A stretch of DNA of 64,000 nt, taken from positions 10,277-74,276 of the forward strand of contig DASSSF010000031.1 in NCBI GenBank assembly GCA_035708565.1. The letters run 5' to 3'. The position numbers and the translations under genes were made by a program. The notes under the pieces are model-generated. The model was not told where the DNA came from, did not search any database, and saw only the letters and a program-made list of their open reading frames with translations. Numbering within the stretch: position 1 is the stretch's first letter; every line of letters begins with the position of its first letter. Origin of the DNA: Candidatus Limnocylindria bacterium. GTDB taxonomy: Bacteria; Chloroflexota; Limnocylindria; P2-11E. Shown one piece after another: positions 1 through 64,000 of this stretch.

Positions 1-258
1 CTCGAGGACGACGCGCGCGGCCCGTACGCCGGCGCCGTCGGCTACGTCGACTTCGACGGCGCGCTCGACACGTGCCTGGCCATCCGCACGGCGGTGGTGA
101 CGAAGGACGTCTGCCGGATCCAGGCGGGCGCCGGCATCGTCGCCGACTCGGAGCCGGCCGCCGAGGAGGCCGAGACGCGCGCGAAGGCCGGCGCGCTGCT
201 CCGCGCGATCGAGCTCGTGCCCACGCTCGACGACGCGATGCGCGGCGGCGGCGCGTGA
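1..258 (+). CDS. Anthranilate synthase / aminodeoxychorismate synthase component I, C-terminal fragment (5' end lies outside the window)
   Basis: Frame-1 translation ...PYAGAVGYVDFDGALDTCLAIRTAVV...IQAGAGIVADSEPAAEEAETRAKAGALL is the conserved TrpE/PabB C-terminus; stop overlaps the next gene start (TGATG). Confidence 0.7.
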   Translation, partial: LEDDARGPYAGAVGYVDFDGALDTCLAIRTAVVTKDVCRIQAGAGIVADSEPAAEEAETRAKAGALLRAIELVPTLDDAMRGGGA

Positions 259-857
259 TGCGGATCCTCCTCGTCGACAACCTCGACTCGTTCACGCACA
301 ACATCGCGCAGGCGCTCGCCGCGCTCGGGGCGGACGTCGACGTCAGGCGGATCGACGATCCGACGCTCGACGATGCGCTCCGCGCCGGCCCGGACGGCGT
401 CGTCGTCTCGCCCGGACCGGGCCGTCCCGAGGACGCGGACGTGGCGCTCCGCGTCGTGCGAGAGGCGCCGGAGCGCGGCATCCCGACGCTCGGGGTGTGC
501 CTCGGCCTCCAGTGCGCGGTCGTCGCCTTCGGCGGCCGCGTGATCCGGGCGCCCGAGCCGCGGCACGGGAAGACCTCGACCGTGACGCACGACGGGCTCG
601 GCGTGTTCGCGGGCATCCACGGGCCGACCGTCGCGACGCGCTATCACTCGCTCGTCGCCGAGGAGGGCTCGCTGCCCGCGGATCTCGTCGTCACGGCGAG
701 GAGCGAGGACGGGCAGGTGATGGGCATCCGCCATCGCGGCCTGCCGCTCGAGGCCGTGCAGTTCCACCCGGAGTCGGTGCTCTCGGCCGACGGGCCGCGG
801 ATGCTCGCGAACTACTGCGAAGCCGTGAGGCGCGGAAGCAGGACGGTCCCGGCGTAG
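258..857 (+). CDS. Glutamine amidotransferase subunit of anthranilate/ADC synthase (TrpG/PabA type)
   Basis: MRILLVDNLDSFTHNIAQAL...GVCLGLQC...QFHPES: class-I GATase catalytic triad context. ATG at 258 lies inside ORF 72..857; the upstream R-rich extension is not credible. Confidence 0.8.
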   Translation: MRILLVDNLDSFTHNIAQALAALGADVDVRRIDDPTLDDALRAGPDGVVVSPGPGRPEDADVALRVVREAPERGIPTLGVCLGLQCAVVAFGGRVIRAPEPRHGKTSTVTHDGLGVFAGIHGPTVATRYHSLVAEEGSLPADLVVTARSEDGQVMGIRHRGLPLEAVQFHPESVLSADGPRMLANYCEAVRRGSRTVPA

Positions 858-867
858 CCGGGAACGC

Positions 868-1317
868 CTATCTCGAGGCGGCGTCCTCGCGGAGGAGCGC
901 GACGAGGCCTTCGAGCGCGAGCAGGTAGGAGCGCCAGCCGAAGCCCGCGACCGTCGCCCGGCACGCCGTCGCCACGACGTCGGTCCGCCGGAACTCTTCG
1001 CGCGCCGCCGGGTTCGTGAGGTGGACGCCGATCGTGGGCAGGCGGACCGCGGCGATCGCGTCGCGGATCGCGACGCTCGTGTGCGAGTACCCGCCCGCGT
1101 TGATCAGGATCCCGCCGGCCCACGTCCTCGCGTCTTGGATGAGGTCGACGAGCTCGCCCTCGAGGTTGCTCTGCCGGGCGAGGACCTCGACGCCGAGCTC
1201 GGTGCCCCGCTCGATGACGCGCGCGTCGAGCTCGGAGAGCGTGAGGCGGCCGTACGTCTCGGGCTCGCGCTCCCCGAGGAGGTTCAGGTTCGGCCCGTGG
1301 AGGACGAGGACCTTCAC
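868..1317 (-). CDS. aroQ: 3-dehydroquinate dehydratase, type II
   Basis: VKVLVLHGPNLNLLGEREPETYG...GGYSHTSVAIRDA...GVHLTNP signature; GTG start, 4-nt overlap with the upstream aroKB stop. Confidence 0.85.
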   Translation of the reverse strand: MKVLVLHGPNLNLLGEREPETYGRLTLSELDARVIERGTELGVEVLARQSNLEGELVDLIQDARTWAGGILINAGGYSHTSVAIRDAIAAVRLPTIGVHLTNPAAREEFRRTDVVATACRATVAGFGWRSYLLALEGLVALLREDAASR

Positions 1318-2909
1318 GCGAGGTGCCCGAGCGCGTCGCGCGGCGCGATGCCGCTCACGAGCGCCGCGCCGCCGGCGGCCGGCACGACGAAGCGCACCGC
1401 GCCGCCGCTGCGCTTCTTGTCGGCCTCCATCGCGGCCAGCATGCGCGCGCGGTCGAGGTCGGGGGCACGCGTCGGGAGGCCGAGGGCGGCGAGCGTCCGG
1501 GCGAGGTCGTCGGCGAGGCGCGGCGGGCACGTGCCGAGCGCCGCGCCCAGCCTCGCCGCGGCCACGAGCCCCATCGCGACCGCGGCGCCGTGCGAGACAC
1601 GGTGCTCGCTCGCGGACTCGATCGCGTGGGCGAACGTGTGGCCGAGGTTGAGCGAGCGCCGCACGCCGGCGTCGCGCGGGTCGGCCGCGACGTAGGCGGC
1701 CTTCACGCGCAGCGCCTGCTCCAGGAGCCACTCGAGCGGCGCATCCGCCGCGAGCTCGGCGACGAGCGGCGAGGCGAGGATCCCCGCCTTCACGATCTCA
1801 GCGAGCCCTTCGGCGGTCGTGCTCGGCCCGAGCGTGCGGCAGACGGCCGGATCCGCGAGGACGAGGCGCGCCGGGTGATACGCCCCGACGAGGTTCTTCG
1901 CGCCCGCGTGGTCGATGGCGACCTTGCCGCCGAGCGCGGCGTCCGCCATCGCGAGCGTCGTGGTGGGCACGTTCACGAGCGGTAGACCCCGCGCGTAGGT
2001 CGCCGCCGCGAAGCCGGCGGCGTCGAGCGCAGCCCCGCCCCCGACCGCGATCACGGCGCAGGACGGGTCGATGCGCTCACCCTGGAACCGCCGCCACAGG
2101 AGGTCGACGGTGGCGAGCGTCTTCGCCGCCTCGCCGGCCGGGATCGCGACGGGGCCGAGCAGCGAGAAGCCGCCCTCGCGGAGCGATCGCTCGATCGGCT
2201 GCACGTGGGCGAGGACCGCCGAGTCGGCGACGACGATCGCGCGCGTCACGTCGGGGGCCGCGGCGCCGAGCTCGCGCGCCGCGGCGGCGAGGATGCCGTC
2301 GCCCACGACCACGCGCGTCGTGACGTCGCCGATGCGCACGTCGAGCCGCAGCGGACCCGGCGCCGCGGCGCTGCGGTAGCGGCCGACGAGCTCGCGCGTC
2401 ACGTCCTCCGCCGTCCGCGCGGAGGTGTCGAGCGCCTCGCCCGCGGCGGCGTACGCGTCGCCGCGCTCGACGGCGAGCCGCTCGAGGGTCGCGCGCGCGT
2501 CGCCGGCGAGGAGCGGCCTCGCGCTCGCGGCGCCGACCCGGCGGACGGCCTCCGCCGGCGTGACCGACAGGAGCGCGCTCACGCCGGTGCGGGCGAGCGA
2601 GGCGAACGACGCGCGGTCGGCCGGGGCGCCGCCGCCCGCCGCGATCACGGTCGACGAGAGCCGCGCGGCGTCGGCCACCGCGGCGCGCTCGAGCGCGCGG
2701 AACGCGGCCTCGCCGCCCGCCGCGAAGATCTCCGCGACCGTCCGGCCCGCCCGGCGCTCGACGACCGCGTCGAGGTCGACGAACGGGAGGCCGAGCGCGG
2801 CCGCGGCCGCGGCGCCGCACGTCGACTTGCCCGCGCCCATGAGCCCGCTCAGCACGAGGTTCGGACGGCCCGGCGGGAGCGGCGGCGCCGGGAGCGGCTC
2901 CGCGGTCAC
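1314..2909 (-). CDS. aroKB: Bifunctional shikimate kinase / 3-dehydroquinate synthase (in-frame AroK-AroB fusion)
   Basis: N-terminal Walker A LVLSGLMGAGKST (shikimate kinase) runs in frame into the AroB body (VVGDGIL...GGGAALDAAGFAA...NVPTTTLAMADAALGGK...LNLGHTFAH). No stop separates the two. GTG start overlaps the aroC stop. Confidence 0.75.
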   Translation of the reverse strand: MTAEPLPAPPLPPGRPNLVLSGLMGAGKSTCGAAAAAALGLPFVDLDAVVERRAGRTVAEIFAAGGEAAFRALERAAVADAARLSSTVIAAGGGAPADRASFASLARTGVSALLSVTPAEAVRRVGAASARPLLAGDARATLERLAVERGDAYAAAGEALDTSARTAEDVTRELVGRYRSAAAPGPLRLDVRIGDVTTRVVVGDGILAAAARELGAAAPDVTRAIVVADSAVLAHVQPIERSLREGGFSLLGPVAIPAGEAAKTLATVDLLWRRFQGERIDPSCAVIAVGGGAALDAAGFAAATYARGLPLVNVPTTTLAMADAALGGKVAIDHAGAKNLVGAYHPARLVLADPAVCRTLGPSTTAEGLAEIVKAGILASPLVAELAADAPLEWLLEQALRVKAAYVAADPRDAGVRRSLNLGHTFAHAIESASEHRVSHGAAVAMGLVAAARLGAALGTCPPRLADDLARTLAALGLPTRAPDLDRARMLAAMEADKKRSGGAVRFVVPAAGGAALVSGIAPRDALGHLA

Positions 2910-4057
2910 CGTGCCGGCAGCGGCCCGGGCGCGAGCCGCTCGAGCGAGGCCGCGATCGCCTCGACGCGATCGCCGCCGACGCGCTCGAGGAGCGCCTCGG
3001 CGAGCACCCACGCGACGGCGGCCTCGCCGACGACCGCGGCGGCGGGCACGGCGCATACGTCGGTCCGCACGTACGGCGCGTCCGCCGGAGCGCCGGTCGC
3101 GAGGTCGACGCTCTCGACGGGGGTGCGCACCGACGACAGCGGCTTCATCGCCGCGCGGAGGACGATGGGCTCGCCGTTCGTGACCCCGCCCTCGAGGCCG
3201 CCCGCGCGGTTCGAGCCCCGCACGAGGCCCGCGCCGTCGCGGCGGATCGGGTCCTGCGCGGCGCTCCCGCGCCGGCGGGCGATCGCGAACGCGTCGCCGA
3301 TCTCGACGCCCTTGATCGCGTGGATCGCGCAGACCGCCTGCGCGAGGCGCCCGTCGAGGCGGCGGTCCCACTGCGCGTACGACCCGAGGCCCGCGGGGAG
3401 GCCGGTCGCGAACACGACGAAGACCCCGCCCACCGTGTCGAGCGCGGCCTTCGCCGCGTCGATGACCTCGCGCATCCGCGGCGCCGCGGCGGCGTCCGGC
3501 GTGCGCACGTCGCTCGCGTCCGCCGCGTCGGCGAGCGCGTGCAGCGCGCTCGCGTCGAGGGACCCGAGATCGGGGACGTCGGCCGCGACGTCGGCGATCG
3601 CGGTGACGTACGAGCCGATGCGGCAGCCCGCGACGGCGAGCAGCTGCTTCGCGATCGCGCCGGCGGCGACGCGCGCGGCGGTCTCCCGCGCGCTCGCGCG
3701 CTCGCGCACGTCCCGCATGTCGGCGTGCCCGTACTTGCGGCTGCCCGCGAGGTCGGCGTGGCCGGGCCGCGGCGCGGTGAGCGGCGGCTTCTCCGCCGGC
3801 TGGTTCGCGAAGTCGCGGTTCACGATCCGCATCGCGATGGGCGCGCCCGTCGTCCGTCCGCCCGCGAGGCCGCTCGTGAGCTCCGCGTGGTCGCGCTCGA
3901 TCTTCGTCGACCGCGCCCCGCGGCCGTACCCGCCCTGGCGGCGCGCGAGGTCGCGGTCGATCGCCGCGCCGTCGAGCGCGAGGCCGGCGGGCACGCCGTC
4001 GACGATGACCGTCAGCTCGGGGCCGTGCGACTCGCCGGCCGTGAGGAAGCGGATCAC
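2906..4057 (-). CDS. aroC: Chorismate synthase
   Basis: VIRFLTAGESHGPELTVIVDGVPAG...GGYGRGARSTKIE...SARETAARVAAGA; 383 aa; GTG start overlaps the aroE stop by 4 nt. Confidence 0.9.
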   Translation of the reverse strand: MIRFLTAGESHGPELTVIVDGVPAGLALDGAAIDRDLARRQGGYGRGARSTKIERDHAELTSGLAGGRTTGAPIAMRIVNRDFANQPAEKPPLTAPRPGHADLAGSRKYGHADMRDVRERASARETAARVAAGAIAKQLLAVAGCRIGSYVTAIADVAADVPDLGSLDASALHALADAADASDVRTPDAAAAPRMREVIDAAKAALDTVGGVFVVFATGLPAGLGSYAQWDRRLDGRLAQAVCAIHAIKGVEIGDAFAIARRRGSAAQDPIRRDGAGLVRGSNRAGGLEGGVTNGEPIVLRAAMKPLSSVRTPVESVDLATGAPADAPYVRTDVCAVPAAAVVGEAAVAWVLAEALLERVGGDRVEAIAASLERLAPGPLPAR

Positions 4058-4872
4058 GGCGCCACCGGCGGCCGCTCGAGGGCCGCGTACGCCGCGCCGC
4101 GCATGATCTCGAGCGGCGCCTCGCGACCCGTCCAGAGCGAGAAGGACAGGGCCCCCTGCTCGACGAGCATCTCGACGCCCTCGAGCACGGCGCACCCCGC
4201 CGCCTCGGCGCGCGCGAGGAGCGGCGTGCGGCGCGGGCGGTACGCGAGGTCGGCGACGATCCGGCCCGGACGCAGCGCGGACGCGATGTGGAAGGCGTCG
4301 CCGTCGCGCCAGGCCGTCGACGGGACCGCGCTCACGATGAGGTCGCTCCGCGACGCGACAGCGGCGGCCGACGCCTGGTCGATCGGTCGCACGCCGAGCG
4401 GTCGCATCGCTTCCGCCGCCGCGAGGTCGCGCGCGGTGACCGCGACCTCCAAGCCGGCCGACCGCAGCGCGGCGGCGATCGCGCGTGCCGCTCCGCCGGC
4501 GCCGAGGATGAGCGCGCTCCGCGGCGCGAGGCCCGCGTGGCGGAGCGCGCGGAGGAAGCCCGCCCCGTCCGTGGAGTGCCCCGTCGTCCTGCCGCCGTCG
4601 CCGACCACGACCGTGTTCACGGACATCGTGCCCCGCGCGCTGTCGGCGACCACGTCGACGAGCCGCGCGACCGCATCCTTCAGCGGGATCGTCACGTTCA
4701 TGCCGCGCGTCTCTTGCGCGAGCTCGGGGAAGCGCCGCGCGACCTCGTCGCGCGTGACGCGCAGCGCGACGTACTCGAGGTCGAGACCACACGCGCGCAG
4801 CGCCGCGTTCTGCATGTCGGGCGACACGCTCTCCGCGACCGGGTCGCCGATCAGCGCGATGCGTCCCGTCAC
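4054..4872 (-). CDS. aroE: Shikimate 5-dehydrogenase
   Basis: VTGRIALIGDPVAESVSPDMQNAA...NVTIPLK...ILGAGGAARAIA motifs; GTG start overlaps the tyrA stop. Confidence 0.8.
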   Translation of the reverse strand: MTGRIALIGDPVAESVSPDMQNAALRACGLDLEYVALRVTRDEVARRFPELAQETRGMNVTIPLKDAVARLVDVVADSARGTMSVNTVVVGDGGRTTGHSTDGAGFLRALRHAGLAPRSALILGAGGAARAIAAALRSAGLEVAVTARDLAAAEAMRPLGVRPIDQASAAAVASRSDLIVSAVPSTAWRDGDAFHIASALRPGRIVADLAYRPRRTPLLARAEAAGCAVLEGVEMLVEQGALSFSLWTGREAPLEIMRGAAYAALERPPVAP

Positions 4873-5651
4873 CCGCCGAGCCTCCGCGCGAGCGCGGCTT
4901 CGTCCGCGACGAGGCCCTCGTAGTCCTCGAGCTGCCGCGCCAGGAGCCGGAGCGCGGGCCGCACGTCGCCGGCGGTCGCCGCGGCCCACTCCGCGACCGA
5001 GGCGGGGTCCGCCGCCGCGAGCCGCGTGGCCCCGCGGTAGCCGGGCCCGGCGAGCCGCTCCGAGGCGGGCAGCGCGGCGAGCGCCCGCGCCATGAGGTGG
5101 GGAAGCACGACCGTGACCGCGACGGCCGCGTCGTGCTCGTCCGCGTCGAGCACGATCGGCACCGCGCCGAGGGCGACGGCGAGCGCGCGCGCCCGTTCGA
5201 GCGCGACCGGGTCGTCGCGCACGGGGCACAGCGCGAACGTCGCACCGCGCAGCGAGGCCGGGTCCGCTCCTTCGGGTCCCGACCGCTCCGTACCCGCGAC
5301 CGGGTGGCCGCCGATCGCGTGGACGGCCGGCGCGAGGGCCCGCATCGCGCGCACCACGGGCCGCTTCACCGTCGCGGTGTCGATGACGAGGCTGCCGGGA
5401 CGGAAGCGCGCCCCGCCGAGCGTGGCGACGAGCGCCGCGAGCGGCAGCGCGAGCACGACGGTGTCGCTCGCGATCGCGTCGTCGAGCGAGGTCGAGCGCC
5501 GGCCCGCGCCGCGCGCGAGGCTCCGCCGCGCGGCCTGGTCGTCCCGGTCGTGGAGCACGACCTCCGAGGCGGCGCCGGAGGCGCCGAGGGCGCAGCCGAT
5601 GGCCGTGCCGATCTGGCCCGTGCCGACGATGCCGACGCGCCCGAGCGTCAC
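4869..5651 (-). CDS. tyrA: Prephenate (arogenate) dehydrogenase
   Basis: GRVGIVGTGQIGTAIG Rossmann motif, HPVAGTE, PDH-type C-terminal domain; GTG start overlaps the DAHP synthase stop. Confidence 0.75.
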   Translation of the reverse strand: MTLGRVGIVGTGQIGTAIGCALGASGAASEVVLHDRDDQAARRSLARGAGRRSTSLDDAIASDTVVLALPLAALVATLGGARFRPGSLVIDTATVKRPVVRAMRALAPAVHAIGGHPVAGTERSGPEGADPASLRGATFALCPVRDDPVALERARALAVALGAVPIVLDADEHDAAVAVTVVLPHLMARALAALPASERLAGPGYRGATRLAAADPASVAEWAAATAGDVRPALRLLARQLEDYEGLVADEAALARRLGG

Positions 5652-6664
5652 GCGACCCGCCGCCCGATGGCCGCGGCGACGCCGGTGAGCTCGTCCATCA
5701 GATGCCGGAATCCCCGCGGGTCGAGCGACTGGGGCCCGTCGGAGAGCGCGCGCGACGGATCGGGGTGCGTCTCGATGAGCAGCGCGTCGGCGCCGCACGC
5801 GACGGCCGCGCGCGCGACCGGGCCGACGAGCTCGCGCCTTCCGGTCGCGTGGCTCGGGTCGACGACGACCGGCAGGTGGGTGAGCTCCTTCAGGACGGGC
5901 ACGGCGTTGATGTCGAGCGTGAAGCGCGTCGACTGCTCGAACGTGCGGATCCCTCGCTCGCACACGGCGACGTCCTCGTTGCCGTGCGCGAGGATGTACT
6001 CGGCCGCCTGGAGGAGCTCGTCCACGGTCGACCCGAGGCCTCGCTTGAGGAGGATCGGCCTGCCCGCGCCGCCGGCCGACCGGAGCAGCGCGAAGTTCGT
6101 CATGTTCCTCGCGCCGATCTGGAGGATGTCCGCGTGCTCCGCGACGAGCGCCACGTCCTCGGGCGTGACGACCTCGGTCACGACCGCCATCCCGTGCTCG
6201 TCCGCGACGGTGCGGAGGAGGCGGAGCCCTTCGGCGCCCAGGCCCTGGAACGAGTACGGCGACGTCCGCGGCTTGAACGCCCCGCCGCGCAGCACCTTCA
6301 CGCCCGCCGCCGCGACGTACGCGGCGGTCTCGCGGAGCTGCGCCTCGCTCTCGACCGCGCACGGCCCGGCCATCACGAGCACGTCCGGGCCTCCGAGGCG
6401 CGCGCCGTTCGCGAGCGTGATGACGCGGTCCGCCGGATGGAAGTCGCGGCTCGCGAGCTTGAACGGACGGAGGATGCGCACGACGCGCTCGACGCCGGGA
6501 AGCTCCTCGAACATCTCGGGCTCGTACCCGCGCTCGTCACCGACGATCCCGACGACCGTGCGCTCGACGCCGCGGGACAGATGCGCCCGGAACCCGAGCG
6601 AGCCGATCCGGTCGAGCACGACCTCGAGGTCGTTCTCGGTCGCGTCCGAGCGCATGACGATCAC
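5648..6664 (-). CDS. aroG: 3-deoxy-7-phosphoheptulonate (DAHP) synthase, type I-beta (KDO8P-synthase-like)
   Basis: 338 aa; GPCAVESEAQ...LKRG...HLPVVVDPSHATGRRELV is typical of Bacillus/Thermotoga-type DAHP synthases; ATGA overlap with the aroH stop. Confidence 0.8.
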   Translation of the reverse strand: MIVMRSDATENDLEVVLDRIGSLGFRAHLSRGVERTVVGIVGDERGYEPEMFEELPGVERVVRILRPFKLASRDFHPADRVITLANGARLGGPDVLVMAGPCAVESEAQLRETAAYVAAAGVKVLRGGAFKPRTSPYSFQGLGAEGLRLLRTVADEHGMAVVTEVVTPEDVALVAEHADILQIGARNMTNFALLRSAGGAGRPILLKRGLGSTVDELLQAAEYILAHGNEDVAVCERGIRTFEQSTRFTLDINAVPVLKELTHLPVVVDPSHATGRRELVGPVARAAVACGADALLIETHPDPSRALSDGPQSLDPRGFRHLMDELTGVAAAIGRRVA

Positions 6665-7020
6665 GTCGCGCTCCCGGCGAGGTCGGGCCGCAGCGCCGCG
6701 GCCCGCCCGAGGTAGGCGTGCCGGATCTCGCGCTGCGTGCGCGCGGTGTTCCAGAGCACGAGGACGCGGATGCAGCGGGGGAGGACGTGCTCGTCGGTGT
6801 GCTCGCGGACGACGAGCATCGGGACCGTCTCCCAGCCGTGCGCCCGCGCGGCCGCCGCCGGGTTCGCGCCGTCGAGGTCCCCGGTGACGGTGAAGATCGC
6901 GGCGGCGATGTCCGAGACGTCGCAGCCGTTCGCTCCGACCACGGCGTCGAGGAGCGCGACGGTGGCGCGCTCCACGCCGGCCTCGCCGACGTCGGTCGCG
7001 CCGCGGATCCCGCGACAGGC
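6661..7020 (-). CDS. aroH: Monofunctional chorismate mutase, AroH class; start codon uncertain
   Basis: ...RGIRGATDVGE...AIFTVTGDL...CIRVLVLWNTARTQREIRHAYLGRAAALRPDL matches B. subtilis AroH along its length. No in-frame ATG/GTG/TTG lies near the expected N-terminus (ACRGIRGA), so the start is uncertain. Confidence 0.7.
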   Translation of the reverse strand, partial: ACRGIRGATDVGEAGVERATVALLDAVVGANGCDVSDIAAAIFTVTGDLDGANPAAAARAHGWETVPMLVVREHTDEHVLPRCIRVLVLWNTARTQREIRHAYLGRAAALRPDLAGSAT

Positions 7021-7039
7021 CTTCTCCGTGACCGTGCCC

Positions 7040-7090
7040 CCCTTCTCCGCTAGAAAAACGGAACGCGGAGCCTTCGCTCCGCGTCCTGCG
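7040..7090 (-). terminator. Intrinsic terminator / attenuator hairpin (GACGCGGAGC-GAAG-GCUCCGCGUU followed by CCGUUUUUCU) between the leader ORF and aroH
   Basis: A 9 to 10-bp GC stem read on the minus strand, followed by a U tract. An upstream segment CCGCGUCC inside the leader ORF can pair with the 5' arm GGACGCGG, giving an alternative antiterminator. Confidence 0.55.
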
Positions 7091-7112
7091 CCCGGTGCCA
7101 GTGGATCGGCTG

Positions 7113-7208
7113 CTAGCCCGACACGGCTCCCTCGGCGGACGCGGCGGCCCACGCCCAATAGGCGTAGGCGAAACCGAACCGCCGATACGTGGTCCGCATC
7201 GCCGTCAT
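7113..7208 (-). CDS. Putative aromatic-amino-acid attenuation leader peptide (31 aa, MTAMRTTYRRFGFAYAYWAWAAASAEGAVSG)
   Basis: ATG preceded by a GGGGG SD-like sequence. Seven Phe/Tyr/Trp codons cluster at residues 8 to 20. Its position between the pheA stop and the aroH terminator hairpin matches trpL/pheL-type leaders. Confidence 0.55.
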   Translation of the reverse strand: MTAMRTTYRRFGFAYAYWAWAAASAEGAVSG

Positions 7209-7246
7209 GCTCGCCCCCGCGCGGCGCCGCGTCAAGGGAACGCTCT

Positions 7247-8107
7247 CTAGGGGTCGATGACCGTCGTCGCGGCGGGGTAGGTGCCGATGACCTGGACCCA
7301 CGCGCACGCGTGGCGCATGAGGGCGAGCGCCTCCGCGGCCGGCGCGACGGCGGGGTCGCCCTCGAAGTCGACGTAGAAGACGTAGTCCCACGCCGCGACG
7401 CGGCTCGGACGGGACTCGATGCGCGAGAGCTGCACGCCGGCGGTCGCGAACGGCTGGAGCGCGCGCACGAGCGCGCCGGGGACGTTGAGCGCGGTGAACG
7501 CGAGGCTCGTCTTCGGCGGTCCGGCCCGGAGCGCGGCGGGGACACCGGCGGCGTGCGCGGCGTCCCGCGCGACGGCGAGGAAGCGCGTGATGTTGTCCGC
7601 GGCGCTCTCGATGTCCTCGGCGAGCACGGTGAGGCCGTAGCGCTCGGCCGCGCGACGGCTCGCGATCGCCGCGATCGCCGGGTCGCCGCGCTCCGCGACC
7701 TCGGCCGCGGCGCCCGCGGTGTCGAAGGCGATCTCCGCGCGGATGCCGCGCTCGCGCAGGAAGGCGTCGGACTGCGCGAGCGCCTGCGGATGCGAGCGCG
7801 CGGCGCGCACGCCTCCGAGGGTCGCTCCCGGAGGGCCGAGGAGGCAGTGGCGCACGCGGACGAGCGCCTCGGCGAGGACGCGGATCCGCTCGTCGCCGCG
7901 GAGGAGGTCGAACACGTCGGCAACGGGCCCCGCGTACGAGTTCTCGACGGGAACGACCGCGGCATCCGCCGCCGCGTCGCGAAGGGCGGCGAACGCGGCG
8001 TCGAAGCTCGCGTGCGGGAGGAGCGTCGCCGACGGGAACAGCGCCGCCGCGGCGGACTCCGAGTACGCGCCTGCGACGCCCTGGAACGCGACGCGCAGCG
8101 CGGTCAC
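7247..8107 (-). CDS. pheA: Prephenate dehydratase
   Basis: RVAFQGVAGAYSE...PDT domain...TRF...ESRP plus ACT domain; ATG start overlaps the aroA stop (ATGA). Confidence 0.85.
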   Translation of the reverse strand: MTALRVAFQGVAGAYSESAAAALFPSATLLPHASFDAAFAALRDAAADAAVVPVENSYAGPVADVFDLLRGDERIRVLAEALVRVRHCLLGPPGATLGGVRAARSHPQALAQSDAFLRERGIRAEIAFDTAGAAAEVAERGDPAIAAIASRRAAERYGLTVLAEDIESAADNITRFLAVARDAAHAAGVPAALRAGPPKTSLAFTALNVPGALVRALQPFATAGVQLSRIESRPSRVAAWDYVFYVDFEGDPAVAPAAEALALMRHACAWVQVIGTYPAATTVIDP

Positions 8108-9375
8108 GCGAGTTCGCGGAGCATGTCGAAGAATCCGGGGTACGTCTTCGTGACCGCGTCGGCGCCCTCGATCGCGACGCCGGGCACCTGGAGCCCGAGC
8201 ACCGCGAACGCCATCGCGATGCGGTGATCGCCGCGCGCGTCGACGACGCCGCCGGCGAGGGGCGCGGGCTCCACGCGGATCGCGTCGGCGTACTCCGTCA
8301 CGCTCGCGCCGAGGGCGCGGAGCCCGGCCGCGACGGCGGCGACCCGGTCGCTCTCCTGCCGCCGCGTGTGCCCGATCCCGGTGAGCTCCGTGGGCGTCGA
8401 CGCGCAGGCGCCGATCACGGCGAGCGTCGGGAACACGTCGGAGCAGTCGCGGACGTCCGCCGTGACGCCGAAGAGCGCGCCGGTGCGCCTGACCGTCACG
8501 CCGAGGCCGCCGAAGGCGGACGCGTCGACCGCGCAGCCCGCCGCGCGGAGCAGGTCGAAGAAGCGCGCGTCGCCCTGCGCTCCCCGGCGCGTCGACGCGT
8601 CCACGTTCTCGACGGTCACCGACCCGCCGAGGATCGCGGCCGCGGCGGCCGGGTAGGTCGCGGCCGTCACGTCACCGGGGATCTCGACGTCGCGCGCGCG
8701 GACCTCCTGTGGCCGCACCTCGAAGGTGCGCGGCGCCGGGCGCGCGACCTCGACGCCGCGCGCCTCGAGCGCCGCCACGGTGAGCTCGACGAACGGCTCC
8801 GAGACGAGCGGACCGGTGATCCGCAGCCGGACCCCGTTCGCCGTGCGCGGCGCGGCGAGCAGGAGCGCCGACGCGAACTGGCTCGACTCGGCCCCCGACA
8901 CCGCGACCTCGCCGCCGGCCAGCGGGCCGGACACGGTGATCGGCAGCGCCTCGCCCTCGGCCGTGGCGCCGAGCGCCCGCAGCGCGTCCACGAGCGCGGC
9001 GATCGGCCGCCGGCGGAGCTGGGGGCTCCCGTCGACGGTCACGCGGCCGCCGCCCAGCGCGGCGAGGGCCAGGCCGAAGCGCGCGACGGTCCCGCCGTCC
9101 CCGGCGTCGACCGTGACGCTGCGGCCGGGCGGGGTCGGCGAGCCGCGCACGACGATGCGCTCGGCGTCGCGCGAGACCTCGTAGCCGAGGTCCACGAGCG
9201 CCTGCTGCATCGCGCGGACGTCGTCGCCCGGGTCAAGCGGGCCGATCTCGAGCCGCGACCTGCCCGCGGCGAGCGCCGAGAGGACGAGCTCCCGGTTCGT
9301 CACGCTCTTCGACGCGGGGACGCGCACGCGCTTCTCGATCGGGTGACGGATCGGGGGGATGGGTCGCGGAGCCAC
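8104..9375 (-). CDS. aroA: 3-phosphoshikimate 1-carboxyvinyltransferase (EPSP synthase)
   Basis: PASKSVTNRELVLSALAAG...GDGGTVARF...RPI...GDHRIAMAFAV; GTG start (VAPRPIPP...); 423 aa. Confidence 0.9.
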   Translation of the reverse strand: MAPRPIPPIRHPIEKRVRVPASKSVTNRELVLSALAAGRSRLEIGPLDPGDDVRAMQQALVDLGYEVSRDAERIVVRGSPTPPGRSVTVDAGDGGTVARFGLALAALGGGRVTVDGSPQLRRRPIAALVDALRALGATAEGEALPITVSGPLAGGEVAVSGAESSQFASALLLAAPRTANGVRLRITGPLVSEPFVELTVAALEARGVEVARPAPRTFEVRPQEVRARDVEIPGDVTAATYPAAAAAILGGSVTVENVDASTRRGAQGDARFFDLLRAAGCAVDASAFGGLGVTVRRTGALFGVTADVRDCSDVFPTLAVIGACASTPTELTGIGHTRRQESDRVAAVAAGLRALGASVTEYADAIRVEPAPLAGGVVDARGDHRIAMAFAVLGLQVPGVAIEGADAVTKTYPGFFDMLRELA

Positions 9376-9396
9376 GGACGAGCGATCATATGGGAA

Positions 9397-10551
9397 GTGA
9401 CACGCAACGGCGGCGCCGGCCCGCTCGTCCTCGTCGCGGTCGCGGGCGTCCTCGCGGCCGGCGCCTACCTGTTCCTGTTCGGGGCGCCGTTCGCGGATCC
9501 CGCGACGTCCGCCCCGCGCGGCGGTGCGCCCTCCGCCTCCGCCTCGCCGCGCGCGACGCCCGCGCCGAAGCCGCCTGAGCTCAAGATCGCGCACGACACC
9601 TGCTGCACGCAGGCAGCGCGGTTCCTGAGCGTGACCTGGACGTCGTCGGAGCCCGTGAGCGAGGCTGCCGTGGCCGTCGCGCCGGACCCCGGGTTCGCGT
9701 GCGCCGCGACGGTCGACGAGAGCCGCGTCAAGGGCACGTTCGGATGCGCCGGGCTCCTGCGCGGCGGCGTCGACCACACCGCGACCCTCACGGTGCGGAC
9801 GGCCGCCGGATCGTTCCCGGTCGCGCACCGGTTCAGGACGATGGGCGACCGCCTCACGGACGTGAGGTGGTTCACCGAGTTCGAGGACCCGCGCGGCGAC
9901 CCCCTCGCGTGTGCCGCCGCGAGCGTGCGGATCGTGCAGAACTACACGACGGGCCAGGACAAGGCGACGGCCGAGCAGATCCTGCGACAGGGCCAGGGCC
10001 TCAACCGCAGCCGCGACCCCGGCATCGACCCGGTCGCGATCGCCGCGGTGCAGCGCGCGCTCGATCCGCGGAACGCCTACCACTACTACCGCTTCGACAC
10101 GCGCGAGGACGCGACGTACGCCGCGGTCTACTGGCTCCTGCGGAGCGGCAAGCCGGTCCACGTGATCACGCTCGCCGGGCAGCACGATCCGCTGCTCATC
10201 GGTTTCATGGGGACGTTCGGCACGCACTTCGGCGACCCCGCGAACGACGTCACCGGCGTCGTGGTGCAGGACCCGCAGCGAGGCGACATGCGGCCGGAGA
10301 CGCTGAGCCGCCGGCCCGACAAGTACCGCACGCCAGAGTTCCAGACCGGGCGCCTGCTCCTGCCGGGCGAGTGGTACCGCGACGAGTGGTGGCTCGGCTT
10401 CGCGTACGCGGCCGTGGTCGACGGCGTGAACATCGACCGGAACGACGGCGCGTACCCGCTGCCGCACTGGGCGGGGAAGTTCGTGATCGTCGTCGACGAT
10501 GCCGACCCTCAGTGGCCCGCCGACCGCGAAGGCAGGGTGAGGTTCCGATGA
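9397..10551 (+). CDS. Hypothetical membrane-anchored extracytoplasmic protein (N-terminal TM helix; possible Cys/His papain-like fold domain)
   Basis: GTG start; PLVLVAVAGVLAAGAYLFLF signal-anchor; strong GC3 bias; C-terminal domain with conserved Cys and His. Divergent from aroA with only about 21 nt between the starts. Confidence 0.5.
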   Translation: MTRNGGAGPLVLVAVAGVLAAGAYLFLFGAPFADPATSAPRGGAPSASASPRATPAPKPPELKIAHDTCCTQAARFLSVTWTSSEPVSEAAVAVAPDPGFACAATVDESRVKGTFGCAGLLRGGVDHTATLTVRTAAGSFPVAHRFRTMGDRLTDVRWFTEFEDPRGDPLACAAASVRIVQNYTTGQDKATAEQILRQGQGLNRSRDPGIDPVAIAAVQRALDPRNAYHYYRFDTREDATYAAVYWLLRSGKPVHVITLAGQHDPLLIGFMGTFGTHFGDPANDVTGVVVQDPQRGDMRPETLSRRPDKYRTPEFQTGRLLLPGEWYRDEWWLGFAYAAVVDGVNIDRNDGAYPLPHWAGKFVIVVDDADPQWPADREGRVRFR

Positions 10552-11054
10552 CTCCGCCGCGCCGCGACCGCCCCCAGCTGCCCGACGGGTACATCTCGCG
10601 CGCGCCGAAGGGCATGCTGACGTGGCCCGCGGTCGAGCGGCTGCTCCGCACGTTCACGTACCTGTGGATCGCGACCGCCGGCCCCGACGGCGCCCCGCAT
10701 CTCGTCCAGCAGTGGGGCGTGTGGGTCGACGGCGTCCTCTACTTCGAGGGCAGCGAGCGCACGCGCTGGGCGCGCGACCTCGCGCGCGAGCCGCGGCTCG
10801 CGTTCGGCACCGGGGTGGGGGACCGCGCGGTGTACGGCGAGGCCGTCGTCGACGTCGTCCGCGGCGTGCCGCGCCCGCTCGCGCGAAAGATCGCGGCGCG
10901 CTACGCGGCGAAGTACGGGCCCGGCTTCGGCTACCGCCCGAAGGCTGACCAGTACGAGAAGGGGAGCGTGTTCCGCGCGCGGCCGGCGAAGCTCATCGCG
11001 TTCGACGTCAAGAAGTTCAACACCTCGGCGGCGCGCTTCACCTTCGGGCGCTAG
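10548..11054 (+). CDS. Pyridoxamine 5'-phosphate oxidase-like FMN/F420-binding split-barrel protein
   Basis: 168 aa; WIATAGPDGAPHLVQQWGVWVDGVLYF...; ATGA overlap with the upstream gene. Confidence 0.65.
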   Translation: MTPPRRDRPQLPDGYISRAPKGMLTWPAVERLLRTFTYLWIATAGPDGAPHLVQQWGVWVDGVLYFEGSERTRWARDLAREPRLAFGTGVGDRAVYGEAVVDVVRGVPRPLARKIAARYAAKYGPGFGYRPKADQYEKGSVFRARPAKLIAFDVKKFNTSAARFTFGR

Positions 11055-11078
11055 CCGCGGAGAGCCGGTGCGGCGTGC

Positions 11079-12383
11079 CTAGCGCCGCATCAGGAGCACC
11101 GCGTTCGGCAGCTGCCGGCCCGGGCCGACGCGGTACGCGCCGCCGAAGTGCATCGCCGCGGTGCCGCCGCCGTCGAGGTTCATCGCGTCGTGGACACCGA
11201 GCCCGCGCAGCACGTACGCGGACTCCGTGACGCTCGCGCTCGCCACGAGCGCGAGGAACACGTGGGTGCCGTCGGACCCGATCGACCCCTTCGTCCCGCG
11301 CGTCTTCTGTACCGCGGTCTGCTCGGCCTCCGAGTCCACGATCGTGCCGGCCGACAGGAGGAGCGGGAAGTTCGAGATGCCGGCGGTCACGGGGTAGGGG
11401 CTGCGGCCGAACGTCTCCGCGCGCCGGTAGAAGCGCGGGGCGGTCCCCGTGAAGGTCACGAGCGCGTTCACCGAGATCAGCGCGTACGAGTTGAGCCAGC
11501 GGCCGAGGTTCGAGTTGTACACGGCGTAGTCGTACGTGTTGACCTTCCCCGCGCACCACGAGTAGTCGGGCGGGCAGAGGTAGGTGCCGTTCATCCCGGC
11601 GTACGCGCCGTTCTCGGCGACGTACTGCGCGAGCGGCTTCACCGGGCAGGCGTCGCGGCAGTCGACCGCGTTCGCGGTCACCGTGCGGACGGTGACGTCC
11701 GAGAGCCGCTCCTTGATGAGGTGCACGTTGAAGGTGCCGACCGGCGTCGGCACGGCGAGGCTGCTGTAGCCGAGCGGGCTCTCTACCGCGGGCGGCGGCG
11801 GAGGCGCGGGCGGCCGCGAGCCGTCCGGGTTGAGCACGACGACGTTCCAGAAGACGCCGAAGTCCTCCATCCACGTCGCGCCCTCGATGAGCGGGCGGAG
11901 GTAGAGGCGGTAATGGCCGGGGGTCGCCGGCGCCAGGATCGAGAACTGGAACCACGCGACCTGGCCGGGACCGACGTAGGGCGCGGGCTGCATCGCGATG
12001 CGGTCGTAGCGGGGCCAGCCCGTGTTCGGCGAGCCCCACGCGCCGTCCCCGCCGAGGATGCTCGCGCGGTCCTGTCCCGGCTCGGGCCCCCAGGTGCCGA
12101 GGTACGCGACCTCGCCCATGCGGCCCGCGACCCAGCCGAGCGAGCCGCTGTTGTAGTAGGCGACGGTCGCGGCCGAGCGCTGTCCGGGGCACAGCGTCGG
12201 GTAGCCGCTCTGTCCGTACCAGTGCGCGTGGAACCCTGGGATCCCGGCCGGCACGGAAGCGGGCGGCGGGATGCCCGGTCCGACGCTCGCGACGCACCCG
12301 GTCTGGGCCGCCGCGGGCGCGGGGCCCGCGAGCAGCGCGGCGGCCGCGAGGAGAACGCTGAGGGAGCGCGCGACGATACCCAC
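11079..12383 (-). CDS. Secreted phosphodiester glycosidase family protein (NAGPA/DUF2233-like) carrying an N-terminal domain shared with the RlpA-like protein at 35077
   Basis: GTG start, signal peptide MGIVARSLSVLLAAAALLAGPAPAAA, PPPPP linker, C-terminal ...GTHVFLALV...NLDGGGTAAM motif. The N-domain HAHWYGQSGYPTLCPG...VAWFQF...IEGATWMEDFGVFW is paralogous to 35160..35640. Confidence 0.6.
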   Translation of the reverse strand: MGIVARSLSVLLAAAALLAGPAPAAAQTGCVASVGPGIPPPASVPAGIPGFHAHWYGQSGYPTLCPGQRSAATVAYYNSGSLGWVAGRMGEVAYLGTWGPEPGQDRASILGGDGAWGSPNTGWPRYDRIAMQPAPYVGPGQVAWFQFSILAPATPGHYRLYLRPLIEGATWMEDFGVFWNVVVLNPDGSRPPAPPPPPAVESPLGYSSLAVPTPVGTFNVHLIKERLSDVTVRTVTANAVDCRDACPVKPLAQYVAENGAYAGMNGTYLCPPDYSWCAGKVNTYDYAVYNSNLGRWLNSYALISVNALVTFTGTAPRFYRRAETFGRSPYPVTAGISNFPLLLSAGTIVDSEAEQTAVQKTRGTKGSIGSDGTHVFLALVASASVTESAYVLRGLGVHDAMNLDGGGTAAMHFGGAYRVGPGRQLPNAVLLMRR

Positions 12384-12433
12384 CGAACGGTCAACGGCGT
12401 GCGCGCCAGGCGCGTTGCGTCCCCTCGGGGGGA

Positions 12434-13330
12434 TCAACGGGGGTCGCACCTCGCCATGTCGCCCGTCTGCCAGCCGACCGTGAACCACTGCTGGCGCTGC
12501 TCGGCTGAGCCGTGGGTCCAGCGCTCCGGAGCGACGCGCCCCTCCGTCTGCTTCTGGATGCGGTCGTCGCCCACGGCGGCCGCGGCGTCGAGCGCGGCCG
12601 CGATGTCGGACTCGGAAGGCCGCTGCAGGTAGCCGGTGGCCGTCGCGTGATGCGCCCACACGCCGGCGAAGCAGTCGGCCATCAGCTCCTGGCGCACCGA
12701 CCCGCTGCCGGGACCGCTGTCCTGCGAGCGGGAGAGGAGGCCGAGGAGGTTCTGCACGTGATGGCCGTACTCGTGCGCGACGACGTAGCCCTCCGCGAAC
12801 GAGCCGCCGCGCGCGCCGAGGCGGCCGAGCATGTCGCGGAAGAACGACAGGTCGAGGTAGATGCGCTGGTCGAGCGGGCAGTAGAACGGCCCCACCGCGC
12901 TGCTCGTGCTCCCGCACTCGGCCTGCACGTAACCCGAGTAGAGGACGGTCTTCGCGGGCTCGTACGCCCGCCCGCGGTCCGGGAGCTCCGCGGCCCAGTA
13001 CGCCTCGATGCTGTTCACGTACCCGACGATCCGGCAGTCGTCCCGCGCGTTCGCGTCCGCGCCGGTGCGGCACTCGGCGGCCTTCTGCTGCGCGTCGACC
13101 GGCGCCTGCTGCTGGCCGAGCACCGAGGGATCGAGGATCGCGCCGGGGTCGACGCCGAGGAGGAGCGACGCGATGAGGATGAGGATCCCGATGCCGCCGC
13201 CACCGACGAGCACCGGGCCGCCCATCCGGGAGCCGCGCCGGTCCTCGACGCGTGAGGGGTCGAGCCTCGCGTTCGGATCGAAGGTCACAGGCCGCCTGAG
13301 CGCAAGACGCACGCCATGGGGCGGGGGCAT
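12434..13330 (-). CDS. Putative neutral zinc metallopeptidase (YpfJ/Zn_peptidase family)
   Basis: N-terminal RVEDRRGS...GGGGIGIL, GPFYCPLDQRIYLDLSFF, HEYGHHVQ (HExxH); 298 aa. Confidence 0.7.
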   Translation of the reverse strand: MPPPHGVRLALRRPVTFDPNARLDPSRVEDRRGSRMGGPVLVGGGGIGILILIASLLLGVDPGAILDPSVLGQQQAPVDAQQKAAECRTGADANARDDCRIVGYVNSIEAYWAAELPDRGRAYEPAKTVLYSGYVQAECGSTSSAVGPFYCPLDQRIYLDLSFFRDMLGRLGARGGSFAEGYVVAHEYGHHVQNLLGLLSRSQDSGPGSGSVRQELMADCFAGVWAHHATATGYLQRPSESDIAAALDAAAAVGDDRIQKQTEGRVAPERWTHGSAEQRQQWFTVGWQTGDMARCDPR

Positions 13331-13373
13331 GCTTGCGCGCGTGAGCGCGATCGTGACGGCGGCGTAACGGCGC

Positions 13374-14981
13374 GTGGCCGGCCTCGTACTGCGCGGAGGG
13401 ACGATCCACGACGGCCTCGGCGGCGAGCCGTACACGGGCGACGTCGCGATCGAGGGCGACCGCATCAGCGCGGTCGGGCGTGTCCCTGACCGCGGCGCCG
13501 TCGAGATCGACGCGCGCGGCCTGGCCGTCGCGCCGGGCTTCGTCAACATGCTGAGCCACGCGTGGGCGAGCCTCATCGAGGACGGTCGATCGCAGAGCGA
13601 CATCCGCCAGGGCGTCACGCTCGAGGTCTTCGGCGAGGTCTCGATGGGGCCGCTCAACGACGAGATGAAGAGGGACCGGCGCGAGCGCCAGGGCGACGTG
13701 AAGTTCGACATCGTCTGGACCACGCTCGGCGAGTACCTCGACCATCTCGTGTCGCTCGGCGTCTCGTGCAACGTCGCGTCGTTCGTCAGCGCGACCACGG
13801 TCCGCGTGCACGAGCTCGGGTCGGACGATCGCCGGCCGAGCGCGGACGAGCTCGCGCGGATGCGCGCCCTCGTGGACGCCGCGATGCGCGAAGGGGCGCT
13901 CGGCGTCGCGTCGGCGCTCATCTACGCGCCCGCGACCTTCGCCGACACCGACGAGCTCGTCGCGCTGGCGGAGGCCGCCGCGCGCCACGGCGGCATGTAC
14001 ATCTCCCACATGCGGAGCGAGGGCGACCGCTTCCTCGAGGCTGTCGACGAGCTCGTCACGATCGCGCGCCGCGCCGGCGCGCGCGCCGAGATCTACCACC
14101 TGAAGCAGGCCGGCCGCGACAACTGGGGCAAGCTCGACGCCGCGGTCCTGCGGATCGAGGCGGCGCGGCGCGAGGGACTGGGCGTCACCGCCGACATGTA
14201 CCCGTACACGGCGGGAGCGACGGGCCTCGACGCGTCGCTGCCGCCGTGGGTGCAGGACGGCGGGCACCGCGCGTTCATGGCGCGGCTCCGCGACGGTGCG
14301 GTGCGCGCGCGGCTCATCCGGGAGATGCGCCGGCCGGGCGTCGGGTGGGAGAACATGCTCCATCTCGCGGGCTCCGCCGAGCGCGTGCTCTTGTCGGCGT
14401 TCACGAGCGAGACCCTCAAGCGCCACACGGGCATGACGCTCGCGCAGGTCGCGGCCGAGCGCGGCACGGCGCCTGAGGAGACGATCCTCGACCTCGTGCT
14501 CGAGGACGACAGCCGCGTGGGGGCGATCTACTTCGTCATGTCCGAGGAGAACGTGCGCCGCCAGGTCGCGCTGCCGTGGGTCTCCTTCGCCTCGGACTCG
14601 GCGTCGCTCGCGCCCGAGGGCGTGTTCCTCCGCTCGACGCCGCATCCGCGCGCGTACGGCTGCTTCGCGCGCGTGCTCGCGAAGTACGTACGCGACGAGC
14701 GCGCCCTCCCGCTCGCCGAGGCGGTGCGCCGGCTCACGAGCCTCCCGGCGGAGACGCTCCGGATCCCGGGCCGCGGCCGCCTCGCCCCCGGCTACTTCGC
14801 GGACGTCGTCGCGTTCGACCCCGCCTCGGTCCAGGACCACGCGACGTACGCCGAGCCCCACCGGTACGCCACGGGGATGGAGCATGTCGTCGTGAACGGC
14901 GTGCGCGTCCTCTCGCACGGCGAGCACACCGGGGCGAGGCCCGGCCGCGTCGTCCGCGGCCCGGGCTGGCGCCCGGGGTGA
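13374..14981 (+). CDS. Amidohydrolase family protein, N-acyl-D-amino-acid deacylase (D-aminoacylase)-like
   Basis: 535 aa; LVLRGGTIHDGLGGEPYTGDVAIEGDRI...GFVNMLSHAW; overall amidohydrolase-3 / D-aminoacylase architecture. The first metal-ligand motif is HAW rather than HxH. Confidence 0.6.
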   Translation: MAGLVLRGGTIHDGLGGEPYTGDVAIEGDRISAVGRVPDRGAVEIDARGLAVAPGFVNMLSHAWASLIEDGRSQSDIRQGVTLEVFGEVSMGPLNDEMKRDRRERQGDVKFDIVWTTLGEYLDHLVSLGVSCNVASFVSATTVRVHELGSDDRRPSADELARMRALVDAAMREGALGVASALIYAPATFADTDELVALAEAAARHGGMYISHMRSEGDRFLEAVDELVTIARRAGARAEIYHLKQAGRDNWGKLDAAVLRIEAARREGLGVTADMYPYTAGATGLDASLPPWVQDGGHRAFMARLRDGAVRARLIREMRRPGVGWENMLHLAGSAERVLLSAFTSETLKRHTGMTLAQVAAERGTAPEETILDLVLEDDSRVGAIYFVMSEENVRRQVALPWVSFASDSASLAPEGVFLRSTPHPRAYGCFARVLAKYVRDERALPLAEAVRRLTSLPAETLRIPGRGRLAPGYFADVVAFDPASVQDHATYAEPHRYATGMEHVVVNGVRVLSHGEHTGARPGRVVRGPGWRPG

Positions 14982-16366
14982 GCGACCGCTTCGACCGCGT
15001 CGCCGCGTCGCTCGCGGAGGCGATGGACCGCTGGACCGTGCCCGGCGCGGCCCTCGGCATCGTGCACGAGGGACGCCGCCAGACCGCGTGCTTCGGCGTC
15101 ACGAGCGCCCTGGACCCGCTTCCCGTCCACGACGACACGTTCTTCCAGATCGGGTCGACGACGAAGACGATGACGGCGACGGTCGCGGTCCGGCTCGCGG
15201 CCGAGGGGCGTCTCGACCTCGACGCGCCGCTCCGCCGCTACGTGCCGGAGCTGCGGCTCGCCGACGAGGACGCGGCGGCGCGCGTGTCGATGACCCACAT
15301 CCTTACCCACAGCGGCGGCTGGCTCGGCGACTTCTTCGAGAACACCGGCCGCGGCGACGACGCGCTCGCGACGGCGGTCCAGCGCCTCGCGGACCTGCCG
15401 CACCTCACGCCGGTCGGGAGCGAGTGGCACTACCTCAACTCGGGCTTCTACCTGGCGGGCCGCGTGATCGAGATCGTCACGGGCATGACGTTCGAGGCGG
15501 CGATGCGCGAGCTCCTCTTCGAGCCCCTCGGCATGCGCATGACGAAGTTCTTCCCGGAGGAGGTGATCGCGTACCGCGTCGCCGTCGGCCACTACGTCCG
15601 CGACGGCGTCCCGGAGGTCGTCCGGCAGTGGGCCCTGCACCGCTCGGCGCACGCGGCGGGCGGCGCGATCTCGACGGTGGGAGACCAGCTGACGTACGCG
15701 GAGCTCCATCTCGGCGACGGGATCGCGCCCGACGGCCGGCGCGTCCTCGAGCGCTCGGCGGCGCAGGCGATGCGCGCGCCGGTCGGCCCGCGCGGCGCGG
15801 TCGGGCTCTCGTGGTGGCTGCGCACGGTCGACGGCACCACGCTCGTGAGCCACGGCGGGACGACCGCCGGGCAGCAGTCCGCGTTCGTGCTCGTCCCGGA
15901 GCGCGGCTTCGGGATCACCCTGCTCACGAACTCGTCGCAGGGCCACGCCGCGCACCGCGCCGCGGTGCGGCTCGCGCTCAGGGAGTACTGCGGCCTCGAC
16001 GACCGCGATCCGGCGAGCCGCCGTCCGACGCTCGAGGAGGCTCGCCCGTTCCTCGGCCGCTGGATGATCGCCCGCACGATGCTCGAGCTCCGGAGCGAGG
16101 GCGATGAGGTCCTCCTCGTCCCCGGGCCGCGTCCGGGCGTCCCGCCGCCGCCGAACGGGTGGCCCCCGTACGCGCCGCCTGCGCGGTGCGGCATCGTCGA
16201 CCGGGACACCCTCGTCGTGCTCGAGGGGCCTGGCCAGGGGAACCGCGTCGAGCTCGTGCGCGGCACGAGCGGCGCGCCGGAGTGGCTCCGCTTCGGCCTC
16301 CGCCTGTACGCGCCCGAGGAGCGCGCCGACCGGTATCCGGCCCGGGGCGGCGGGCTCGTCTCGTAG
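14978..16366 (+). CDS. Beta-lactamase-fold serine hydrolase (class C / D-stereospecific peptidase-like)
   Basis: SxxK (GSTTKTMT), YxN (YLNSGF) and HGG(T) motifs; GTG start overlaps the upstream stop (GTGA). Confidence 0.7.
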   Translation: MSDRFDRVAASLAEAMDRWTVPGAALGIVHEGRRQTACFGVTSALDPLPVHDDTFFQIGSTTKTMTATVAVRLAAEGRLDLDAPLRRYVPELRLADEDAAARVSMTHILTHSGGWLGDFFENTGRGDDALATAVQRLADLPHLTPVGSEWHYLNSGFYLAGRVIEIVTGMTFEAAMRELLFEPLGMRMTKFFPEEVIAYRVAVGHYVRDGVPEVVRQWALHRSAHAAGGAISTVGDQLTYAELHLGDGIAPDGRRVLERSAAQAMRAPVGPRGAVGLSWWLRTVDGTTLVSHGGTTAGQQSAFVLVPERGFGITLLTNSSQGHAAHRAAVRLALREYCGLDDRDPASRRPTLEEARPFLGRWMIARTMLELRSEGDEVLLVPGPRPGVPPPPNGWPPYAPPARCGIVDRDTLVVLEGPGQGNRVELVRGTSGAPEWLRFGLRLYAPEERADRYPARGGGLVS

Positions 16367-16392
16367 CGCGCGTCCAGGAGTACAACGTTCCC

Positions 16393-17790
16393 ATGGAACG
16401 CGTCCCTCGACGCCGCCGCTGGCGCTGGGGCTGGTTCGTCGCGGTCCTCGGGCTCGGGCTCGGGTCGCTCAGCGTCGCGACGTCGGCCGCCGCCTCCTCC
16501 GACGCGGCGTGGCGCGCGGCGCCGGCGGCGGCCGCCGAGGGGGGCCGTGTGGTCGTCGGGCACATCCGGGGCGTCATCAACCCGATCACCGACCGGTACG
16601 TCGAGCGCGTCCTCGGCGGCGCCGAGGGCGCGAGCGCGATCGTGTTCGTCATCGATACGCCCGGCGGCCTCATCGACTCGACGTACCGCATCACGGGCCG
16701 TTTCCTCAACGCGCGTGTCCCGATCGTGACGTACGTCGCGCCGTCCGGAGCCCGCGCCGCCTCGGCGGGCGCGTTCATCACGCTCGCCGGCCACGTCGCG
16801 GCGATGGCGCCGGCGACGAACATCGGCGCCGCGCACCCGGTGAACGCCTCGGGTGGCGACATCGAGGGCGACCTTCGCGCGAAGGCCGAGAACGACGCCG
16901 TCGCCCAGATCACGAAGATCGCGCTCGCGCGCGGCCGGAACGCGCAGTGGGCCGAGGACGCGGTGCGCAAGAGCGTCAGCATCCGCGACGACGAGGCCGT
17001 GAAGATCGACGTCGTCGACCTCGTCGCGACCGACGTCGGCGACCTGCTCCGGAAGATCGACGGGCTCCAGGTGGCGCTGCCGCACGAGACGGTGCGGCTC
17101 GCGACCGCGGGGGCAAGGGTCGAGGAGGACGCCCAGAACATCATCGAGACGATCCTCCATCTCATCACCGACCCGCAGATCGCGGTGCTCCTCTTCACCC
17201 TGGGGACGTACGGGCTGATCTTCGAGCTCTCGAACCCGAGCCTCATCTTCCCCGGGATCGTCGGCGTGATCGCGATCGTCCTCGCGCTGTTCGCGTTCGG
17301 CACGCTGGACGCGAACGCGGCCGGCATCGCGCTCATGGTCTTCGCGGTGATCCTCTTCGTGGCCGAGATCTGGGTCCCGAGCCACGGGCTCCTCACGGTC
17401 GGCGGGCTCGCGGCGCTCGCCCTCGGCACGATCGTCCTCTTCCCGCCGGTCCGGCCGACCCTGCCCGGCTTCCGCTGGACCGTCGAGCCGTGGGTGGTGC
17501 TGACGACCACCGGGCTCTCGGCGCTGTTCTTCGGCTTCATCGTCCGCGAGAGCCTGCGCTACCGGGCGCTGCGGACCTCGAGCGGCGCGGAGACCGTGAT
17601 CGGTGCCGTGGGCAGGGCGCGCACCGCGCTCGAGCCGAACGGCATCGCGTACGTCGGCGGCGAGGACTGGACCGCGACGTCGGCCGCGGGCGCGATCCCG
17701 GCCGGCGCCCCGGTCCGCGCCGTCCGCGTCGAGGGCGTACGGCTTATCGTCGAGCCCGTCGCGCCGCAAGAGGAAGGGGAGCAGTCGTGA
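16393..17790 (+). CDS. NfeD-like membrane-bound ClpP-class serine protease
   Basis: Signal/TM N-terminus, ClpP-like domain (IDTPGGLIDS...), multi-TM segment and C-terminal OB-fold domain; precedes an SPFH gene. Confidence 0.75.
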   Translation: MERVPRRRRWRWGWFVAVLGLGLGSLSVATSAAASSDAAWRAAPAAAAEGGRVVVGHIRGVINPITDRYVERVLGGAEGASAIVFVIDTPGGLIDSTYRITGRFLNARVPIVTYVAPSGARAASAGAFITLAGHVAAMAPATNIGAAHPVNASGGDIEGDLRAKAENDAVAQITKIALARGRNAQWAEDAVRKSVSIRDDEAVKIDVVDLVATDVGDLLRKIDGLQVALPHETVRLATAGARVEEDAQNIIETILHLITDPQIAVLLFTLGTYGLIFELSNPSLIFPGIVGVIAIVLALFAFGTLDANAAGIALMVFAVILFVAEIWVPSHGLLTVGGLAALALGTIVLFPPVRPTLPGFRWTVEPWVVLTTTGLSALFFGFIVRESLRYRALRTSSGAETVIGAVGRARTALEPNGIAYVGGEDWTATSAAGAIPAGAPVRAVRVEGVRLIVEPVAPQEEGEQS

Positions 17791-18674
17791 TCGAGCAGTT
17801 GATCGTCCCGATCATCGTCGCCGCGATCCTGATCTTCGTGATCAGGAACGTCGTCCACATCGTGCCCGAGTACCAGCGCCTCGTCGTGCTCCTATTCGGA
17901 CGCTTCCAGGCGATCAGGGGGCCGGGCCTGGTGATCCTGCTTCCGCCGCCGATCCAGTCGTCGCAGACCGTGGACCTCCGCGAGTTCGTCGTCGAGATCC
18001 CGGAGCAGACCTGCATCACGAAGGACAACGCGCCCATCTCGATCGACTTCCTCATCTACCAGAAGGTCGTCGAGGCGGCGGACGCGGTCCTCAAGGTCCA
18101 GAACTTCCGCGCCGCGGTCCAGGGCATCGCGACCACCACGCTCCGCGCCGTCATCGGCGACATCCCGCTCGACGACGTCCTCGCCAAGCGCGAGCAGATC
18201 AACGAGGTCCTGCGGGTGAAGCTGGACGACGTCACCCAGCGCTGGGGCGTGAAGGTGACCACGGTCGAGATCCGCGAGATCACGCCGCCGCGCGACATCC
18301 AGGAGGCCATGAACCGCCAGATGTCCGCCGAGCGGAACCGGCGTGCGGCGATCCTCGAAGCGGAGGGCCAGAAGCAGTCGGCGATCCTCGTCGCCGAGGG
18401 CCAGAAGCAGTCGGAGATCCTCAAGGCGGAGGGCGCCCGGCAGGCGGCGATCCTGCGCGCGGAGGGGTTCTCGCTCGCGCTCCGCAGCATCAACGAGACC
18501 GCGGCGACGGTGGACGCGCGCACGATGGCGCTCCAGTACCTCGACGCGCTCGAGAAGATCGGCTCGTCGCCGTCGACGAAGTTCGTGATCCCGACCGAGC
18601 TCACCGCCCTCGCCGCGCCGTTCGCGGCGTACTCCGCGACGCTTCGCGACGAGGGCGGGAAGGCCCGGAGCTAG
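17787..18674 (+). CDS. SPFH/band-7 (stomatin/prohibitin-like) protein
   Basis: VIEQLIVPII... TM anchor, PHB domain, C-terminal AEGQKQSAIL repeats; GTGA overlap with nfeD. Confidence 0.8.
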   Translation: MIEQLIVPIIVAAILIFVIRNVVHIVPEYQRLVVLLFGRFQAIRGPGLVILLPPPIQSSQTVDLREFVVEIPEQTCITKDNAPISIDFLIYQKVVEAADAVLKVQNFRAAVQGIATTTLRAVIGDIPLDDVLAKREQINEVLRVKLDDVTQRWGVKVTTVEIREITPPRDIQEAMNRQMSAERNRRAAILEAEGQKQSAILVAEGQKQSEILKAEGARQAAILRAEGFSLALRSINETAATVDARTMALQYLDALEKIGSSPSTKFVIPTELTALAAPFAAYSATLRDEGGKARS

Positions 18675-18987
18675 CGGCGCGAGCCCGGAAGGCCTGGGAT
18701 CCGGGCCGCGTCCGCGCGCTGCGGGAGCGCCATCGCGCGCGGCCTGCGCCGCGCGAAGGGGGAGTAGACGCGCGGCGGCAGCCGCAGGGCGGCCGCGACC
18801 GCCGCGCGCGCGTCGTCCCGTGGTGAGGGGGAGTGGGCGGTGGGAACGCGGACCAGGACCGCGGTCGCAAGGGCCATCGCTTCACCTCGGCGCTCTTCTG
18901 GAGCGGGCTCCGGACCTACGCGCAGGTCCCCTGCGTCTCGTCGGGGACCCACCCGGCGTCGGGGTGGCCCCGACGCAAGGGCGCTAC

Positions 18988-19021
18988 AGAACGGGCGTTC
19001 GCATCTTAGAACGGATGTTCA
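18988..19021. promoter_or_regulatory. Two tandem Cheo/SOS-box-like palindromes (AGAACgggcGTTCG and AGAACggatGTTCA), centres 20 bp apart, 32 nt upstream of the ligase-like gene
   Basis: Both fit GAAC-N4-GTTC with an RNRY spacer (Gram-positive LexA consensus CGAACRNRYGTTCG), one position off on the 5' flank. Confidence 0.4.
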
Positions 19022-19052
19022 GACTGTCAAGGGGCTCCCCGCGCCCGCCGTA

Positions 19053-19688
19053 ATGGGCATCCGCTCGGCATACTCGGCATGCTTGGTGGAAGCCCTTCTC
19101 GGCACGTCGCTCGCGCCGCAGCGCCCTCGGTACGTCCGAGAGAAGGCGGAGCCCGACGCGTACATCCTCGAGCCGGAGTGGTCGGGGACCCGGGCGCTCG
19201 CGAGGATCGGCCACGACGGACCGCGGTTCATGGGCTACGAGGGCCCGCTCGACGGCCCGCGCGGGCTGCACGAGGCGATCGCGGCCGACGCGCGCTGCGA
19301 GACGGCGATCATCGACGGCGTCCTCGTCCCGGACTGGCAGGACGAGACCGAGCTCGAGCTCGATGCCGAAGGGAACCCGCTCGTACGGCCGCAGGGCGGC
19401 CGGCGGATCTTCGCCGCGTTCGACCTGCTCGAGGTCGACGGCGAGCCGCTCATCGAGGTCCCGCTCCTCGAGCGGAAGCGGCACCTGGAAGGCATCCTGC
19501 GGCCGAGCCAGAACGTGCGCCTCACCACCTTCGTGACGCGGGGCCTCCGCGCCTGGCGCGACACGCTCCAGATCCAGGGCTTCCGGCGCGTCGTCCTCAA
19601 GGCGTGGAACAGCGGGTACTCGCCGGGTCAGACGAACGACGACTGGCTGGTGGTCGAGAAGATCGGGCCACCCAGGGAGAGAAAGTGA
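19053..19688 (+). CDS. ATP-dependent DNA ligase-like protein with degenerate nucleotidyltransferase motif I (probably non-catalytic)
   Basis: 212 aa; ILEPEWSGTRALA aligns to motif I ExKxDGxR with Lys to Glu and Asp to Ser; motif III AAFDLLEVDGEPL...LERKRHLE; motif V FRRVVLKAWNSGYSPGQTNDDWLVVEK. Stop overlaps the gdhA GTG (GTGA). Confidence 0.55.
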   Translation: MGIRSAYSACLVEALLGTSLAPQRPRYVREKAEPDAYILEPEWSGTRALARIGHDGPRFMGYEGPLDGPRGLHEAIAADARCETAIIDGVLVPDWQDETELELDAEGNPLVRPQGGRRIFAAFDLLEVDGEPLIEVPLLERKRHLEGILRPSQNVRLTTFVTRGLRAWRDTLQIQGFRRVVLKAWNSGYSPGQTNDDWLVVEKIGPPRERK

Positions 19689-20962
19689 CCACTCGGACGT
19701 CCGCGGTCATCGACCACACGCAGCGCGATCCGTGGGAGGTCGCGATCGAGCAGTTCGACCTCGCCGCGGACAAGCTCCACCTCGACCCGAACATGCGGGG
19801 GATCCTGCGCGAATGCCAGCGCGAGCTGACCGTTCACTTCCCGGTGAAGCTCCACGACGGCACGGTGAAGGTGTTCACGGGCTACCGCGTGCAGCACAAC
19901 ACCACGCGCGGCCCCGGGAAGGGCGGCATCCGCTATCACCCGTCCGTGACCCTCAACGAGGTCAAGGCGCTCGCGATGTGGATGACGTGGAAGTGCGCGT
20001 GCGTGGGCATCCCGTACGGCGGAGCGAAGGGCGGCGTCGTCTGCGACCCGAAGCACATGACGCAGCAGCAGCTCGAGACGCTCACGCGCCGGTACACGAC
20101 GGAGATCGAGCTCCTCATCGGCCCGGAGCGGGACATCCCCGCGCCGGACGTGAACACGAACTCGCAGACGATGGCCTGGATCATGGACACGTACTCGATG
20201 CACCAGGGGCACACGTCCCTCGCCGTCGTCACCGGGAAGCCGCTCTCGATCGGCGGGAGCGAGGGGCGCAACGAGGCCACCGCCCGCGGCGCGGTCTACA
20301 CGATCATCGAGGCCGCGAAGCACCTCGGCATCGACCTCGAAGGGTCGCGCGTCGTCGTGCAAGGCTTCGGCAACGCCGGCTACTTCAGCGCGAAGTTCAT
20401 GCACGAGCTCGGCGCGGTCGTCGTGGGCGTGTCCGACACCGGCGGCGGCATCCACAACCCGAAGGGCGTCGACCCCGTGAAGGTGCACGCGTTCAAGCGC
20501 GAGCACGGGACGGTCACCGGCTACCCGGGCGCCGAGAAGGTCGACAACGCCGACCTCCTCGAGCTCGACTGCGACATCCTCATCCCCGCCGCGATCGAGA
20601 ACCAGATCGGAGAGCACAACGCGCCGCGGATCAAGGCGAAGATCGTCGCCGAGGCGGCGAACGGTCCGACGAGCCCCGAGGCGGACAGGATCCTCTTCTC
20701 GCGGAACGTGTTCCTCATCCCCGACATCCTCTGCAACGCCGGCGGCGTCACCGTCTCGTACTTCGAGTGGGTGCAGGACCTCCAGAACCTCTTCTGGCGC
20801 GAGGCCACGATCAACGCGCGCCTCAAGGAGGTCATGGTGAAGTCGTTCGCCGACGTGCTCGAGATGGCGAAGAAGAACAAGGTCGACATGCGCACGGCGG
20901 CGTACATGGTGGCCGTGCACCGGGTCGCCGAGGCGACGCTCACCCGCGGCATCTACCCGTGA
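19685..20962 (+). CDS. gdhA: NAD(P)-specific glutamate dehydrogenase
   Basis: 425 aa; GPGKGGIRYHP, KCAxxGxPYGGAKGG, GFGNAGY Rossmann motif; GTG start. Confidence 0.9.
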   Translation: MTTRTSAVIDHTQRDPWEVAIEQFDLAADKLHLDPNMRGILRECQRELTVHFPVKLHDGTVKVFTGYRVQHNTTRGPGKGGIRYHPSVTLNEVKALAMWMTWKCACVGIPYGGAKGGVVCDPKHMTQQQLETLTRRYTTEIELLIGPERDIPAPDVNTNSQTMAWIMDTYSMHQGHTSLAVVTGKPLSIGGSEGRNEATARGAVYTIIEAAKHLGIDLEGSRVVVQGFGNAGYFSAKFMHELGAVVVGVSDTGGGIHNPKGVDPVKVHAFKREHGTVTGYPGAEKVDNADLLELDCDILIPAAIENQIGEHNAPRIKAKIVAEAANGPTSPEADRILFSRNVFLIPDILCNAGGVTVSYFEWVQDLQNLFWREATINARLKEVMVKSFADVLEMAKKNKVDMRTAAYMVAVHRVAEATLTRGIYP

Positions 20963-21070
20963 GCGAGGCCGTCCGGCGACCGAGTGCGGTCATCGGCGGC
21001 CGAGCGACACGGGGTACGAAGCATCCGTAGCTGACACCCGCCGCGCGAGCGGCGGCTAGAAGGACCCGGC

Positions 21071-23734
21071 GTGCAGCTCGTCGCGATCGACCTCGAGACA
21101 ACGGGATGGGAGCCCGCGTCCGACCGGATCGTCGAGATCGGGGCGGTGCGGGTCGAGCTCGCGGACGACGGCGCGGTGCGGCTCGGGCGCGCGTACGCGA
21201 CCCTCGTGGACCCGGGCCGCGCCCTCGACCCGACGATCACGCGGCTGACGGGCATCCGGGACGAGGACCTCGTGGGCGCGCCTCCCGTGGGGGAGGCGAT
21301 CGCCGGTCTCGCGGCGTTCCTCGGCGACGACGCCGTCGTGGGGCACAACGTCCGCTTCGATCTCGGGTTCCTCGCGCACGCCGGGCTCGAGCCCGCCGGC
21401 GCGCTCGACACCGCGGAGCTCGCGTCGATCCTGCTCCCGACCGCCACCTCGTACGCGCTCACGCGCCTCGCCGCCGATCTCGCGGTCGAGGCGCCGGTCG
21501 CGCACCGCGCTCTCGCGGACGCCACGACGTGCGCCCTCGTCCTCGGCCACCTCGCGCGGGCCGCCGCGGACCTGGCGCCCGACGTGCTCGACGAGCTCGC
21601 GGCGACGGCCGCGCTCCTCGGGCCCGCGGCGTCGCGGTTCTTCGGCGCCGCGCTCGCGCGGAGCGTGCGCACGGCGTGGGACCGGCGGGCACCGGTGCGG
21701 CCCGCGCTGCCTCCGCGCGCCAAGGATCCCGCGAAGGCGGCCTCGCTGCGCGCCGCTCGCGCCTTCGCGCCGGGCGGGCCGCTCGCGGCGGCCTACCCGG
21801 CGTACGAGGACCGGCCGGAGCAGCGCGCGCTCGCCGAGGCGATCGAGCGGACCTTCGACGCCGGCGGCGTGCTCGTCGCGGAGGCCGGCACCGGCGTCGG
21901 CAAGTCGCTCGCGTACCTCGTCCCCGCGCTCGCGCGCGCGCTCGGCGGCGAGCGCACCGTCGTGAGCACGCACACGCTCCCGCTCCAGGACCAGCTCGTC
22001 CGGCGCGACATCCCGTCGCTCCAGGCGGCGCTCGGCACGGACGTACCGGTGGCGGTCCAGAAGGGCCGCTCGAACTATCTGTGCCCGCGCCGCTGGCAGC
22101 AGCTCCGGGCCACGGCCGCCACGCCGGAGGAGGCGCGGCTCGTCTGCAAGACGCTCGTCTGGCGCGCGTCGACGGTCGCGGGCGAGCGCAGCGAGCTGAA
22201 CCTGCTCGGTCCCGAGGGTGCCCTGTGGGCGCGCATCTCCGCTGACGACGAGTCGTGCACGCAGCGGCGCTGCGCCGCGACCCGCGGCGGCTGCTACCTC
22301 GAGCGCGCCCGCACCGACGCCGCCGCCGCCGACGTCGTCGTGGTGAATCACGCGCTCCTCCTCCACGACGCGAGGGCCGCGGGCTCGCTCCTTCCCGACG
22401 CCGAGCACGTCGTCGTCGACGAGGCCCACCACCTGGAGGACGTCGCGGCGGACGCGTTCGGCCACCGGCTCGAGGACTGGCGGTCGCGGCGCGACCTCGA
22501 CCGCGTCGCGCGCTCGCCGCTCGTGCTCTCCGCGCTGCGCTCCGCCGACGTCGCGCGGGTCCAGCGCGGCGAGGGGCTCCGTGAAGAGGTCGCACGCGCG
22601 CACGAGCGGGCCGGCGAGACGTTCGCCGCGCTCCGCGCGCTCGTCGTGCCGCCTGAGGAGCGCGTGCGGGTCACGGCGGGCGTGCGGCTCGCCGAGGAGA
22701 CGTGGCTGCCGGTCGAGCTGGCGGCGGAGCGCTTCGACGACGCGCTCGGCGGCGTGCAGCTCGCCGCGCAGCGCCTCATCGACGCCGGCGGCGACGACGA
22801 CGAGGTGGGGGAGCTGACGAGCGCGACGAAGGAGCTCATCGGCGCGCGGATGGCGATCGCGCGCGGCATCCACGACCCGCGCGCCGTCGAGATCGCGTGG
22901 CTCGAGGCGACCCGCGAGGCGGTCGGCCTGTACGTGGCGCCTTCCCACGTCGGCGGCGCGCTGCGGCGGCTCCTCGTCGACCGTCATCGCTCCCTGGTGC
23001 TCACCTCGGCGACGCTCGCCGTCGCGGGATCGCTCCGGTTCGCGACCGAGCGCTTCGGCGTCGCCGACATCGCCGACGAGCTCCTCGTCGGCTCGCCGTT
23101 CGACCACGCGACGCGGTCGCTGCTCGTCGTCCCCGCAGACATCGCCCTCCCGCACGAGGAGCAGCACCCGGCCGACGTCGCGTACGTCGTCGAGGAGGTC
23201 GCCCGCGCGCTCGGCGGCAGGACCCTCGTCCTGTTCACGGCGCACACCGCGATGCGCGACGTCGCCCGGCGTCTCGAGGGGCTCGCCGATGCCGGGATCG
23301 CCGTCCTCACCCAGGGCGTCGACGGCTCGCGCCGCGCGCTCCTCGACCGCTTCGCCGCTGGGTCGAGCGTCCTCCTCGGCACGCGTTCGTTCTGGGAAGG
23401 GGTCGACCTCCCCGGCGACCTGCTCCAGTGCGTCCTCGTGACGCGCATCCCCTTCGACGTGCCGGACGACCCGCTCGTCGAGGGCCGGGCCGAGCGGTAC
23501 GACGACCCGTTCAACGAGTACCAGCTGCCGCAGGCCGCGCTGCGCCTCCGTCAGGGCGCCGGCCGGCTCATCCGCACCGCGACCGACCGCGGCGCGATCG
23601 TCCTCCTCGACCGGCGGATCGTCGCCCGCGACTACGGGCCCACGCTCATCGCGTCGCTGCCGCCTGCGCGTCTCGTGCGCACCACGGTCGACGAGGTCGC
23701 GAGCGTCGTCGCTCGACACGTGGCCGCGTCCTAG
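21071..23734 (+). CDS. dinG: DnaQ-like 3'-5' exonuclease fused to a DinG/Rad3-family ATP-dependent helicase
   Basis: N-terminal AIDLETTG...GHNVRFD...HRALADA exonuclease motifs; helicase motif I AEAGTGVGKSLAYL, DEAH box VVVDEAHHLED, 4Fe-4S Cys cluster, C-terminal helicase motifs. Confidence 0.85.
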   Translation: MQLVAIDLETTGWEPASDRIVEIGAVRVELADDGAVRLGRAYATLVDPGRALDPTITRLTGIRDEDLVGAPPVGEAIAGLAAFLGDDAVVGHNVRFDLGFLAHAGLEPAGALDTAELASILLPTATSYALTRLAADLAVEAPVAHRALADATTCALVLGHLARAAADLAPDVLDELAATAALLGPAASRFFGAALARSVRTAWDRRAPVRPALPPRAKDPAKAASLRAARAFAPGGPLAAAYPAYEDRPEQRALAEAIERTFDAGGVLVAEAGTGVGKSLAYLVPALARALGGERTVVSTHTLPLQDQLVRRDIPSLQAALGTDVPVAVQKGRSNYLCPRRWQQLRATAATPEEARLVCKTLVWRASTVAGERSELNLLGPEGALWARISADDESCTQRRCAATRGGCYLERARTDAAAADVVVVNHALLLHDARAAGSLLPDAEHVVVDEAHHLEDVAADAFGHRLEDWRSRRDLDRVARSPLVLSALRSADVARVQRGEGLREEVARAHERAGETFAALRALVVPPEERVRVTAGVRLAEETWLPVELAAERFDDALGGVQLAAQRLIDAGGDDDEVGELTSATKELIGARMAIARGIHDPRAVEIAWLEATREAVGLYVAPSHVGGALRRLLVDRHRSLVLTSATLAVAGSLRFATERFGVADIADELLVGSPFDHATRSLLVVPADIALPHEEQHPADVAYVVEEVARALGGRTLVLFTAHTAMRDVARRLEGLADAGIAVLTQGVDGSRRALLDRFAAGSSVLLGTRSFWEGVDLPGDLLQCVLVTRIPFDVPDDPLVEGRAERYDDPFNEYQLPQAALRLRQGAGRLIRTATDRGAIVLLDRRIVARDYGPTLIASLPPARLVRTTVDEVASVVARHVAAS

Positions 23735-23743
23735 CATCGCGCC

Positions 23744-24058
23744 GTGGACGAGCGGCAGCGTGCGGCGCTCACCGCGTGGGTCGACGGCCTCGCGCCCGAC
23801 GCGCGCGTGCTGCTCTACCACCTCGCGAGCGAGCTGTGCGGTGGGATGGACGTCACGCGCCACAACGACTTCGGCTTCCTGCGCCTGCGCGCGGAGTTCG
23901 AGACCTCCGGCGAGCTCTTCGGCTGCTCGCTCGAGGATCTCCGCGACGCGCTCGGCGCGGCGCTCGGCCCGGAGGAGCGCGCCGCGGACCGGCCGCAGAG
24001 CGCTCTCCAGATGCTGCGCGCGAGGGTCGCGCGGGAGGGTCACCCGGACTTCCGGTAG
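23744..24058 (+). CDS. Hypothetical small protein (104 aa) immediately downstream of dinG
   Basis: GTG start 10 nt after the dinG stop; good GC3 bias; no recognisable family. Confidence 0.45.
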   Translation: MDERQRAALTAWVDGLAPDARVLLYHLASELCGGMDVTRHNDFGFLRLRAEFETSGELFGCSLEDLRDALGAALGPEERAADRPQSALQMLRARVAREGHPDFR

Positions 24059-24151
24059 CGCCGATCGTCGCGAACCGCGACGCAGCGGGCGAGAGACGCG
24101 GCCGAGAGGGCTAGTACGGCTTCGCTACGGTCGCAATAGCGGATCAGCCCT

Positions 24152-24179
24152 TTGCCTCCGAGAGTGCCCACCGTAAACT
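24152..24179 (+). promoter_or_regulatory. Candidate sigma70-type promoter for flp (TTGCCT -N16- TAAACT)
   Basis: A rare AT-containing hexamer pair about 40 nt upstream of the flp-1 ATG; the SD GGAAAGGGGG follows. Confidence 0.3.
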
Positions 24180-24217
24180 CGCGCTCGGACCTGAGGGTCG
24201 GAAAGGGGGTGTTCCGG

Positions 24218-24370
24218 ATGCTCGCTTTCTTCCGTGAAGAGGACGGCCAGGGCCTCGTCGAGTACGCACTCATCATCGCAGTCATCGCCATCGCCGTCAT
24301 CGTCGCCATGATCTTCCTGCGTGGTCAGCTGCAGAACATCTTCAGCAACATCGGCAACAACCTCACCTAG
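24218..24370 (+). CDS. flp: Flp-family type IVb prepilin (50 aa)
   Basis: [33 protein letters not shown]...: G-XXXX-EY processing motif plus hydrophobic helix; SD GGAAAGGGGG. Confidence 0.8.
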   Translation: MLAFFREEDGQGLVEYALIIAVIAIAVIVAMIFLRGQLQNIFSNIGNNLT

Positions 24371-24385
24371 CAGGAGCGACCGGAC

Positions 24386-24415
24386 GGGCGGAGGCGCCTT
24401 CGGGCGCCTCCGCCC
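24386..24415 (+). other. Perfect 13-bp stem-loop (GGGCGGAGGCGCC-UUCG-GGCGCCUCCGCCC) between the two flp genes
   Basis: Seen directly in the sequence; a UUCG tetraloop with no U tract, so a stabiliser or processing hairpin rather than a classical terminator. Confidence 0.45.
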
Positions 24416-24433
24416 GATCTCAAAGGAGGCGAG

Positions 24434-24586
24434 ATGCTCGCGTTCTTCCGTGAGGATCAGGGGCAGGGTCTTGTGGAGTACGCCCTCATCATCGCCGTCA
24501 TCGCGATCGCGGTCATCGTGGCGATGATCTTCCTGCGCGAACAGATCTCGAACATCTTCAGCAACATCGGGAACAACCTGACCTAG
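24434..24586 (+). CDS. flp: Flp-family type IVb prepilin, second tandem paralog (50 aa; absent from the ORF track because it is under 60 aa)
   Basis: SD AAAGGAGG then ATG; [50 protein letters not shown]; 44/50 identical to copy 1. Confidence 0.8.
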
Positions 24587-24612
24587 CACGACCCGAGCGG
24601 CTGACCCGAGGG

Positions 24613-24643
24613 GCCCGGCCGGACGGCCGGGCTTCTTCGTTCT
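24613..24643. terminator. Rho-independent terminator (GCCCGGCC-GGA-CGGCCGGGC then UUCUUCGUUCU), bidirectional between flp-2 and a convergent minus-strand gene
   Basis: 8-bp GC stem and a T-rich tail lying between convergent stop codons. Confidence 0.55.
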
Positions 24644-25025
24644 AGGCGGTGCGCCGGCGGCGCCGGCCCGTGACCGCGTCCGTGGCCTCGAGCAGGTCCG
24701 TCCAGATGCCCTTGGAGACGCTCGAGCGGGCGACGATGCGCTGGCCCGGCCGCACGACCTCGGTCCCCTCCGCGAGGAAGTTCGCCCGGCCCGGATCGTG
24801 GAGGTCGAGGTACTCGCCGTAGCGCTTGAGCTGCGTGCCCTCGGCGACGAGCGGGATGGCGGCGAGGTCGTCCTCGGCCAGGTCCTGGAGGATCCGGTGG
24901 TCGCTCCGCACGTCCAGCGCCGTCAGCGACCGCGCGGGCTCACGGCCGGGCTCCTCGTCGGCGAGCACGACCTCCCAGCGGCCGCTCGTCCCGCGGGGGA
25001 CCGGGGTCTCGTCGTATCTCGGCAT
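24642..25025 (-). CDS. Hypothetical protein (127 aa)
   Basis: ATG start and strong GC3 codon bias; the rest of the long minus ORF 24642..26189 is antisense to rpsB and is rejected. Confidence 0.5.
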
Positions 25026-25178
25026 CGGGGAGCGCCAACCGCACTCGCCGTGCCACGGCCGGAACGCGGCGTACACTGGTCGTGGACCGCGCCCGCGCGG
25101 TACTTCACACGCTCGCCCGACGGCCGGACTCCCTGGACCGAGGCAAGGGTGGCGAGCGGAGGAACAAGGGAGCCGAAC

Positions 25179-26159
25179 ATGCCCGTCGTCACGATGAAGC
25201 AGCTGCTCGAGTCCGGCGTCCACTTCGGGCACCAGGCGCGGCGCTGGAACCCCAAGATGAAGCGCTTCATCTTCATGGAGCGCAACGGCATCCACATCAT
25301 CGACCTCCAGCAGACGCTCGCGCGCGTCGAGGAGGCCTACGCGTTCGTCCGCGACCACGCCTCGAACGGCGGCCAGATCCTCTTCGTGGGCACGAAGAAG
25401 CAGGCGCAGGAGTCGATCTCCGAGGAGGCGAAGCGAGCCGGCATGCACTTCGTGAACCAGCGGTGGCTCGGCGGCTTCCTCACGAACTTCGTGACGATCC
25501 AGAAGCGGATCCACCGCCTCAACGAGCTCACGGAGCGTAAGGACCGCGGCGACCTCCTCACGATGCCGAAGAAGGACGCGCAGCGCCTCGACGACGAGCG
25601 CGTGCACCTCGAGCGCTACTTCTCCGGCGTTCGCGAGCTGCGCCGCCCGCCGACGTGCCTGTTCGTGGTCGACCCGCACCGCGAGCACATCGCGGTGGAC
25701 GAGGCGCGCCGGCTCGAGATCCCGGTCGTCGCGATGGTCGACACGAACTGCGATCCGGACCTCATCGACGTCATCATCCCGGCGAACGACGACGCGATCC
25801 GCGCCGTGAAGCTGATCTGCCAGAAGATGGCCGACGCGATCATCGAGGGCCGCCAGCAGTGGGACGCGACGCACAAGGACGCCGTGCCCGAGACGCCGGG
25901 CTACCAGCCGATCCCGATGGAGACCTACGCCGAGGGCGGCGAGCCCGGTGCGGCGAAGGCGCGCCGCACGCCGCGCGTGTACGAGCCCGAGGAGGACGAG
26001 TACCCGATCGGCGGATACGAGCAGCCCGTGCCGGCGGACGACACCGAGAGCGAGGGTGCGGCCGCCGCGGGCGACGAGTCGCTCGCGAAGCCGGCCACGG
26101 ACGCGCCCGGCACGGAGCCGCGGCGCGCGCCCAAGACCAAGCGCGGAGAGGACGAGTAG
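25179..26159 (+). CDS. rpsB: 30S ribosomal protein S2 with an acidic C-terminal extension
   Basis: [27 protein letters not shown]...; extended Glu/Asp/Pro-rich tail. Confidence 0.9.
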
Positions 26160-26161
26160 CC

Positions 26162-26623
26162 ATGGCAGCGAACGCGAAGGAAGTCGCACGCCTCAGGGCC
26201 GAGACGGGCGCCGGGGTCATGGAGTCGAAGCGCGCCCTCGACGAGGCGGGCGACTACGACAAGGCGAAGGAGCTCCTGAAGCAGTGGGGCGCCGCCCGCG
26301 CCGAGAAGAAGTCCGAGCGGGCGGCGAACCAGGGCCTCATCGAGGCGTACATCCACGCGGGCGGCCGGGTCGGCGCGCTCGTCGAGCTCAACAGCGAGAC
26401 GGACTTCGTGGCCCGCAACCCCGAGTTCCAGAAGCTCGCGAAGGAGCTCGCGATGCAGGTCGCCGCGATGGAGCCGGAGAGCGTGGACGCGCTCCTCGCG
26501 CAGCCGTACATCCGCGACTCCTCGGCCACGGTGAAGGACCTCGTGACCCGGCTCGCGGCGTCGACGGGGGAGAACATCCAGATCCGCCGGTTCCAGCGGT
26601 TCTCCCTCGGCGCCGCGGACTAG
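26162..26623 (+). CDS. tsf: Elongation factor Ts (short form)
   Basis: [26 protein letters not shown]... UBA-like N-terminus plus one dimerisation domain; 153 aa. Confidence 0.85.
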
Positions 26624-26636
26624 GATCCTGCGAGGC

Positions 26637-27356
26637 ATGGGCGCCGCCAGGTACGACCGCGTCCTCCTCAAGCTGAGCGGCGAGGCGCTGCTCGGCGAGC
26701 GGACCTTCGGCATCTCGCCGGAGTACGTGCGGTACCTGTCGGGCGAGATCAAGTCGGTGCACGACCTCGGCGCGCAGGTGGCCATCGTCATCGGCGGCGG
26801 CAACTGGCTGCGCGGCGCGGCCGTCGCCGAGCAGGGGATCGAGGAGGCGACGGCCCACTACATGGGGATGCTCGCCATGGTGATCAACGCCCTCGCGCTC
26901 CAGTCGCAGCTCGAGTCGATCGGCGTGCCGACGCGCGTGCAGTCGGCGCTCCGCATCGAGGAGGTCGCGGAGCCCTACATCCGGCGCCGGGCGATCCACC
27001 ACCTCGAGAAGGGGCTCGTCGTCATCTTCGCTGCGGGCACCGGCAACCCCTTCTTCACGAGCGACACGGCGGCCGCGCTCCGCGCCGCCGAGATCGACGC
27101 GAACGTCATCCTCATGGGCAAGAACAACGTGGACGGCGTGTACGACGCGGACCCGCGCCGCACGAAGGGCGCGCGAAAGTTCGACGAGCTGACGCACCGC
27201 GATCTGCTCGAGAAGGACCTGAAGGTGATGGACGCCACGGCCGCCGCCCTCGCGGGCGAGCGCGACATCCCGATCATCGTGTTCGATCTCTCCGCGGCTG
27301 GATCGATGCTGCGCGCGGTGCGCGGCGAGCAGATCGGCACGCTGGTGCGCTCCTGA
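26637..27356 (+). CDS. pyrH: UMP kinase
   Basis: [11 protein letters not shown]...VIGGGN...; 239 aa. Confidence 0.9.
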
Positions 27357-27913
27357 TGCTCGAAGAGATCCTCGCCCAGGCCGAGGCCCGCATGAAGAAG
27401 GCGATCGATGCGCTCAAGCGCGAGGTCGCGAGCGTGCGCACGGGCCGGGCGTCGCCGGCGCTCGTCGAGTCGCTCGAGGCGGAGGCGTACGGCACGCCCA
27501 CGCCGCTCATCCAGCTCGCGGCGATCAGCGCGCCCGAGCCGCGCCTCATCGTCATCCAGCCGTGGGACAAGAGCCTCATCAAGGCGATCGAGAAGGCGAT
27601 CATGGCGAGCGACCTCGGGCTCACCCCGCAGAACGACGGCGTCCACATCCGCCTCCAGATCCCGACGCTCACCGAGGAGCGGCGCAAGGACCTCGTGAAG
27701 CAGCTCCACAGGAAGGTGGAGGAAGGGCGCGTCGAGGTCCGCACGCTCCGGCGGACGGCGCATGACGAGATGCGGAAGAAGGAGAAGGAGACCGGCGTCC
27801 CGGCCGACGAGTTCAAGCGGCTCGAGACGCAGCTCCAGAAGCTGACCGACCGCTACATCCTCATGTGCGACGAGATCGGCCACGCGAAGGAGAAAGAGAT
27901 CCTCTCGGTCTGA
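27356..27913 (+). CDS. frr: Ribosome recycling factor
   Basis: 185 aa; RRF family; ATGA overlap with pyrH. Confidence 0.9.
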   Translation: MLEEILAQAEARMKKAIDALKREVASVRTGRASPALVESLEAEAYGTPTPLIQLAAISAPEPRLIVIQPWDKSLIKAIEKAIMASDLGLTPQNDGVHIRLQIPTLTEERRKDLVKQLHRKVEEGRVEVRTLRRTAHDEMRKKEKETGVPADEFKRLETQLQKLTDRYILMCDEIGHAKEKEILSV

Positions 27914-28605
27914 TGGAGGGGAGCGCCGTCCCCCGCCACATCGCCTTCGTGATGGACGGCAACCGGCGCTGGGCGAAGCGGCGCCACCTCCCCGCGATCG
28001 CCGGCCACCGCGCGGGCGTCGAGACCATCAGGCGGACCCTGCGCGCCGCGCGCGACCGCGGCGTCGAGCACCTCACCCTCTACTCGTTCTCGACCGAGAA
28101 TTGGAAGCGCGACCGTGAAGAGGTGAGCGGGCTCCTCGACCTCCTCCACGAGACCATCCTCCGCGAGACGCGGACGCTCGTCGAGGACGGCGTCCGGCTC
28201 GTCGTGATCGGCAGGCTCGCCGAGCTGTCGGAGCGCACGCGGCGCGCGATCGAGAGCGCGACGGCGGCGACGGCGGGCGGGACGAACGGCACGATGACGA
28301 TCGCGTTCAACTACGGCGGCCGCGCCGAGATCGTCGACGCGGTGCGGCGGATCGTCCACGAAGGGCTGCCGGCCGACGGGGTCGACGAGCGGGCCATCGC
28401 CGACCGCCTCTACGCGCCGACCCACCCGGACCCGGACCTCCTCATCCGGACCGGCGGCGAGCTGCGCGTGTCGAACTTCCTCCTGTGGCAGGTCGCGTAC
28501 GCGGAGATGTGGGCGACGGACGTGCTGTGGCCCGACTTCAGCGTCGCCGACCTCGACCGGGCACTCGCGTCGTACGCGGCGCGCGAGCGGCGTTTCGGCC
28601 GATGA
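27913..28605 (+). CDS. uppS: Undecaprenyl-diphosphate synthase (cis-isoprenyl transferase)
   Basis: [13 protein letters not shown]...[13 protein letters not shown]...; TGATG overlap with frr. Confidence 0.9.
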
Positions 28606-29219
28606 GCGACCTCGGGCGGCGCACTCGCACGGCGCTCGTCTACGGCGGGGTCGTCCTCGTCGCGCTCGTGCTGCCGCCGCTCTTCTTCTTCGCCCTGCTC
28701 GCCGCGCTCGGCGCGCTCGCGCTCCGCGAGGTCCGCGATCTCGTCGGCGCCCGGGCGCCCGAGCTCGCCATCGGCGCCGCGTACCTCGTCCTCGGGCTGG
28801 GCGCGCTCGGCTACCTCCGGACGCTCGGGCCAGAGTGGGTGCTCGTCGCGCTCGCGCCGACGTGGGCGATGGACGTGGCCTCGTACCTCGTCGGCTCGCG
28901 GTGGGGCACGCGCAGGATCGCGCCGCGGATCAGCCCGGGGAAGACCGTCGAGGGCACGGTGGGCGGCGTCGTCGCCGCCATGCTCGCCGGCTTCGCGGCC
29001 TGCGTCGCGCTCGGCGTGCGTCCGGCCGCGGCGTTCCTCGTGCCGCTGCTCGCCGGGCCCGCCGCGCTCGCGGGGGACCTCCTCGAGTCCGCGGTGAAGC
29101 GCGCGGCGGGCGTGAAGGACTCCGGAACGCTCTTCCCGGGGCACGGCGGCGTCCTCGACCGGATCGACAGCCTGCTGCTCGTCGCGCCCCTCGTGGCGGC
29201 GGCCTCACGTCTACCCTGA
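28602..29219 (+). CDS. cdsA: Phosphatidate cytidylyltransferase (short form)
   Basis: Multi-TM protein; C-terminal [11 protein letters not shown] signature; ATGA overlap with uppS. Confidence 0.75.
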
Positions 29220-29220
29220 A

Positions 29221-30258
29221 GTGGTGATCAGGGTCGCGATCCTCGGCGCGGGCGGCTCCATCGGCCGGCAGGCGCTCGACGTCGTCGCCGCTCATCCGGA
29301 CCGGCTCGCCGTGACGCGCGAGGCGCGGCGCGGCGACGACCTCGTGGCAGTGGCGACGGCGGCCGACGTCGACGTCGTGCTCGTCGCGACGCCCGGCGTA
29401 GCGGCGCTCCGGGCCACCGTCGCGGCGCTCCGGGCCGGCAAGCGCGTCGCGCTCGCGAACAAGGAGGTCCTCGTCGCCGCCGGTCACCTCATCGCCGAGC
29501 TCGTGCCGGGCGCGGGCGACCGCCTTCGTCCGGTCGACAGCGAGCACAACGGCCTCTGGCAGTGCCTCGCCGGCGAGCGCATGGACCAGGTCGCGCGCGT
29601 CGCGATCACCGCCTCGGGCGGCGCCTTCCGCGGCCGCTCGTACGCGTCGCTCGACGGCGTCACGCCGGACGAGGCGCTCCGCCACCCGACGTGGAAGATG
29701 GGGCCGAAGGTCACCGTGGACTCGGCGACGCTCGTGAACAAGGGCTACGAGGTCGTGGAGACGCACTGGCTCTACGGCATCGCGTACGACCGGATCGACG
29801 TGGTGTTCCATCCGGAGAGCGTCGTCCACGCGCTCGTCGAGTACGTAGATGGGAGCGTGAAGGCGCAGCTCGCCGAGCCCGACATGCGGCTGCCGATCCA
29901 GTTCGCCCTCCTGTGGGACCGCGCTCCGTCACCCGCGCCGCGGCTCGACCTCACGCGCGAGCGCGACCTCCACTTCGGGCCGATCGAGCGTGGCCGGTAC
30001 CCGTGCTTCGACGCCGTCCTCGAGACCGCGCGGTCGGGCGACCTCGGCGCGATGATCGGGCTCTCCGCCGCGGACGAGCTCGGCGTCGACGCGTTCCTCC
30101 GTGGCGAGCTCGGCTTCACCGCGATCGCCGGGCTCCTGCGGCGCGGCGCCGAGCTCGGCGCGCGCGAGGGCGCGGGGGAGCGCCCGGACCTCGAGCGCGT
30201 CATCGAGATCGACCGCGCCGTGCGCGCGGCGCTCGCGCCCGCGGCGGTGGGGGCCTAG
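29221..30258 (+). CDS. dxr: 1-deoxy-D-xylulose 5-phosphate reductoisomerase
   Basis: VAILGAGGSIGRQALDV..., LANKE, DSEHN motifs. Confidence 0.85.
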   Translation: MVIRVAILGAGGSIGRQALDVVAAHPDRLAVTREARRGDDLVAVATAADVDVVLVATPGVAALRATVAALRAGKRVALANKEVLVAAGHLIAELVPGAGDRLRPVDSEHNGLWQCLAGERMDQVARVAITASGGAFRGRSYASLDGVTPDEALRHPTWKMGPKVTVDSATLVNKGYEVVETHWLYGIAYDRIDVVFHPESVVHALVEYVDGSVKAQLAEPDMRLPIQFALLWDRAPSPAPRLDLTRERDLHFGPIERGRYPCFDAVLETARSGDLGAMIGLSAADELGVDAFLRGELGFTAIAGLLRRGAELGAREGAGERPDLERVIEIDRAVRAALAPAAVGA

Positions 30259-31341
30259 GTGGACCTCGGCCAGCTCCTCACCGACGTGCGCACGATCGTG
30301 ATCTTCCTCGTGACGTTCACGCTGATCATCGCGATCCACGAGTTCGGCCACTACGCGAGCGCGCGCCTGCTCGGGATGCGCGTCCTCGAGTTCGCTTTCG
30401 GCTTCCCGCCGCGCGCGGTCGCGATCCGCCACGCCGGCATCGACTACTCGATCAACTGGATCCCGTTCGGCGGCTTCGTGCGCATCCTCGGTCAGGACGA
30501 CTTCTCGATCAGGCAGCAGGGCGAAGGAGAGCCGGGGTCGTTCACGAGCAAGCCCTGGTGGGCGCAGGCCATCGTGCTCGCCGCCGGCGTCGCGATGAAC
30601 TTCGTCCTCGCGCTCGTCGTGCTCACCGCCGCGTTCATGATCGGCACCACCGGCCCGACCGGCGACGTGAAGATCGTCGACGTCGCCGCGGAGTCGCCCG
30701 CGGCGGCGGCGGGCCTCCAGAAGGGCGACGTCATCGTCGCCGTCGACGGCAGGCAGCCCGGATCGACGCGGGAGCTCGTCCGCTACACGCAGCGCAACGC
30801 CGACCGGGAGGTCAGGCTCGACGTCGTCCGGAACGACCGGCCGATCCCGCCGGTGAGCGTGTACGCGCGCCCCGAGCCGCCCGAGGGCCAGGGCCCGCTC
30901 GGCGTGAAGATCGAGGACGTGACCGGGCCGGTCACCGTCGCGCCGGGCGCGGCGGTCGTGATGGCGTGGAAGCTCTCGGGGGAGGTCGTCGAGCAGATCG
31001 TCGCGCTCCCCGGCCAGATGCTCGGCGGACGGAGCGCCGGCCCCGCGCCGGAGGTCACCGGGCCGATCGGGATCATCCAGGTGACGGGGCAGGTCGCCGA
31101 GTTCGGGCTCTCGAGCGTGCTCAAGCTCATCGGCGTCCTCTCGCTCAACCTCGGCGTGCTCAACATCATCCCGTTCCCCGGCCTCGACGGCGGCCGGCTG
31201 TCCTTCGTGCTCGCCCAGGCGGCGATCCGACGGCGCATCTCGCCGCAGCTCGAGGCAGCGATCCACGCGGTCGGCTTCGTCATCCTGCTCGGGCTCCTCG
31301 TGGTCGTGAGCATCGCGGACATCCGGAGGGTGCTCGGCTAG
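30259..31341 (+). CDS. rseP: RIP zinc metalloprotease (site-2 protease, RseP/Rip1 family)
   Basis: HEFGH in TM1, PDZ domain, C-terminal LDGG motif; GTG start immediately after the dxr stop. Confidence 0.8.
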   Translation: MDLGQLLTDVRTIVIFLVTFTLIIAIHEFGHYASARLLGMRVLEFAFGFPPRAVAIRHAGIDYSINWIPFGGFVRILGQDDFSIRQQGEGEPGSFTSKPWWAQAIVLAAGVAMNFVLALVVLTAAFMIGTTGPTGDVKIVDVAAESPAAAAGLQKGDVIVAVDGRQPGSTRELVRYTQRNADREVRLDVVRNDRPIPPVSVYARPEPPEGQGPLGVKIEDVTGPVTVAPGAAVVMAWKLSGEVVEQIVALPGQMLGGRSAGPAPEVTGPIGIIQVTGQVAEFGLSSVLKLIGVLSLNLGVLNIIPFPGLDGGRLSFVLAQAAIRRRISPQLEAAIHAVGFVILLGLLVVVSIADIRRVLG

Positions 31342-31417
31342 CCGGGCTCCCGCGCCGAGGCGAACGTCGCGCAGTTGACGCTCCGCCGGTAGACCGCTCC
31401 GCTACGCTCCGCGTCCC

Positions 31418-32452
31418 GTGAGCGAGGCCGTCGTGGAGGTCCGCGACCTCCGCAAGATCTACAAGGTGCACGAGCGCCAGACCGGCCTCGGCGCCACGGT
31501 CCGCTCGCTCTTCAAGCGGACGTTCAAGGAAGTGCCGGCGGTGAACGGGATCACGTTCGGGATCGAGCCCAGCGAGGTCGTCGGCTTCCTCGGGCCGAAC
31601 GGGGCGGGGAAGACGACGACGCTCAAGATGCTCTCGGGGCTGCTCCACCCGACCTCGGGCGAGGCGCGCGTCCTCGGCTACGTCCCGTGGGAGCGCGACG
31701 ACGCGTACCTCCGCCGCATGACCCTCCTCATGGGGAACCGCACGCAGCTCGTCTGGGACATCCCCGCGGCGGACTCGTTCCTCGTCCTCAAGGAGATCTT
31801 CCGCATCGACGACGCGACCTACCGGCGCCGGCTCGACGAGCTCGTCGAGCTCCTCGAGCTCCAGCCCCTCATCCACAAGCCCGTGCGCCAGCTGTCCCTC
31901 GGGGAGCGCATGAAGGTCGAGTTCGCCGCGGGCCTCCTGCACGGCCCCGAGGTCGTGTTCCTCGACGAGCCGACGCTCGGGCTCGACGTCTCGATGCAGT
32001 CGCGCATACGCGCGTTCGTCCGCGAGCTGAACCGCCGCACGGGCGCGACCGTCCTCCTCACGAGCCATTACATGGACGACATCGTCGCCCTCTGCCGGCG
32101 GGTCGTCGTCATCCACCACGGCCGGCTCCTCTACGACGGCGCCCTCGCCGATCTCGCCGAGCGCATGGCTCCCTACAAGCTCGTCGCGGCAACGCTGCGG
32201 GACGGCGCCACCGGCCGCGACCTCTCCCTCTACGGCGAGGTCGTGTCCCGCGAGAGCGGCCGCGTGCGCCTCCGCGTCCCGCGGGCGGAGGCCGCCGAGC
32301 GCACCGCACGCATCGTCGGCGACCTCGGCGCCGACCTCGCCGACCTCACGCTCGAGGATCCGCCGATCGAGGAGGTCATCGACCGGGTCTTCTCCGGCGA
32401 CCACCCCTTCGGCGAGCCCGCGCGCGAGCGCGAGGCCGCCCTCACGCGATGA
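31418..32452 (+). CDS. ABC transporter ATP-binding protein (ABC-2 type)
   Basis: Walker A GPNGAGKTT, signature LSLGERMK, Walker B FLDEPT; C-terminal extra domain. Confidence 0.85.
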   Translation: MSEAVVEVRDLRKIYKVHERQTGLGATVRSLFKRTFKEVPAVNGITFGIEPSEVVGFLGPNGAGKTTTLKMLSGLLHPTSGEARVLGYVPWERDDAYLRRMTLLMGNRTQLVWDIPAADSFLVLKEIFRIDDATYRRRLDELVELLELQPLIHKPVRQLSLGERMKVEFAAGLLHGPEVVFLDEPTLGLDVSMQSRIRAFVRELNRRTGATVLLTSHYMDDIVALCRRVVVIHHGRLLYDGALADLAERMAPYKLVAATLRDGATGRDLSLYGEVVSRESGRVRLRVPRAEAAERTARIVGDLGADLADLTLEDPPIEEVIDRVFSGDHPFGEPAREREAALTR

Positions 32453-33249
32453 CCCTCGTCCGGACATACCGCGCGCTGCTGCTCGCCGGCTTCCAGCAGG
32501 CGGCGCAGTACCGCGTCCAGTCGCTCCTCTGGATGCTCTTCTCGATCGTCCGGCCCGTGATCTTCCTCGCGGCGTGGGTCGCGGTCGCGGTCGCGCAGGG
32601 GGGCGACATCGGCGGCTACCGCGTCGGCGACTTCGCCGCGTACTACGTCTGCATGACCTTCGTGAGCCAGCTCGTCATGGCGTGGAACTCGCACGAGTTC
32701 GAATGGGAGGTGAACCAGGGTCGCCTCTCGGCGAAGCTGCTACGGCCGCTGCACCCGCTCCACTACAGCGTCGTCGACAACGTCATCTTCAAGCTGAACA
32801 CGCTGCCGGTGCTCGTCATCATCCTCATCGCGATCTCGCTGTCGTTCGGCGCGCGCTACCGCACCGAGCCATGGCACGTGCTCGCGTTCATCCCGAGCGT
32901 CATCCTCGCGGCGGCGCTGCTCTTCATGTTCAACTGGGTCATCGCGTCGCTCGCGTTCTGGGCGACGCGCATGCGCACGGCGAACACGCTGTTCCAGCGC
33001 GCCGCGTTCGTGTTCGCGGGCCAGATCGCGCCGATCGGCCTCATGCCCGGATGGCTCCAGGCGCTCTCGTTCGCGCTGCCGTTCTGGTACATGATGGGCG
33101 CGCCGACCGAGATCCTCCGCGGCGCGGTCACGCCCGAGCAGACCTGGCTCATCCTCGGCGGCCAGGCGGCGTGGCTCGCGGTGACCTACGTGGCGTTCCT
33201 CTCGATCTGGAAGCGCGGCCTCCGCGCGTACCAGGCGGTAGGTGCATAG
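32449..33249 (+). CDS. ABC-2 family transporter permease
   Basis: 266 aa, six predicted TM helices; ATGA overlap with the ATPase. Confidence 0.7.
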   Translation: MTLVRTYRALLLAGFQQAAQYRVQSLLWMLFSIVRPVIFLAAWVAVAVAQGGDIGGYRVGDFAAYYVCMTFVSQLVMAWNSHEFEWEVNQGRLSAKLLRPLHPLHYSVVDNVIFKLNTLPVLVIILIAISLSFGARYRTEPWHVLAFIPSVILAAALLFMFNWVIASLAFWATRMRTANTLFQRAAFVFAGQIAPIGLMPGWLQALSFALPFWYMMGAPTEILRGAVTPEQTWLILGGQAAWLAVTYVAFLSIWKRGLRAYQAVGA

Positions 33250-33308
33250 CGGATGACACATCCGCTATGCGTCCTGCTCCTCACTGCTACGCAGTTCGGA
33301 GTAGGTGC

Positions 33309-34097
33309 TTGATCCGCTACCTCCGCATTGTCCGCACCTTCATGGCGGCCGAGCTCAAGAACGAGATGGCCTACCGCCTCAACCTCGCGCTCGGGATCTT
33401 CGAGATGCTGCTCGTCGTCGGGACGAGCCTCGGCGCGGTCCTCGTCCTCTTCACGCACACGTCGTCCCTCAATGGCTGGACGCTGCCGCAGATGATCGCG
33501 CTCACCGGTGTCTACTACCTCATCCAGGGCGGCGTGAACATCGTGTTCTCGCCCTCCTTCGAGAAGCTCATGGAGCACGTGCGCATGGGCACGCTCGACT
33601 TCACCCTCCTCAAGCCCGCGAACGCGCAGGTGCTCCTCTCGACGCGCCACTTCGCGATGGTGCGGATCGCCGACCTGTTCATCGGCGCCGGCGTCGTCGC
33701 GGCGGGCCTTTACATGCTGAGCGCGAGCGTGACGCCTTGGTCGCTCGTCTCGTTCGCCGTGACGCTCGCGTGCGGCGTCATGCTCGTGTACGCGCTCCTG
33801 CTCACCCTCGTGACGCTCTCGTTCTGGTTCGTGCGGATCGACAACATCATGGCGATCTTCTGGGCGTTCACCGACGCCGGCCGCTTCCCGATCGACCTCT
33901 ATCCGGGCTGGCTCCGTTTCACGCTCGCGACGGTCGTCCCGATCGGCATCGCGGTCACCGTGCCGTCCGAGGCGATCTCGGGCCGGATGGCGCCCGAGAC
34001 GTTCGTCGGGATGCTCGCGGGGACCGCGCTCGCCGTAGGCTTCGCGTCGTGGTTCTGGCGGATCGGGCTCAGGAACTACACCGGGGCGAGTGCGTAG
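33309..34097 (+). CDS. ABC-2 family transporter permease (second subunit); TTG start inferred, alternative ATG at 33342
   Basis: Multi-TM; GGAG lies 8 nt before the TTG; paralogous in organisation to the previous permease. Confidence 0.6.
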   Translation: MIRYLRIVRTFMAAELKNEMAYRLNLALGIFEMLLVVGTSLGAVLVLFTHTSSLNGWTLPQMIALTGVYYLIQGGVNIVFSPSFEKLMEHVRMGTLDFTLLKPANAQVLLSTRHFAMVRIADLFIGAGVVAAGLYMLSASVTPWSLVSFAVTLACGVMLVYALLLTLVTLSFWFVRIDNIMAIFWAFTDAGRFPIDLYPGWLRFTLATVVPIGIAVTVPSEAISGRMAPETFVGMLAGTALAVGFASWFWRIGLRNYTGASA

Positions 34098-34174
34098 CAC
34101 GAGCCACGTTGCACGACGTGCACGGACGTGGCGTCCGAGCACGGATACACCGGGGCGAGCGCGTAGCACGAGCC
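34077..34174 (+). repeat. 29-bp direct repeat (TACACCGGGGCGAG[T/C]GCGTAGCACGAGCC) in two copies 69 bp apart; copy 1 is the last 6 codons plus stop of the permease gene
   Basis: 28/29 identity; the spacer contains the overlapping palindromes GCACGACGTGC and CGTGCACG. Confidence 0.5.
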
Positions 34175-34185
34175 CGCCTGTGACG

Positions 34186-35028
34186 ATGAGCCGTCGCGTC
34201 CTTCTCCTCGCGCTCGCGCTCGCGCTCGTCGCGTCCGTGCCGGCCGCGGCCGCCGGGCTCATCGCGGCCAAGCAGCAGCTCCGCGGTCATCTGCCCGAGC
34301 TCGGCACGAGCGCGTCGATGCGCGTGTTCACGACGGCCGCCGCGTACGACGACTTCCGGCGCACCTCGGGCCTCGGCGACGTGTTCCCGCCCTCGTCGTC
34401 GCTCTTCATGTCCTGGGAGCGGGAGATCCTCGCGCTGTACGCGCGCGGCGCCGACGAGGGCGGCCGCTGCCTTCGCGTCGCCGGCCCCGCGTCGCTCTCC
34501 GGGAGCGAGGTCTCCCTCGACCTCGCGTGGGACGCGGGCACATGCGGGGCGCCGATCACCGCGCGGCACCCGTTCGTGATGGCGTCGCTCGCGCGCACCG
34601 ACGATGCGGGCACGTCCTGGATCGCGCCGGGACGCTCCGTATGCGCGACCGCGCCCGGCACGAACGCGCGCGCGTGCGCGCCCGCGGACGCCGCCGCGTC
34701 GCCGTCGCCAACGCCTGCGCCGGCCCCGGCACCGACCCCAACGCCGACGCCCGCGCCCGCGACCTCGACGCCGTCGCCGTCTCCGAGCCCGCGGCCGTCG
34801 CCGATCGCGTCGCCGACACCCGTCGCGACGACCGCGGCGCCGACCACGCCGGCGCCGCCCGCGACGCTCGTCACGACGCGTCCTGCGACCACCGCGTCGC
34901 CGAGCGCGGCCGCGCTGCCGCCCCTCAACGAGGGACCGGACCTCCTCATCGCCGGCGCGTTCGGCGTGTTCGTGGTGCTGCTCGCGATCGCCGTCATCCT
35001 CGCGTGGGGGCCGCGCCGCCGCGGGTGA
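34186..35028 (+). CDS. Hypothetical secreted protein with Pro/Thr/Ser-rich linker and C-terminal TM anchor
   Basis: Signal peptide MSRRVLLLALALALVASVPAAAAG; PT-rich low-complexity stretch; C-terminal LLIAGAFGVFVVLLAIAVILAW helix. Confidence 0.5.
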   Translation: MSRRVLLLALALALVASVPAAAAGLIAAKQQLRGHLPELGTSASMRVFTTAAAYDDFRRTSGLGDVFPPSSSLFMSWEREILALYARGADEGGRCLRVAGPASLSGSEVSLDLAWDAGTCGAPITARHPFVMASLARTDDAGTSWIAPGRSVCATAPGTNARACAPADAAASPSPTPAPAPAPTPTPTPAPATSTPSPSPSPRPSPIASPTPVATTAAPTTPAPPATLVTTRPATTASPSAAALPPLNEGPDLLIAGAFGVFVVLLAIAVILAWGPRRRG

Positions 35029-35076
35029 CCCGCCTCACACGCCGCGCGCGCACGCGTCTTGCCGCGTTGACGCGGT

Positions 35077-35946
35077 GTGAGGAAGGCAGGCGTCCTCGTC
35101 GCGCTCGTGCTCGCGCTCGCGGCGGCCGCGCTGCCGCAGGGAGGCGCGCGCGCCGCGACCTGCACGAGCTTCACCGGGCCCGGCATCGCGGCGCCCGCGC
35201 GCGTGCCGAGCGGCCTCCCCGGCTTCCACGCGGCGTGGTACGGACAGAGCGGCTACATGTCGCTCTGCCCGGGCGAGCGGGCCACCGCGACGGTCGCGTA
35301 CTACAACAGCGGATCGCGCGGCTGGATCGCGTCGCGGATGGGCGAGGCCGCGTACCTCGGGACGTGGGAGCCCGAGCCCGGGCAGGATCGCGCGAGCGTG
35401 CTCGGCGGCGACGGCACGGGCGGCTCGCCCGCGACCGGATGGCCGCGCGCGAACCGGCTCGCGCAGCAGCCGGCGGCGTACGTCGGACCGAACCAGGTCG
35501 CGTGGTTCCAGTTCACCGTGCAGGCGCCGCTCGTGGCCGGCACCTACCGCATCGCGCTGCGCCCGGTCATCGAGGGCGCACAGTGGATGGAGGACTACGG
35601 CGTGTTCTGGGTCGTCACCGTCCTCAACGCCGACGGGACGCCTCCGCCACAGGCGACGCCCGCGCCCACGCCGACCGTGACGACGGTGCTCGCGTCGTAC
35701 TTCGGCCCCGGCCTCTACGGCAACCGCACGGCCTGCGGGCTCACGCTCACGACGACCCTCGAGGGCGTCGCGCACCGCACGCTCCCGTGCGGCTCCCCGG
35801 TCCGGCTCGCGCACGCGGGCCGCGAGGTCACGGTCCCCGTCGTCGATCGCGGCCCGCAGATCGCGGGACGGGAGTTCGACCTGACCTACGCGACGAAGAA
35901 CGCGCTGGCGTGCCCCGATCTCTGCACGCTCCAGTGGATCCGCTGA
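35077..35946 (+). CDS. Secreted RlpA-like double-psi beta-barrel (DPBB) protein with an N-terminal domain paralogous to that of 11079..12383
   Basis: Signal peptide; N-domain FHAAWYGQSGYMSLCPGERATATVAYYNSGSRGW...VAWFQF...IEGAQWMEDYGVFW; C-terminal ASYFGPGLYGNRTACG...VVDRGP (RlpA/DPBB). Confidence 0.6.
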   Translation: MRKAGVLVALVLALAAAALPQGGARAATCTSFTGPGIAAPARVPSGLPGFHAAWYGQSGYMSLCPGERATATVAYYNSGSRGWIASRMGEAAYLGTWEPEPGQDRASVLGGDGTGGSPATGWPRANRLAQQPAAYVGPNQVAWFQFTVQAPLVAGTYRIALRPVIEGAQWMEDYGVFWVVTVLNADGTPPPQATPAPTPTVTTVLASYFGPGLYGNRTACGLTLTTTLEGVAHRTLPCGSPVRLAHAGREVTVPVVDRGPQIAGREFDLTYATKNALACPDLCTLQWIR

Positions 35947-35999
35947 TCGTTCACGCGTAAGACGCCTGCGCGCGTTGCGCGAGCCATAGACTTGATGGC

Positions 36000-37205
36000 G
36001 TGAGCCTCGCTCCTCTCGACGTCACGCTCGTGCCACCGGGCGACCAGGCGGGCCCCCGGCCGCGCCGCAAGAGCAAGCGGGTCTGGGTCGGCGGTACCGC
36101 GATCGGCGACGGCGCGCCCATCGCGGTGCAGTCGATGTGCACCACGCTGACGCACGACCTCGAAGCGACGATCCGCCAGATCGAGCGCCTCCAGGAGGCG
36201 GGCTGCGAGATCGCGCGGGTCGCGGTCCCGGACAAGCGCGCGGGCGAGGCGCTCAAGGAGCTCGTACGGCGCTCGATCCTGCCGCTCGTTGCCGACATCC
36301 ACTTCGACTGGAAGCTCGCGCTCATGGCGCTCGACGCGCGCGTCCACAAGCTGCGGCTCAACCCCGGCAACATCCACGACAAGGACGGCGTGCGCACCGT
36401 CGTGAAGCGCGCGAAGGAGCAGGGCACGCCGATCCGCATCGGCGTGAACCACGGCTCCATCGGCGACCGCCAGCCGGGCGACACGCGCGACGAGGCGCAG
36501 CGCATGGTCGACCTCGCGATGAGCGAGATCAAGATCCTCGAGGACCTCGACTTCGACGACATCGTCGTGAGCGTGAAGGCCTTCGAGGTCCCGGTCATGG
36601 TCGCGGCGTACCGGAGGCTCGCGAAGCTCGTGCCGTACCCGCTCCACCTCGGCGTGACCGAGGCGGGCACGCTCCTCTCCGGATCGATCCGCTCGACGGC
36701 CGGGATGAGCGTCCTCCTCTACGAGGGCATCGGGGACACGATCCGCGTCTCGCTCTCCGAGGACCCCGTCATGGAGGTGAAGGCCGGGTTCGACATCCTG
36801 AAGTCGCTCGGCCTCCGCGACCAGGGCCTGACGCTCGTCGCGTGCCCGTCGTGCGGCCGCGCGGACATCGACCTCATCCCGCTCGCGAAGGTGGCGGAGG
36901 AGCGCCTGCGCGCGCTGCCGGTCCCGATGAAGGTCGCGGTGATGGGCTGCGAGGTGAACGGGCCCGGCGAGGCGAAGGACGCGGACGTCGGGATCGCGGG
37001 GGGCGTGGGGAAGGGCGCGATCTTCCGCAAGGGCAAGGTCGTGGGCGTGTACCCCGAGGCCGACCTGATGGATGCGCTCCTCATGGAGATCGACAAGATC
37101 CTCGTCGAGAACGGCAAGGAGCCCTACTCGGACAAGGCCCCGAAGCTGAGCCACGAGGGGCAGCTGACACCCGGGAGATCCGTACCGGCGGGACAGCGCA
37201 CCTAG
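36000..37205 (+). CDS. ispG: 4-hydroxy-3-methylbut-2-en-1-yl diphosphate synthase
   Basis: GcpE family; VACPSCGR...MGCEVNGPGE Fe-S Cys motifs. Confidence 0.9.
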   Translation: MSLAPLDVTLVPPGDQAGPRPRRKSKRVWVGGTAIGDGAPIAVQSMCTTLTHDLEATIRQIERLQEAGCEIARVAVPDKRAGEALKELVRRSILPLVADIHFDWKLALMALDARVHKLRLNPGNIHDKDGVRTVVKRAKEQGTPIRIGVNHGSIGDRQPGDTRDEAQRMVDLAMSEIKILEDLDFDDIVVSVKAFEVPVMVAAYRRLAKLVPYPLHLGVTEAGTLLSGSIRSTAGMSVLLYEGIGDTIRVSLSEDPVMEVKAGFDILKSLGLRDQGLTLVACPSCGRADIDLIPLAKVAEERLRALPVPMKVAVMGCEVNGPGEAKDADVGIAGGVGKGAIFRKGKVVGVYPEADLMDALLMEIDKILVENGKEPYSDKAPKLSHEGQLTPGRSVPAGQRT

Positions 37206-37208
37206 CGG

Positions 37209-38354
37209 GTGACGCCCTCACCCTCCGCGCGGTGGCGTCCCGTCGCCGTCTTCCTCGCCGCCGCCGCGGCCGCCTTCGCTCTCGGCGCCGCGCTCGGGGT
37301 CTACCACCTGCACGCGAACGATCTCTGGAGCATCTGGTCGGGACCGCGAGCGCTCGCCCTCGGCCACGACGTCTACGATCCCGCGGCCTGGGACGCTGCC
37401 CTACGCGCGGCCGGCGCCAAGAGGGAGAGCCCCGTGTACGTGTACCCGCCGTGGACGCTCGCGGTCCTCGCGCCGTTCGGGCTCCTCACGTTCGACGCCA
37501 TGCGCGTCGTGTGGACGGTCGGCGGCGCGCTCGCCGCCGTGGCCGCCGTCGGAGCGCTCGTGCACCGCCTCCGCGCGCCGGCGGCCGCGGCGGCGGCCGC
37601 CGGGATCGCGCTCGCGCTCTCCGCGCCCGCGATCACCGCGTACTTCAACGGCCAGTGGGGCTTCGCGCTCACCGCGGCGCTCGCGGTCGCGGTCCTCGGC
37701 GCGCGCTCGAACGCTCCGGCCGGCGCGGCGGGCACGCTCGTGCTGTTCCTGAAGCCACAGCTCGTGGCGCTCGCCGCGCCGGGTCTCCTCGTGCACGCCT
37801 GGCGTGCCGGATCGCGGCGGTTCGTCGTCGCGTCGGTCGCGACGGTCGCGATCGTCGTGCTCGCGGGCGCGGTCCTGTCCGGCCCGGGGTCCGTCGAATG
37901 GCTGCGCCAGGTCCCACCGTTCATCGCCCGGAACGAGCTCAGCGACGCGACGATCGCGGGCCTCCTCCGCGCGGACACGGCGGCGGAGACGACCGCGATC
38001 GGCGCGATCGCGCTCCTCCTCGGCGCGGTCGCGCTGTACCTGCTGGCTCGCCGCGCCGAGTGGCTGCCGACCTGCCTCGCGGCCTCCGTGGCGCTCGCCC
38101 CGCACGCGCGCTCGTACGACCAGCTCGTGCTCGTCGTGCCGCTCCTCCTCGCCGGGGCGTCGCGGACGGCCCGCGCGCGGTCGTTCGCCCTGGCGGGATG
38201 GGCGGCGCTCGTCGCCGGATCGCTCCTCCTCTACGCCGTCGCGCTCGCGCGCGGCGACGAGTCGTGGAGCGTCGTGACCCCGCTCGCCTGCACGGCGGCG
38301 GTCGCCGCCGCGGCCCTCGCCGACGGCCGTCGCGGGCCGCCCCGCACCGCTTGA
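37209..38354 (+). CDS. Integral membrane protein, DUF2029/GT87-like glycosyltransferase family (hypothetical)
   Basis: About 10 TM helices; VYVYPPWTLAVLAPF motif typical of DUF2029. Confidence 0.5.
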   Translation: MTPSPSARWRPVAVFLAAAAAAFALGAALGVYHLHANDLWSIWSGPRALALGHDVYDPAAWDAALRAAGAKRESPVYVYPPWTLAVLAPFGLLTFDAMRVVWTVGGALAAVAAVGALVHRLRAPAAAAAAAGIALALSAPAITAYFNGQWGFALTAALAVAVLGARSNAPAGAAGTLVLFLKPQLVALAAPGLLVHAWRAGSRRFVVASVATVAIVVLAGAVLSGPGSVEWLRQVPPFIARNELSDATIAGLLRADTAAETTAIGAIALLLGAVALYLLARRAEWLPTCLAASVALAPHARSYDQLVLVVPLLLAGASRTARARSFALAGWAALVAGSLLLYAVALARGDESWSVVTPLACTAAVAAAALADGRRGPPRTA

Positions 38355-38377
38355 CCGACGGAGCCGTTGCACACAAG

Positions 38378-39118
38378 GTGACCCTCGTGGCAGCCGACGA
38401 CCGCGAACGCGGGCAGATCGTGCTCGAGCGAGGCACGATCGAGGGCGTCGACTTCCACAAGGCGGCCTTCGAGCAGATCACGCCGACCGCTTGCTTGTTC
38501 GTCGACTGCGACTTCAGCGGGCTCGTCTTCGACGCGCGCTACGCGGCCCTCTTCGGCAGCCGGATGCAGAGCGTCTTCCGCTCCTGCCGTTTCGACGGCG
38601 CGGACCTACGGAAGAGCGGTCCGGGCCAGTCGCGCTTCGAGGGCTGCTCGTTCGACGAGGCGATGCTCGACGGCTGGACGTCGCTCGCCGGCGAGTTCAT
38701 CGACTGCACGTTCTCCGGGACGATCCGGAAGGCGAAGTTCCATGGGCGGCCGCACGGCGCGCTCGCCAGCGCGCTCGCGCCCGCCCGGACGCAGAACGAG
38801 TTCCGGGGGAACGACCTCTCGAGGGTCCGTCTCGTCGACACGTCGTTCGTGCACGGCATCGCGTTCGACGGGCAGCGCTGGCCGGAGGGAGGCGAGGAGC
38901 GCCTCGACCACATCCAGCAGCGTCTCGAGCGGGCGCGGCTCGAGGTGATGCGGCAGAGCGCCGAGGCGCGTGCCCCCGCCGTCGCCCTGCTCATGCACCT
39001 CGGATCGGTCTACGGTGAGCAGCGCGAGCTCCTGCGGGCGCAGTACGACGGTTCGACGTCGACCGTGCCGCCCGAGCTTCGCTCGTCCGTGTGGGCGCTC
39101 CTCACGCGGACGCCCTAG
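38378..39118 (+). CDS. Pentapeptide-repeat-like protein (hypothetical)
   Basis: Repeated xDFSG / CxFxGADL / CSFDEAML units; GTG start. Confidence 0.5.
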   Translation: MTLVAADDRERGQIVLERGTIEGVDFHKAAFEQITPTACLFVDCDFSGLVFDARYAALFGSRMQSVFRSCRFDGADLRKSGPGQSRFEGCSFDEAMLDGWTSLAGEFIDCTFSGTIRKAKFHGRPHGALASALAPARTQNEFRGNDLSRVRLVDTSFVHGIAFDGQRWPEGGEERLDHIQQRLERARLEVMRQSAEARAPAVALLMHLGSVYGEQRELLRAQYDGSTSTVPPELRSSVWALLTRTP

Positions 39119-39175
39119 CGGGCCGTATCGCGCGGGCGCAAATGGCGTTGGAGCAACGCGAGAAGGGAGCCGGGA

Positions 39176-39736
39176 ATGCTGCGAGGGATCGGCGGACGAC
39201 GTGACCAGGAGCCGGAGCGACAGCCGCAGACGGCACCGGCCGAGCAACGACAGGAGGCAGTGACCATGCCCGAGACACCGAGACGCGACGACCGTGTGCC
39301 GGCGGCATCCGCGCCGGAGCAGCAGCTGAACGCCCTCCTCGGACGCGGGTCCGAGTTCGACGGGAAGCTGAAGTTCGAGGGCACCGTCCGCATCGACGGC
39401 ACCTTCAGCGGCGAGATCACCACGGGCGACACGCTCATCGTGGGCGAGGGCGCGAAGGTCGCGGCCGAGATCGCCTGCGGAGCGATCACCGTGCGCGGCG
39501 AGGTGACCGGGAACATCCGGGCGAGCCGCTCGGTCGAGCTCTTCGCGCCGGCGCGCGTGCGCGGCGACATCGCCACGCCGTCACTGTCGATCGAGAAGGG
39601 CGTCGTCTTCCACGGCCAGTCGAAGATGGAAGAGGCCGGGGCGAAGCCGGCCGCGACGGCGAAGGACAAGGCCGCCGCCAACAACGTCTTCCGCCTCGGC
39701 GAGCGCGAACGCACGGAGACCGCGGCCGAGGCCTAG
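39176..39736 (+). CDS. Bactofilin family cytoskeletal protein
   Basis: DUF583 beta-helix repeats (G..KF.GT.RIDG.F.G.I, TIVGEGAKV, ITVRGEVTG) with disordered termini. Confidence 0.7.
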   Translation: MLRGIGGRRDQEPERQPQTAPAEQRQEAVTMPETPRRDDRVPAASAPEQQLNALLGRGSEFDGKLKFEGTVRIDGTFSGEITTGDTLIVGEGAKVAAEIACGAITVRGEVTGNIRASRSVELFAPARVRGDIATPSLSIEKGVVFHGQSKMEEAGAKPAATAKDKAAANNVFRLGERERTETAAEA

Positions 39737-39767
39737 ACCGGCGTCCCGGCGGCGGTAGGCTGCCCGC

Positions 39768-40562
39768 GTGCCCGACATCGAGGGCGAGTGGCGGTCGCGC
39801 CTGCTCGGCACGAACCCGGCGCTGCGGGCCGGCCGGAACCTGTTCCGCCGGCTCCCGGCGCCGCCGCGCTGCGATCTGTGCGCGGCGCCGTTCGCGGGCC
39901 CGATCGGACGCGCGCTGCGGCCGTTCGGGAAGGCGCCGTGGCCGAAGAACCCGCGCTACTGCGTCGGCTGCTGCGCGGTCCTCCTCAAGCACAGGGGCGG
40001 CGCCGAGGTGCCGCTGTCGATGCTCTTCGCGGACGTGCGCGGCTCGACACCGCTCGGCGAGCGCATCGGCCCGCGCGCCGTGCACGACGTCATGGACCGC
40101 TTCTACAACGCGGGGATCGACGAGCTCTTCCGGTACGGCGCGATCGTCGACCGGTTCATGGGCGACCAGGTCGTCGGGTACTTCACGCCGGGCTTCGCCG
40201 GACACCGGCACGCGCGCCAGGCGATCCTCGCCGGGCTCGGGATCCTGCGCGCCACGGGACACGACCGGCACGAGCCGTGGATCCCGGTGGGCGTCGGCGT
40301 GAACACCGGTGTGGCGTTCGTCGGCGCCGTCGGCAAGGACGAGGACATCGCCGAGCTCACGGCGCTGGGGGAGGACGTCAACGTCGCGGCCCGGCTCGCC
40401 TCCGTCGCCGCGGCCGGCGAGCTCGTCGTGTCCGAGGCCGCCTTCGACGCCTCGGCCCTCGAGGCCGTCTCCGAGCGGCGCACCGTCGAGCTGAGGGGCG
40501 TGAGCGCGCCGGTCGCGGTCCGTGTCCTCCGTGTGAACGCCCTCGCCGCCGCGCCCGCGTAG
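39768..40562 (+). CDS. Class III adenylate/guanylate cyclase with N-terminal zinc-ribbon
   Basis: CDLC...CVGCC Cys pairs; cyclase core FADVRGST...VGVNTGVAFVG. Confidence 0.7.
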   Translation: MPDIEGEWRSRLLGTNPALRAGRNLFRRLPAPPRCDLCAAPFAGPIGRALRPFGKAPWPKNPRYCVGCCAVLLKHRGGAEVPLSMLFADVRGSTPLGERIGPRAVHDVMDRFYNAGIDELFRYGAIVDRFMGDQVVGYFTPGFAGHRHARQAILAGLGILRATGHDRHEPWIPVGVGVNTGVAFVGAVGKDEDIAELTALGEDVNVAARLASVAAAGELVVSEAAFDASALEAVSERRTVELRGVSAPVAVRVLRVNALAAAPA

Positions 40563-40673
40563 ACTTCGCGCACATGCGGACCGAGGGACGCGCGCGCCGA
40601 TACCCGCGCTAGCCGGTGCCGCCCGGCACCGGCGTGACCGCGCGCCTCTAGAACTCGCCCTCGGAGGAACGCC

Positions 40674-42386
40674 ATGAGGCAATCGACCCTGTTCGGCCGC
40701 ACCCTGCGCGAAGCGCCCACCGACGCTCAGACGCCGGGGCACCAGCTGATGCTGCGCGCCGCCCTCGCGCGGCAGACCGCCGCCGGCCTGTACACGCTCC
40801 TCCCGCTCGGCAAGCGCGCCGCGATGAAGATCGAGCGGATCGTCCGCGAGGAGATGGACCGCATCGGCTGCCAGGAGATGGAGATGCCGGTGATCACGCC
40901 GTCCGAGCTCTGGAAGGAGACGGGCCGGTGGGACCTCATGGACGCGATCCTGTTCAAGTTCCGCGACCACAACGAGCACGAGTACCTCGTGTCCTACACG
41001 CACGAGGAGGTCGTGACGCACCACGGCCGGAGCGAGATCCTGTCGTACCGGCAGCTGCCGATCAGCGTCTACCACTTCCAGCCGAAAGGGCGCGACGAGG
41101 CGCGCCCGCGCGCGGGGCTCCTCCGTGCGCGCGAGTTCGTGATGAAGGACGCCTACACGTTCGACGCCGACTGGGAGGGGCTCGACCGCTCCTACGAGGC
41201 GCAGCACGGCGCGTACGCGCGCGCCTTCGCGCGGATGGGCCTCGACGCGGTGAGCGTGGAGTCCGACGCGGGGCTCATGGGCGGCGACATCGCGCACGAG
41301 TTCCAGGTCTTCACCGACGTGGGGGAGGACCGCATCCTCGTCTGCGGGAAGTGCGACCACATGGCGAACATGGAGATGGCGACGCGGCGGGTCACTCCCG
41401 CGAAGCCGCAGGACGGCGCGGCGCCGAGGAGCGAGATCGCGACGCCCGGCGTGACCACGATCGAGGCGCTCGAGAAGAGCCTCGGCCGCCCCGCGTCCGC
41501 GTTCCTCAAGACGGTGCTCGTGAAGGGGAAGGACGAGGTCGTCGCGGTCGTGCTGCCGGGTGACCGCGAGGCGAACGAGCCGAAGCTCCGCAAGCTCCTC
41601 GGCGTCGGCGACGTCAGGTTCGCGGACGACGCGGACCTCAAGAAGGCCGGAGGCGTGGCGGGCTTCGTCGGTCCCGTGGGCCTCCGGGCGCGCGTGGTCA
41701 TGGACACGTCCGTGGAGCCGCGCGCGTACGTGTCGGGCGCGAACAAGAAGGACACGCACTTCGACAACGTCGTCCCCGGCCGCGACTTCAGCGGCGAGGT
41801 GGCCGACGTGCACGACGTGAAGGAAGGCGACGCGTGCCCGAAGTGCGGGTCGCAGGTCTCGCTCAGGCGGGGTGTCGAGGTCGGCAACATCTTCAAGCTC
41901 GGCACCTACTACTCGAGCAAGATGGGCGCGACCTACCTCGCGGCCGACGGCACGCGGAAGCCGTTCATCATGGGCTCGTACGGCATCGGCATCGGCCGCT
42001 GCCTCCAGACCATCGTCGAGACGAGGCGCGACGAGAAGGGCATCGTGTGGCCGATGAGCGTCGCCCCGTTCGAGACCCACGTCGTCGCGCTGCCCATGAC
42101 CGATCCCGCCGTGAAGGCAGCCGCCGAGGAGCTGGTCGCCGCGCTCGAGGGCGAGGCGGTCGAGGTGCTGTTCGACGACCGCGAGGAGTCGGCGGGCGTG
42201 AAGTTCGCCGACGCGGACCTCATCGGGAGCCCGCTGCGCGTCACGGTGAGCAAGCGGAACCTCGCGGAGGACAAGGTGGAGCTCCGCTGGCGGAAGGACG
42301 GCGCGACCGACTTCGTCCCGCGCGCGTCGGCGGCGCCGGCGATCGCGGCGCTCGTGCGCAGGGCGCGTGGCGAAACAGTCGCCTAA
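40674..42386 (+). CDS. proS: Proline--tRNA ligase (bacterial type with editing domain)
   Basis: 570 aa; class II aaRS motifs, INS editing domain, C-terminal anticodon-binding domain. Confidence 0.9.
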
Positions 42387-43410
42387 GGAGCGTCCGGTCG
42401 CGCCGCAGGCGCGCGAGGAGGAGCGGTCGCTCGAGGCGTCGCTCCGCCCGCGGCGCCTCGACGACGACGACTACATCGACCAGGAGAAGGTCAAGGCGCA
42501 GCTCCGGGTCCTCATCGCCGCGGCGAAGGGCCGAGGCGACCCGCTCGAGCACGTCGCCCTCTACGGCCCTCCCGGGGTGGGGAAGACGTCGCTCGCCGGC
42601 GTCATCGCGAACGAGATGGGCGCGCCGATGCGGACCACGAGCGGCCCGGCGCTCGAGCGCGCGGGGGACCTCGCCGCGATCCTCACGGACCTCGAGCCCG
42701 GGAGCGTCCTGTTCGTCGACGAGATCCACCGGCTGCCGCGGGTCGTCGAGGAGGTCCTGTACCCGGCGATGGAGGACCACCGGCTCGACATCGTCATCGG
42801 CAAGGGCCCGGGCGCCCGCACGCTGCGGCTGCCGCTCCCGCGCTTCACGCTCATCGGCGCGACGACGCGCCAGGGGCTCATCTCGTCGCCGCTCCGCGAC
42901 CGCTTCGGCGCGACGTACCGGCTCGACCTCTACCCGCCGGAGGCCCTCGAGCTCGTCGTGCGCCGCTCGGCGCGGATCCTCTCCGTCGCGATCGACGAGG
43001 CCGCGGCGCGGGAGATCGCGAAGCGGGCGCGGGGCACGCCGCGCATCGCGAACCGGCTCCTGAAGCGCGTCCGCGACCACGCGCAGGTGAAGCACGACGG
43101 CACGGTGACGCTCGCGGTCGCGCGCGAGGCGCTCGCGCTGCTCGAGGTGGACGAGTCGGGGCTCGACGGCGTCGATCGCATGCTGCTGCGCGCGATCTGC
43201 GAGAAGTTCGGGGGCGGCCCGGTGGGCCTCGACACGCTCGCCGCCGCGGCGAGCGAGGACCCCGAGACGATCGAGGACGTGATGGAGCCGTTCCTCCTCC
43301 AGGAGGGCTACCTCAAGCGCACGCCGCGCGGCCGCGTCGCGACCGAGCGCGCGTACCGCCACCTCGGGCTCGAGCCGCCGCGCGGAGGCGGGACGCTCTT
43401 CCCGGAGTGA
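42367..43410 (+). CDS. ruvB: Holliday junction branch migration ATPase RuvB
   Basis: Walker [10 protein letters not shown], Walker B LFVDEIHR, sensor and winged-helix domains; GTG start overlaps the proS 3' end by 20 nt; no adjacent ruvA/ruvC. Confidence 0.85.
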
Positions 43411-43441
43411 GCGCGGCACGCGCCGTGCGCGTGCCGTCGGC

Positions 43442-43654
43442 GTGGAAGCGCTGCCGGTGGTGCTCGTCGTCGCGGGCGTGGTGCTCGTCCTCGCCGGCGC
43501 GCTCATGCGGCTCCCCGGGTGGCGGCCGCTGCCGGGCGACGTGCGCGGGCGCCGCGGCAACGTCGTGTTCGTGGCGCCGCTCGGGACCGGGGTCCTCATT
43601 AGCCTCCTGCTGACGGTGGCGCTCAACGCGGCGCTCTGCGGGATCGCGCGATGA
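43442..43654 (+). CDS. DUF2905 family small membrane protein
   Basis: 70 aa; LPGDVRGRRGNVVFVAPLGTGVLISLLLT. Confidence 0.5.
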   Translation: MEALPVVLVVAGVVLVLAGALMRLPGWRPLPGDVRGRRGNVVFVAPLGTGVLISLLLTVALNAALCGIAR

Positions 43655-43851
43655 GCGGGATGCTCATCGTCGCCGGGCTCGTGCTCATCGCGCTCGGCCT
43701 CGCGTTCGCGTTCGTCCCCGGAATGGGCCGGCTGCCCGGCGACGTTACCCTTAGTGGCGACGGCTGGACGGTGTACGCGCCGATCGGCACGTCGATCGTG
43801 CTGAGCGTGCTCCTCACGCTCGCGCTGGCGCTCTTCAGGAGGACCCGATGA
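43651..43851 (+). CDS. DUF2905 family small membrane protein (tandem paralog)
   Basis: 66 aa; GRLPGDVTLSGDGWTVYAPIGTSIVLSVLLT; ATGA overlap. Confidence 0.55.
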   Translation: MSGMLIVAGLVLIALGLAFAFVPGMGRLPGDVTLSGDGWTVYAPIGTSIVLSVLLTLALALFRRTR

Positions 43852-44168
43852 CCGACGAGACGAAGCCCGACAAGGCAGACGCGATGCCGATCGTCGCCGA
43901 CGCGGAGAAGCAGGAGAAGGTGCTCAACGCGCTCCAGGCGGTCCTCGACCCCGAGATCGGGCTCTCCGTGATCGACCTCGACCTCATCCGAGAGGTGAAC
44001 TTCACCGAGGAGGAGGGCGAGGTGAGGATGGTCCTCACGACGCCGTTCTGCCCCTACGGGCCGATGCTCATTGGCCAGATCCAGTCGGTGGCCGAGACCG
44101 CCGCCGAGATGCCGATGAAGGTGACGGTGCTCCCGGACAAGTGGGAAGCGCCGCCCTGGCTGCGCTGA
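43848..44168 (+). CDS. DUF59 / MIP18-family Fe-S cluster assembly protein (SufT-like)
   Basis: VLDPEIGLSVIDLDLIREV...TPFCPYGPML; ATGA overlap. Confidence 0.65.
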   Translation: MTDETKPDKADAMPIVADAEKQEKVLNALQAVLDPEIGLSVIDLDLIREVNFTEEEGEVRMVLTTPFCPYGPMLIGQIQSVAETAAEMPMKVTVLPDKWEAPPWLR

Positions 44169-44169
44169 T

Positions 44170-44994
44170 CTAGAGGACGAGCCGCGCGGTCCGGAGCTGC
44201 GGCGAGTCGTCTTCGGTCTCGCCCGCGGAGAGCGGGAGCCCGAGGTACGCGCCGCGCACGATCGCCCACTCGCGTATCCGCGCTGGGTCGAGGCCGATCG
44301 CGGCGAACGCGGCGGTCCATCGCTCGATCCGCGCCCGCGTGGGGACCGAGCCGATCGGGTTCCAGAAGAACGTCGGCACGTCGAACTCGGGCTCGCCCGC
44401 CATGGCCTTCGCGTCGATGACCACCCACCGGTCGCCGTGGCGGAGGACGTTGTGGTGGTGCAGGTCGCCGTGCACGAGCGTGCCGTCGCGCACGTCCATC
44501 TTCTCGAAGGTCTCGCGCGCGATCCGCAGGAGCTCGTGCTCACCCGCGTTCTCGATCCACCGCGGCACGTGGCCGCGGAGCGAGCGGAACGGATGCCCGT
44601 GCGGGAGCGGACGCCAGATCCGGCGCGCGACCGAGAGAGCCGCGGCGAGCGCCTCCTCCTCGCCCACGGCGGCGGCCTCGGTGCCGGGCACGGCGCGCTC
44701 GACGAGCATCGCCCGGCGGGCGCGGTCGTGCCGCAGGAGGCGCACGGCGCCGTCGCCCGCCCAGAGCGCGAGCGCGTCGGCCTCGTGGTCCGCCTCGTCG
44801 TCCTCGACCGGCGTGACCTTGAGGATCGCGTCAGGGCCCGCGTAGGCGACGAACGAGTAGCGCCCGGTCTCGATCGTGGCGCCCAGCGCGACGCCCCACT
44901 CGCCGGCGACCTCGCGGGCGGTCGCCTCGAGCCGCCCCCTGACCCGCCCGGTGAGCCCCCACGGCGGCCGGTCGAGCCAGGCGCTTTCAGGCAC
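44170..44994 (-). CDS. Aminoglycoside/small-molecule phosphotransferase (APH-type kinase) family protein
   Basis: HGDLHHHNVL catalytic loop, VIDAKAMAGEPEFD. Confidence 0.65.
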   Translation of the reverse strand: MPESAWLDRPPWGLTGRVRGRLEATAREVAGEWGVALGATIETGRYSFVAYAGPDAILKVTPVEDDEADHEADALALWAGDGAVRLLRHDRARRAMLVERAVPGTEAAAVGEEEALAAALSVARRIWRPLPHGHPFRSLRGHVPRWIENAGEHELLRIARETFEKMDVRDGTLVHGDLHHHNVLRHGDRWVVIDAKAMAGEPEFDVPTFFWNPIGSVPTRARIERWTAAFAAIGLDPARIREWAIVRGAYLGLPLSAGETEDDSPQLRTARLVL

Positions 44995-45059
44995 TTGCGC
45001 TCGCTAGAACGTCTGTTCTATCATTCGCCGGCATGGACGGGCCGGCGGATACCCAGCGG

Positions 45060-45611
45060 TCAGCGCGCGGAAGCGGGTCGCTTCCGCGGCTCGACCGAGC
45101 GCGCGAGGACGAAGACGACGTCCGAGAGCCGGTTCATCCAGGGCACGAGATGCGTGCCGTCGACCGTGCCCGCGTCCGCGAGCGACACGACGCGCCGCTC
45201 GGCGCGGCGGACCACCGTGCGCGCGAGATCGAGCGCGGCGCCGAGCGGGTCCTCGCCGGGGATGACGAACCGTCCCTCGATGTCGGCCGTCGCGCGGAGC
45301 GCGGCGGCGCGCTCGTCGATCGCCGCGACGGCGACCTCGTCGATCCGCTCGTGGAGACGGGGGAGGTCGTCGCGCGGGGTCGCGACCTCGGCCATCGCCA
45401 CGTAGAGGCCCCGCTGGAGCTCGAGGATCGTCTCGGCCACGGCGCCGCTCGCCTGCGCGCGTGCCACGCCGAGCGCGGCCTGCGCCTCGTCGAGGTCGCC
45501 GAGCGCGTCGATGCGCGGATCGGATTTCCGCACGCGCTCTTTGCCGAACAGCGACGTGTCGCCGCGATCGCCCGTGCGCGTCGTGACGCGTGCGCCGCGC
45601 TGTCCGGCCAC
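45060..45611 (-). CDS. PduO-type ATP:cob(I)alamin adenosyltransferase
   Basis: [15 protein letters not shown]... N-terminal motif; GTG chosen so the gene does not overlap the plus-strand small ORF; an alternative upstream GTG lies at 45692. Confidence 0.7.
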
Positions 45612-45662
45612 GCGCGCATCATAGTGAGCGATATCCTCGCGGCCTGAGAGGGAGGTGGCGCG

Positions 45663-45818
45663 ATGCCAATGGGTGGCGGCGATCCCCGACACAAGAACGA
45701 GAAGAAGAAGTCCAAGAAGGAGCTCGAGAAGGAGCTCAAGAAGAAGCAGTTCGTGCAGCCGGTCCAGCCGATGAACATCGAGATCGTGCCGCCCAAGCGC
45801 AAGCAGAAGGACTGGTGA
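45663..45818 (+). CDS. Candidate small lysine-rich protein (51 aa, [51 protein letters not shown]) upstream of recA
   Basis: Strong SD GAGGGAGGTGG 5 nt before the ATG; 16 Lys in 51 aa; an unusually AT-richer stretch; not in the ORF track (under 60 aa). Confidence 0.35.
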
Positions 45819-45856
45819 GCGCGGCGCGCACGCAAGGGCGTGCCGATGGAGGTCGC

Positions 45857-46867
<1,011 letters not shown>

Positions 46868-46884
46868 CGCCACGCCGACCGGCG

Positions 46885-47376
46885 ATGGCAGGGCGTAGCC
46901 GCTCCGCGGAGCCCAGCGGTACCGCGTACGAGACGGCGGTCCGCTACCTCGGAGCGCGTCCGCGCAGCGTGGCCGAGATCCGCCGCCACCTGCGCTCGAA
47001 GCGGTTCGGCGACGAGGACATCGACCGCGCGATCGACGAGCTCCGCGCGCAGCGGTACGTGGGCGACGAGGACTTCGCGCGCTACTGGGTCGAGCAGCGC
47101 GCCGAGCATCGGCCCAAGGGCGACCGCGCGCTCGTGAGCGAGCTCCTGCAGAAGGGCGTCGCGCGGGACGTCATCGACGTGGTGCTCGGCGCGCGCGATC
47201 CCGAGGCCGAGGTGAAGCAGGCGCGGAAGGCGATCGAGCGTCCGCTCATGCGCTGGCTGACGCTCGACGAGCCCGAGCGGAAGCGGAAGCTCCACGCGTA
47301 CCTGGTGTCGCGCGGGTTCTCGTACGACACGATCGAAGAGGTGCTCGCGCGGCCGACGGCCGAGGACGGGGCCTAG
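46885..47376 (+). CDS. recX: RecA regulator RecX
   Basis: 163 aa; three helical repeats; immediately downstream of recA. Confidence 0.8.
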   Translation: MAGRSRSAEPSGTAYETAVRYLGARPRSVAEIRRHLRSKRFGDEDIDRAIDELRAQRYVGDEDFARYWVEQRAEHRPKGDRALVSELLQKGVARDVIDVVLGARDPEAEVKQARKAIERPLMRWLTLDEPERKRKLHAYLVSRGFSYDTIEEVLARPTAEDGA

Positions 47377-48572
47377 TCGGCCGCCGGCGCGCCGACGTGC
47401 GCAGGGCTCCCCGCCGCCTTCGCGATCCGCGCGAAGCCGACGCCGAACACGAGGCCCCCCGCGACGTACATGAGCGCGCCGAGCACGAGCGGCAGCGTGA
47501 ATGCGCCCGCGCCGAGGAGCGCGCCGCCGACCGCCGGGCCGAAGGCGTTCGTCGTGCCCCACACCGCGAACCCCGCCCCGACCGCCGTCGCGCGCTCCTC
47601 GGGCACCGTCGCGCCCATGAGGAGCGACTGGTGGAACGGCCATGAGAGGTTCGTCACGAAGGAGCGCACGAGGAACAGCGCCGACGCGGTCTCGAAGCTC
47701 GGGGCGGCGACGATGAGCGCGAGGCAGATCCCCGCGGTCGTGAGGGCGGCGAGCACCGTGCGCGCCTGCCCGAGCGTCCGCTCGAGGAACGGCACGATCG
47801 CGACCGTGCCGAACGAGAGCAGCTGAGCGGCCGCGAACCACGGCGCGAGGTCGGCCTCGCGGGCGCCGAACCGGAGGTTCAGCCAGAGCGGCATCAGCTG
47901 CACGGCGACGCCGAGGCCGAACCCGAGGAACCCGATCGCGAGCGCGTACGTCGCGATCGCGCGCCGCGAGCGCTTCGGCCACCAGCCGGCCGCGACGCGC
48001 GCCGCCCGCACGGCCGCGTCGTCCTCGACCGGCACGAGGAGCGCCGCGGCGACGACCGTGACGACGACCATCGCCAGGAACAGGGAGCGGTACACCTCGA
48101 CCTCGCTCGCGCCCGCGAGGCCGCGGCGCAGCACGTCGGGCAGCGCCGCCGCGAGCGAGCCCGCCGCCAGCGCGAGGCTCCAGAGGGCCTGGCCGGCCGC
48201 GAAGACGCGCGTGCGGAACGCCTCGCCGGCGCGCTCCGCGAGGAGCGCGTCGAAGCTCGCGATCGTGAGCGCGCCCGCGGCGCCGTTCGCGAGGCCGACC
48301 CCGCCGAGCATCGCCGCGACGACGAGCCACGCCGGATCCGTGGTCAGCGAGAGGATCACGTACGACGGGATCGGCGCGAGCGTCCCCGCGAGGAGGAAGC
48401 GCCGCTTGCCCCAGCGGTCGGCGAAGACCCCCGAGAACGCGACGAGCGCCGCCGAGACCGCCCCGGAGACGGTGTAGAGGAGGCCGATGAACGCGGGCTC
48501 GAGCCCCGACCGCGCCAGGTAGAGCGGCAGCACGACGATGAGGAAGCCCATCGGCACCGTCGCGAGGAACAT
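47373..48572 (-). CDS. MFS transporter; start uncertain (ATG at 48572 or TTG at about 48626)
   Basis: 12 predicted TM helices; GVFADRWGKRRFL motif A. Confidence 0.65.
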   Translation of the reverse strand: MFLATVPMGFLIVVLPLYLARSGLEPAFIGLLYTVSGAVSAALVAFSGVFADRWGKRRFLLAGTLAPIPSYVILSLTTDPAWLVVAAMLGGVGLANGAAGALTIASFDALLAERAGEAFRTRVFAAGQALWSLALAAGSLAAALPDVLRRGLAGASEVEVYRSLFLAMVVVTVVAAALLVPVEDDAAVRAARVAAGWWPKRSRRAIATYALAIGFLGFGLGVAVQLMPLWLNLRFGAREADLAPWFAAAQLLSFGTVAIVPFLERTLGQARTVLAALTTAGICLALIVAAPSFETASALFLVRSFVTNLSWPFHQSLLMGATVPEERATAVGAGFAVWGTTNAFGPAVGGALLGAGAFTLPLVLGALMYVAGGLVFGVGFARIAKAAGSPAHVGAPAAD

Positions 48573-48654
48573 GCTCGCGAGGAGCAAGCGGGTCCCGCGC
48601 GGGACGTACGAGCGGACGAGGTCCAAGACCGCTAGTAGACCGCGATGCTGGCCG

Positions 48655-48951
48655 TCACGTCGCGAGCGCGTCGATCCTCCGGGCGAGGTCGATGTCCGCG
48701 AGAGAGATGCCGCTCGCATCGTGCGTCGTGAGCACGATGCGCACGTTCCGGTACCGCTCGACGTGGATGTCGGGGTGGTGGTCAGCGACGGTCGCCGCCT
48801 CGGCAACGGCATTCACGAAGGCGATCGCGTCCTTCCAGCCCTTGCGCCGGTACGTCTTCACGATCGTCTCGCCCAGGCGCTCCCAGCCCTCGAGGCCGGC
48901 CAGCGCGGTCGCGAGACGCTCGTCGTCGATCCGTCGCTCGTCCTCGCGCAT
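48655..48951 (-). CDS. Pterin-4-alpha-carbinolamine dehydratase
   Basis: DHHPDIHVERYRNVRIVLTTHD matches the PCD signature. Confidence 0.75.
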   Translation of the reverse strand: MREDERRIDDERLATALAGLEGWERLGETIVKTYRRKGWKDAIAFVNAVAEAATVADHHPDIHVERYRNVRIVLTTHDASGISLADIDLARRIDALAT

Positions 48952-49133
48952 CGTTCCTCGCCGAGACTAGCGGCCGCTGTCCGGTCGCCGAACGGGTGTA
49001 CCATTCCGGGTCGAACTGACTTTGTGAACTCCCGGCTGTCGGGGCACGCCGCGCTGACGGCCGATCGTGCGTAGGGGCTTCGCCCCGCTCGGCGTCGCTT
49101 CCGCGCACGCGAGCACGGAAAGGAACTTTCGCC

Positions 49134-50666
<1,533 letters not shown>

Positions 50667-50670
50667 GCTG

Positions 50671-51441
50671 ATGCGCGTCCTCTTCGTCGGTGACGTGGTG
50701 GGCCGTCCGGGTCGCGAGGCGTTCACGCGCCTCGCGCCGGAGATCCGCGCCGAGCGGAAGGTCGACCTCGTCATCGTCAACGGCGAGAACGCGGCCGGCG
50801 GCGCCGGCCTCACAGCCGCGATCTACGAGGAGCTGCGCGCCGCGGGCGCCGACGTGGTCACGAACGGGAACCACGTCTGGGACCAGAAGCAGTTCCGCGC
50901 GGAGATCGAGGCCCTCGAGACGGCGATCCGCCCGCTGAACCTGCCGCCGAACAACCCGGGCAGGGGCTGGATCGTCGTCCGGGGCGCGCTCGTGATGAAC
51001 GCGATCGGGCGCACGTTCATGGCTCCCGCCGACGATCCGTTCCGCGGCGTCGACGCGGTCCTCGCGGAGCTCGGCGACCGCGCGCCGAAGGTCCGCATCC
51101 TGGACTGGCACGCCGAGGCGACGAGCGAGAAGATCGCGATGGGCTGGCACCTCGACGGCCGCGTCTCCGCCGTCGTCGGGAGCCACACGCACGTGCCGAC
51201 CGCCGACGCGCGCATCCTCCCGAACGGCACGGCGCTCGTCGCTGACGCCGGCATGGTCGGGCCGCGCGACTCGGTCCTCGGGATGAAGCCGGAGATCATC
51301 GTGGAGCGGTTCCGCACCGGGATGCCGCAGCGCTTCGAGGTCGCGGACGGCGCGGTCGTCTTCAACAGCGTCGTCATCGACGTCGACGACGTGACGGGAA
51401 AGGCCCGCTCGATCGAGCGCCTCGATCGCGAGATCGCCTGA
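50671..51441 (+). CDS. ymdB: YmdB-like metallophosphoesterase (2',3'-cyclic-nucleotide phosphodiesterase family, TIGR00282)
   Basis: MRVLFVGDVVGRPGR...VIVNGENAAGG...GNH. Confidence 0.8.
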   Translation: MRVLFVGDVVGRPGREAFTRLAPEIRAERKVDLVIVNGENAAGGAGLTAAIYEELRAAGADVVTNGNHVWDQKQFRAEIEALETAIRPLNLPPNNPGRGWIVVRGALVMNAIGRTFMAPADDPFRGVDAVLAELGDRAPKVRILDWHAEATSEKIAMGWHLDGRVSAVVGSHTHVPTADARILPNGTALVADAGMVGPRDSVLGMKPEIIVERFRTGMPQRFEVADGAVVFNSVVIDVDDVTGKARSIERLDREIA

Positions 51442-52265
51442 TGCCCCTCGCGTGGCCCGTCGACCTCCACACGCACAGCCTCCGCTCCGACGGCGCCCTC
51501 GAGCCGGCGGAGCTCGTCCGCCGCGCCGGAGCGCGGGGCGTTCGCGTCCAGGCGCTGTCGGACCACGACACGCTCGCGGGCGTCGCCGAGGCGGTCGAGG
51601 TGGGGAAGCAGGCCGGCGTGCGGATCGTCCCGGCGACCGAGCTCAACACCGAGTCCGAGTGGGGCGACGTGCACGTCCTCGGGTACTTCCTCGATCCCGC
51701 CGACGAGGCGCTCGAGCAGCGCCTGCGCTGGCTGCGGGACAACCGCGGCCGGCGGGTGGAGCTCATGGTGGAGCGTCTCAACGCGCTCGGGTACGCGATC
51801 TCGCTCGAACGGATCCTCGAGATGGCGCAGGGAGGGGCGCTCGGGCGCCCGCACCTCGCGGCCGCGCTGTTCGAGAAGGGCTATGTGCCCACGTACGACG
51901 CGGCGTTCGATGCCATCCTCGCGAAGGACTCGCCCGCCTACGTCGCGCGGGTCGGCCTCACCCCAGTCGAAGCCGTCGATCTCGTCCGTAAGCACGGCGG
52001 CGTCCCGTCGCTCGCGCATCCCGGCACGGCCGTGGGGCTCGCCGCGCTCCTCCCGACCCTCGTTACGCACGGCCTCGCGGGCATGGAGTGCTACTACGGC
52101 TCGCACACGCCCGACGAGACGGCCGCGTACCTCGCCCTCGCGAGCCGGCACGGGCTCGTCCCGACCGGCGGCAGCGACTTCCACGGCCGCGGAGAGCACG
52201 GGGCGGATCTCGGCGGTGTCTTCGTGCCGCCGGAGTGTGTGGAGGCGCTCGAAGGCCGCCGCTAG
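51441..52265 (+). CDS. PHP-domain metal-dependent phosphoesterase
   Basis: VDLHTHSLRSDG..., LSDHDT; ATGA overlap with ymdB. Confidence 0.75.
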   Translation: MPLAWPVDLHTHSLRSDGALEPAELVRRAGARGVRVQALSDHDTLAGVAEAVEVGKQAGVRIVPATELNTESEWGDVHVLGYFLDPADEALEQRLRWLRDNRGRRVELMVERLNALGYAISLERILEMAQGGALGRPHLAAALFEKGYVPTYDAAFDAILAKDSPAYVARVGLTPVEAVDLVRKHGGVPSLAHPGTAVGLAALLPTLVTHGLAGMECYYGSHTPDETAAYLALASRHGLVPTGGSDFHGRGEHGADLGGVFVPPECVEALEGRR

Positions 52266-52301
52266 GCGGATAACATCGCCTCCGTGGGGATAGGGGATTA
52301 G

Positions 52302-53180
52302 GTGGCTGGCGCCCTTCGGCCGGTCGTCTTCCTCATGGCGCTCGCCTCCGTCCTGTTCTTCGTGGACGGCATCCTCGACGGCGCCTATCCGGGCGGCGGC
52401 TCCTGGTTCGGCGAGCCGCTCCACTACGGGATCGGCTGGATCTCGTACGTCTTCGCGGTCGCCAACGCCGCGATCGCGGTCTTCATCGCGCGCGGGAGCG
52501 AGGGCACGCTCGTCGCGCGCATCGGGCTCTCGCTCTTCTTCCTCATCGAGCGGCCGGTGACCGCGGTCGCTCTCGGCCCGAAGACCTCGGCCGCGATCGC
52601 CATCCACGGCGCGACGGCGGTCGTCGAGCTCGTCATCCTCCTCGGCGCCGTTCGCGTCTGGCAGCTCGGCCGGAGCGTGTCTTCGCTCGGCGTCGACGAG
52701 GCGTTCGACCTGGACGCGCCGAGCCCCGTCGTGATCGACGCCGAGGACGACGCGCCGCCCTCGACGGGCATCGGCTCGCGCACTTCGTGGGTGATCGGGC
52801 TGCTCACGCTCGTCCTCGCGGGGATCCTCGTCGCCGACGGCATCGCGGCCGGATTCATCCCCGGCGGCCGCGTGTGGGGCCTCGCCGGCGACCAGACGGG
52901 CTGGCTCGTGTACCTCTTCGCGATCGTCGCGCTCTCCGCGGCCGTGCCCGCCGTCCACGGAAGGACGCTCGGCCTCCGGGTCCTCCTCGCGCTCGCGCTC
53001 ATCTTCTTCGTCGAGCGTGCGCTCACGCCGTTCGTCCTCTCGCTGCGCGACGTCACCGGCCTCGCGCTGCACCTCCTCGGCGCCTTCGCCGCGCTCGCGG
53101 TCGCCCTCGCGGCGGCGGGCGCGATCCGCGGCGCCGGCGGCCGCCGCCACGAGCGCTCGGCGTCGCCGCAGGCCGCGTGA
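52302..53180 (+). CDS. Hypothetical integral membrane protein with internally duplicated halves
   Basis: GTG after GGGGATTAG SD; FFLIERPVTAVALGP... and FFVERALTPFVLSLR... are repeated modules. Confidence 0.5.
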   Translation: MAGALRPVVFLMALASVLFFVDGILDGAYPGGGSWFGEPLHYGIGWISYVFAVANAAIAVFIARGSEGTLVARIGLSLFFLIERPVTAVALGPKTSAAIAIHGATAVVELVILLGAVRVWQLGRSVSSLGVDEAFDLDAPSPVVIDAEDDAPPSTGIGSRTSWVIGLLTLVLAGILVADGIAAGFIPGGRVWGLAGDQTGWLVYLFAIVALSAAVPAVHGRTLGLRVLLALALIFFVERALTPFVLSLRDVTGLALHLLGAFAALAVALAAAGAIRGAGGRRHERSASPQAA

Positions 53181-53216
53181 CGTGAAGCGATACCGGCGCC
53201 GCTCGCTGGCCGTCCG

Positions 53217-54176
53217 GTGAACGTCCGCGACGCGACCGCCCGGCTCGTCGAGCAGGTCGGCCGGGTGATCGTCGGCAAGTCGGCGCAGGTCGAGCAGGTC
53301 TTCGCCGCGTTCCTCGTGGACGGGCACGTGCTCGTCGACGACGTGCCGGGCGTGGGCAAGACCACCCTCGCGCGGGCGATCGCGCGGTCGCTGGACCTCG
53401 AGTTCCGCCGCGTGCAGTGCACGCCCGACCTCGTTCCCTCGGACATCACGGGCGTCGCGGTGTACGACCAGCGGGAGGGACGCTTCGAGTTCCGGCAGGG
53501 ACCGATCTTCGCGAACCTCGTCCTCGTCGACGAGATCAACCGCGCGACGCCCCGCGCGCAGTCCGCGCTCCTCGAGGCGATGCAGGAGCGGCAGGTGACG
53601 GTCGACGAGCGCACGCACCGCCTGCCCGAGCCGTTCCTCGTGATCGCGACGCAGAACCCGATCGAGCTCGAGGGCACGTTCCCGCTGCCGGAGGCGCAGC
53701 TCGACCGCTTCCACTCGCTCGTGAAGCTCGGCTACCCGGACGCGGACGAGGAGGACACGATGCTCCGCGTGCACGGCGCGAGGTCCGTCGAGCCCGAGGC
53801 GCTCGCGGCGCTCTTCGACAGCGCCGCGCTCGCGGACCTCCGCGCCCAGGTGCGCGCGGTGAAGGTGGGCGACGCGGTCCGCCGGTACGTCGTCGACCTC
53901 GTCCGCGCGACGCGCGCGGCCGCGGGCGTCGAGCTCGGCGCGAGCCCGCGCGCCGCGATCGCGCTCTTCCGCGCGGCGCAGGCGCATGCCGCGATGCGGG
54001 GGCGGGATCACGCGCTCCCCGACGACGTGAAGTCGCAGGCGGCCCACGTGCTCCGGCACCGGATGTTCCTGTCGCCCGACGCCCAGCTGCGCGGCCGCAC
54101 GACCGCGCAGGTCGTGTCCGAGGTCCTCGGCCGCACGCCCGTGCCCGCGGAGCAGCACGCGGCGCACGCGGGCTGA
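53217..54176 (+). CDS. moxR: MoxR-family AAA+ ATPase
   Basis: GHVLVDDVPGVGKTTLARAIA, LVLVDEINRATP, sensor motifs. Confidence 0.85.
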   Translation: MNVRDATARLVEQVGRVIVGKSAQVEQVFAAFLVDGHVLVDDVPGVGKTTLARAIARSLDLEFRRVQCTPDLVPSDITGVAVYDQREGRFEFRQGPIFANLVLVDEINRATPRAQSALLEAMQERQVTVDERTHRLPEPFLVIATQNPIELEGTFPLPEAQLDRFHSLVKLGYPDADEEDTMLRVHGARSVEPEALAALFDSAALADLRAQVRAVKVGDAVRRYVVDLVRATRAAAGVELGASPRAAIALFRAAQAHAAMRGRDHALPDDVKSQAAHVLRHRMFLSPDAQLRGRTTAQVVSEVLGRTPVPAEQHAAHAG

Positions 54177-55390
54177 TGCCGCGAGCGCGTTCCGGCGCGT
54201 TCCCGTTCGCGGTCGCGGCGGCGCTCGTCGTGGCCGCCGCGGTCACCCGCGCTCCGGCGCTGATCGTCGTCGCGGCGGGCGCGGTCGTGGCGTGGCTCGT
54301 CGTGGAGGCGACCGGCCGCCTGGCGCTCTTCGGCGTCGAGGCGGAGGTCCGGCTCTCGCCGACCCGCATCGTCGCGGGCGAGAGGGTCGAGGCCGTCGTC
54401 GTGGTCGTGAACCGGAAGCCGATCCCGATGCCGTGGATCGACGTACGCCTCGTGCTCCCGGATGGCATCGAGTCGGCGGAGGCGCTCCCGGGCACGCCGA
54501 AGCAGTACGTCACCGCCGGCTACGCGCCGCGCGGTCACGAGCGGGTCACGCTGCGGTTCGAGCTCCTCTCGACGCAGCGCGGCGCGTACACGCTCGGGCC
54601 CCTGCGCGTCAGGGCGGGGGACTGGCTCGGCTTCACCTCCGAGGAGAGGACGACCTTTGAGATCCCCGAGATCGTCGTGCATCCGGCGCCGGTCGCGGCG
54701 CGCGACCGGCGCTTCGCCGCCCTGCGGCCCCTCGCCGAGACGCGCGCGCGCCGCGGGCTCCTGCCCGACCCGCTCCGGTTCCGGGGCGTGCGCGAGCACC
54801 GCCACGGCGACCCGCGCAAGGAGATCCACTGGAAGGCCTCGGCGCGCCTGCGCGCGCTCCAGACGCGCCTGTACGAGCCCGCGTCGAGCCTCGATGCCGT
54901 GTTCCTCGTGAACGTGGCCTCCTACGAGCAGTTCTGGATCCAGGCCGATCCCGAGGCGAGCGAGCTCGTGATCTCCGCGGCCGCCGAGCTCATCCGCGTC
55001 GCCGCGACCGCCGGCCGGCAGGTGGGGCTCATCACGAACGGCATCGATAGCATCACGCACGAGCCGCCGCGCGCCGCTCTCGGCCGCGGGCCGAAGCCCC
55101 TCCACCGGAGCCTCGAGATCCTCGCCCGGCTCGGCCCCTACGCCGCGTCGTCGCCCGAGTGGGCGTTCCTGCGCGAGCGGGGCCGCCTGCCGTGGGGCGC
55201 GACGCTCATCGTCGTCACGCCGCGGATCGGTCCCGGGCTGGCGTCCGCGTGCATCGCGCTCCACCGCGCGCAGCACCGCGTCGCGGTGCTGTGCGTGATG
55301 GCGGCCGACGAGGCGGTGTCGTCGCAGCTCCGCGCGGCGGGCATCACGGTCGACGACCTCGGCGCCGCGCGCTTCGCGGCGGCGGTCTAG
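54176..55390 (+). CDS. DUF58 domain protein (MoxR-associated, vWA-like)
   Basis: N-terminal TM pair; DUF58 core ...RGVREHRHGDPRKEIHWKASAR...; TGATG overlap with moxR. Confidence 0.75.
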   Translation: MPRARSGAFPFAVAAALVVAAAVTRAPALIVVAAGAVVAWLVVEATGRLALFGVEAEVRLSPTRIVAGERVEAVVVVVNRKPIPMPWIDVRLVLPDGIESAEALPGTPKQYVTAGYAPRGHERVTLRFELLSTQRGAYTLGPLRVRAGDWLGFTSEERTTFEIPEIVVHPAPVAARDRRFAALRPLAETRARRGLLPDPLRFRGVREHRHGDPRKEIHWKASARLRALQTRLYEPASSLDAVFLVNVASYEQFWIQADPEASELVISAAAELIRVAATAGRQVGLITNGIDSITHEPPRAALGRGPKPLHRSLEILARLGPYAASSPEWAFLRERGRLPWGATLIVVTPRIGPGLASACIALHRAQHRVAVLCVMAADEAVSSQLRAAGITVDDLGAARFAAAV

Positions 55391-56715
55391 TGCGCGGCGC
55401 GCTCACCGCGCTCCTCGTCTCGCGCGCGATCGTGGAAGGCCTCGCTGTCGCGTGCCTCGCGGCGACGCTGCACGCTGTCTTCGGGGCCCGGCCGCCGCTC
55501 CCGATCGGCGACGCCGTGCTCGTTTCATGCGGCGGGGCGCTCATGCTCGTCGCGCTGCTGCGGGAGCAGCGCAGCGACCGGGGGAGCCGGATCCTCACCG
55601 CGACGGTCATCGGCGGCGCGGCGCTCCTCGGCGTCCTCGCGGCGCCCGCGCGCGCCGACGGGATCGAGCGCCTCGGACGGCTCGTCGGGTTCGGCATCCT
55701 CGGCGAGATCCTCCTGTGGCGGACGCTCACGATCTCGCGCGGGCTCTCGTCATGGCAGCAGGCACGCGGCGCCGTGTCGCTCGCGGCCCTCGCCGTCGTC
55801 CTCGCGAGCGTCGTGCCCGGCGTCGACGCCGGGGCGCTTCCGCCGTTCGTCCTGCTCGGCATCGCGGCCGCGGGCGTCGCGCTCTCCCTCTCGCGGTCCG
55901 CGGAGGAGCTCGAGCTCGCGGGCACGCGCGCCCGGGGCGGCCCGAGCGCCCGGTCAGCGGCGTCGGCCGCTCTCGCGCTCGGCGCGCTCGCGCTCGCGGC
56001 CGCGGCGTTCGCGCCGTCGCTGCGCGCGCTCGCGGCGGCGGCGACCGAGGCCGTCGCGCCGGTCCTCGGCACGATCGCGTACTGGCTCGTGCTGCCGTTC
56101 GCGTACCTCGCGGCCGCGCTCGTCTACCTGCTCGAGCCGCTGTTCCGGCGGATCGCGGAGATCATGTTCAGCCGCCCGCTCGTCCAGACGCCCCCGGTCG
56201 ACGTCGAGGAGGAGCGCCGGATGCTCGAGGCGGTCCAGGCGACGCGCCCGATCGTGGTCGGCGCCGTCGAGATCGTCGTCATGGTCGCCGCGCTGATCGT
56301 CGCCGTGATCATCGTCGAGCGGATGACGCGCGAGCGCCGCTCCCATCTGCCGGCCGGCGCGACCATCGAGCGCGAGGCGGCCGCGGGCTTCGGCCTCGGG
56401 CCGCTCCTGGGCGCCCTCCGGCCCCGCCGCGGCGGCCGGCGCCGCGCGCCGCGCGACGACGGCACCGCCTCGTCGAAGGTGCGCGTCCTCTACTGGCGCT
56501 TCCTGGAGGCGGCGGAGCGCGCGGGCGCGGGCTGGCGCGCGACCGCGGAGACGCCGACGGAGCACCACGCGCGGATCAGCGCCGCGGACGCGCGGTGGGC
56601 CGGCGCCGAGCCGATCGTCCGTGCGTTCGAGCGCGTGCGGTACGCGGAGGAGGAGCCCGCGCCGGCCGCCGTCGCGCGGGCTCGCGCCGCGCTCGAGGGG
56701 CTCGCATCGCGCTGA
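55390..56715 (+). CDS. DUF4129-like multi-TM protein (third member of the MoxR/DUF58 triad)
   Basis: Many TM helices; C-terminal VRVLYWRFLEAAERAGAGWRATAETPTEH typical of DUF4129; GTG overlaps the DUF58 stop. Confidence 0.55.
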   Translation: MRGALTALLVSRAIVEGLAVACLAATLHAVFGARPPLPIGDAVLVSCGGALMLVALLREQRSDRGSRILTATVIGGAALLGVLAAPARADGIERLGRLVGFGILGEILLWRTLTISRGLSSWQQARGAVSLAALAVVLASVVPGVDAGALPPFVLLGIAAAGVALSLSRSAEELELAGTRARGGPSARSAASAALALGALALAAAAFAPSLRALAAAATEAVAPVLGTIAYWLVLPFAYLAAALVYLLEPLFRRIAEIMFSRPLVQTPPVDVEEERRMLEAVQATRPIVVGAVEIVVMVAALIVAVIIVERMTRERRSHLPAGATIEREAAAGFGLGPLLGALRPRRGGRRRAPRDDGTASSKVRVLYWRFLEAAERAGAGWRATAETPTEHHARISAADARWAGAEPIVRAFERVRYAEEEPAPAAVARARAALEGLASR

Positions 56716-57602
56716 GGCTCGTCGCCATCGTCGGCCCGACGGCGTCGGGCAAGACCCACCTCGCGCTCCGCGCGGCCGAGCGCCTGGGCGCGGAGATCGT
56801 GTCGGCGGACTCGCGGCTCGTGTACCGCGCGATGGACATCGCCACGGCGAAGCCGACGCGCGAGGAGCGTGCCCGCGTCCCGCACCACCTCATCGACGTC
56901 GCCGACCCCGGGGAGCGCTACGACGCGGCGCGCTACCAGCGCGAGGCGCGCGCCGCGCTCGACGCGATCGAGGCGCGCGGCAGGCCCGCGCTCCTCGTGG
57001 GCGGAACGGGGCTCTACGTCCGCGCGGTCCTGGACGGCCTGGACCTCGCCTCCGTCCCGACCGACCCCGACGTCCGAGCCCGGCTCGAGGAGCTCGCGGC
57101 GCGCGGGGGCGAGGCCGCCCTCCGCGAGCGCCTGCGCGGCCTCGACGCGGCGGCGGAGGCGGCGGTGCCGAGGGGCAACGTGCGCCGTCTCGTGCGGTAC
57201 CTCGAGATCGCGATGCTCCGCGGCGCCGTCGCGTCGGCGCGGCGCAGGGGCGAGGGCATCGCGTCGCGCCGCATCGGGCTCGCTCCGCCGATCGCGGCGA
57301 TCGACGAGCGCATCGTCCGGCGCGTGCGGGCGATGGTGGATGCCGGGGTGCTCGACGAGACGCGCGCGCTCGTGGAGCGCGGGATCGACCCGCGCCTTCC
57401 GAGCATGACGGCGCACGGGTACGTCCACTGGGCCGCGCACCTGCGCGGCGAGATCTCGCTCGACGACGCGATGGATCGCACGATCCGCGATACGCGGGCG
57501 TACGCTCGACGGCAGATGACGTGGTTCCGCGCCGACCCGCGCGTCGAGTGGGTCGACCCGACCGAGCGCGATCCGCTGCCGCTCGTCGCGGAGGCCGCGT
57601 GA
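56712..57602 (+). CDS. miaA: tRNA dimethylallyltransferase; start uncertain (no canonical start near the N-terminus; CTG at 56712 inferred)
   Basis: IVGPTASGKT P-loop 5 residues in; DSRLVYRAMDIATAKPT. Confidence 0.7.
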   Translation: MRLVAIVGPTASGKTHLALRAAERLGAEIVSADSRLVYRAMDIATAKPTREERARVPHHLIDVADPGERYDAARYQREARAALDAIEARGRPALLVGGTGLYVRAVLDGLDLASVPTDPDVRARLEELAARGGEAALRERLRGLDAAAEAAVPRGNVRRLVRYLEIAMLRGAVASARRRGEGIASRRIGLAPPIAAIDERIVRRVRAMVDAGVLDETRALVERGIDPRLPSMTAHGYVHWAAHLRGEISLDDAMDRTIRDTRAYARRQMTWFRADPRVEWVDPTERDPLPLVAEAA

Positions 57603-58348
57603 GGTTCACGAAGATGCACGGCTGCGGGAACGACTTCATCCTCGTCGACGGCCCATGGTCGCCGGACGCGTCGCGCGTGCGCGCGCTGTGCGACCGGCGG
57701 ACGGGCATCGGCGCCGACGGCGTCATCGTCGTCGACCCCGTACGGGACGGGCGCTGGCCCGTGACCGTCCACAACAGCGACGGCTCGATCGCCGACGCGT
57801 GCGGCAACGGGTACCGCTGCGTCGGCCGCTACCTGCTCGAGCGCCACGGCGGCGATGCCGTCGTGCTCGGCACGCCGGCGGGCGACGTCCGCGCCTGGCG
57901 TGAGGACGGCGCGTACGCGCTGCTCCTGCCGCCGCCCAGGGTCGAGGACGCCGTCACCGTCGAGCACGACGGCGCCACGCTCGCTGGACGCTCGGTGCGG
58001 GTCGGCAACCCGAACGTCGTGCTGTTCGTGGACGAGCCCAACGACGTGGATCTCGAGCGGGTGGCCGACGCGGCGCGAGCGCTCAGGGGACCCGCGAACG
58101 TCGGCGTGGCCGCCGTCCGCTCGCGCGACCTGCTGAGCCTGCGCGTGCACGAGCGCGGAGCGGGGGAGACGCTCGCGTGCGGCACGGGATCGTGCGCCGC
58201 GGTCGCGGCCGCGATCGCCGAGCGCCACGTCGCGGCCGCGACCGTCGCGGTCGACGTGCCCGGAGGGCGCCTCCGCGTGACCCCGCGCGACGACGGCTGG
58301 GTCCTCCAGGGGCCGGCTGAGCGCGTCTTCGAGGGCACGCTCCCATGA
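57599..58348 (+). CDS. dapF: Diaminopimelate epimerase
   Basis: VRFTKMHGCGNDFILVD...GNGYRC...LACGTGSCAA (both active-site Cys); GTGA overlap with miaA. Confidence 0.85.
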   Translation: MRFTKMHGCGNDFILVDGPWSPDASRVRALCDRRTGIGADGVIVVDPVRDGRWPVTVHNSDGSIADACGNGYRCVGRYLLERHGGDAVVLGTPAGDVRAWREDGAYALLLPPPRVEDAVTVEHDGATLAGRSVRVGNPNVVLFVDEPNDVDLERVADAARALRGPANVGVAAVRSRDLLSLRVHERGAGETLACGTGSCAAVAAAIAERHVAAATVAVDVPGGRLRVTPRDDGWVLQGPAERVFEGTLP

Positions 58349-59616
58349 TCGAGACGCACCAGCCCGCGGAGCGCGCGTTCCTCATCGGCCTCGACCTGCC
58401 CCGCGCGCGCTTCGACCCCGAGGATTCGCTCGACGAGCTCGCCACGCTCGTCGCGGCGGCCGGCGGGGAGGTCGTCGGGCGCGCCGTCCAGCGGCGCGGC
58501 GCGCCGGACCCGCGGACGTGGATCGGCAAGGGGAAGGTCGTCGAGATCTCCGGCGCGGCGAAGCGGGAGCGGGCAGACCTCATCGTCGCGGACGAGGAGC
58601 TCACGCCGGCGCAGCAGCGCAACCTCGAGAAGGAGCTCGGCGTTCGGGTCGTCGACCGCTCGGGCGTGATCCTCGACATCTTCGCGAGGCACGCCCGCAC
58701 GAAGGAGGGCAGGGTCCAGGTCGAGCTCGCCCAGCTCCAGTACATGCTCCCGCGCCTCCGCGGCATGTGGCAGCACCTCGAGCGGCTCGGAGGCGGCGTC
58801 GGGACGCGCGGTCCCGGCGAGACGCAGCTCGAGAGCGACCGCCGCGTCGTCGAGCGCCGCCTCATGGACCTCCGGGGCCGTCTCGCCGAGGTGCAGAAGC
58901 AGCGCGCCGCCGCGCGCCGGTCGCGCGCGCGCGACGCGCTCTTCCTCGCGTCCCTCGTGGGCTACACGAACGCGGGGAAGTCGACGCTGATGAACGCGCT
59001 GTCGGGGGCCGGCGTGCTCGTCGCCGACCAGCCGTTCGCCACGCTCGATCCCACGACGCGGCGGGCGCAGATGCCGAACGGGACGGTCGTGCTCCTGTCC
59101 GACACCGTGGGCTTCGTGAACAAGCTGCCGCCCGCGCTCGTCGCGGCCTTCCGCGCCACGCTCGAGGAGCTCGACGACGCGAGCCTGCTCGTGCACGTCG
59201 TGGACGCCGCGCACCCGAACGTGCACGAGCGGATCGCGGTGGTCAACGAGACGCTCGCCTCGCTCGGGCTCGCGGACCGCCGCACGCTCCTCGTCCTCAA
59301 CCAGGCCGACCGGCTGCGCGGCCCCGAGGGCGAGGCGCTGCGCGAGGCGCTCTCCGCGGAATTCCCGGCTGCGGTCTTCACGTCGGCGAAGACCGGAGAG
59401 GGCCTCGAGGCGCTCCGCACCCGCATCGCGGCGGAGGCGACCGCAGGGTGGCGCACCGTGAAGGTCCTCGTACCGTACGCCGCGGGCGGGCTCGTGCAGC
59501 GGGTGCGCGAGCGCGGCGCCCTCCATCGCGAGGAGCACACCGAGCACGGCATCAGGATCGAGGCCGAGGTGCCGCCGTCGCTCGCGGCGGAGCTCGACGG
59601 AGCGCGCCTCGGCTAG
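58345..59616 (+). CDS. hflX: GTPase HflX
   Basis: N-terminal HflX domain; G1 GYTNAGKST, G3 DTVGF, G4 NQAD; ATGA overlap with dapF. Confidence 0.85.
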   Translation: MIETHQPAERAFLIGLDLPRARFDPEDSLDELATLVAAAGGEVVGRAVQRRGAPDPRTWIGKGKVVEISGAAKRERADLIVADEELTPAQQRNLEKELGVRVVDRSGVILDIFARHARTKEGRVQVELAQLQYMLPRLRGMWQHLERLGGGVGTRGPGETQLESDRRVVERRLMDLRGRLAEVQKQRAAARRSRARDALFLASLVGYTNAGKSTLMNALSGAGVLVADQPFATLDPTTRRAQMPNGTVVLLSDTVGFVNKLPPALVAAFRATLEELDDASLLVHVVDAAHPNVHERIAVVNETLASLGLADRRTLLVLNQADRLRGPEGEALREALSAEFPAAVFTSAKTGEGLEALRTRIAAEATAGWRTVKVLVPYAAGGLVQRVRERGALHREEHTEHGIRIEAEVPPSLAAELDGARLG

Positions 59617-59639
59617 CCTGCCCGCCGCCGAGCCGTGAT

Positions 59640-60494
59640 CTAGGACCGGCCGACGGTGATCGGGAGGGATGGGTCGTTGCCCCATTCCTCCCACGACCCG
59701 TCGTACGTGCGCACGTCGTCGTGGCCGAGCGAATGGAGCACGAGGTGCGTGAAGGCCGCGCGCACGCCCGCCTGGCAGTACGTGATCGTGCTCGTCTCGG
59801 GGCCGAAGCCGGCGTCGGCGTAGAGCCGCTCGAGCTCGTCGGCGTCCCTCAGCATCCAGTCGTCGTCGAGCGCCGAGCGCCAGAGGATGTTCACCGACCC
59901 CGGGATGTGCCCGCCGCGTGCCGCGCGTACCTCCTCGCCCGAGTGCTCCGCGGGTCGCCGGACGTCGAGGATCCACGGATCGCCCTTGCGCACCGCCGCG
60001 AGCACCTCGGCCTTCGTCGCGATCACACCCTCACGCGGGCGCGGCTCGAAGCGCGCCGTCGCCACGCGTACCTCGCCGCTCTCGAGGGGCCGGCCTTCGC
60101 GCTCCCACTTCTGGATGCCGCCCTCCATGACGCCGAAGCGGTCGTGGCCGTAGCGGCGGAGCGCGAGCCAGAGCCGCGCCGCGTGGTGCCCGCCCTCGGC
60201 GTCGTACGCGATGACCTGCGTGTCGTTCGAGATCCCGAGGCGAGCCATGACGCGCGCGAACCCGCTCGCGTCGATGAGCATGTGCTGCGGGTGCCCGGAC
60301 GGCGGCGGGGGAGCGCTGAGGTCCTTCGACCAGTCGACGTGCACGGCTCCCGGGAGGTGGCCGCGGAGGTGCTCCTCGTGCGCGTCGTGGTCGAAGGCGA
60401 AGCGGCAGTCGACGACGCGAACGAGCGGGTCCGAGAGCGCCTCGGCGACGCGGTCGGTCGACCAGAACAGGTCGGGTCGCGCGAGCGGGGACAT
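59640..60494 (-). CDS. sseA: Thiosulfate/3-mercaptopyruvate sulfurtransferase (tandem rhodanese domains)
   Basis: Two rhodanese domains; catalytic loop TYCQAGVRAAF. Confidence 0.8.
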   Translation of the reverse strand: MSPLARPDLFWSTDRVAEALSDPLVRVVDCRFAFDHDAHEEHLRGHLPGAVHVDWSKDLSAPPPPSGHPQHMLIDASGFARVMARLGISNDTQVIAYDAEGGHHAARLWLALRRYGHDRFGVMEGGIQKWEREGRPLESGEVRVATARFEPRPREGVIATKAEVLAAVRKGDPWILDVRRPAEHSGEEVRAARGGHIPGSVNILWRSALDDDWMLRDADELERLYADAGFGPETSTITYCQAGVRAAFTHLVLHSLGHDDVRTYDGSWEEWGNDPSLPITVGRS

Positions 60495-60511
60495 CCAGCG
60501 AGACTCTAGCG

Positions 60512-60829
60512 ATGCTCCGCGGGAACCTCCGCCGCGCGCTCGCCCTCGCGCGGAGACGCACGTACCGCGGCGAGCCGCTCCGCGTGACGCTGTACGAGCG
60601 CGCGGGATGCGGACTCTGCGAGGAAGCACATCGTGCGCTCCGTCGGATCGCGCTCGACCGCGCGCTCGACATCGCGCGGGTCGACCTCGAGGCCGATGCG
60701 ACGCTCCACGACCGTTACGCCCCGCGCATCCCCGTGCTCGCGGCCGCCCGGAACGAGCTCGACGCAGCCGGGCTCGACGACGCGGCGATCGCCCGCTGGA
60801 TGGAGGACATCCGGCCGAGCACTCGCTAA
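60512..60829 (+). CDS. Glutaredoxin-like (DUF836, thioredoxin-fold) protein
   Basis: 105 aa; LYERAGCGLCEEA CxxC motif. Confidence 0.6.
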   Translation: MLRGNLRRALALARRRTYRGEPLRVTLYERAGCGLCEEAHRALRRIALDRALDIARVDLEADATLHDRYAPRIPVLAAARNELDAAGLDDAAIARWMEDIRPSTR

Positions 60830-60930
60830 CCTGTCCGGTGGTGGGTGGGGAGCGCGGTCCCGACAGCGGGTCGGGACCGTCCGGAGGCGCCGGGCGGTCC
60901 GCGGCCGACGCACGTCGCGAGCACGAGCGG

Positions 60931-63387
60931 ATGCAGCGCGAGGCCGAGGCCCGCCAGGGCGTGCCGGGAGGCGTGACCGGCCAGGACGCGGAGAACCTCG
61001 CCGGGCAGCAGCAAGAGGACCACCGCCGCGAGCTGAGTGAGCGATGGGCCGACCGCGAGCTCGAGGGGTCGCGCCGGCCGTTCGAGGCGGAGCCGCAGCC
61101 CGCGGAGTCGATCATGGACGAGATCGACCACACCCACGCCAGCACCGGGCCTATGGGCCTCGCGCCCGAGCCGCAGCCCGTCATCACGGGCGGGATGCTG
61201 GACGCGCTCAAGAAGCCCGAGAACATGATCCGCCTCGCGGGCATGGGCCTCGGCCTCATCGGCCTCCTGCTGCTGCTCGCGGGCCTCCGGGCCGAGGCCG
61301 GGCAGGTCTCACCGCCGTCGCCCGCGTCGCCGGCGCCGACCGCCGCGGCGACGGGCACGCCGCTGACACAGGCGACCCCGGCGGTGAACGGCACCGCCAC
61401 GGCGACGGCGTCGTTCGTCAAGGTCAGCGGCCCGTGCAGCCTCGCGGCGCGCTTCACCGACCGCTACTCGTTCGCGGCGACGAACGGCGCGCTCACGCTC
61501 ACGCAGCTGTCGAACGGCCACGTCTCGCGCGGGACGATCGCCCCCGCCGGCGACTTCACGACGAGCGCCGAGGGGCAGGGCTACCGCGGGAAGATCACCG
61601 GAACGGCGGTCGAAGGACAGCACACGTACACGGCCCAGGGCTGCAACGAGGTCTACAGCTTCACGATGCAGCTCTCCGGCCCGCTCCTCGCCGGCGGGAC
61701 CGCCCCCGCGGCGAACCGGCCGCCGGAAGCGGGCCCGATCGTCGCCCGGCAGGTCGACACGACGACGACGTACACGGTGCAGAACGTCCGCGACCCCGAC
61801 GGCGACACGCTCCGCTACCGCTGGACGACCACGAACCCGTGCGGTCCGCCCAGCGGCGAGACGACGACGACGACGTTCACCTGGCCCCATCCGCACACGT
61901 CGCTGCCGGGCTCCTGCCCCGAGGAAGCGTTCCATCCCGCCACGATCACCGTGACGATCGACGACGGGCGCTTCTCGATCAGGCGCGAGTACGTCCAGGG
62001 CTCGCGATCGGGCACCGGTAGCGTGCCGCTCGCGGGCGTCGGCATCTCGACGATCGCGCCCTCGCCGACCGCGGTACCGACGGCGATCCCGACGACGGCG
62101 GCGCCGACGGCGACCGCGACGGTCGGTGGAGCGAGCGGCGGCGGACCGAACGTGCCGCTCGCCGGCCTCGGGCTGCTCCTCGTGCTCACCGGACTCGGCA
62201 CGGTGCTCCTCGGCCCTCGCCTCGCAGGCGGACCGCTCGTCGCGCAGCAGAAGGACGCGGAGGAGGACCCCTGCGCCCGCGAACGCGCCAGGGAACGGGC
62301 CGCGGCGCAGGCGCGTGACGCGGCCGACGAGAGGAGCCGGAGGATCCAGGATCTCCAGCAGAACGCGCGGTCGACGTCCCGGGACGCGCAGGCGAAGGAG
62401 CAGGCCGCCGCGGACGCCGCACGGGGCGCCTCGTCGTACCAGGGCAGCGACGGCCGGACGGTGTACACGAACCCGCAGCAGCGGGCGCGCATCGAGGCTG
62501 CGCAGGCGGAAGCGGCCGCCGCTCGGAGCGCCGCCGATGCCGCGCAGCGTGCTTTCGACGCCGCCGGCGGGGCGGGGGAGATCCAGGCCGCGGGCGACGA
62601 GGTCTTCCGCGCGCATCGCGAGCACCGCGACGCGAAGGCGTCGCTCGATGCGTGCCTGCGCCTCGTGTCGATGGCGACGCCGGCACCGGCGCCGACCGGC
62701 GGCGGCGCGGCCTCGACAGGTGGCGCCACGACGGCGGGCGGCGGCGTTGCTGTGGCGCCGGGCACGCAGGACGGCACGCAGACCCGGACCCGGCCGTGTC
62801 CGCCGGGCTCGCCGCCGCGCAACGAGGTCACGACCGAGCTCACGTTCGACATGCACGACATCGGCAACGCCCAGATCGTGGTCGAGGGCACGCGCCACAA
62901 CACCGACGACTCGCATGCGCGCGGCTTCCTCGGGCACCTCGAGAGCATCAACGAGAACTTCGATCGCGCGAAGATCGGCCGCGGCCTCGCGGAGGGCGAG
63001 TACGTCGGCGCGGGGCTCGACGCGCTCGAGTTCCCCGACTTCCTCACGTACTTCGGCGGCATGAGGGAGCGGCTCGACGCCGGGATGAACGACCTGCTCG
63101 AGCGCCTGCGGCAGCACCGCCGCCAGGGGACCTACACGGTCGAGTTCACGACCCACACGTTCAAGATCACCTGCCGGAAGTGGGAGGAGTGCGTCGACGG
63201 CGAGTGGGTCGCGCGCAGCCAGGCGACGCTCGCGCTCATCCGCTCGCGCAACGGCACGAGGGGACCTGAGGTCATCTCGGATGAGAACGCGCGGCGGCAG
63301 TGGATCAACGGCATCTTCGCCGCGCTCGAGCGGAGCAATGCTTCGGCGCAGGAGCGCGCCGACCGGTTCCGCCAGCAGTGCCAGTAG
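60931..63387 (+). CDS. Large hypothetical two-TM membrane protein (about 818 aa) with extracytoplasmic Thr/Pro-rich Cys-containing domain and cytoplasmic coiled-coil plus C-terminal globular domain; start uncertain (alternative GTG at 60838)
   Basis: TM1 MIRLAGMGLGLIGLLLLLAGL, TM2 VPLAGLGLLLVLTGLGTVLLG; Ala/Arg/Gln coiled coil ARERARERAAAQARDAADERSRRIQDLQQ...; no recognisable family. Confidence 0.5.
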   Translation: MQREAEARQGVPGGVTGQDAENLAGQQQEDHRRELSERWADRELEGSRRPFEAEPQPAESIMDEIDHTHASTGPMGLAPEPQPVITGGMLDALKKPENMIRLAGMGLGLIGLLLLLAGLRAEAGQVSPPSPASPAPTAAATGTPLTQATPAVNGTATATASFVKVSGPCSLAARFTDRYSFAATNGALTLTQLSNGHVSRGTIAPAGDFTTSAEGQGYRGKITGTAVEGQHTYTAQGCNEVYSFTMQLSGPLLAGGTAPAANRPPEAGPIVARQVDTTTTYTVQNVRDPDGDTLRYRWTTTNPCGPPSGETTTTTFTWPHPHTSLPGSCPEEAFHPATITVTIDDGRFSIRREYVQGSRSGTGSVPLAGVGISTIAPSPTAVPTAIPTTAAPTATATVGGASGGGPNVPLAGLGLLLVLTGLGTVLLGPRLAGGPLVAQQKDAEEDPCARERARERAAAQARDAADERSRRIQDLQQNARSTSRDAQAKEQAAADAARGASSYQGSDGRTVYTNPQQRARIEAAQAEAAAARSAADAAQRAFDAAGGAGEIQAAGDEVFRAHREHRDAKASLDACLRLVSMATPAPAPTGGGAASTGGATTAGGGVAVAPGTQDGTQTRTRPCPPGSPPRNEVTTELTFDMHDIGNAQIVVEGTRHNTDDSHARGFLGHLESINENFDRAKIGRGLAEGEYVGAGLDALEFPDFLTYFGGMRERLDAGMNDLLERLRQHRRQGTYTVEFTTHTFKITCRKWEECVDGEWVARSQATLALIRSRNGTRGPEVISDENARRQWINGIFAALERSNASAQERADRFRQQCQ

Positions 63388-63872
63388 CCGACCTCGCGAT
63401 CCTCGCGCTCATCGGCCAGCAGGCCTGGACCGGTCGTCGCGTCGGCTTCGTGATGGGGGTATTCCAGCTCGTCGTCACGGTCGCGTCGATCGTCGCGGCG
63501 CTCGTGTTCGAGGAGCCCGTCGGCCTTGCGCTCGACGACGTGATGCCCCTGGATGCGGGCACGCGCCGGCTCGTCGTCTTCGCGATCATCAGCACCGCGG
63601 CGTCCTACGGCTTCGGCTTCATCGGCGGCCGGATCCTCGGGCCGCTCATGGCGCGCCAGGCACGCTCGCGCGCGACCGTGGCGCTCGACCGCGCCCTCGG
63701 CCTCGTCCCGGCCGCCGTCCGCGGCGTCGTGTACGCCGGCAGCATGGTGTACATGGCGCGCATCGCCCTCCCCGAGGATCACGACGTCCGCGTGCAGCTC
63801 GCTACGTCCGTCCTCGCGCCGATCGCCGAGGCGGTCTTCACCGCGGTCACCCCGTTCGCGCGCGCGCTTTGA
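63378..63872 (+). CDS. cvpA: CvpA-family (colicin V production-like) membrane protein
   Basis: GTG start overlaps the previous gene by 10 nt; 4 TM helices; LALIGQQAWTGRRVGF... pattern. Confidence 0.55.
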   Translation: MPVADLAILALIGQQAWTGRRVGFVMGVFQLVVTVASIVAALVFEEPVGLALDDVMPLDAGTRRLVVFAIISTAASYGFGFIGGRILGPLMARQARSRATVALDRALGLVPAAVRGVVYAGSMVYMARIALPEDHDVRVQLATSVLAPIAEAVFTAVTPFARAL

Positions 63873-64000
63873 TCCGCGCGGTCGTCTTCGACCTCGGCGG
63901 GACGCTCGTCGAGTTCCCCGAGTGGGACGAGCGCGCGGGGGAGAAGTGGAGCGCGTCGTACGACGCCCTCGAGGCGCTGTCGCTCGCGCCACCGCGGCGC
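63869..64000 (+). CDS. HAD-superfamily hydrolase, N-terminal fragment (continues beyond the window)
   Basis: TTG overlaps the cvpA stop (TTGA); LIRAVVFDLGGTLVEF contains HAD motif I DxDGTL. Confidence 0.5.
   Translation, partial: MIRAVVFDLGGTLVEFPEWDERAGEKWSASYDALEALSLAPPRR

What the first reader, a model, noticed from the sequence alone, without database searches (positions are those of the whole stretch)
7040..7210. Candidate ribosome-mediated attenuator whose leader peptide is rich in Phe, Tyr and Trp, controlling a seven-gene aromatic amino-acid operon
Between the pheA stop (7247) and aroH, on the minus strand, a 31-codon ORF (MTAMRTTYRRFGFAYAYWAWAAASAEGAVSG) has a G-rich SD and carries 2 Phe, 3 Tyr and 2 Trp codons within 13 codons. 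About 30 nt after its stop there is a GC hairpin (GACGCGGAGC-GAAG-GCUCCGCGUU) followed by CCGUUUUUCU. A leader segment CCGCGUCC lying just 3' of the Trp codons is perfectly complementary to the terminator's 5' arm GGACGCGG, which gives the classic mutually exclusive antiterminator/terminator pair. The downstream genes aroH-DAHPS-tyrA-aroE-aroC-aroKB-aroQ are all coupled by 4-nt overlaps, so one attenuator would gate the whole common aromatic pathway in response to all three aromatic tRNAs. A trpL/pheL-style leader covering F, Y and W together in front of a chorismate supraoperon is unusual. The comparable case I recall is the aroR leader reported upstream of aroF in Corynebacterium.
Basis: partly seen in the sequence, partly recalled or inferred. 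Interest (0 to 1): 0.8.

Follow-up and report, generated by a model that had tools for sequence, protein, structure and literature searches.

The report
Aromatic leader-peptide attenuator before aroH operon
A short reading frame packed with Phe, Tyr and Trp codons, followed by a terminator hairpin, sits in front of a seven-gene aromatic amino-acid operon; it belongs to a conserved but uncatalogued family of classical ribosome-sensing attenuators found in many uncultured Chloroflexota and Actinomycetota, so it is a real but mechanistically ordinary switch.

Summary
The interpretation, a ribosome-mediated attenuator, is well supported, with three corrections.

1. The element has its own conserved promoter (TTGACG, 17 nt, GAGCAT) directly after the pheA stop. 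The leader ORF therefore most likely starts at the second ATG (7199). That gives 28 codons on a leaderless mRNA, and the 'G-rich SD' lies inside the promoter.
2. It is not a one-off. Small F/Y/W-rich ORFs followed by a terminator with the conserved stem CGUGGAGC/GCUCCACG lie 60-130 nt upstream of aroH-DAHP synthase in most of 80 related loci. A covariance model built from 18 of them finds full-length matches in about 40 loci and one copy in the window.
3. The antiterminator (7144-7137 with 7086-7079) is backed by covariation: 9 of 13 pairs show changes on both sides, and the window itself carries three compensatory changes. The second Trp codon is too close to it to act. A 1:2 helix is only weakly supported.

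No Rfam family matches. The closest described analogues are aroR of Corynebacterium glutamicum and the uORFC-13-1 motif of Acholeplasma, both upstream of aroF.

Verdict: a new member of a known kind, of moderate interest. No experimental data exist for it.

The parts
7230..7235 (-). Predicted -35 box, TTGACG, 11 nt after the pheA stop codon.
   Evidence: TTGAC[GC], then 16-19 nt, NANNNT, 7-10 nt and the leader ATG is present in 18 of 18 close family members and in four further relatives. This is inferred from conservation. No transcription start site data exist.
7207..7212 (-). Predicted -10 box, GAGCAT, 17 nt after the -35 box.
   Evidence: The equivalent hexamers in relatives are CAGGAT, CAAGAT, CACACT and TAGGAT.
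7113..7199 (-). Leader ORF, 28 codons plus TAG: MRTTYRRFGFAYAYWAWAAASAEGAVSG. Its ATG lies 7 nt after the -10 box, so the mRNA is probably leaderless. The in-frame ATG at 7208 (31 codons) could serve on read-through transcripts coming from pheA.
   Evidence: Seven relatives have a leader ORF of exactly 28 codons. A gene caller called the 31-codon version on the identical Logan contig.
7149..7187 (-). Run of regulatory codons: Tyr 7187, Phe 7178, Phe 7172, Tyr 7166, Tyr 7160, Trp 7157, Trp 7151 (first base of each codon).
   Evidence: Across 18 leaders, 98 aromatic codons lie in the ORF frame against 13 and 32 in the other two frames. That is 17% of leader codons, against 3.7% in the window's aro genes. 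F and Y swap between the window and L082.
7173..7185 (-). Tentative segment 1 (UCGGCGG..CGGU). It can pair with 7145-7132 and would enclose the aromatic codons in its loop.
   Evidence: Seen in the MFE folds. L082 has UCGGCAG/CUGCCGA, a compensatory change. The best partner of segment 2 falls at ORF nt 2-34 (mostly about 7-28) in 16 of 18 leaders (combined p 3.5e-5, sequences not independent). It is not thermodynamically dominant.
7137..7144 (-). Segment 2, the 5' strand of the antiterminator (CCGCGUCC). It lies inside the leader ORF, 4 nt after the last Trp codon and 24 nt before the end of the ORF.
   Evidence: It is the exact complement of 7086-7079. On alignment A2, columns 26-38 pair with 85-97 in 85% of cells, 9 of 13 pairs change on both sides, and slid controls give 36-53%.
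7061..7086 (-). Intrinsic terminator hairpin: segment 3 (GGACGCGGAGC, 7086-7076), loop GAAG, segment 4 (GCUCCGCGUUC, 7071-7061).
   Evidence: -21.2 kcal/mol. On A2, 97% of cells are paired and 3 pairs change on both sides. The stem sequence is conserved across phyla.
7054..7058 (-). U-run of the terminator (UUUUU).
   Evidence: It is the only run of five or more T in the 64-kb window on either strand.
7055..7162 (-). Extent of the match to covariance model R1, built from the family alignment.
   Evidence: 77.8 bits, E 2.4e-16. It is the only full-length match in the window; the window row was one of the 18 sequences the model was built from, so the match itself is by construction.
6661..7035 (-). 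aroH (AroH-type chorismate mutase), the first regulated gene. No ATG, GTG or TTG lies between the terminator and the conserved ACRGIRGAT. Candidate starts are ACG at 7035 or 7029, after the SD-like GGAGAAGGGGGG (7048-7037), or ATC at 7008.
   Evidence: Pfam CM_1, homologue alignment, codon view, relatives.
868..6664 (-). Remainder of the regulated operon: DAHP synthase (6664-5648), tyrA (5651-4869), aroE (4872-4054), aroC (4057-2906), aroK-aroB fusion (2909-1314), aroQ (1317-868). Every junction is a GTGA overlap.
7247..9450 (-). Upstream genes aroA (EPSP synthase) and pheA (prephenate dehydratase, 8107-7247). They are coupled by a GTGA overlap, and no terminator separates pheA from the leader promoter.

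Best explanation
This is a classical ribosome-mediated transcription attenuator that senses charged aromatic tRNAs. It controls aroH, DAHP synthase, tyrA, aroE, aroC, aroKB and aroQ.

Proposed sequence of events:
1. Transcription starts at a promoter placed directly after pheA (-35 at 7235-7230, -10 at 7212-7207). It begins at or next to the ATG at 7199, so the 28-codon leader ORF is translated from a leaderless mRNA.
2. When Phe- and Tyr-tRNA (and to a lesser degree Trp-tRNA) are plentiful, the ribosome runs over segment 2 (7144-7137) to the stop codon at 7115-7113. That stop lies between segment 2 and segment 3.
3. Segment 3 (7086-7076) is then free to pair with segment 4 (7071-7061). The hairpin plus UUUUU terminates transcription before aroH.
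4. When an aromatic tRNA is scarce, the ribosome stalls on one of the F, Y or first W codons (7187-7155). That position is upstream of segment 2.
5. Segment 2 then pairs with segment 3 as soon as segment 3 is made. The terminator cannot form, and RNA polymerase reads into the operon.

Transcripts reading through from aroA-pheA would meet the same decision point.

Shown here: the sequence elements, their conservation, the covariation of both helices, and the geometry. Inferred: the promoter and leaderless start, translation of the ORF, and the response to amino-acid supply.
For: **Anatomy.**

**Conservation of a frame-specific aromatic ORF.**
- The nearest relative, L082 (AroH 80% identical), has the same-length ORF with F/Y swaps and an almost identical 3' half.
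- Seven relatives (L082, L002, L005, L089, L090, L091, L093) have a leader of exactly 28 codons, as the window does.
- 56% of 77 loci reach at least 6 aromatic residues in 13 codons, against 1.4% of shuffles and 0.6% of other windows.
- Aromatic codons number 98 in frame against 13 and 32 out of frame.

**Terminator.**
- Strong hairpins with U-runs lie 20-35 nt after the leader stop in about 50 loci.
- On A2, 97% of cells are paired, with compensatory changes.
- It carries the only run of five or more T in 64 kb.

**Antiterminator.**
- 85% of cells are paired, 9 of 13 pairs change on both sides (1 of 500 shuffles reaches this), and slid controls give 36-53%.
- Against the family consensus the window carries G-C for A-U, U-A for C-G and C-G for U-A.
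- Conserved C-terminal peptide motifs (PTPS, GRLLHD) coincide with the antiterminator strand, so they are RNA constraints.

**Geometry.**
- With a 28-nt footprint, the nascent window transcript forms 2:3 with probability 0.85-0.98 when the A site is on codons 3-15. The probability is 0 from codon 17 to the stop.
- Across 18 members, 87% of 98 aromatic codons allow 2:3. None of the 108 last-six codons does.

**One family.** Model R1 finds full-length matches just upstream of aroH in about 40 loci, spanning Actinomycetota, Limnocylindria, Anaerolineae and Herpetosiphonaceae.

**Promoter.** Present in 18 of 18 close members and 4 of 4 further relatives.

**Precedent.** Leaderless leader peptides are usual in Actinobacteria (PMC8079986). 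aroR (Phe-Tyr-Phe) attenuates aroF in C. glutamicum (PMC11802643).
Against: - There is no transcript or ribosome data for this organism or any family member.
- At equilibrium the full transcript folds into the terminator with probability 0.99 regardless of ribosome position. The antiterminator can therefore act only kinetically. That is normal for this class but is not demonstrated here.
- For the window alone, the 2:3 duplex energy is not better than for shuffled GC-rich sequence (p 0.3). Support comes from comparison, not from this sequence by itself.
- Without any ribosome, 2:3 is predicted to form in most members (median probability 0.88). The usual default-off 1:2 state is therefore weakly supported.
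- The last Trp codon, and in many relatives the last aromatic codon, lies within 2-8 nt of segment 2. A stall there should favour termination.
- The promoter consensus of this phylum has not been tested.
Confidence: 0.85

Rival explanations
1. The hairpin is simply the terminator of the aroA-pheA transcript and aroH has an ordinary promoter. On this view the small ORF and the complementarity are chance products of GC-rich sequence.
For: aroA-pheA have no other terminator. The window's 2:3 duplex energy is not exceptional against shuffles. The terminator count in 12 kb is not above the shuffle expectation.
Against: - The predicted promoter lies upstream of the hairpin, not downstream of it.
- The element travels with aroH whatever lies upstream: pheA in the window and L082, aroA in the Limnocylindria-type loci, other genes elsewhere. 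In Anaerolineae, pheA lies downstream of aroH.
- The aromatic ORF is conserved and frame-specific.
- The antiterminator covaries.
Confidence: 0.03
2. The leader RNA is a conditional terminator read by a trans-acting factor (a tRNA as in T-boxes, a TRAP-like protein, or a metabolite). On this view the ORF is not translated.
For: Conserved alternative terminator and antiterminator helices are common to all these mechanisms. Translation of the ORF is not shown.
Against: - No Rfam family, T-box included, matches at E up to 10 in the window or up to 1 in eight relatives.
- The region between the start and segment 2 is conserved as codon class (F/Y/W in one frame, interchangeable), not as sequence or structure.
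- The ATG sits at a fixed 7-10 nt from the -10 box.
- The stop codon keeps a fixed distance from segments 2 and 3.
Confidence: 0.05
3. The leader works through the nascent peptide or through translation. Either the peptide arrests the ribosome in response to a free amino acid, as TnaC does, or the ORF controls aroH translation by coupling or reinitiation. On this view it does not sense tRNA charging to control termination.
For: The C-terminal parts of the peptides look conserved (PTPS, GRLLHD). aroH has an odd, probably weak, start codon.
Against: - The conserved peptide motifs coincide with the antiterminator strand and change together with segment 3.
- The leader stop lies 60-130 nt from aroH, with a hairpin and U-run in between. 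That arrangement fits termination, not coupling.
- The peptide sequence outside the aromatic class varies freely.
Confidence: 0.04

Closest known systems
aroR leader of Corynebacterium glutamicum (Neshat et al. 2014, as summarised in PMC11802643 and PMC4046766)
   Same: Both are leader-peptide attenuators with aromatic codons in front of an operon that starts the shikimate pathway with a DAHP synthase. Both occur in a high-GC Gram-positive-type lineage where leader ORFs are typically leaderless.
   Different: - aroR has a Phe-Tyr-Phe triplet. It responds to Phe but not to Tyr (PMC11802643).
- The window's leader has seven aromatic codons, including two Trp, spread over 13 codons.
- Here the first gene is an AroH-type chorismate mutase. 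The DAHP synthase carries the ferredoxin-like N-terminal domain. Seven translationally coupled genes follow.
Enterobacterial trpL, pheL and hisL attenuators
   Same: The logic is the same. Regulatory codons lie upstream of segment 2, the leader stop lies before segment 3, the 2:3 antiterminator excludes the 3:4 terminator, and the terminator is the more stable structure.
   Different: - No Rfam leader model matches.
- The leader here is probably leaderless rather than SD-driven.
- It mixes three amino acids.
- The 1:2 helix is weak and would enclose the regulatory codons rather than contain them.
- The leader ORF continues about 24 nt past segment 2.
uORFC-13-1 motif upstream of aroF in Acholeplasma (PMC8632094)
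   Same: It is a predicted uORF with Phe codons, promoter boxes and an adjacent intrinsic terminator upstream of a DAHP synthase gene.
   Different: It comes from a different phylum with low GC, has an RBS-driven uORF, and carries a U-run coding for Phe only. No sequence relationship was tested.
Leaderless leader peptides of Streptomyces (trpL1, leuL, ilvL; PMC8079986)
   Same: They are leaderless short ORFs followed by hairpins and U-rich stretches in front of amino-acid genes in high-GC bacteria.
   Different: They sense other amino acids and regulate other genes. None was reported for aromatic common-pathway genes in that study.

Membership tests
Classical ribosome-mediated (leader-peptide) transcription attenuators | A short ORF upstream of a biosynthetic operon, enriched in codons for the pathway's end products. 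| tested here: met
   7 of 28 codons are F, Y or W. The enrichment is conserved and frame-specific. The downstream genes are confirmed as aromatic biosynthesis genes.
Classical ribosome-mediated (leader-peptide) transcription attenuators | An intrinsic terminator between the leader ORF and the first structural gene. | tested here: met
   Hairpin at 7086-7061 plus UUUUU. It is conserved with covariation.
Classical ribosome-mediated (leader-peptide) transcription attenuators | An antiterminator that shares a strand with the terminator. It must be free when a ribosome stalls on the regulatory codons and blocked when the ribosome reaches the stop codon. | tested here: met
   Covariation of 2:3. 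Footprint folding for the window and for 18 members.
Classical ribosome-mediated (leader-peptide) transcription attenuators | A 1:2 helix (pause or anti-antiterminator hairpin) that sequesters segment 2 when the leader is not being translated. | tested here: inconclusive
   A candidate 5' partner is found at a consistent position, with one compensatory change between the window and L082. However, 2:3 still dominates the nascent fold without a ribosome in most members.
Classical ribosome-mediated (leader-peptide) transcription attenuators | Read-through increases on starvation for the cognate amino acids, and a short terminated transcript accumulates otherwise. | not testable with these tools
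   No transcriptome data are available for this uncultured organism.
aroR attenuator of Corynebacterium glutamicum | Sequence or structure homology to the aroR leader, including its Phe-Tyr-Phe motif. | not tested
The window peptide has no F-Y-F triplet. The resemblance is functional only.
Rfam amino-acid leader families (Trp_leader, Phe_leader RF01859, His_leader and others) and T-box | A match to the family covariance model. | tested here: not met
   No such hit at E up to 10 in window 6000-8500. No hit at the element at E up to 1 in eight related loci. The one Phe_leader hit (29.5 bits against a cut-off of 55) lies elsewhere, on the opposite strand of L016.
The aroH-upstream aromatic leader family defined here (model R1) | A full-length match to the model, position directly upstream of aroH-DAHP synthase, and an aromatic ORF ending 20-35 nt before the terminator. 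| tested here: met
   The window scores 77.8 bits over model positions 1-108, though it was one of the sequences the model was built from. Position and ORF features are shown.

The most novel reading that the evidence does not exclude
The element represents an undescribed RNA family that spans two phyla (Chloroflexota and uncultured Actinomycetota). Its terminator stem is conserved in sequence (CGUGGAGC/GCUCCACG). It would combine Phe, Tyr and, in part, Trp charging into one decision over the entire shikimate and chorismate pathway. It would do so from a leaderless leader ORF embedded inside a nine-gene aro cluster, and it is paired with a chorismate mutase gene that initiates at a non-canonical ACG codon.
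Probability: 0.5. Interest if true: 0.5.

Novelty: new member of a known kind. Interest (0 to 1): 0.4.

Why it matters
- It gives a concrete, testable regulatory model for the whole common aromatic pathway in abundant but mostly uncultured soil and sediment lineages, where almost nothing is known about gene regulation.
- It supplies a ready-made alignment and covariance model for a cis-regulatory family that Rfam 15 lacks.
- It shows that gene callers mis-handle this locus. They either call the leader as a protein or truncate aroH.
- It extends the short list of leader-peptide attenuators in front of DAHP synthase genes (aroR, uORFC-13-1) to a much larger and older group.
- It does not reveal a new mechanism.

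Tried and rejected
- **Rfam.** Searches of the window region and of eight relatives found nothing relevant.
- **Metagenome pattern scan.** A scan for the window-type terminator (AGGACGCGGAGC, 3-7 nt, GCTCCGCGTT) returned six unrelated terminators and no further close relatives.
- **Duplex energy against shuffles.** As a per-sequence test this is weak in GC-rich sequence. For 2:3 the window gives p 0.3, and only about 55% of loci reach p 0.05 or better. For 1:2 the median p is 0.13. I therefore relied on column-wise covariation and positional conservation.
- **The -35 region as segment 1.** In the whole-spacer fold the -35 region (UUGACGCGGCG) pairs with segment 2. L082 does not keep this pairing, and the region is probably not transcribed from the element's own promoter, so I rejected it.
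- **An N-terminally extended AroH.** The in-frame TTG or GTG inside the leader could start an extended AroH. I rejected this because it would run through the terminator, and homologues start 3-20 residues before ACRGIRGAT.
- **Papers not held.** Neshat 2014 and Lopatovskaya 2010 are not in the library. A prior description in them or elsewhere cannot be excluded.
- **Unused tools.** Structure prediction and protein-level tools were not used, because the question concerns RNA.

Full report
**1. The observation**

All features lie on the minus strand.
- pheA ends with TAG at 7249-7247.
- A 31-codon ORF runs from ATG 7208 to TAG 7115-7113. It encodes MTAMRTTYRRFGFAYAYWAWAAASAEGAVSG, with 3 Tyr, 2 Phe and 2 Trp within 13 codons.
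- A hairpin follows 26 nt later: GGACGCGGAGC-GAAG-GCUCCGCGUUC (7086-7061), then CGUUUUUCU. It is the only terminator-like site in the first 12 kb. Its U-run is the only run of five or more T on either strand of the 64-kb window, which is 73% G+C.
- CCGCGUCC (7144-7137) is the exact complement of GGACGCGG (7086-7079).
- Pfam confirms every gene. aroA (EPSP synthase) and pheA (PDT plus ACT) lie upstream. Downstream are aroH (CM_1), DAHP synthase (DAHP_synth_1 with the ferredoxin-like domain), tyrA, aroE, aroC, an aroK-aroB fusion and aroQ.
- Every junction, aroA-pheA included, is a GTGA start/stop overlap.

**2. Is it conserved?**

An identical contig exists in a Logan assembly, where a gene caller had called the 31-codon ORF.

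The nearest relative is L082, a farmland metagenome contig whose AroH is 80% identical.
- It has the same pheA, spacer, aroH layout.
- Its ORF is the same length: MEPMRTSYRQYAFAYAFWAWASASAEGAVSG.
- Three residues in the aromatic stretch differ (F11 to Y, G12 to A, Y17 to F). The Phe/Tyr changes swap one aromatic residue for the other, so the aromatic count is unchanged.
- The 3' half of the element is nearly identical at the nucleotide level.

A scan of one genome per species with an AroH alignment returned 80 loci, mostly MAGs of Actinomycetota and Chloroflexota.
- aroH followed by DAHP synthase is conserved in nearly all of them. pheA directly upstream occurs only in the window and L082.
- Most loci carry a small ORF with 5-9 aromatic residues in 13 codons, ending 60-130 nt upstream of aroH. 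Examples are L008 (MIVTGNGGRSYWTYAYAWAWRPTPSRTAIG) and the cultured Ornatilinea apprima, L023 (MKNNSFAYSYYFYFYFTQPREVCFMTGGGVSE).
- At least 6 aromatic residues in 13 codons is reached in 56% of 77 loci. The figure is 1.4% for dinucleotide shuffles and 0.6% for other 300-nt windows of the same loci.
- In 18 close members, aromatic codons number 98 in the ORF frame against 13 and 32 in the other frames. That is 17% of codons, against 3.7% in the window's aro genes.

It fails to refute.

**3. The RNA structures**

About 50 loci have a strong hairpin plus U-run 20-35 nt after the leader stop. The stem sequence is strikingly conserved: CGUGGAGC/GCUCCACG.

I aligned the window with 17 relatives (alignment A2).

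| Helix | A2 columns | Cells paired | Pairs changed on both sides | Slid controls |
|---|---|---|---|---|
| Terminator | 90-100 with 109-119 | 97% | 3 of 11 | 36-61% |
| Antiterminator | 26-38 with 85-97 | 85% | 9 of 13 (1 of 500 shuffles reaches this) | 36-53% |

- The family consensus for the antiterminator is CCACGCCUUCC / GGAAGGCGUGG. The window has CCGCGUCC / GGACGCGG. That amounts to three double compensatory changes (G-C for A-U, U-A for C-G, C-G for U-A).
- The antiterminator's 5' strand lies inside the leader ORF. This explains the apparently conserved peptide tails: PTPS in the Actinomycetota-type leaders, and GRLLHD in Anaerolineae, where GGUUGCUUCACG pairs with CGUGGAGCAACC.
- A covariance model built from A2 (R1) finds exactly one full-length match in the window (7055-7162, 77.8 bits; the window row was part of the alignment the model was built from). 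It also finds full-length matches at the same place upstream of aroH in about 40 loci, including Anaerolineae and Herpetosiphonaceae that were not in the seed.

This is one homologous family. It is not convergence.

**4. Promoter and start codon**

All 18 close members have TTGAC[GC], 16-19 nt, NANNNT, 7-10 nt, and then the ATG of the aromatic ORF. So do four further relatives fetched later.

In the window:
- The -35 box is at 7235-7230.
- The ATG that fits the family spacing is the second one, at 7199. It gives a 28-codon leader, MRTTYRRFGFAYAYWAWAAASAEGAVSG.

Seven relatives (L082, L002, L005, L089, L090, L091, L093) have leaders of exactly 28 codons beginning M-R/Q/C. The leader is therefore most likely translated from a leaderless or nearly leaderless mRNA. 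That is the norm for leader peptides in Actinobacteria (PMC8079986).

This step is inferred from conservation and is not shown. Transcripts reading through from aroA-pheA, which have no terminator of their own, could use either ATG.

**5. Mechanism**

I folded the nascent RNA (up to, but not including, segment 4) downstream of a ribosome footprint placed at each codon.

| Sequences | Ribosome A site | Probability that 2:3 forms |
|---|---|---|
| Window | codons 3-15: all Phe and Tyr codons and the first Trp | 0.85-0.98 |
| Window | codon 16 | 0.53 |
| Window | codon 17 (second Trp) to the stop | 0 |
| 18 members | 98 aromatic codons | above 0.5 for 87% |
| 18 members | the last six codons (108 cases) | above 0.5 for none |

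- The stop codon lies 19-24 nt after segment 2 and 20-30 nt before segment 3.
- These results fit the classical model. Stalling on hungry aromatic codons leaves segment 2 free to capture segment 3. Unhindered translation covers segment 2, or places a ribosome between 2 and 3, and the terminator forms.
- At equilibrium the complete transcript is 99% terminator. The antiterminator is therefore a kinetic trap, as in trpL.
- A 5' partner for segment 2 ('segment 1', 7185-7173 in the window) is found at a consistent position. It shows one compensatory change between the window and L082. It is not thermodynamically dominant, so I treat it as tentative.
- Tyr is encoded mostly by UAU in the leaders (33 UAU to 8 UAC). 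The window's aro genes use 1 UAU to 27 UAC. This bias fits selection for slow decoding, with the caveat that each relative's own codon usage was not measured.

**6. Rival explanations**

- **A plain terminator for aroA-pheA.** The promoter lies upstream of the hairpin. The element follows aroH whatever lies upstream of it.
- **A trans-factor riboswitch or T-box.** No Rfam hit supports it. The 5' half is conserved as a codon class in one frame, not as sequence.
- **A nascent-peptide or translational-coupling mechanism.** The peptide motifs covary with segment 3. A hairpin and U-run separate the leader from aroH.

**7. Comparison with what is known**

- aroR of C. glutamicum is a Phe-Tyr-Phe leader upstream of aroF that responds to Phe limitation (PMC11802643, PMC4046766).
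- The Breaker laboratory's uORFC-13-1 motif is a Phe-coding uORF with a terminator upstream of aroF in Acholeplasma (PMC8632094).
- I found no description of the present family and no Rfam model for it.
- Two relevant papers are not held in the library, and homology to aroR could not be tested.
- The mechanism is textbook. Mixed-amino-acid leaders and leaderless leaders are both known.

I classify the element as a new member of a known kind, of moderate interest.

**8. Likely source**

The closest DAHP synthases (82-83% identity) and leaders are in MAGs labelled Candidatus Limnocylindria and Chloroflexota. The window therefore probably comes from a high-GC soil member of that group.

Noticed in passing
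window 7050-7006 (minus strand); L005, L089, L090, L091, L093 upstream of aroH: aroH has no ATG, GTG or TTG between the terminator and the conserved, catalytically important N-terminus ACRGIRGAT. This is true in the window and in five relatives. All six keep a purine-rich, SD-like stretch (GAAAGGGG / GGAGAAGGGGGG; GAGAGGAG in L005) followed a few nt later by ACG. L002 and L082 have ATG at that position. Gene callers start at an internal GTG, giving 104-110 aa, or at ATC (NCBI protein P0016), which truncates the enzyme. A conserved ACG (or ATC) initiation codon is likely.
   Followed up: partly
window 1-64000, both strands: The attenuator's UUUUU (7058-7054, minus strand) is the only run of five or more T in the whole 64-kb window. 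Base composition alone would predict about five. Canonical U-rich intrinsic terminators therefore seem to be almost absent from this genome, apart from this regulatory one.
   Followed up: partly
leader ORFs of the window and 17 relatives; window aro genes 868-8107: Tyr codons in the leaders are mostly UAU (33 UAU to 8 UAC). The window's aro genes use UAC almost exclusively (27 UAC to 1 UAU). This suggests selection for a slowly decoded codon in the sensor.
   Followed up: partly
window 7247-8107 compared with L005, L089-L093: In the nearest Limnocylindria-type relatives, aroA ends immediately before the leader promoter. Only the window and L082 have pheA inserted between aroA and the leader. 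In Anaerolineae, pheA lies downstream of aroH instead.
   Followed up: partly
alignment A2, column 95 (window 7081): In most family members one terminator position is a U-G wobble in the 3:4 helix but a Watson-Crick A-U in the 2:3 helix. This looks like tuning of the balance between the two structures. The window has C-G in the terminator and G-C in the antiterminator at this position.
   Followed up: no
L083 and L087 (JGI metagenome contigs), near the pattern match: The metagenome pattern scan picked up by chance an unrelated leader ORF rich in branched-chain residues (MLVIVAVAIVS...), directly before a terminator with the same stem sequence as the window's. It is presumably an ilv-type attenuator in another organism.
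   Followed up: no
window 249-857 (+ strand): A glutamine amidotransferase gene of the trpG/pabA type converges on the end of aroQ. The aromatic cluster therefore abuts another gene related to chorismate use, on the opposite strand.
   Followed up: no

Follow-up and report, generated by a model that had tools for sequence, protein, structure and literature searches.

In Bacillus subtilis and other Gram-positive bacteria, the LexA (DinR) operators, known as Cheo boxes, have the sequence CGAACRNRYGTTYC, and single promoters may carry several of them (e.g. those of lexA and dinC). The actinobacterial and mycobacterial SOS box is TCGAAC-N4-GTTCGA, and in these bacteria LexA controls the imuA'-imuB-dnaE2 cassette; cassettes of the ImuA/ImuB/DnaE2 type are the classical LexA-controlled mutagenesis cassettes. 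For Dehalococcoides ethenogenes, EMSA reportedly showed that LexA recognizes GAACN4GTTC in front of lexA and uvrA, whereas recA was not bound.

In this study, a 64-kb stretch of DNA with 73% G+C (hereafter the window) was analyzed, in which two tandem palindromes with the core GAAC-N4-GTTC are located between a Band_7 gene and a ligase-like ORF. The latter encodes a protein with 100% identity to one annotated as hypothetical in the MAG of a Candidatus Limnocylindria bacterium, an uncultivated soil member of the Chloroflexota. The palindromes are likely to be SOS boxes, bound by LexA, that lie within a strong promoter of the minus strand driving a gene for a protein of 68 aa.

The boxes resemble those of B. 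subtilis in their core, in the purine and the pyrimidine at its inner positions, in the overlap with a promoter spacer and a transcription start, and in their tandem arrangement on one promoter. They differ in the flanks, where T-A/C (TAGAAC) and not C (CGAAC) precedes GAAC, and in the host, a high-GC member of the Chloroflexota; unlike the genes of the Gram-positive Cheo regulons, the small gene has no counterpart in Firmicutes. With Dehalococcoides the locus shares the phylum, the motif and a recA gene without a box, whereas the class (Limnocylindria) and the probable target (a small unannotated gene in place of lexA or uvrA) are different. The core is also that of the actinobacterial system, and in the clade the promoter-operator module described below is found directly upstream of cassettes of ImuA-like, ImuB-like and DnaE2-like genes. 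Unlike in actinobacteria, the window contains no such cassette, and the ImuA-like proteins of the clade are longer (about 300 to 450 aa); they also score far below the family cut-offs.

Since Chloroflexi have previously been described as having LexA boxes of this kind and a recA without a box, there is no novelty in the regulatory principle, and the mechanism, i.e. occlusion of a promoter by LexA (the presumed binder) through two boxes, is conventional. What is new is (i) the most likely target, a small gene that is conserved but lacks annotation and is a candidate for a lineage-specific SOS effector of an abundant, uncultivated class of soil and freshwater bacteria, (ii) a recurrent and searchable module, TTGACA-N4-GAAC-N4-GTTCTA-N3-T, which may be used for reading SOS regulons across Chloroflexota MAGs, and (iii) a protein with a ligase domain but no catalytic lysine, whose gene accompanies that of glutamate dehydrogenase (GDH) in all loci inspected.

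Results and Discussion

Two conserved operators in one intergenic region

Both 14-mers listed in the preliminary description of this DNA were found where it had placed them (Table 1), and the gene order around the locus is kept in relatives. The exact motif GAACNNNNGTTC (GAAC-N4-GTTC) occurs three times in the 64 kb, against 0.44 expected, and three or more occurrences were seen in 0 of 100 shuffles; variants with one mismatch are not enriched (22 found vs 17 expected in the window).

For a position weight matrix, 65 sites were taken from loci of high-GC Chloroflexota. Its consensus, wwT[A/C]GAAC[R]nn[Y]GTTC[T/G]Aww, equals the Gram-positive Cheo-box pattern, also with respect to the R at the first and the Y at the fourth inner position. 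Only three sites of the window exceed 20 bits, at 45003-45022 (29.0 bits), 18985-19004 (21.1 bits) and 19005-19024 (20.7 bits), and the site ranked fourth reaches 7.4 bits. The matrix agrees with GAAC-RNNY-GTTC, with R and Y inside, and so bears out the earlier assignment of the motif to a LexA core of the Gram-positive type; its scan of the window scores no site near recA/recX, ruvB or dinG, where no palindrome had been seen before either. When examined as LexA operators of the Gram-positive/Chloroflexi type, both sites fit the clade consensus.

Among Candidatus Limnocylindria, the pair of boxes is conserved at 18 or more orthologous loci. TAGAAC and GTTC of box 2 are invariant in the 18 aligned orthologs, and box 1 is intact in 16/18 of the aligned regions (a count that includes L050, whose box 1 region aligns poorly) and degenerate in the other two (L053 and L142). 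Both palindromes are genuine, conserved SOS-type operators. Their centers had been described as exactly two helical turns apart; this is right for the window (20 bp), but across the orthologs the distance ranges from 20 to 22 bp. The range arises because the -10 hexamer is located between the boxes, with 2-4 nt left before box 1, and it is thus the geometry of the promoter, not helical phasing, that gives rise to the apparent two turns. Sites of nitrogen regulators of the GlnR, TnrA and AmtR type were also considered, given the presence of gdhA, and were rejected, as their half-site spacing and sequence did not fit when judged by eye.

Table 1 Coordinates of the features discussed in the text (positions refer to the window)
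Feature	Position	Strand	Details
NfeD gene	16159-17790	+	
Band_7/SPFH gene	17787-18674	+	
Intergenic stretch with both palindromes	between Band_7 gene and ligase-like ORF		
Small gene (68 aa)	18877-18671	-	ATG 18877 and stop 18673-18671; ribosome-binding site (GAGG) 7 nt upstream
Predicted 5' leader of small gene	18878-18996	-	~119 nt; start placed from the -10 element
Operator 1 (box 1)	18988-19001		AGAACGGGCGTTCG; core GAAC-N4-GTTC 18989-19000; 21.1 bits
Operator 2 (box 2)	19008-19021		AGAACGGATGTTCA; core 19009-19020; 20.7 bits
Predicted sigma-70-type promoter	19003-19030	-	-35 TTGACA 19030-19025, 16-bp spacer, -10 TAAGAT 19008-19003
CATACT, -10-like element	19069-19074	+	putative weak ligase-like/GDH promoter, without recognizable -35
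Ligase-like gene	19083-19688	+	start TTG 19083 or GTG 19086
Glutamate dehydrogenase gene (gdhA)	19685-20962	+	GTG start overlaps ligase-like stop (GTGA)
DnaQ-exonuclease/DinG-helicase fusion gene	21071-23734	+	followed by rpsB
ruvB	42.3-43.4 kb		
Third box	45005-45020		TAGAACGTCTGTTCTA; perfect 16-bp palindrome; 29 bits, best in window
recA	GTG 45858 to 46867		followed by recX, rny, ymdB

The boxes overlap a predicted promoter of the minus strand

A promoter scan of positions 18600-19200 revealed a single sigma-70-like site, located on the minus strand and matching the consensus at 10/12 positions, while shuffled sequences contained a mean of 0.0 such sites. The plus strand of this region and of its counterparts in two orthologs (L005 and L001) gave no consensus promoter in the scan; in each ortholog the sole match is likewise on the minus strand (TTGACA-16-TATTCT in L005 and TTGACA-16-TATCGT in L001). 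The same promoter is present in all orthologs that were retrieved through the promoter-operator pattern itself.

Both boxes overlap core elements of this promoter, which is predicted for the small gene, with box 2 in the spacer and with box 1 beginning 2 nt past the -10 element and spanning the predicted transcription start (~18996). Across the 18 aligned orthologs, no variation is seen in box 2, in TGTCAAG (the -35 element read on the opposite strand) and in the TA of the -10 element, and the register between the boxes and the minus-strand promoter is unchanged in 16/18.

The sites with their statistics and conservation, the geometry of the promoter, the selection acting on the small protein and the link of the module to SOS-type genes in the clade are observed directly; the start positions, the binder (LexA), the induction by DNA damage and any function of the small protein are what we infer. 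Dimers of a LexA of the Gram-positive/Chloroflexi type would occupy both boxes and stop RNA polymerase from binding to the minus-strand promoter or from clearing it. Upon DNA damage, RecA-stimulated self-cleavage of LexA would free the promoter, and its derepression would yield a transcript of ~330 nt encoding the Arg/Pro-rich protein of 68 aa.

The small divergent gene encodes a conserved protein

The small gene is the probable main target of the boxes. Its stop codon overlaps that of the Band_7 gene, and in some relatives gene callers report it as a gene for 76-83 aa. The orthologous proteins (n = 17) are 66-88 aa long and consist of a short hydrophobic N-terminus starting with Met-Ala, a PSPR motif and an Arg-rich tail, with RVPPRVYSPF..RR..RPMAV as the family core. 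Where residues are invariant, their codons differ synonymously in the third position (Pro CCG/CCA/CCT, Val GTC/GTG/GTA and Ser TCC/TCA/TCG), which shows that selection acts on the protein and not on the DNA alone. The GC3 of the gene (0.66-0.91) is below that of typical genes here, and the protein is expected to be disordered.

The predicted 5' leader of the gene in the window can form two GC-rich hairpins (MFE -63.6 kcal/mol, fold z = -1.9). These hairpins are absent from the orthologs, whose leaders measure 38-64 nt, with the exception of two divergent copies with 9 nt.

A profile search of 5.8 billion proteins with the small-protein family returned 31 clusters; all clusters with a source name are named hypothetical, and no Pfam domain was found in any of the 31. 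The small protein itself gave no match to Pfam and NCBIfam, and a single-sequence search of 1.84 billion representatives retrieved one relative. The family appears to be largely confined to Limnocylindria-type MAGs. Two contigs labelled Saccharimonadales (L031 and L142; 69% G+C) carry the Limnocylindria small-gene locus, and one member of the family (P0254) is labelled Methylomirabilota; these contigs and the source of P0254 are probably mis-binned.

In being short, lineage-restricted, fast-evolving and placed behind a promoter with putative LexA boxes, the small protein resembles the small SOS-induced effectors YneA, SosA, SidA/DidA, ChiZ, DinI and TisB by analogy only. It has no sequence similarity to them, no transmembrane segment and no LysM domain.

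The ligase-like gene is coupled to glutamate dehydrogenase

The preliminary description placed the sites 32 nt upstream of the ATG of the ligase-like ORF. The gene probably does not begin at this ATG (19053), because the first 11 residues encoded from it are not conserved, the database copy of the protein (200 aa) begins at GTG 19086 and the ATACT element lies further downstream.

The term ligase-like, as used in that description, is justified for one part of the protein, which has a nucleotidyltransferase domain of the LigD type. It aligns to this domain of LigD and of archaeal ligases (E = 1e-6 with Pfam and 7e-9 with the PDB profile), and the likeness to the LigD ligase domain (PF01068; PDB 1vs0 and 3rr5) comprises motifs III (FAAFDLLEVDG), IV (VVLK) and V (WLVVEK) as well as the alignment of the domain as a whole. 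The catalytic lysine and the OB domain are missing. The motif KxDGxR (motif I), with the lysine that is adenylated, was not found in the ligase-like protein, which has EPEWSGTR; the archaeal ligase 3rr5 has EIKYDGAR, and across 22 members of the family (EPEW.G.R) the position of the lysine is taken by E, D or A. For an OB-fold domain, no PF04679 match was obtained, and the chain ends ~10 residues past motif V. The protein scores far below the ligase family cut-offs and, as judged by its motifs, is not a functional ligase. Members of the family are typically 193-254 aa long, and in the AlphaFold model (mean pLDDT 63) the core residues 45-160 have a pLDDT of about 66-92.

The ligase-like family comprises at least 497 matches, and the protein of the window and those of L001-L007 and L129 are conserved at 66-81% identity. 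Unlike ligases, its members are always paired with a GDH gene: in every locus inspected (including L001-L007 and L129) the ligase-like gene is located directly upstream of the GDH gene, often with a 4-nt overlap. The GDH product contains the domains ELFV_dehydrog_N and ELFV_dehydrog (E = 1e-58 and 3e-82). Possibly, the ligase-like protein is a pseudoenzyme that binds nucleotides and has a functional connection with GDH.

In most of the 18 orthologs nATACT(CGG) is present 6-14 nt before the start codon of the ligase-like gene; in the alignment it was not found in L053, L142 and L050. From its sequence and position, the CATACT of the window looks like the -10 element of a weak, -35-less promoter, from which the ligase-like/GDH operon would be transcribed independently into a leaderless mRNA or one with a very short leader. 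The distance between box 2 and the ATACT element is ~18 nt in eight lineages (L005, L007, L035, L066, L094, L109, L065 and L076), in which the right half of box 2 lies where a -35 element would be. Five lineages have a distance of ~33 nt, L001 has one of ~38 nt and the window one of 48 nt, with an insertion of ~30 nt between the boxes and the ligase-like promoter in this lineage only. Box 2 at the plus-strand -35 position therefore makes LexA co-repression of both promoters plausible in some relatives, and many of them may be regulated in this way, while the insertion renders co-regulation of the ligase-like operon doubtful in the window.

The promoter-operator module in other genomes

The module TTGACA-N4-GAAC-N4-GTTCTA-N3-T was searched for in one genome per species (185,579 species) and was found at no fewer than 120 loci. 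According to the record titles, ~80 of the matches listed belong to Chloroflexota of several classes; this concentration is semi-quantitative, being counted among the matches listed. In Limnocylindria and other high-GC Chloroflexota, the module precedes a gene for a RecA-fold ImuA/ImuA'-like protein, which is followed by a Y-family-polymerase-like and then by a DnaE2-like gene. Other Chloroflexota carry it upstream of genes encoding a radical-SAM/HhH protein, a second radical-SAM protein, a glyoxalase/bleomycin-resistance protein and a DinB_2 protein. The motif is thus found upstream of SOS-type genes in Limnocylindria/Chloroflexota genomes other than that of the window. In Firmicutes, Y-family polymerase genes (dinB), recognized by eye from the N-terminal sequence, are located downstream, and in two Thermodesulfobacteriota (L139 and L141) the module precedes lexA, with a second box 9-10 nt past the -10 element. 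An exact second box within 40 nt past the -10 element is present in 16 of the 120 matches listed, and these double-box loci are 12 small-gene orthologs, 2 lexA genes, 1 radical-SAM gene and 1 locus without assignment.

Searches for lexA by tblastn (with queries from B. subtilis, E. coli, M. tuberculosis and Desulfobacterales) gave no match in the window or in the fetched Chloroflexota loci; among all fetched loci, only L139, L141 and two viral fragments were matched. A LexA profile search of the set of 5.8 billion proteins returned relatives from Bacillus and Desulfobacterales only, and no LexA of Limnocylindria. Since no lexA of this lineage was found, the binding of LexA at the boxes is a point that we infer; LexA is by far the most likely binder, because the module precedes SOS-type genes, the motif fits the consensus and the motif of Dehalococcoides is the same.

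Three further groups of loci carry the module. At 11 of the loci listed, from Myxococcota, Holophagaceae and other Acidobacteriota (L044, L054, L057, L062, L079, L087, L119, L130, L045, L112 and L133), it is located upstream of leaderless genes assigned by eye to the TetR family. This position points to an operator that resembles the LexA box but would serve the autoregulation of TetR, and because of these loci GAAC-N4-GTTC is not exclusive to LexA across bacteria. In genomes of the Anaerolineae type (L024, L025, L037, L038, L047, L091, L099, L106, L113, L114, L117, L125, L127, L132 and L137), the module precedes the gene of a conserved protein of ~210-285 aa with hydrophobic segments resembling transmembrane helices. 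The protein of L025 (233 aa), the one member of this group that was scanned, had no Pfam match; the group is a candidate for an SOS-induced membrane protein. In Syntrophaceae and other genomes of the Desulfobacterota type (L040, L061, L077, L105 and L108), the module is located upstream of a conserved gene whose product starts with MSLPAAVYRPRNPQ.SDYYRCVEDYFETF, presumably resembling the N-terminal zinc-binding domain of transposases.

Which gene is regulated, and by what

The preliminary description regarded the palindromes either as LexA sites that place the ligase-like/gdhA pair in a DNA-damage regulon or as sites of a different dimeric regulator. Their identity as SOS boxes is well supported, if indirectly, by the motif and by the context of the module; the choice of target is poorly supported, the boxes being fixed in a promoter of the opposite strand. 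Repression of the ligase-like/gdhA operon as the main role of the boxes would accord with their location, which in all orthologs is 62-77 nt ahead of the ligase-like start, with the conserved divergent layout and with the about eight lineages in which the right half of box 2 lies at a putative -35 position, ~18 nt before GATACT. However, no consensus promoter was found by the scan on the plus strand, the distance between box 2 and ATACT varies (about 18, 33, 38 or 48 nt) while the minus-strand register is constant (in 16/18), the boxes of the window end about 25 bp beyond the -35 position of CATACT, and the protein that would be brought into the regulon does not have the motifs of a functional ligase. 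We therefore consider this assignment rather unlikely, and the operon is probably a secondary target at best, whose control could coexist with that of the small gene. The case also shows that the wrong strand may be chosen when a palindromic operator is attributed to the large ORF closest to it.

With regard to the binder, another dimeric helix-turn-helix regulator (e.g. a repressor of the TetR or XRE type), which would place the small gene in a non-SOS circuit, is improbable. The identical module upstream of leaderless TetR genes (11 loci listed), arranged as if for autoregulation, would suit such a protein, as would the failure of tblastn (of the window and fetched loci) and of the profile search to retrieve a lexA for the lineage; yet in none of the orthologs does a regulator gene adjoin the locus, the genes downstream of the module in Chloroflexota (ImuA-like/ImuB-like/DnaE2-like, radical-SAM repair and DinB_2) are typical of an SOS regulon, the motif equals the LexA consensus down to its inner R/Y, and lexA itself bears the module in two genomes. 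That the palindromes arose by chance and have no regulatory role is an idea to which we give hardly any credence. Short palindromes do arise randomly, and the one-mismatch variants are no more frequent than this would predict, but the exact motif exceeds its expected number, two sites, separated by 8 nt, keep a constant register to a consensus promoter, and they are kept across lineages with diverged flanks, a conservation by which this reading is effectively refuted.

Control of the small gene by LexA through both boxes thus remains the preferred reading. As a tentative extension of it, which we hold to be possible without favoring it, the Arg/Pro-rich family (65-90 aa) might represent a new SOS effector, largely of Limnocylindria, that would inhibit division or modulate RecA or a polymerase, and its promoter would rank among the most tightly double-boxed ones of the clade. 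The pseudo-ligase/GDH operon might then be co-regulated via the shared control region, linking glutamate metabolism to the DNA-damage response.

Other features of the window

The third box, absent from the list of sites in the preliminary description, is located in a 65-nt spacer between the gene of a PduO-type adenosyltransferase (45692-45060, minus strand) and that of an APH(6)-like kinase (GTG 44994, minus strand). The upstream region of the kinase gene was read in 23 of 25 related loci from metagenomes; in 21 of these 23 the two genes overlap (GTGA), with neither spacer nor box, and the third box is therefore lineage-specific. No promoter at this box passed the scan of either strand. On the plus strand, GTTCTATCAT is followed after 8 nt by an ATG, an arrangement that resembles the leaderless ImuA-like loci, and the ORF that begins there is antisense to the adenosyltransferase gene. 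As the spacer is absent from 21/23 of the orthologous loci and no promoter was found in the scan, this box was dropped as evidence for a regulon.

Directly upstream of recA (GTG 45858), a lysine-rich ORF of 51 aa (45663-45818, plus strand) is present, which gave no match in Pfam and NCBIfam scans. At ~1300-10500, GC3-based gene calling fails because all six frames are unusually open; the minus strand of this region carries genes of aromatic amino-acid biosynthesis, i.e. an aroK/aroB fusion, aroC, aroA and the genes for prephenate dehydrogenase and chorismate mutase.

Follow-up and report, generated by a model that had tools for sequence, protein, structure and literature searches.

A conserved family of ligase-fold proteins with replaced catalytic motifs, encoded upstream of glutamate dehydrogenase in Limnocylindria

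We identified a genuine, conserved and previously undescribed protein family of soil Chloroflexota that corresponds to the adenylation (NTase) domain of ATP-dependent DNA ligases alone, with catalytic residues of its active-site motifs replaced. The member studied here, referred to as the pseudo-ligase, is encoded in a stretch of 64,000 nucleotides from a Candidatus Limnocylindria bacterium (contig DASSSF010000031.1; hereafter, the window), directly upstream of gdhA and divergently from a small ORF (Table 1). We consider it probable that the pseudo-ligase is a non-catalytic, ligase-fold binding protein produced from a leaderless operon with gdhA, and that its divergent neighbor is the main SOS target at this locus. 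In the literature, we found no description of bacterial DNA-ligase-derived pseudoenzymes or of a "pseudo-ligase", and nothing relevant on the SOS system or LexA of Limnocylindria.

Table 1. Features of the pseudo-ligase locus and their positions in the window.
Feature	Positions	Strand	Description
Small ORF, 68 aa	18671..18877	-	MALATAVL...RLPPRVYSPF...RAMALP...; predicted target of the SOS promoter
Cheo box 1, GAACGGGCGTTC	18989..19000	.	Putative LexA operator; covers the predicted start site immediately 3' of the minus-strand -10
Sigma-70-type promoter	19003..19030	-	-35 TTGACA 19030-19025, 16-nt spacer, -10 TAAGAT 19008-19003
Cheo box 2, GAACGGATGTTC	19009..19020	.	Within the 16-nt spacer of the minus-strand promoter
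-10-like hexamer CATACT	19069..19074	+	8 nt 5' of TTG 19083
Pseudo-ligase ORF	19083..19688	+	200-201 aa; single adenylation (NTase) domain, dead motifs, without OB domain
gdhA	19685..20962	+	Glutamate dehydrogenase of the ELFV type, 425 aa; GTG start overlapping the stop of the pseudo-ligase
DnaQ-like exonuclease fused to DinG-type helicase	21071..23734	+	Conserved 3' of gdhA; context

Homology and fold

The homology to ligases was clear but weak at the level of a single sequence. Pfam domain PF01068 (DNA_ligase_A_M) was matched with 28.8 bits against a cutoff of 26.2, in the C-terminal half only, and NCBIfam NHEJ_ligase_lig was matched at 1.2e-11 over residues 32-199, far under its trusted cutoff. 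When a family profile was compared with PDB, archaeal DNA ligases and Mycobacterium tuberculosis LigD were found at 4e-9 to 2e-6. An AlphaFold2 model computed with an 84-sequence alignment had a pLDDT of 90.8 and a pTM of 0.86, and replaced an earlier run with a shallow alignment of 27 close sequences (pLDDT 63.6). The best Foldseek matches of this model in PDB were all adenylation domains of ATP-dependent DNA ligases (TMq 0.6-0.73), including the LigD structures 6nhz and 1vs0. Judging from the model, the assignment of the NTase fold is secure, and the protein is a single-domain homolog of the LigC/LigD-type adenylation domain. These data agree with a first-pass annotation of the locus, made from the DNA sequence alone, which had aligned the product to the adenylation domain of ATP-dependent ligases: the profile search placed it in the ligase family (PF01068) rather than in an unrelated one, and the predicted structure has the ligase NTase fold with a substituted active site.

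The closest comparison is with the ligase domain of LigD/LigC (M. tuberculosis Rv0938 LigDom, PDB 1VS0 and 6NHZ), which has the same NTase fold (Foldseek E-value of about 1e-7) at 22-24% sequence identity. Features common to these ligases and the pseudo-ligase include the EPxWxGxR frame of motif I, the Asp-Gly of motif III, the FDLL..DG of motif IIIa, a PLLERKR helix, the Lys of motif IV, SxYxPG and the Trp of motif V. Archaeal and eukaryotic ATP-dependent DNA ligases (PDB 3RR5 and 2CFM; human Lig1/3/4) also provided best profile and structural matches to the adenylation domain. However, these enzymes combine a DNA-binding domain, the NTase domain and an OB domain and contain all six motifs, whereas the pseudo-ligase consists of the NTase domain only, and its motifs are dead. 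Neither PADLOC nor PHROGs matched the pseudo-ligase, a sister family described below or the small ORF, and no family specific to pseudo-ligases was present in Pfam, NCBIfam, PADLOC or PHROGs. No second ligase-like gene occurred in the window, and an Rfam scan of positions 18400-19900 returned nothing significant.

Loss of catalytic motifs and retention of the adenine pocket

Active-site motifs were mapped by alignment with genuine LigC/LigD-like ligases from the same search and with PDB ligases (Table 2), and residues were counted in 84 sequences from two subfamilies. The Lys nucleophile of motif I was found in none of them, its replacements being Glu, Asp or Ala, or Leu or His. The Glu of motif III (Val or Ile instead) and the lysines of motif V (which reads V-x-E/D or T-x-T) were likewise absent from all 84. 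The Glu of motif IV was also missing throughout (0/84), with Arg, Lys or another residue in its place, Asp being present in one distant member of the sister family. Other positions were kept, such as the Glu and Gly of motif I and the Asp of motif III (84/84 each), the Arg of motif I (81/84) and the Lys of motif IV (83/84).

Table 2. Active-site motifs of true ligases and of the pseudo-ligase (200-aa numbering).
Motif	True ligases	Pseudo-ligase	Change
I	E-x-K-W-D-G-x-R	E29-P-E31-W-S33-G-T-R36	Lys to Glu, Asp to Ser
III	D-G-E-L-V	D77-G-V79-L-V	Glu to Val
IIIa	F-D-L-L..D-G	Intact	None
IV	G-L-E-G-V-x-x-K	G-F-R167-R168-V-V-L-K172	Glu to Arg, Lys kept
PGxR	P-G-x-R	P-G-Q-T	Arg lost
V	W-L-K-x-K	W187-L-V-V-E191	Both Lys lost

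The first-pass annotation had read motif I as EPEWSGTR with both the Lys and the Asp replaced, which the alignment with true ligases bore out. Its prediction of a non-adenylating pseudo-ligase holds more broadly than was claimed, as none of the 84 sequences retains any catalytic residue of motifs I, III or V. Several details have to be revised. The segment FDLLEVDG, which had been taken for motif III, is motif IIIa, and the true motif III (DGELV) reads DGVLV. The Lys of motif IV, which had been thought lost, is K172, and it is the Glu of this motif that is replaced. The motif V region is indeed present with its Trp, but both lysines of W-x-K-x-K are gone (WLVVE).

The ORF ends 12 residues past motif V, and thus lacks the OB domain and motif VI. 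In the window gdhA begins at the stop codon, and an OB domain is likewise absent in all 82 loci at which this junction was compared. Relative to LigD/LigC, the pseudo-ligase has therefore lost the Lys nucleophile, the Asp of motif I, the Glu residues of motifs III and IV, the Arg of PGxR, both lysines of motif V and the OB domain with motif VI. It also lacks the POL and PE domains, and no Ku gene was found nearby in the window. With the nucleophile, these acidic residues, the motif V lysines and the OB domain with motif VI lost, the protein should be unable to act as a ligase, and both the formation of ligase-AMP and the sealing of DNA would be impossible. From the aligned residues, a non-adenylating and non-catalytic protein is strongly supported.

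In ligases, the acidic residue of motif I and the Lys of motif IV contact N6 and N1 of adenine, and the base stacks between the aromatic residue of motif IIIa and an aliphatic residue of motif IV, while the lysines of motifs I and V, the Glu of motif III and motif VI handle the phosphates, ribose and leaving group (PMC7470946). The retention of the adenine-contact residues together with the loss of those that handle phosphates, ribose and the leaving group suggests that the adenine pocket of the ligase fold survived in this family whereas its chemistry did not. In the pseudo-ligase, the pocket would comprise E29, F112, aliphatic residues of motif IV and K172. The stacking Phe of motif IIIa (F112) is replaced by Val or Leu in most members of the sister family and, given these residues at the stacking position, some members of the family may not bind a ligand. 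The invariant Lys (K172) could conceivably be a migrated nucleophile, and the invariant Glu and Lys could have been kept for structural reasons.

Conservation and wider family

A scan of species-representative genomes detected 181 stretches encoding relatives, the best 80 of which were all located on Limnocylindria-type contigs. The gene was intact in each of the 84 loci of Candidatus Limnocylindria that were compared (representative genomes and metagenome loci), and stop codons inside tblastn matches to these loci occurred only at the true stop or 5' of the true start. For the pseudo-ligase, the median pairwise dN/dS was 0.26, close to that of Band7 (0.27), above that of gdh (0.15) and below that of the DinG-like gene (0.36). 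Approximately 65 residues were invariant among 27 sequences with 64-81% identity to the window protein. The gene is under purifying selection. Being both intact and selected, it is not a frameshifted remnant of a longer ligase gene, the possibility that the first-pass annotation had named as fatal to its reading.

When 1.84 billion representatives were searched exhaustively with a profile, 2964 matches had E-values of 0.001 or less, 209 of them at 1e-10 or less. Among the 150 matches listed, most proteins of 200-280 aa contained EPxWxGxR, with no Lys, and lacked K-x-K; listed matches of about 290 aa or more with an OB domain contained E-x-K-W-D-G-x-R and W-L-K-x-K. Database labels of these proteins were "hypothetical", "ATP-dependent DNA ligase" or "LigD". 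A scan of viral contigs detected no close relative, only relatives of about 30% identity which are presumed to be true ligases.

One sister family, also from Chloroflexota, consists of proteins of about 230 aa with 30-36% identity to the pseudo-ligase. Its motifs are dead in the same way (EPLWSGxR, DGV/I and no K-x-K) and it also lacks the OB domain, but motifs III and IIIa are separated by a longer insert. These genes are found in a different context that includes an HNH nuclease, a CCA-adding enzyme, a TPR protein and an NAD-dependent epimerase, followed by the pseudo-ligase, whose start often overlaps the epimerase stop (in 3 of 5 loci, the two genes overlapped or were 1 nt apart). Unlike the locus in the window, sister loci had no gdh or Cheo box within 5-6 kb of the pseudo-ligase, and neither repair genes nor a small basic ORF occurred nearby.

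Start codon and promoter of the pseudo-ligase

The window has a GC content of 73%, and the GC3 of the pseudo-ligase ORF (0.94, compared with 0.97 for gdh and 0.98 for Band7) is typical of coding sequence at this composition, which argues for a real coding ORF. Its frame closes at the TGA at 19686-19688, and the gene call at NCBI is a protein of 200 aa that is 100% identical to the query. Of 84 distinct orthologous loci, 69 had an xATACT hexamer just 5' of the coding region. In 45 loci it was preceded by TGn, forming an extended -10 element. The first in-frame start lay 8-9 nt from the hexamer in 32 loci, and in another 16 this distance was 11-16 nt. No Shine-Dalgarno sequence was present between the hexamer of the window and TTG 19083 or GTG 19086. 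One of these two codons is most likely the start, giving a product of 200-201 aa, and the distance from the -10 to the start, together with the lack of a Shine-Dalgarno sequence, predicts an mRNA that is leaderless or nearly so. The protein is acidic, with a pI of 5.4 (family median 5.75).

Two other gene models were examined and rejected. The 212-aa product proposed in the first-pass annotation begins at ATG 19053, which lies 5' of the conserved -10, and its N-terminal extension is not conserved as protein. The conserved "G/A-Y-S-A" at the N-terminus of extended gene calls is a mere translation of GGATACTCGG, so this apparent protein signal reflects conservation of DNA rather than of protein. 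A long plus-strand ORF (19079-20962) is the gdh frame extended upstream and is not real; gdh orthologs align from 19685.

Operon with gdhA and synteny

The pseudo-ligase and gdhA overlap at GTGA (19685-19688), which contains the TGA of the former and the GTG of the latter, as had been noted from the sequence of the window, and the Shine-Dalgarno sequence of gdhA (AGGGAG) lies within the 3' end of the pseudo-ligase gene. In each of 82 distinct loci, the pseudo-ligase was located 5' of gdhA at a distance of 40 nt or less. The two genes overlapped, mostly by 4 nt (-4), in 14 of these loci, were separated by 0-20 nt in 53 and by 21-40 nt in 15, and none had a gap above 40 nt; the gap was between -10 and +40 nt in all but one locus (81/82), the lone outlier being an overlap. 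The pairing was kept down to 46% identity of the pseudo-ligase protein (loci L085 and L090). The operon with gdhA is thus conserved and the stop/start overlap is a minority state. The linkage proposed in the first-pass annotation therefore stands as a pairing of genes within Limnocylindria, with the literal overlap in only 14 of 82 loci, and it does not extend to the sister family.

Conservation of this order should be viewed against that of the region. The whole NfeD-Band7-...-gdh-DinG block is syntenic in the class, and Band7 and DinG are as syntenic as gdhA. The synteny of the pseudo-ligase and gdhA could mirror general conservation of gene order in one bacterial class, and adjacency alone is therefore weak evidence of a functional link.

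LexA-type operator and the divergent small ORF

Three perfect Cheo boxes were found in the window compared with 0.44 expected, and none of 100 shuffled sequences reached three. Two of them form the tandem that the first-pass annotation had recognized upstream of the pseudo-ligase. The pattern TAGAAC-N4-GTTC-N4-6-TGTCAA was present in 84 of 86 loci, and the conserved layout consisted of box 1, 8-10 nt and TAGAAC-N4-GTTC-N4..6-TGTCAAGAGG. Box 1 was conserved in most loci, some deep branches keeping box 2 only. The same region contains a minus-strand promoter that matches the sigma-70 consensus at 10 of 12 positions (one such site was found compared with 0.2 expected), whose -35 is invariant across loci and whose -10 is conserved as TAtnaT. 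With box 2 in the spacer and box 1 over the start, this is the classic layout of a promoter tightly repressed by LexA, the predicted regulator.

The promoter points away from the pseudo-ligase and into the small ORF, which is preceded by a Shine-Dalgarno sequence (GAGGTG 5' of the ATG) and has a GC3 of 0.91, compared with 0.52 in its upstream extension. The encoded protein has a pI of about 12; common to its orthologs are MA(I/V)A, WRxPPRVYSP and RRLxRPMAVP motifs as well as a basic tail. We detected 116 homologs in databases, mostly Limnocylindria or Chloroflexi where a taxon was named; neither the ORF nor these homologs contained a Pfam domain, and even the most distant ones were located between Band7 and the pseudo-ligase. 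These observations suggest that the Cheo boxes mainly control the small minus-strand ORF, a lineage-specific putative SOS protein.

Divergent SOS pairs with Cheo boxes occur in Gram-positive bacteria, for example lexA and yneA of Bacillus subtilis, and include a small, poorly conserved and lineage-specific protein. The locus described here resembles lexA/yneA in that a small protein gene with a LexA-boxed promoter diverges from its neighbor. It differs in that this neighbor is the pseudo-ligase-gdhA operon rather than lexA, and in that the small protein has neither a transmembrane segment nor a LysM domain. A tblastn search with an approximate B. subtilis LexA query found no lexA gene within the window.

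In the window, box 2 ends 48 nt short of the -10 of the pseudo-ligase; this spacing was 16-18 nt in 40 loci, and in 20 others it was 30 nt. Since a spacing of 16-18 nt corresponds to the -35 position, LexA would block the pseudo-ligase promoter in these 40 loci. LexA may thus plausibly control the pseudo-ligase-gdhA operon in some relatives, whereas such control is doubtful in the window. The SOS control of the pseudo-ligase implied by the first-pass annotation is correspondingly weak, as the boxes lie within the divergent promoter and end 48 nt from the -10 of the gene itself.

Discussion

The reading that we favor builds on what was seen of the fold, the lost motifs, the purifying selection, the gene order and the layout of the promoters. 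The pseudo-ligase would be a stand-alone NTase domain with its origin in ATP-dependent DNA ligases of the LigC/LigD type, and it most likely works by binding an adenine-containing ligand or a partner protein. Its own -10 element would give rise to the leaderless mRNA of a two-gene operon, with gdhA in second place, and the adjacent LexA operator would primarily repress the divergent, near-consensus promoter of the small basic protein. LexA would reach the promoter of the pseudo-ligase only where box 2 takes the -35 position, which is probably not the case in the window. The identity of the binding target is speculative. As a tentative order, we place an adenine ligand and/or the operon partner before damaged DNA or repair proteins, and these before the basic small SOS protein; the acidic pI counts against strong DNA binding but gives no pointer to a ligand. 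A more specific version, in which the pseudo-ligase is an adenine-nucleotide-binding regulator of its operon partner (GDH, or the epimerase in the sister clade) or a neutralizer of the SOS-induced basic peptide, is quite unlikely.

Several other explanations deserve consideration. Descent from NHEJ-type ligases could point to an SOS-regulated accessory factor of DNA repair, whose dead domain would sense nicks or ends and, once DNA is damaged, recruit or block repair enzymes such as a real ligase or the DnaQ-DinG helicase encoded two genes further 3'. The tandem Cheo boxes 33-66 nt upstream, the placement of box 2 at the -35 position (16-18 nt from the -10) in 40 loci and the conservation of a DinG-like gene 3' of the operon are consistent with such a role, but we regard it as unlikely: the protein is acidic (pI 5.4) and lacks the OB domain, latch or DNA-binding domain that ligases use on DNA (PMC7470946), the boxes are 48 nt from its -10 in the window, the second gene of the operon encodes a central-metabolism enzyme, and the sister family has neither Cheo boxes nor repair genes nearby. 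A partnership with the divergent small basic SOS protein, for which the pseudo-ligase could serve as antagonist, chaperone or DNA mimic in a two-gene module, would account for the opposite charges of the two proteins (pI 12 vs 5.4), their common control region, the restriction of the small ORF, including its distant homologs, to the neighborhood of this pseudo-ligase subfamily, and an invariant acidic loop (DWxDExxLExDxxGN) between motifs III and IIIa that is specific for the subfamily. This explanation is very unlikely, given that adjacency is weak evidence within the syntenic NfeD-Band7-...-DinG block, that sister pseudo-ligases occur without such an ORF, and that the two genes probably differ in regulation, one being SOS-dependent and the other constitutive.

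Lower still, we place a regulatory or nucleotide-sensing subunit of the adjoining NAD(P)-dependent enzyme, GDH here and the NAD-dependent epimerase in the sister family. The close spacing to gdhA, seen in 82 of 82 loci and kept to as little as 46% protein identity, agrees with this role, as do the coupling of the sister family to a Rossmann-fold epimerase (overlap or 1-nt gap in 3 of 5 loci) and the invariance of the adenine contacts E29 and K172 with the phosphate, metal and ribose contacts gone (roles from PMC7470946). However, such a subunit is without precedent, the gene order differs between the two contexts sampled (5' of gdh vs 3' of the epimerase), and most of the sister family lacks the stacking aromatic residue. 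Finally, a Pfam score barely over threshold, and the many long spurious ORFs of high-GC DNA, might suggest a decaying pseudogene or a spurious ORF, but this is effectively refuted by the comparative data, namely the 84 intact loci, the dN/dS of 0.26, the GC3 of 0.94, the approximately 65 residues invariant among 27 sequences and the confident fold prediction.

As a probable non-catalytic binding protein, the pseudo-ligase has implications for both annotation and evolution. Labels such as ligase or LigD on these proteins would inflate the NHEJ and repair capacity inferred for abundant soil Chloroflexota. With its adenine pocket apparently kept, its chemistry lost, its conservation across numerous species and its operon fixed with a central enzyme, the family offers a clean test case for re-use of the NTase fold in binding. 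The locus also defines a strongly conserved LexA-type promoter and a predicted new lineage-specific small SOS protein in Limnocylindria, a class which, to our knowledge, has no cultured, genetically studied members. If true, a role of the pseudo-ligase as regulator or neutralizer would tie DNA-damage signaling to central nitrogen and redox metabolism in these organisms.

Pseudo-ligase start codons and gene neighborhood

At least eight orthologous loci (L011, L015, L022, L030, L033, L037, L039 and L049; positions about 5985-6005 in their own coordinates) had no ATG, GTG or TTG from the -10 element to the conserved pseudo-ligase N-terminus, LGADLxPQRPR. In the loci inspected by eye, an in-frame CTG was found 7 nt past the -10 hexamer (GATACTCGAGTCCTGAGC), which suggests a leaderless CTG start.

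The DnaQ-DinG orthologs downstream of gdh contained RNase_T, DEAD and Helicase_C_2 domains, and no Cheo box (putative LexA operator) was seen for the fusion gene itself in the window. About 1.2 kb of additional sequence was present between gdh and DnaQ-DinG in one sub-clade (L010-L012, L015, L019, L022, L027, L030, L032, L034 and L037-L039; about 7890-9140), and the addition was about 3.5 kb in L041 and L050. Because of these additions, the gdh-DinG adjacency is less fixed than that of pseudo-ligase and gdh.

The sister family of Chloroflexota pseudo-ligases occurred in a different conserved block, which was observed at five loci (L086-L088, L091 and L093) and consisted, in order, of an HNH nuclease, a CCA-adding enzyme, a TPR protein, an NAD-dependent epimerase and the pseudo-ligase. 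In four of these loci, the pseudo-ligase was followed by a 350-465-aa protein without a Pfam match and then by a Usp-glycosyltransferase.

Several related loci (L023, L041, L052, L070 and L071) and P0418, a protein from the homolog search with the small minus-strand ORF, were deposited in MAGs labeled Udaeobacter, Bathyarchaeia, Acidiferrales, Saccharimonadales and Methylomirabilota. They had the gene order typical of Limnocylindria and proteins 60-68% identical, and these labels are probably binning errors.

LexA boxes and a small basic protein

Features of the pseudo-ligase and recA regions (window coordinates)
Feature	Position	Strand	Remarks
Small ORF, 68 aa, pI about 12	18671-18877	minus	Conserved; motifs WRxPPRVYSP and RRLxRPMAVP
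Near-consensus promoter with LexA boxes	19003-19030	minus	Predicted; serves 68-aa ORF
DnaQ-like exonuclease-DinG-type helicase fusion	21071-23734		Kept downstream of gdhA
Kinase-like gene	44170-44994	minus	
Promoter-like site TTGCGC-18-TATCAT	44995-45024	plus	Spacer holds third Cheo box
Third perfect Cheo box, TAGAACGTCTGTTCTA	45007-45018		In spacer of plus-strand promoter-like site
PduO-type adenosyltransferase gene	45060 to about 45590	minus	

The promoter-like site around the third Cheo box was directed antisense into the PduO-type adenosyltransferase gene, and the box was also located 13 nt upstream of the kinase-like gene. recA (about 45.8-46.9 kb in the window) had no perfect Cheo box of its own.

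The small SOS ORF and the plus-strand Band7 gene are convergent, and their TAG stop codons overlap because a palindromic CTAG (18671-18674) is common to both genes. The same 4-nt coordinate overlap was present in the gene calls of the related loci L002, L003 and L004, and no intrinsic terminator was predicted between the two genes in the window. The 68-aa product had no Pfam domain, and its named homologs were for the most part from Limnocylindria. This basic protein is a candidate new SOS effector.
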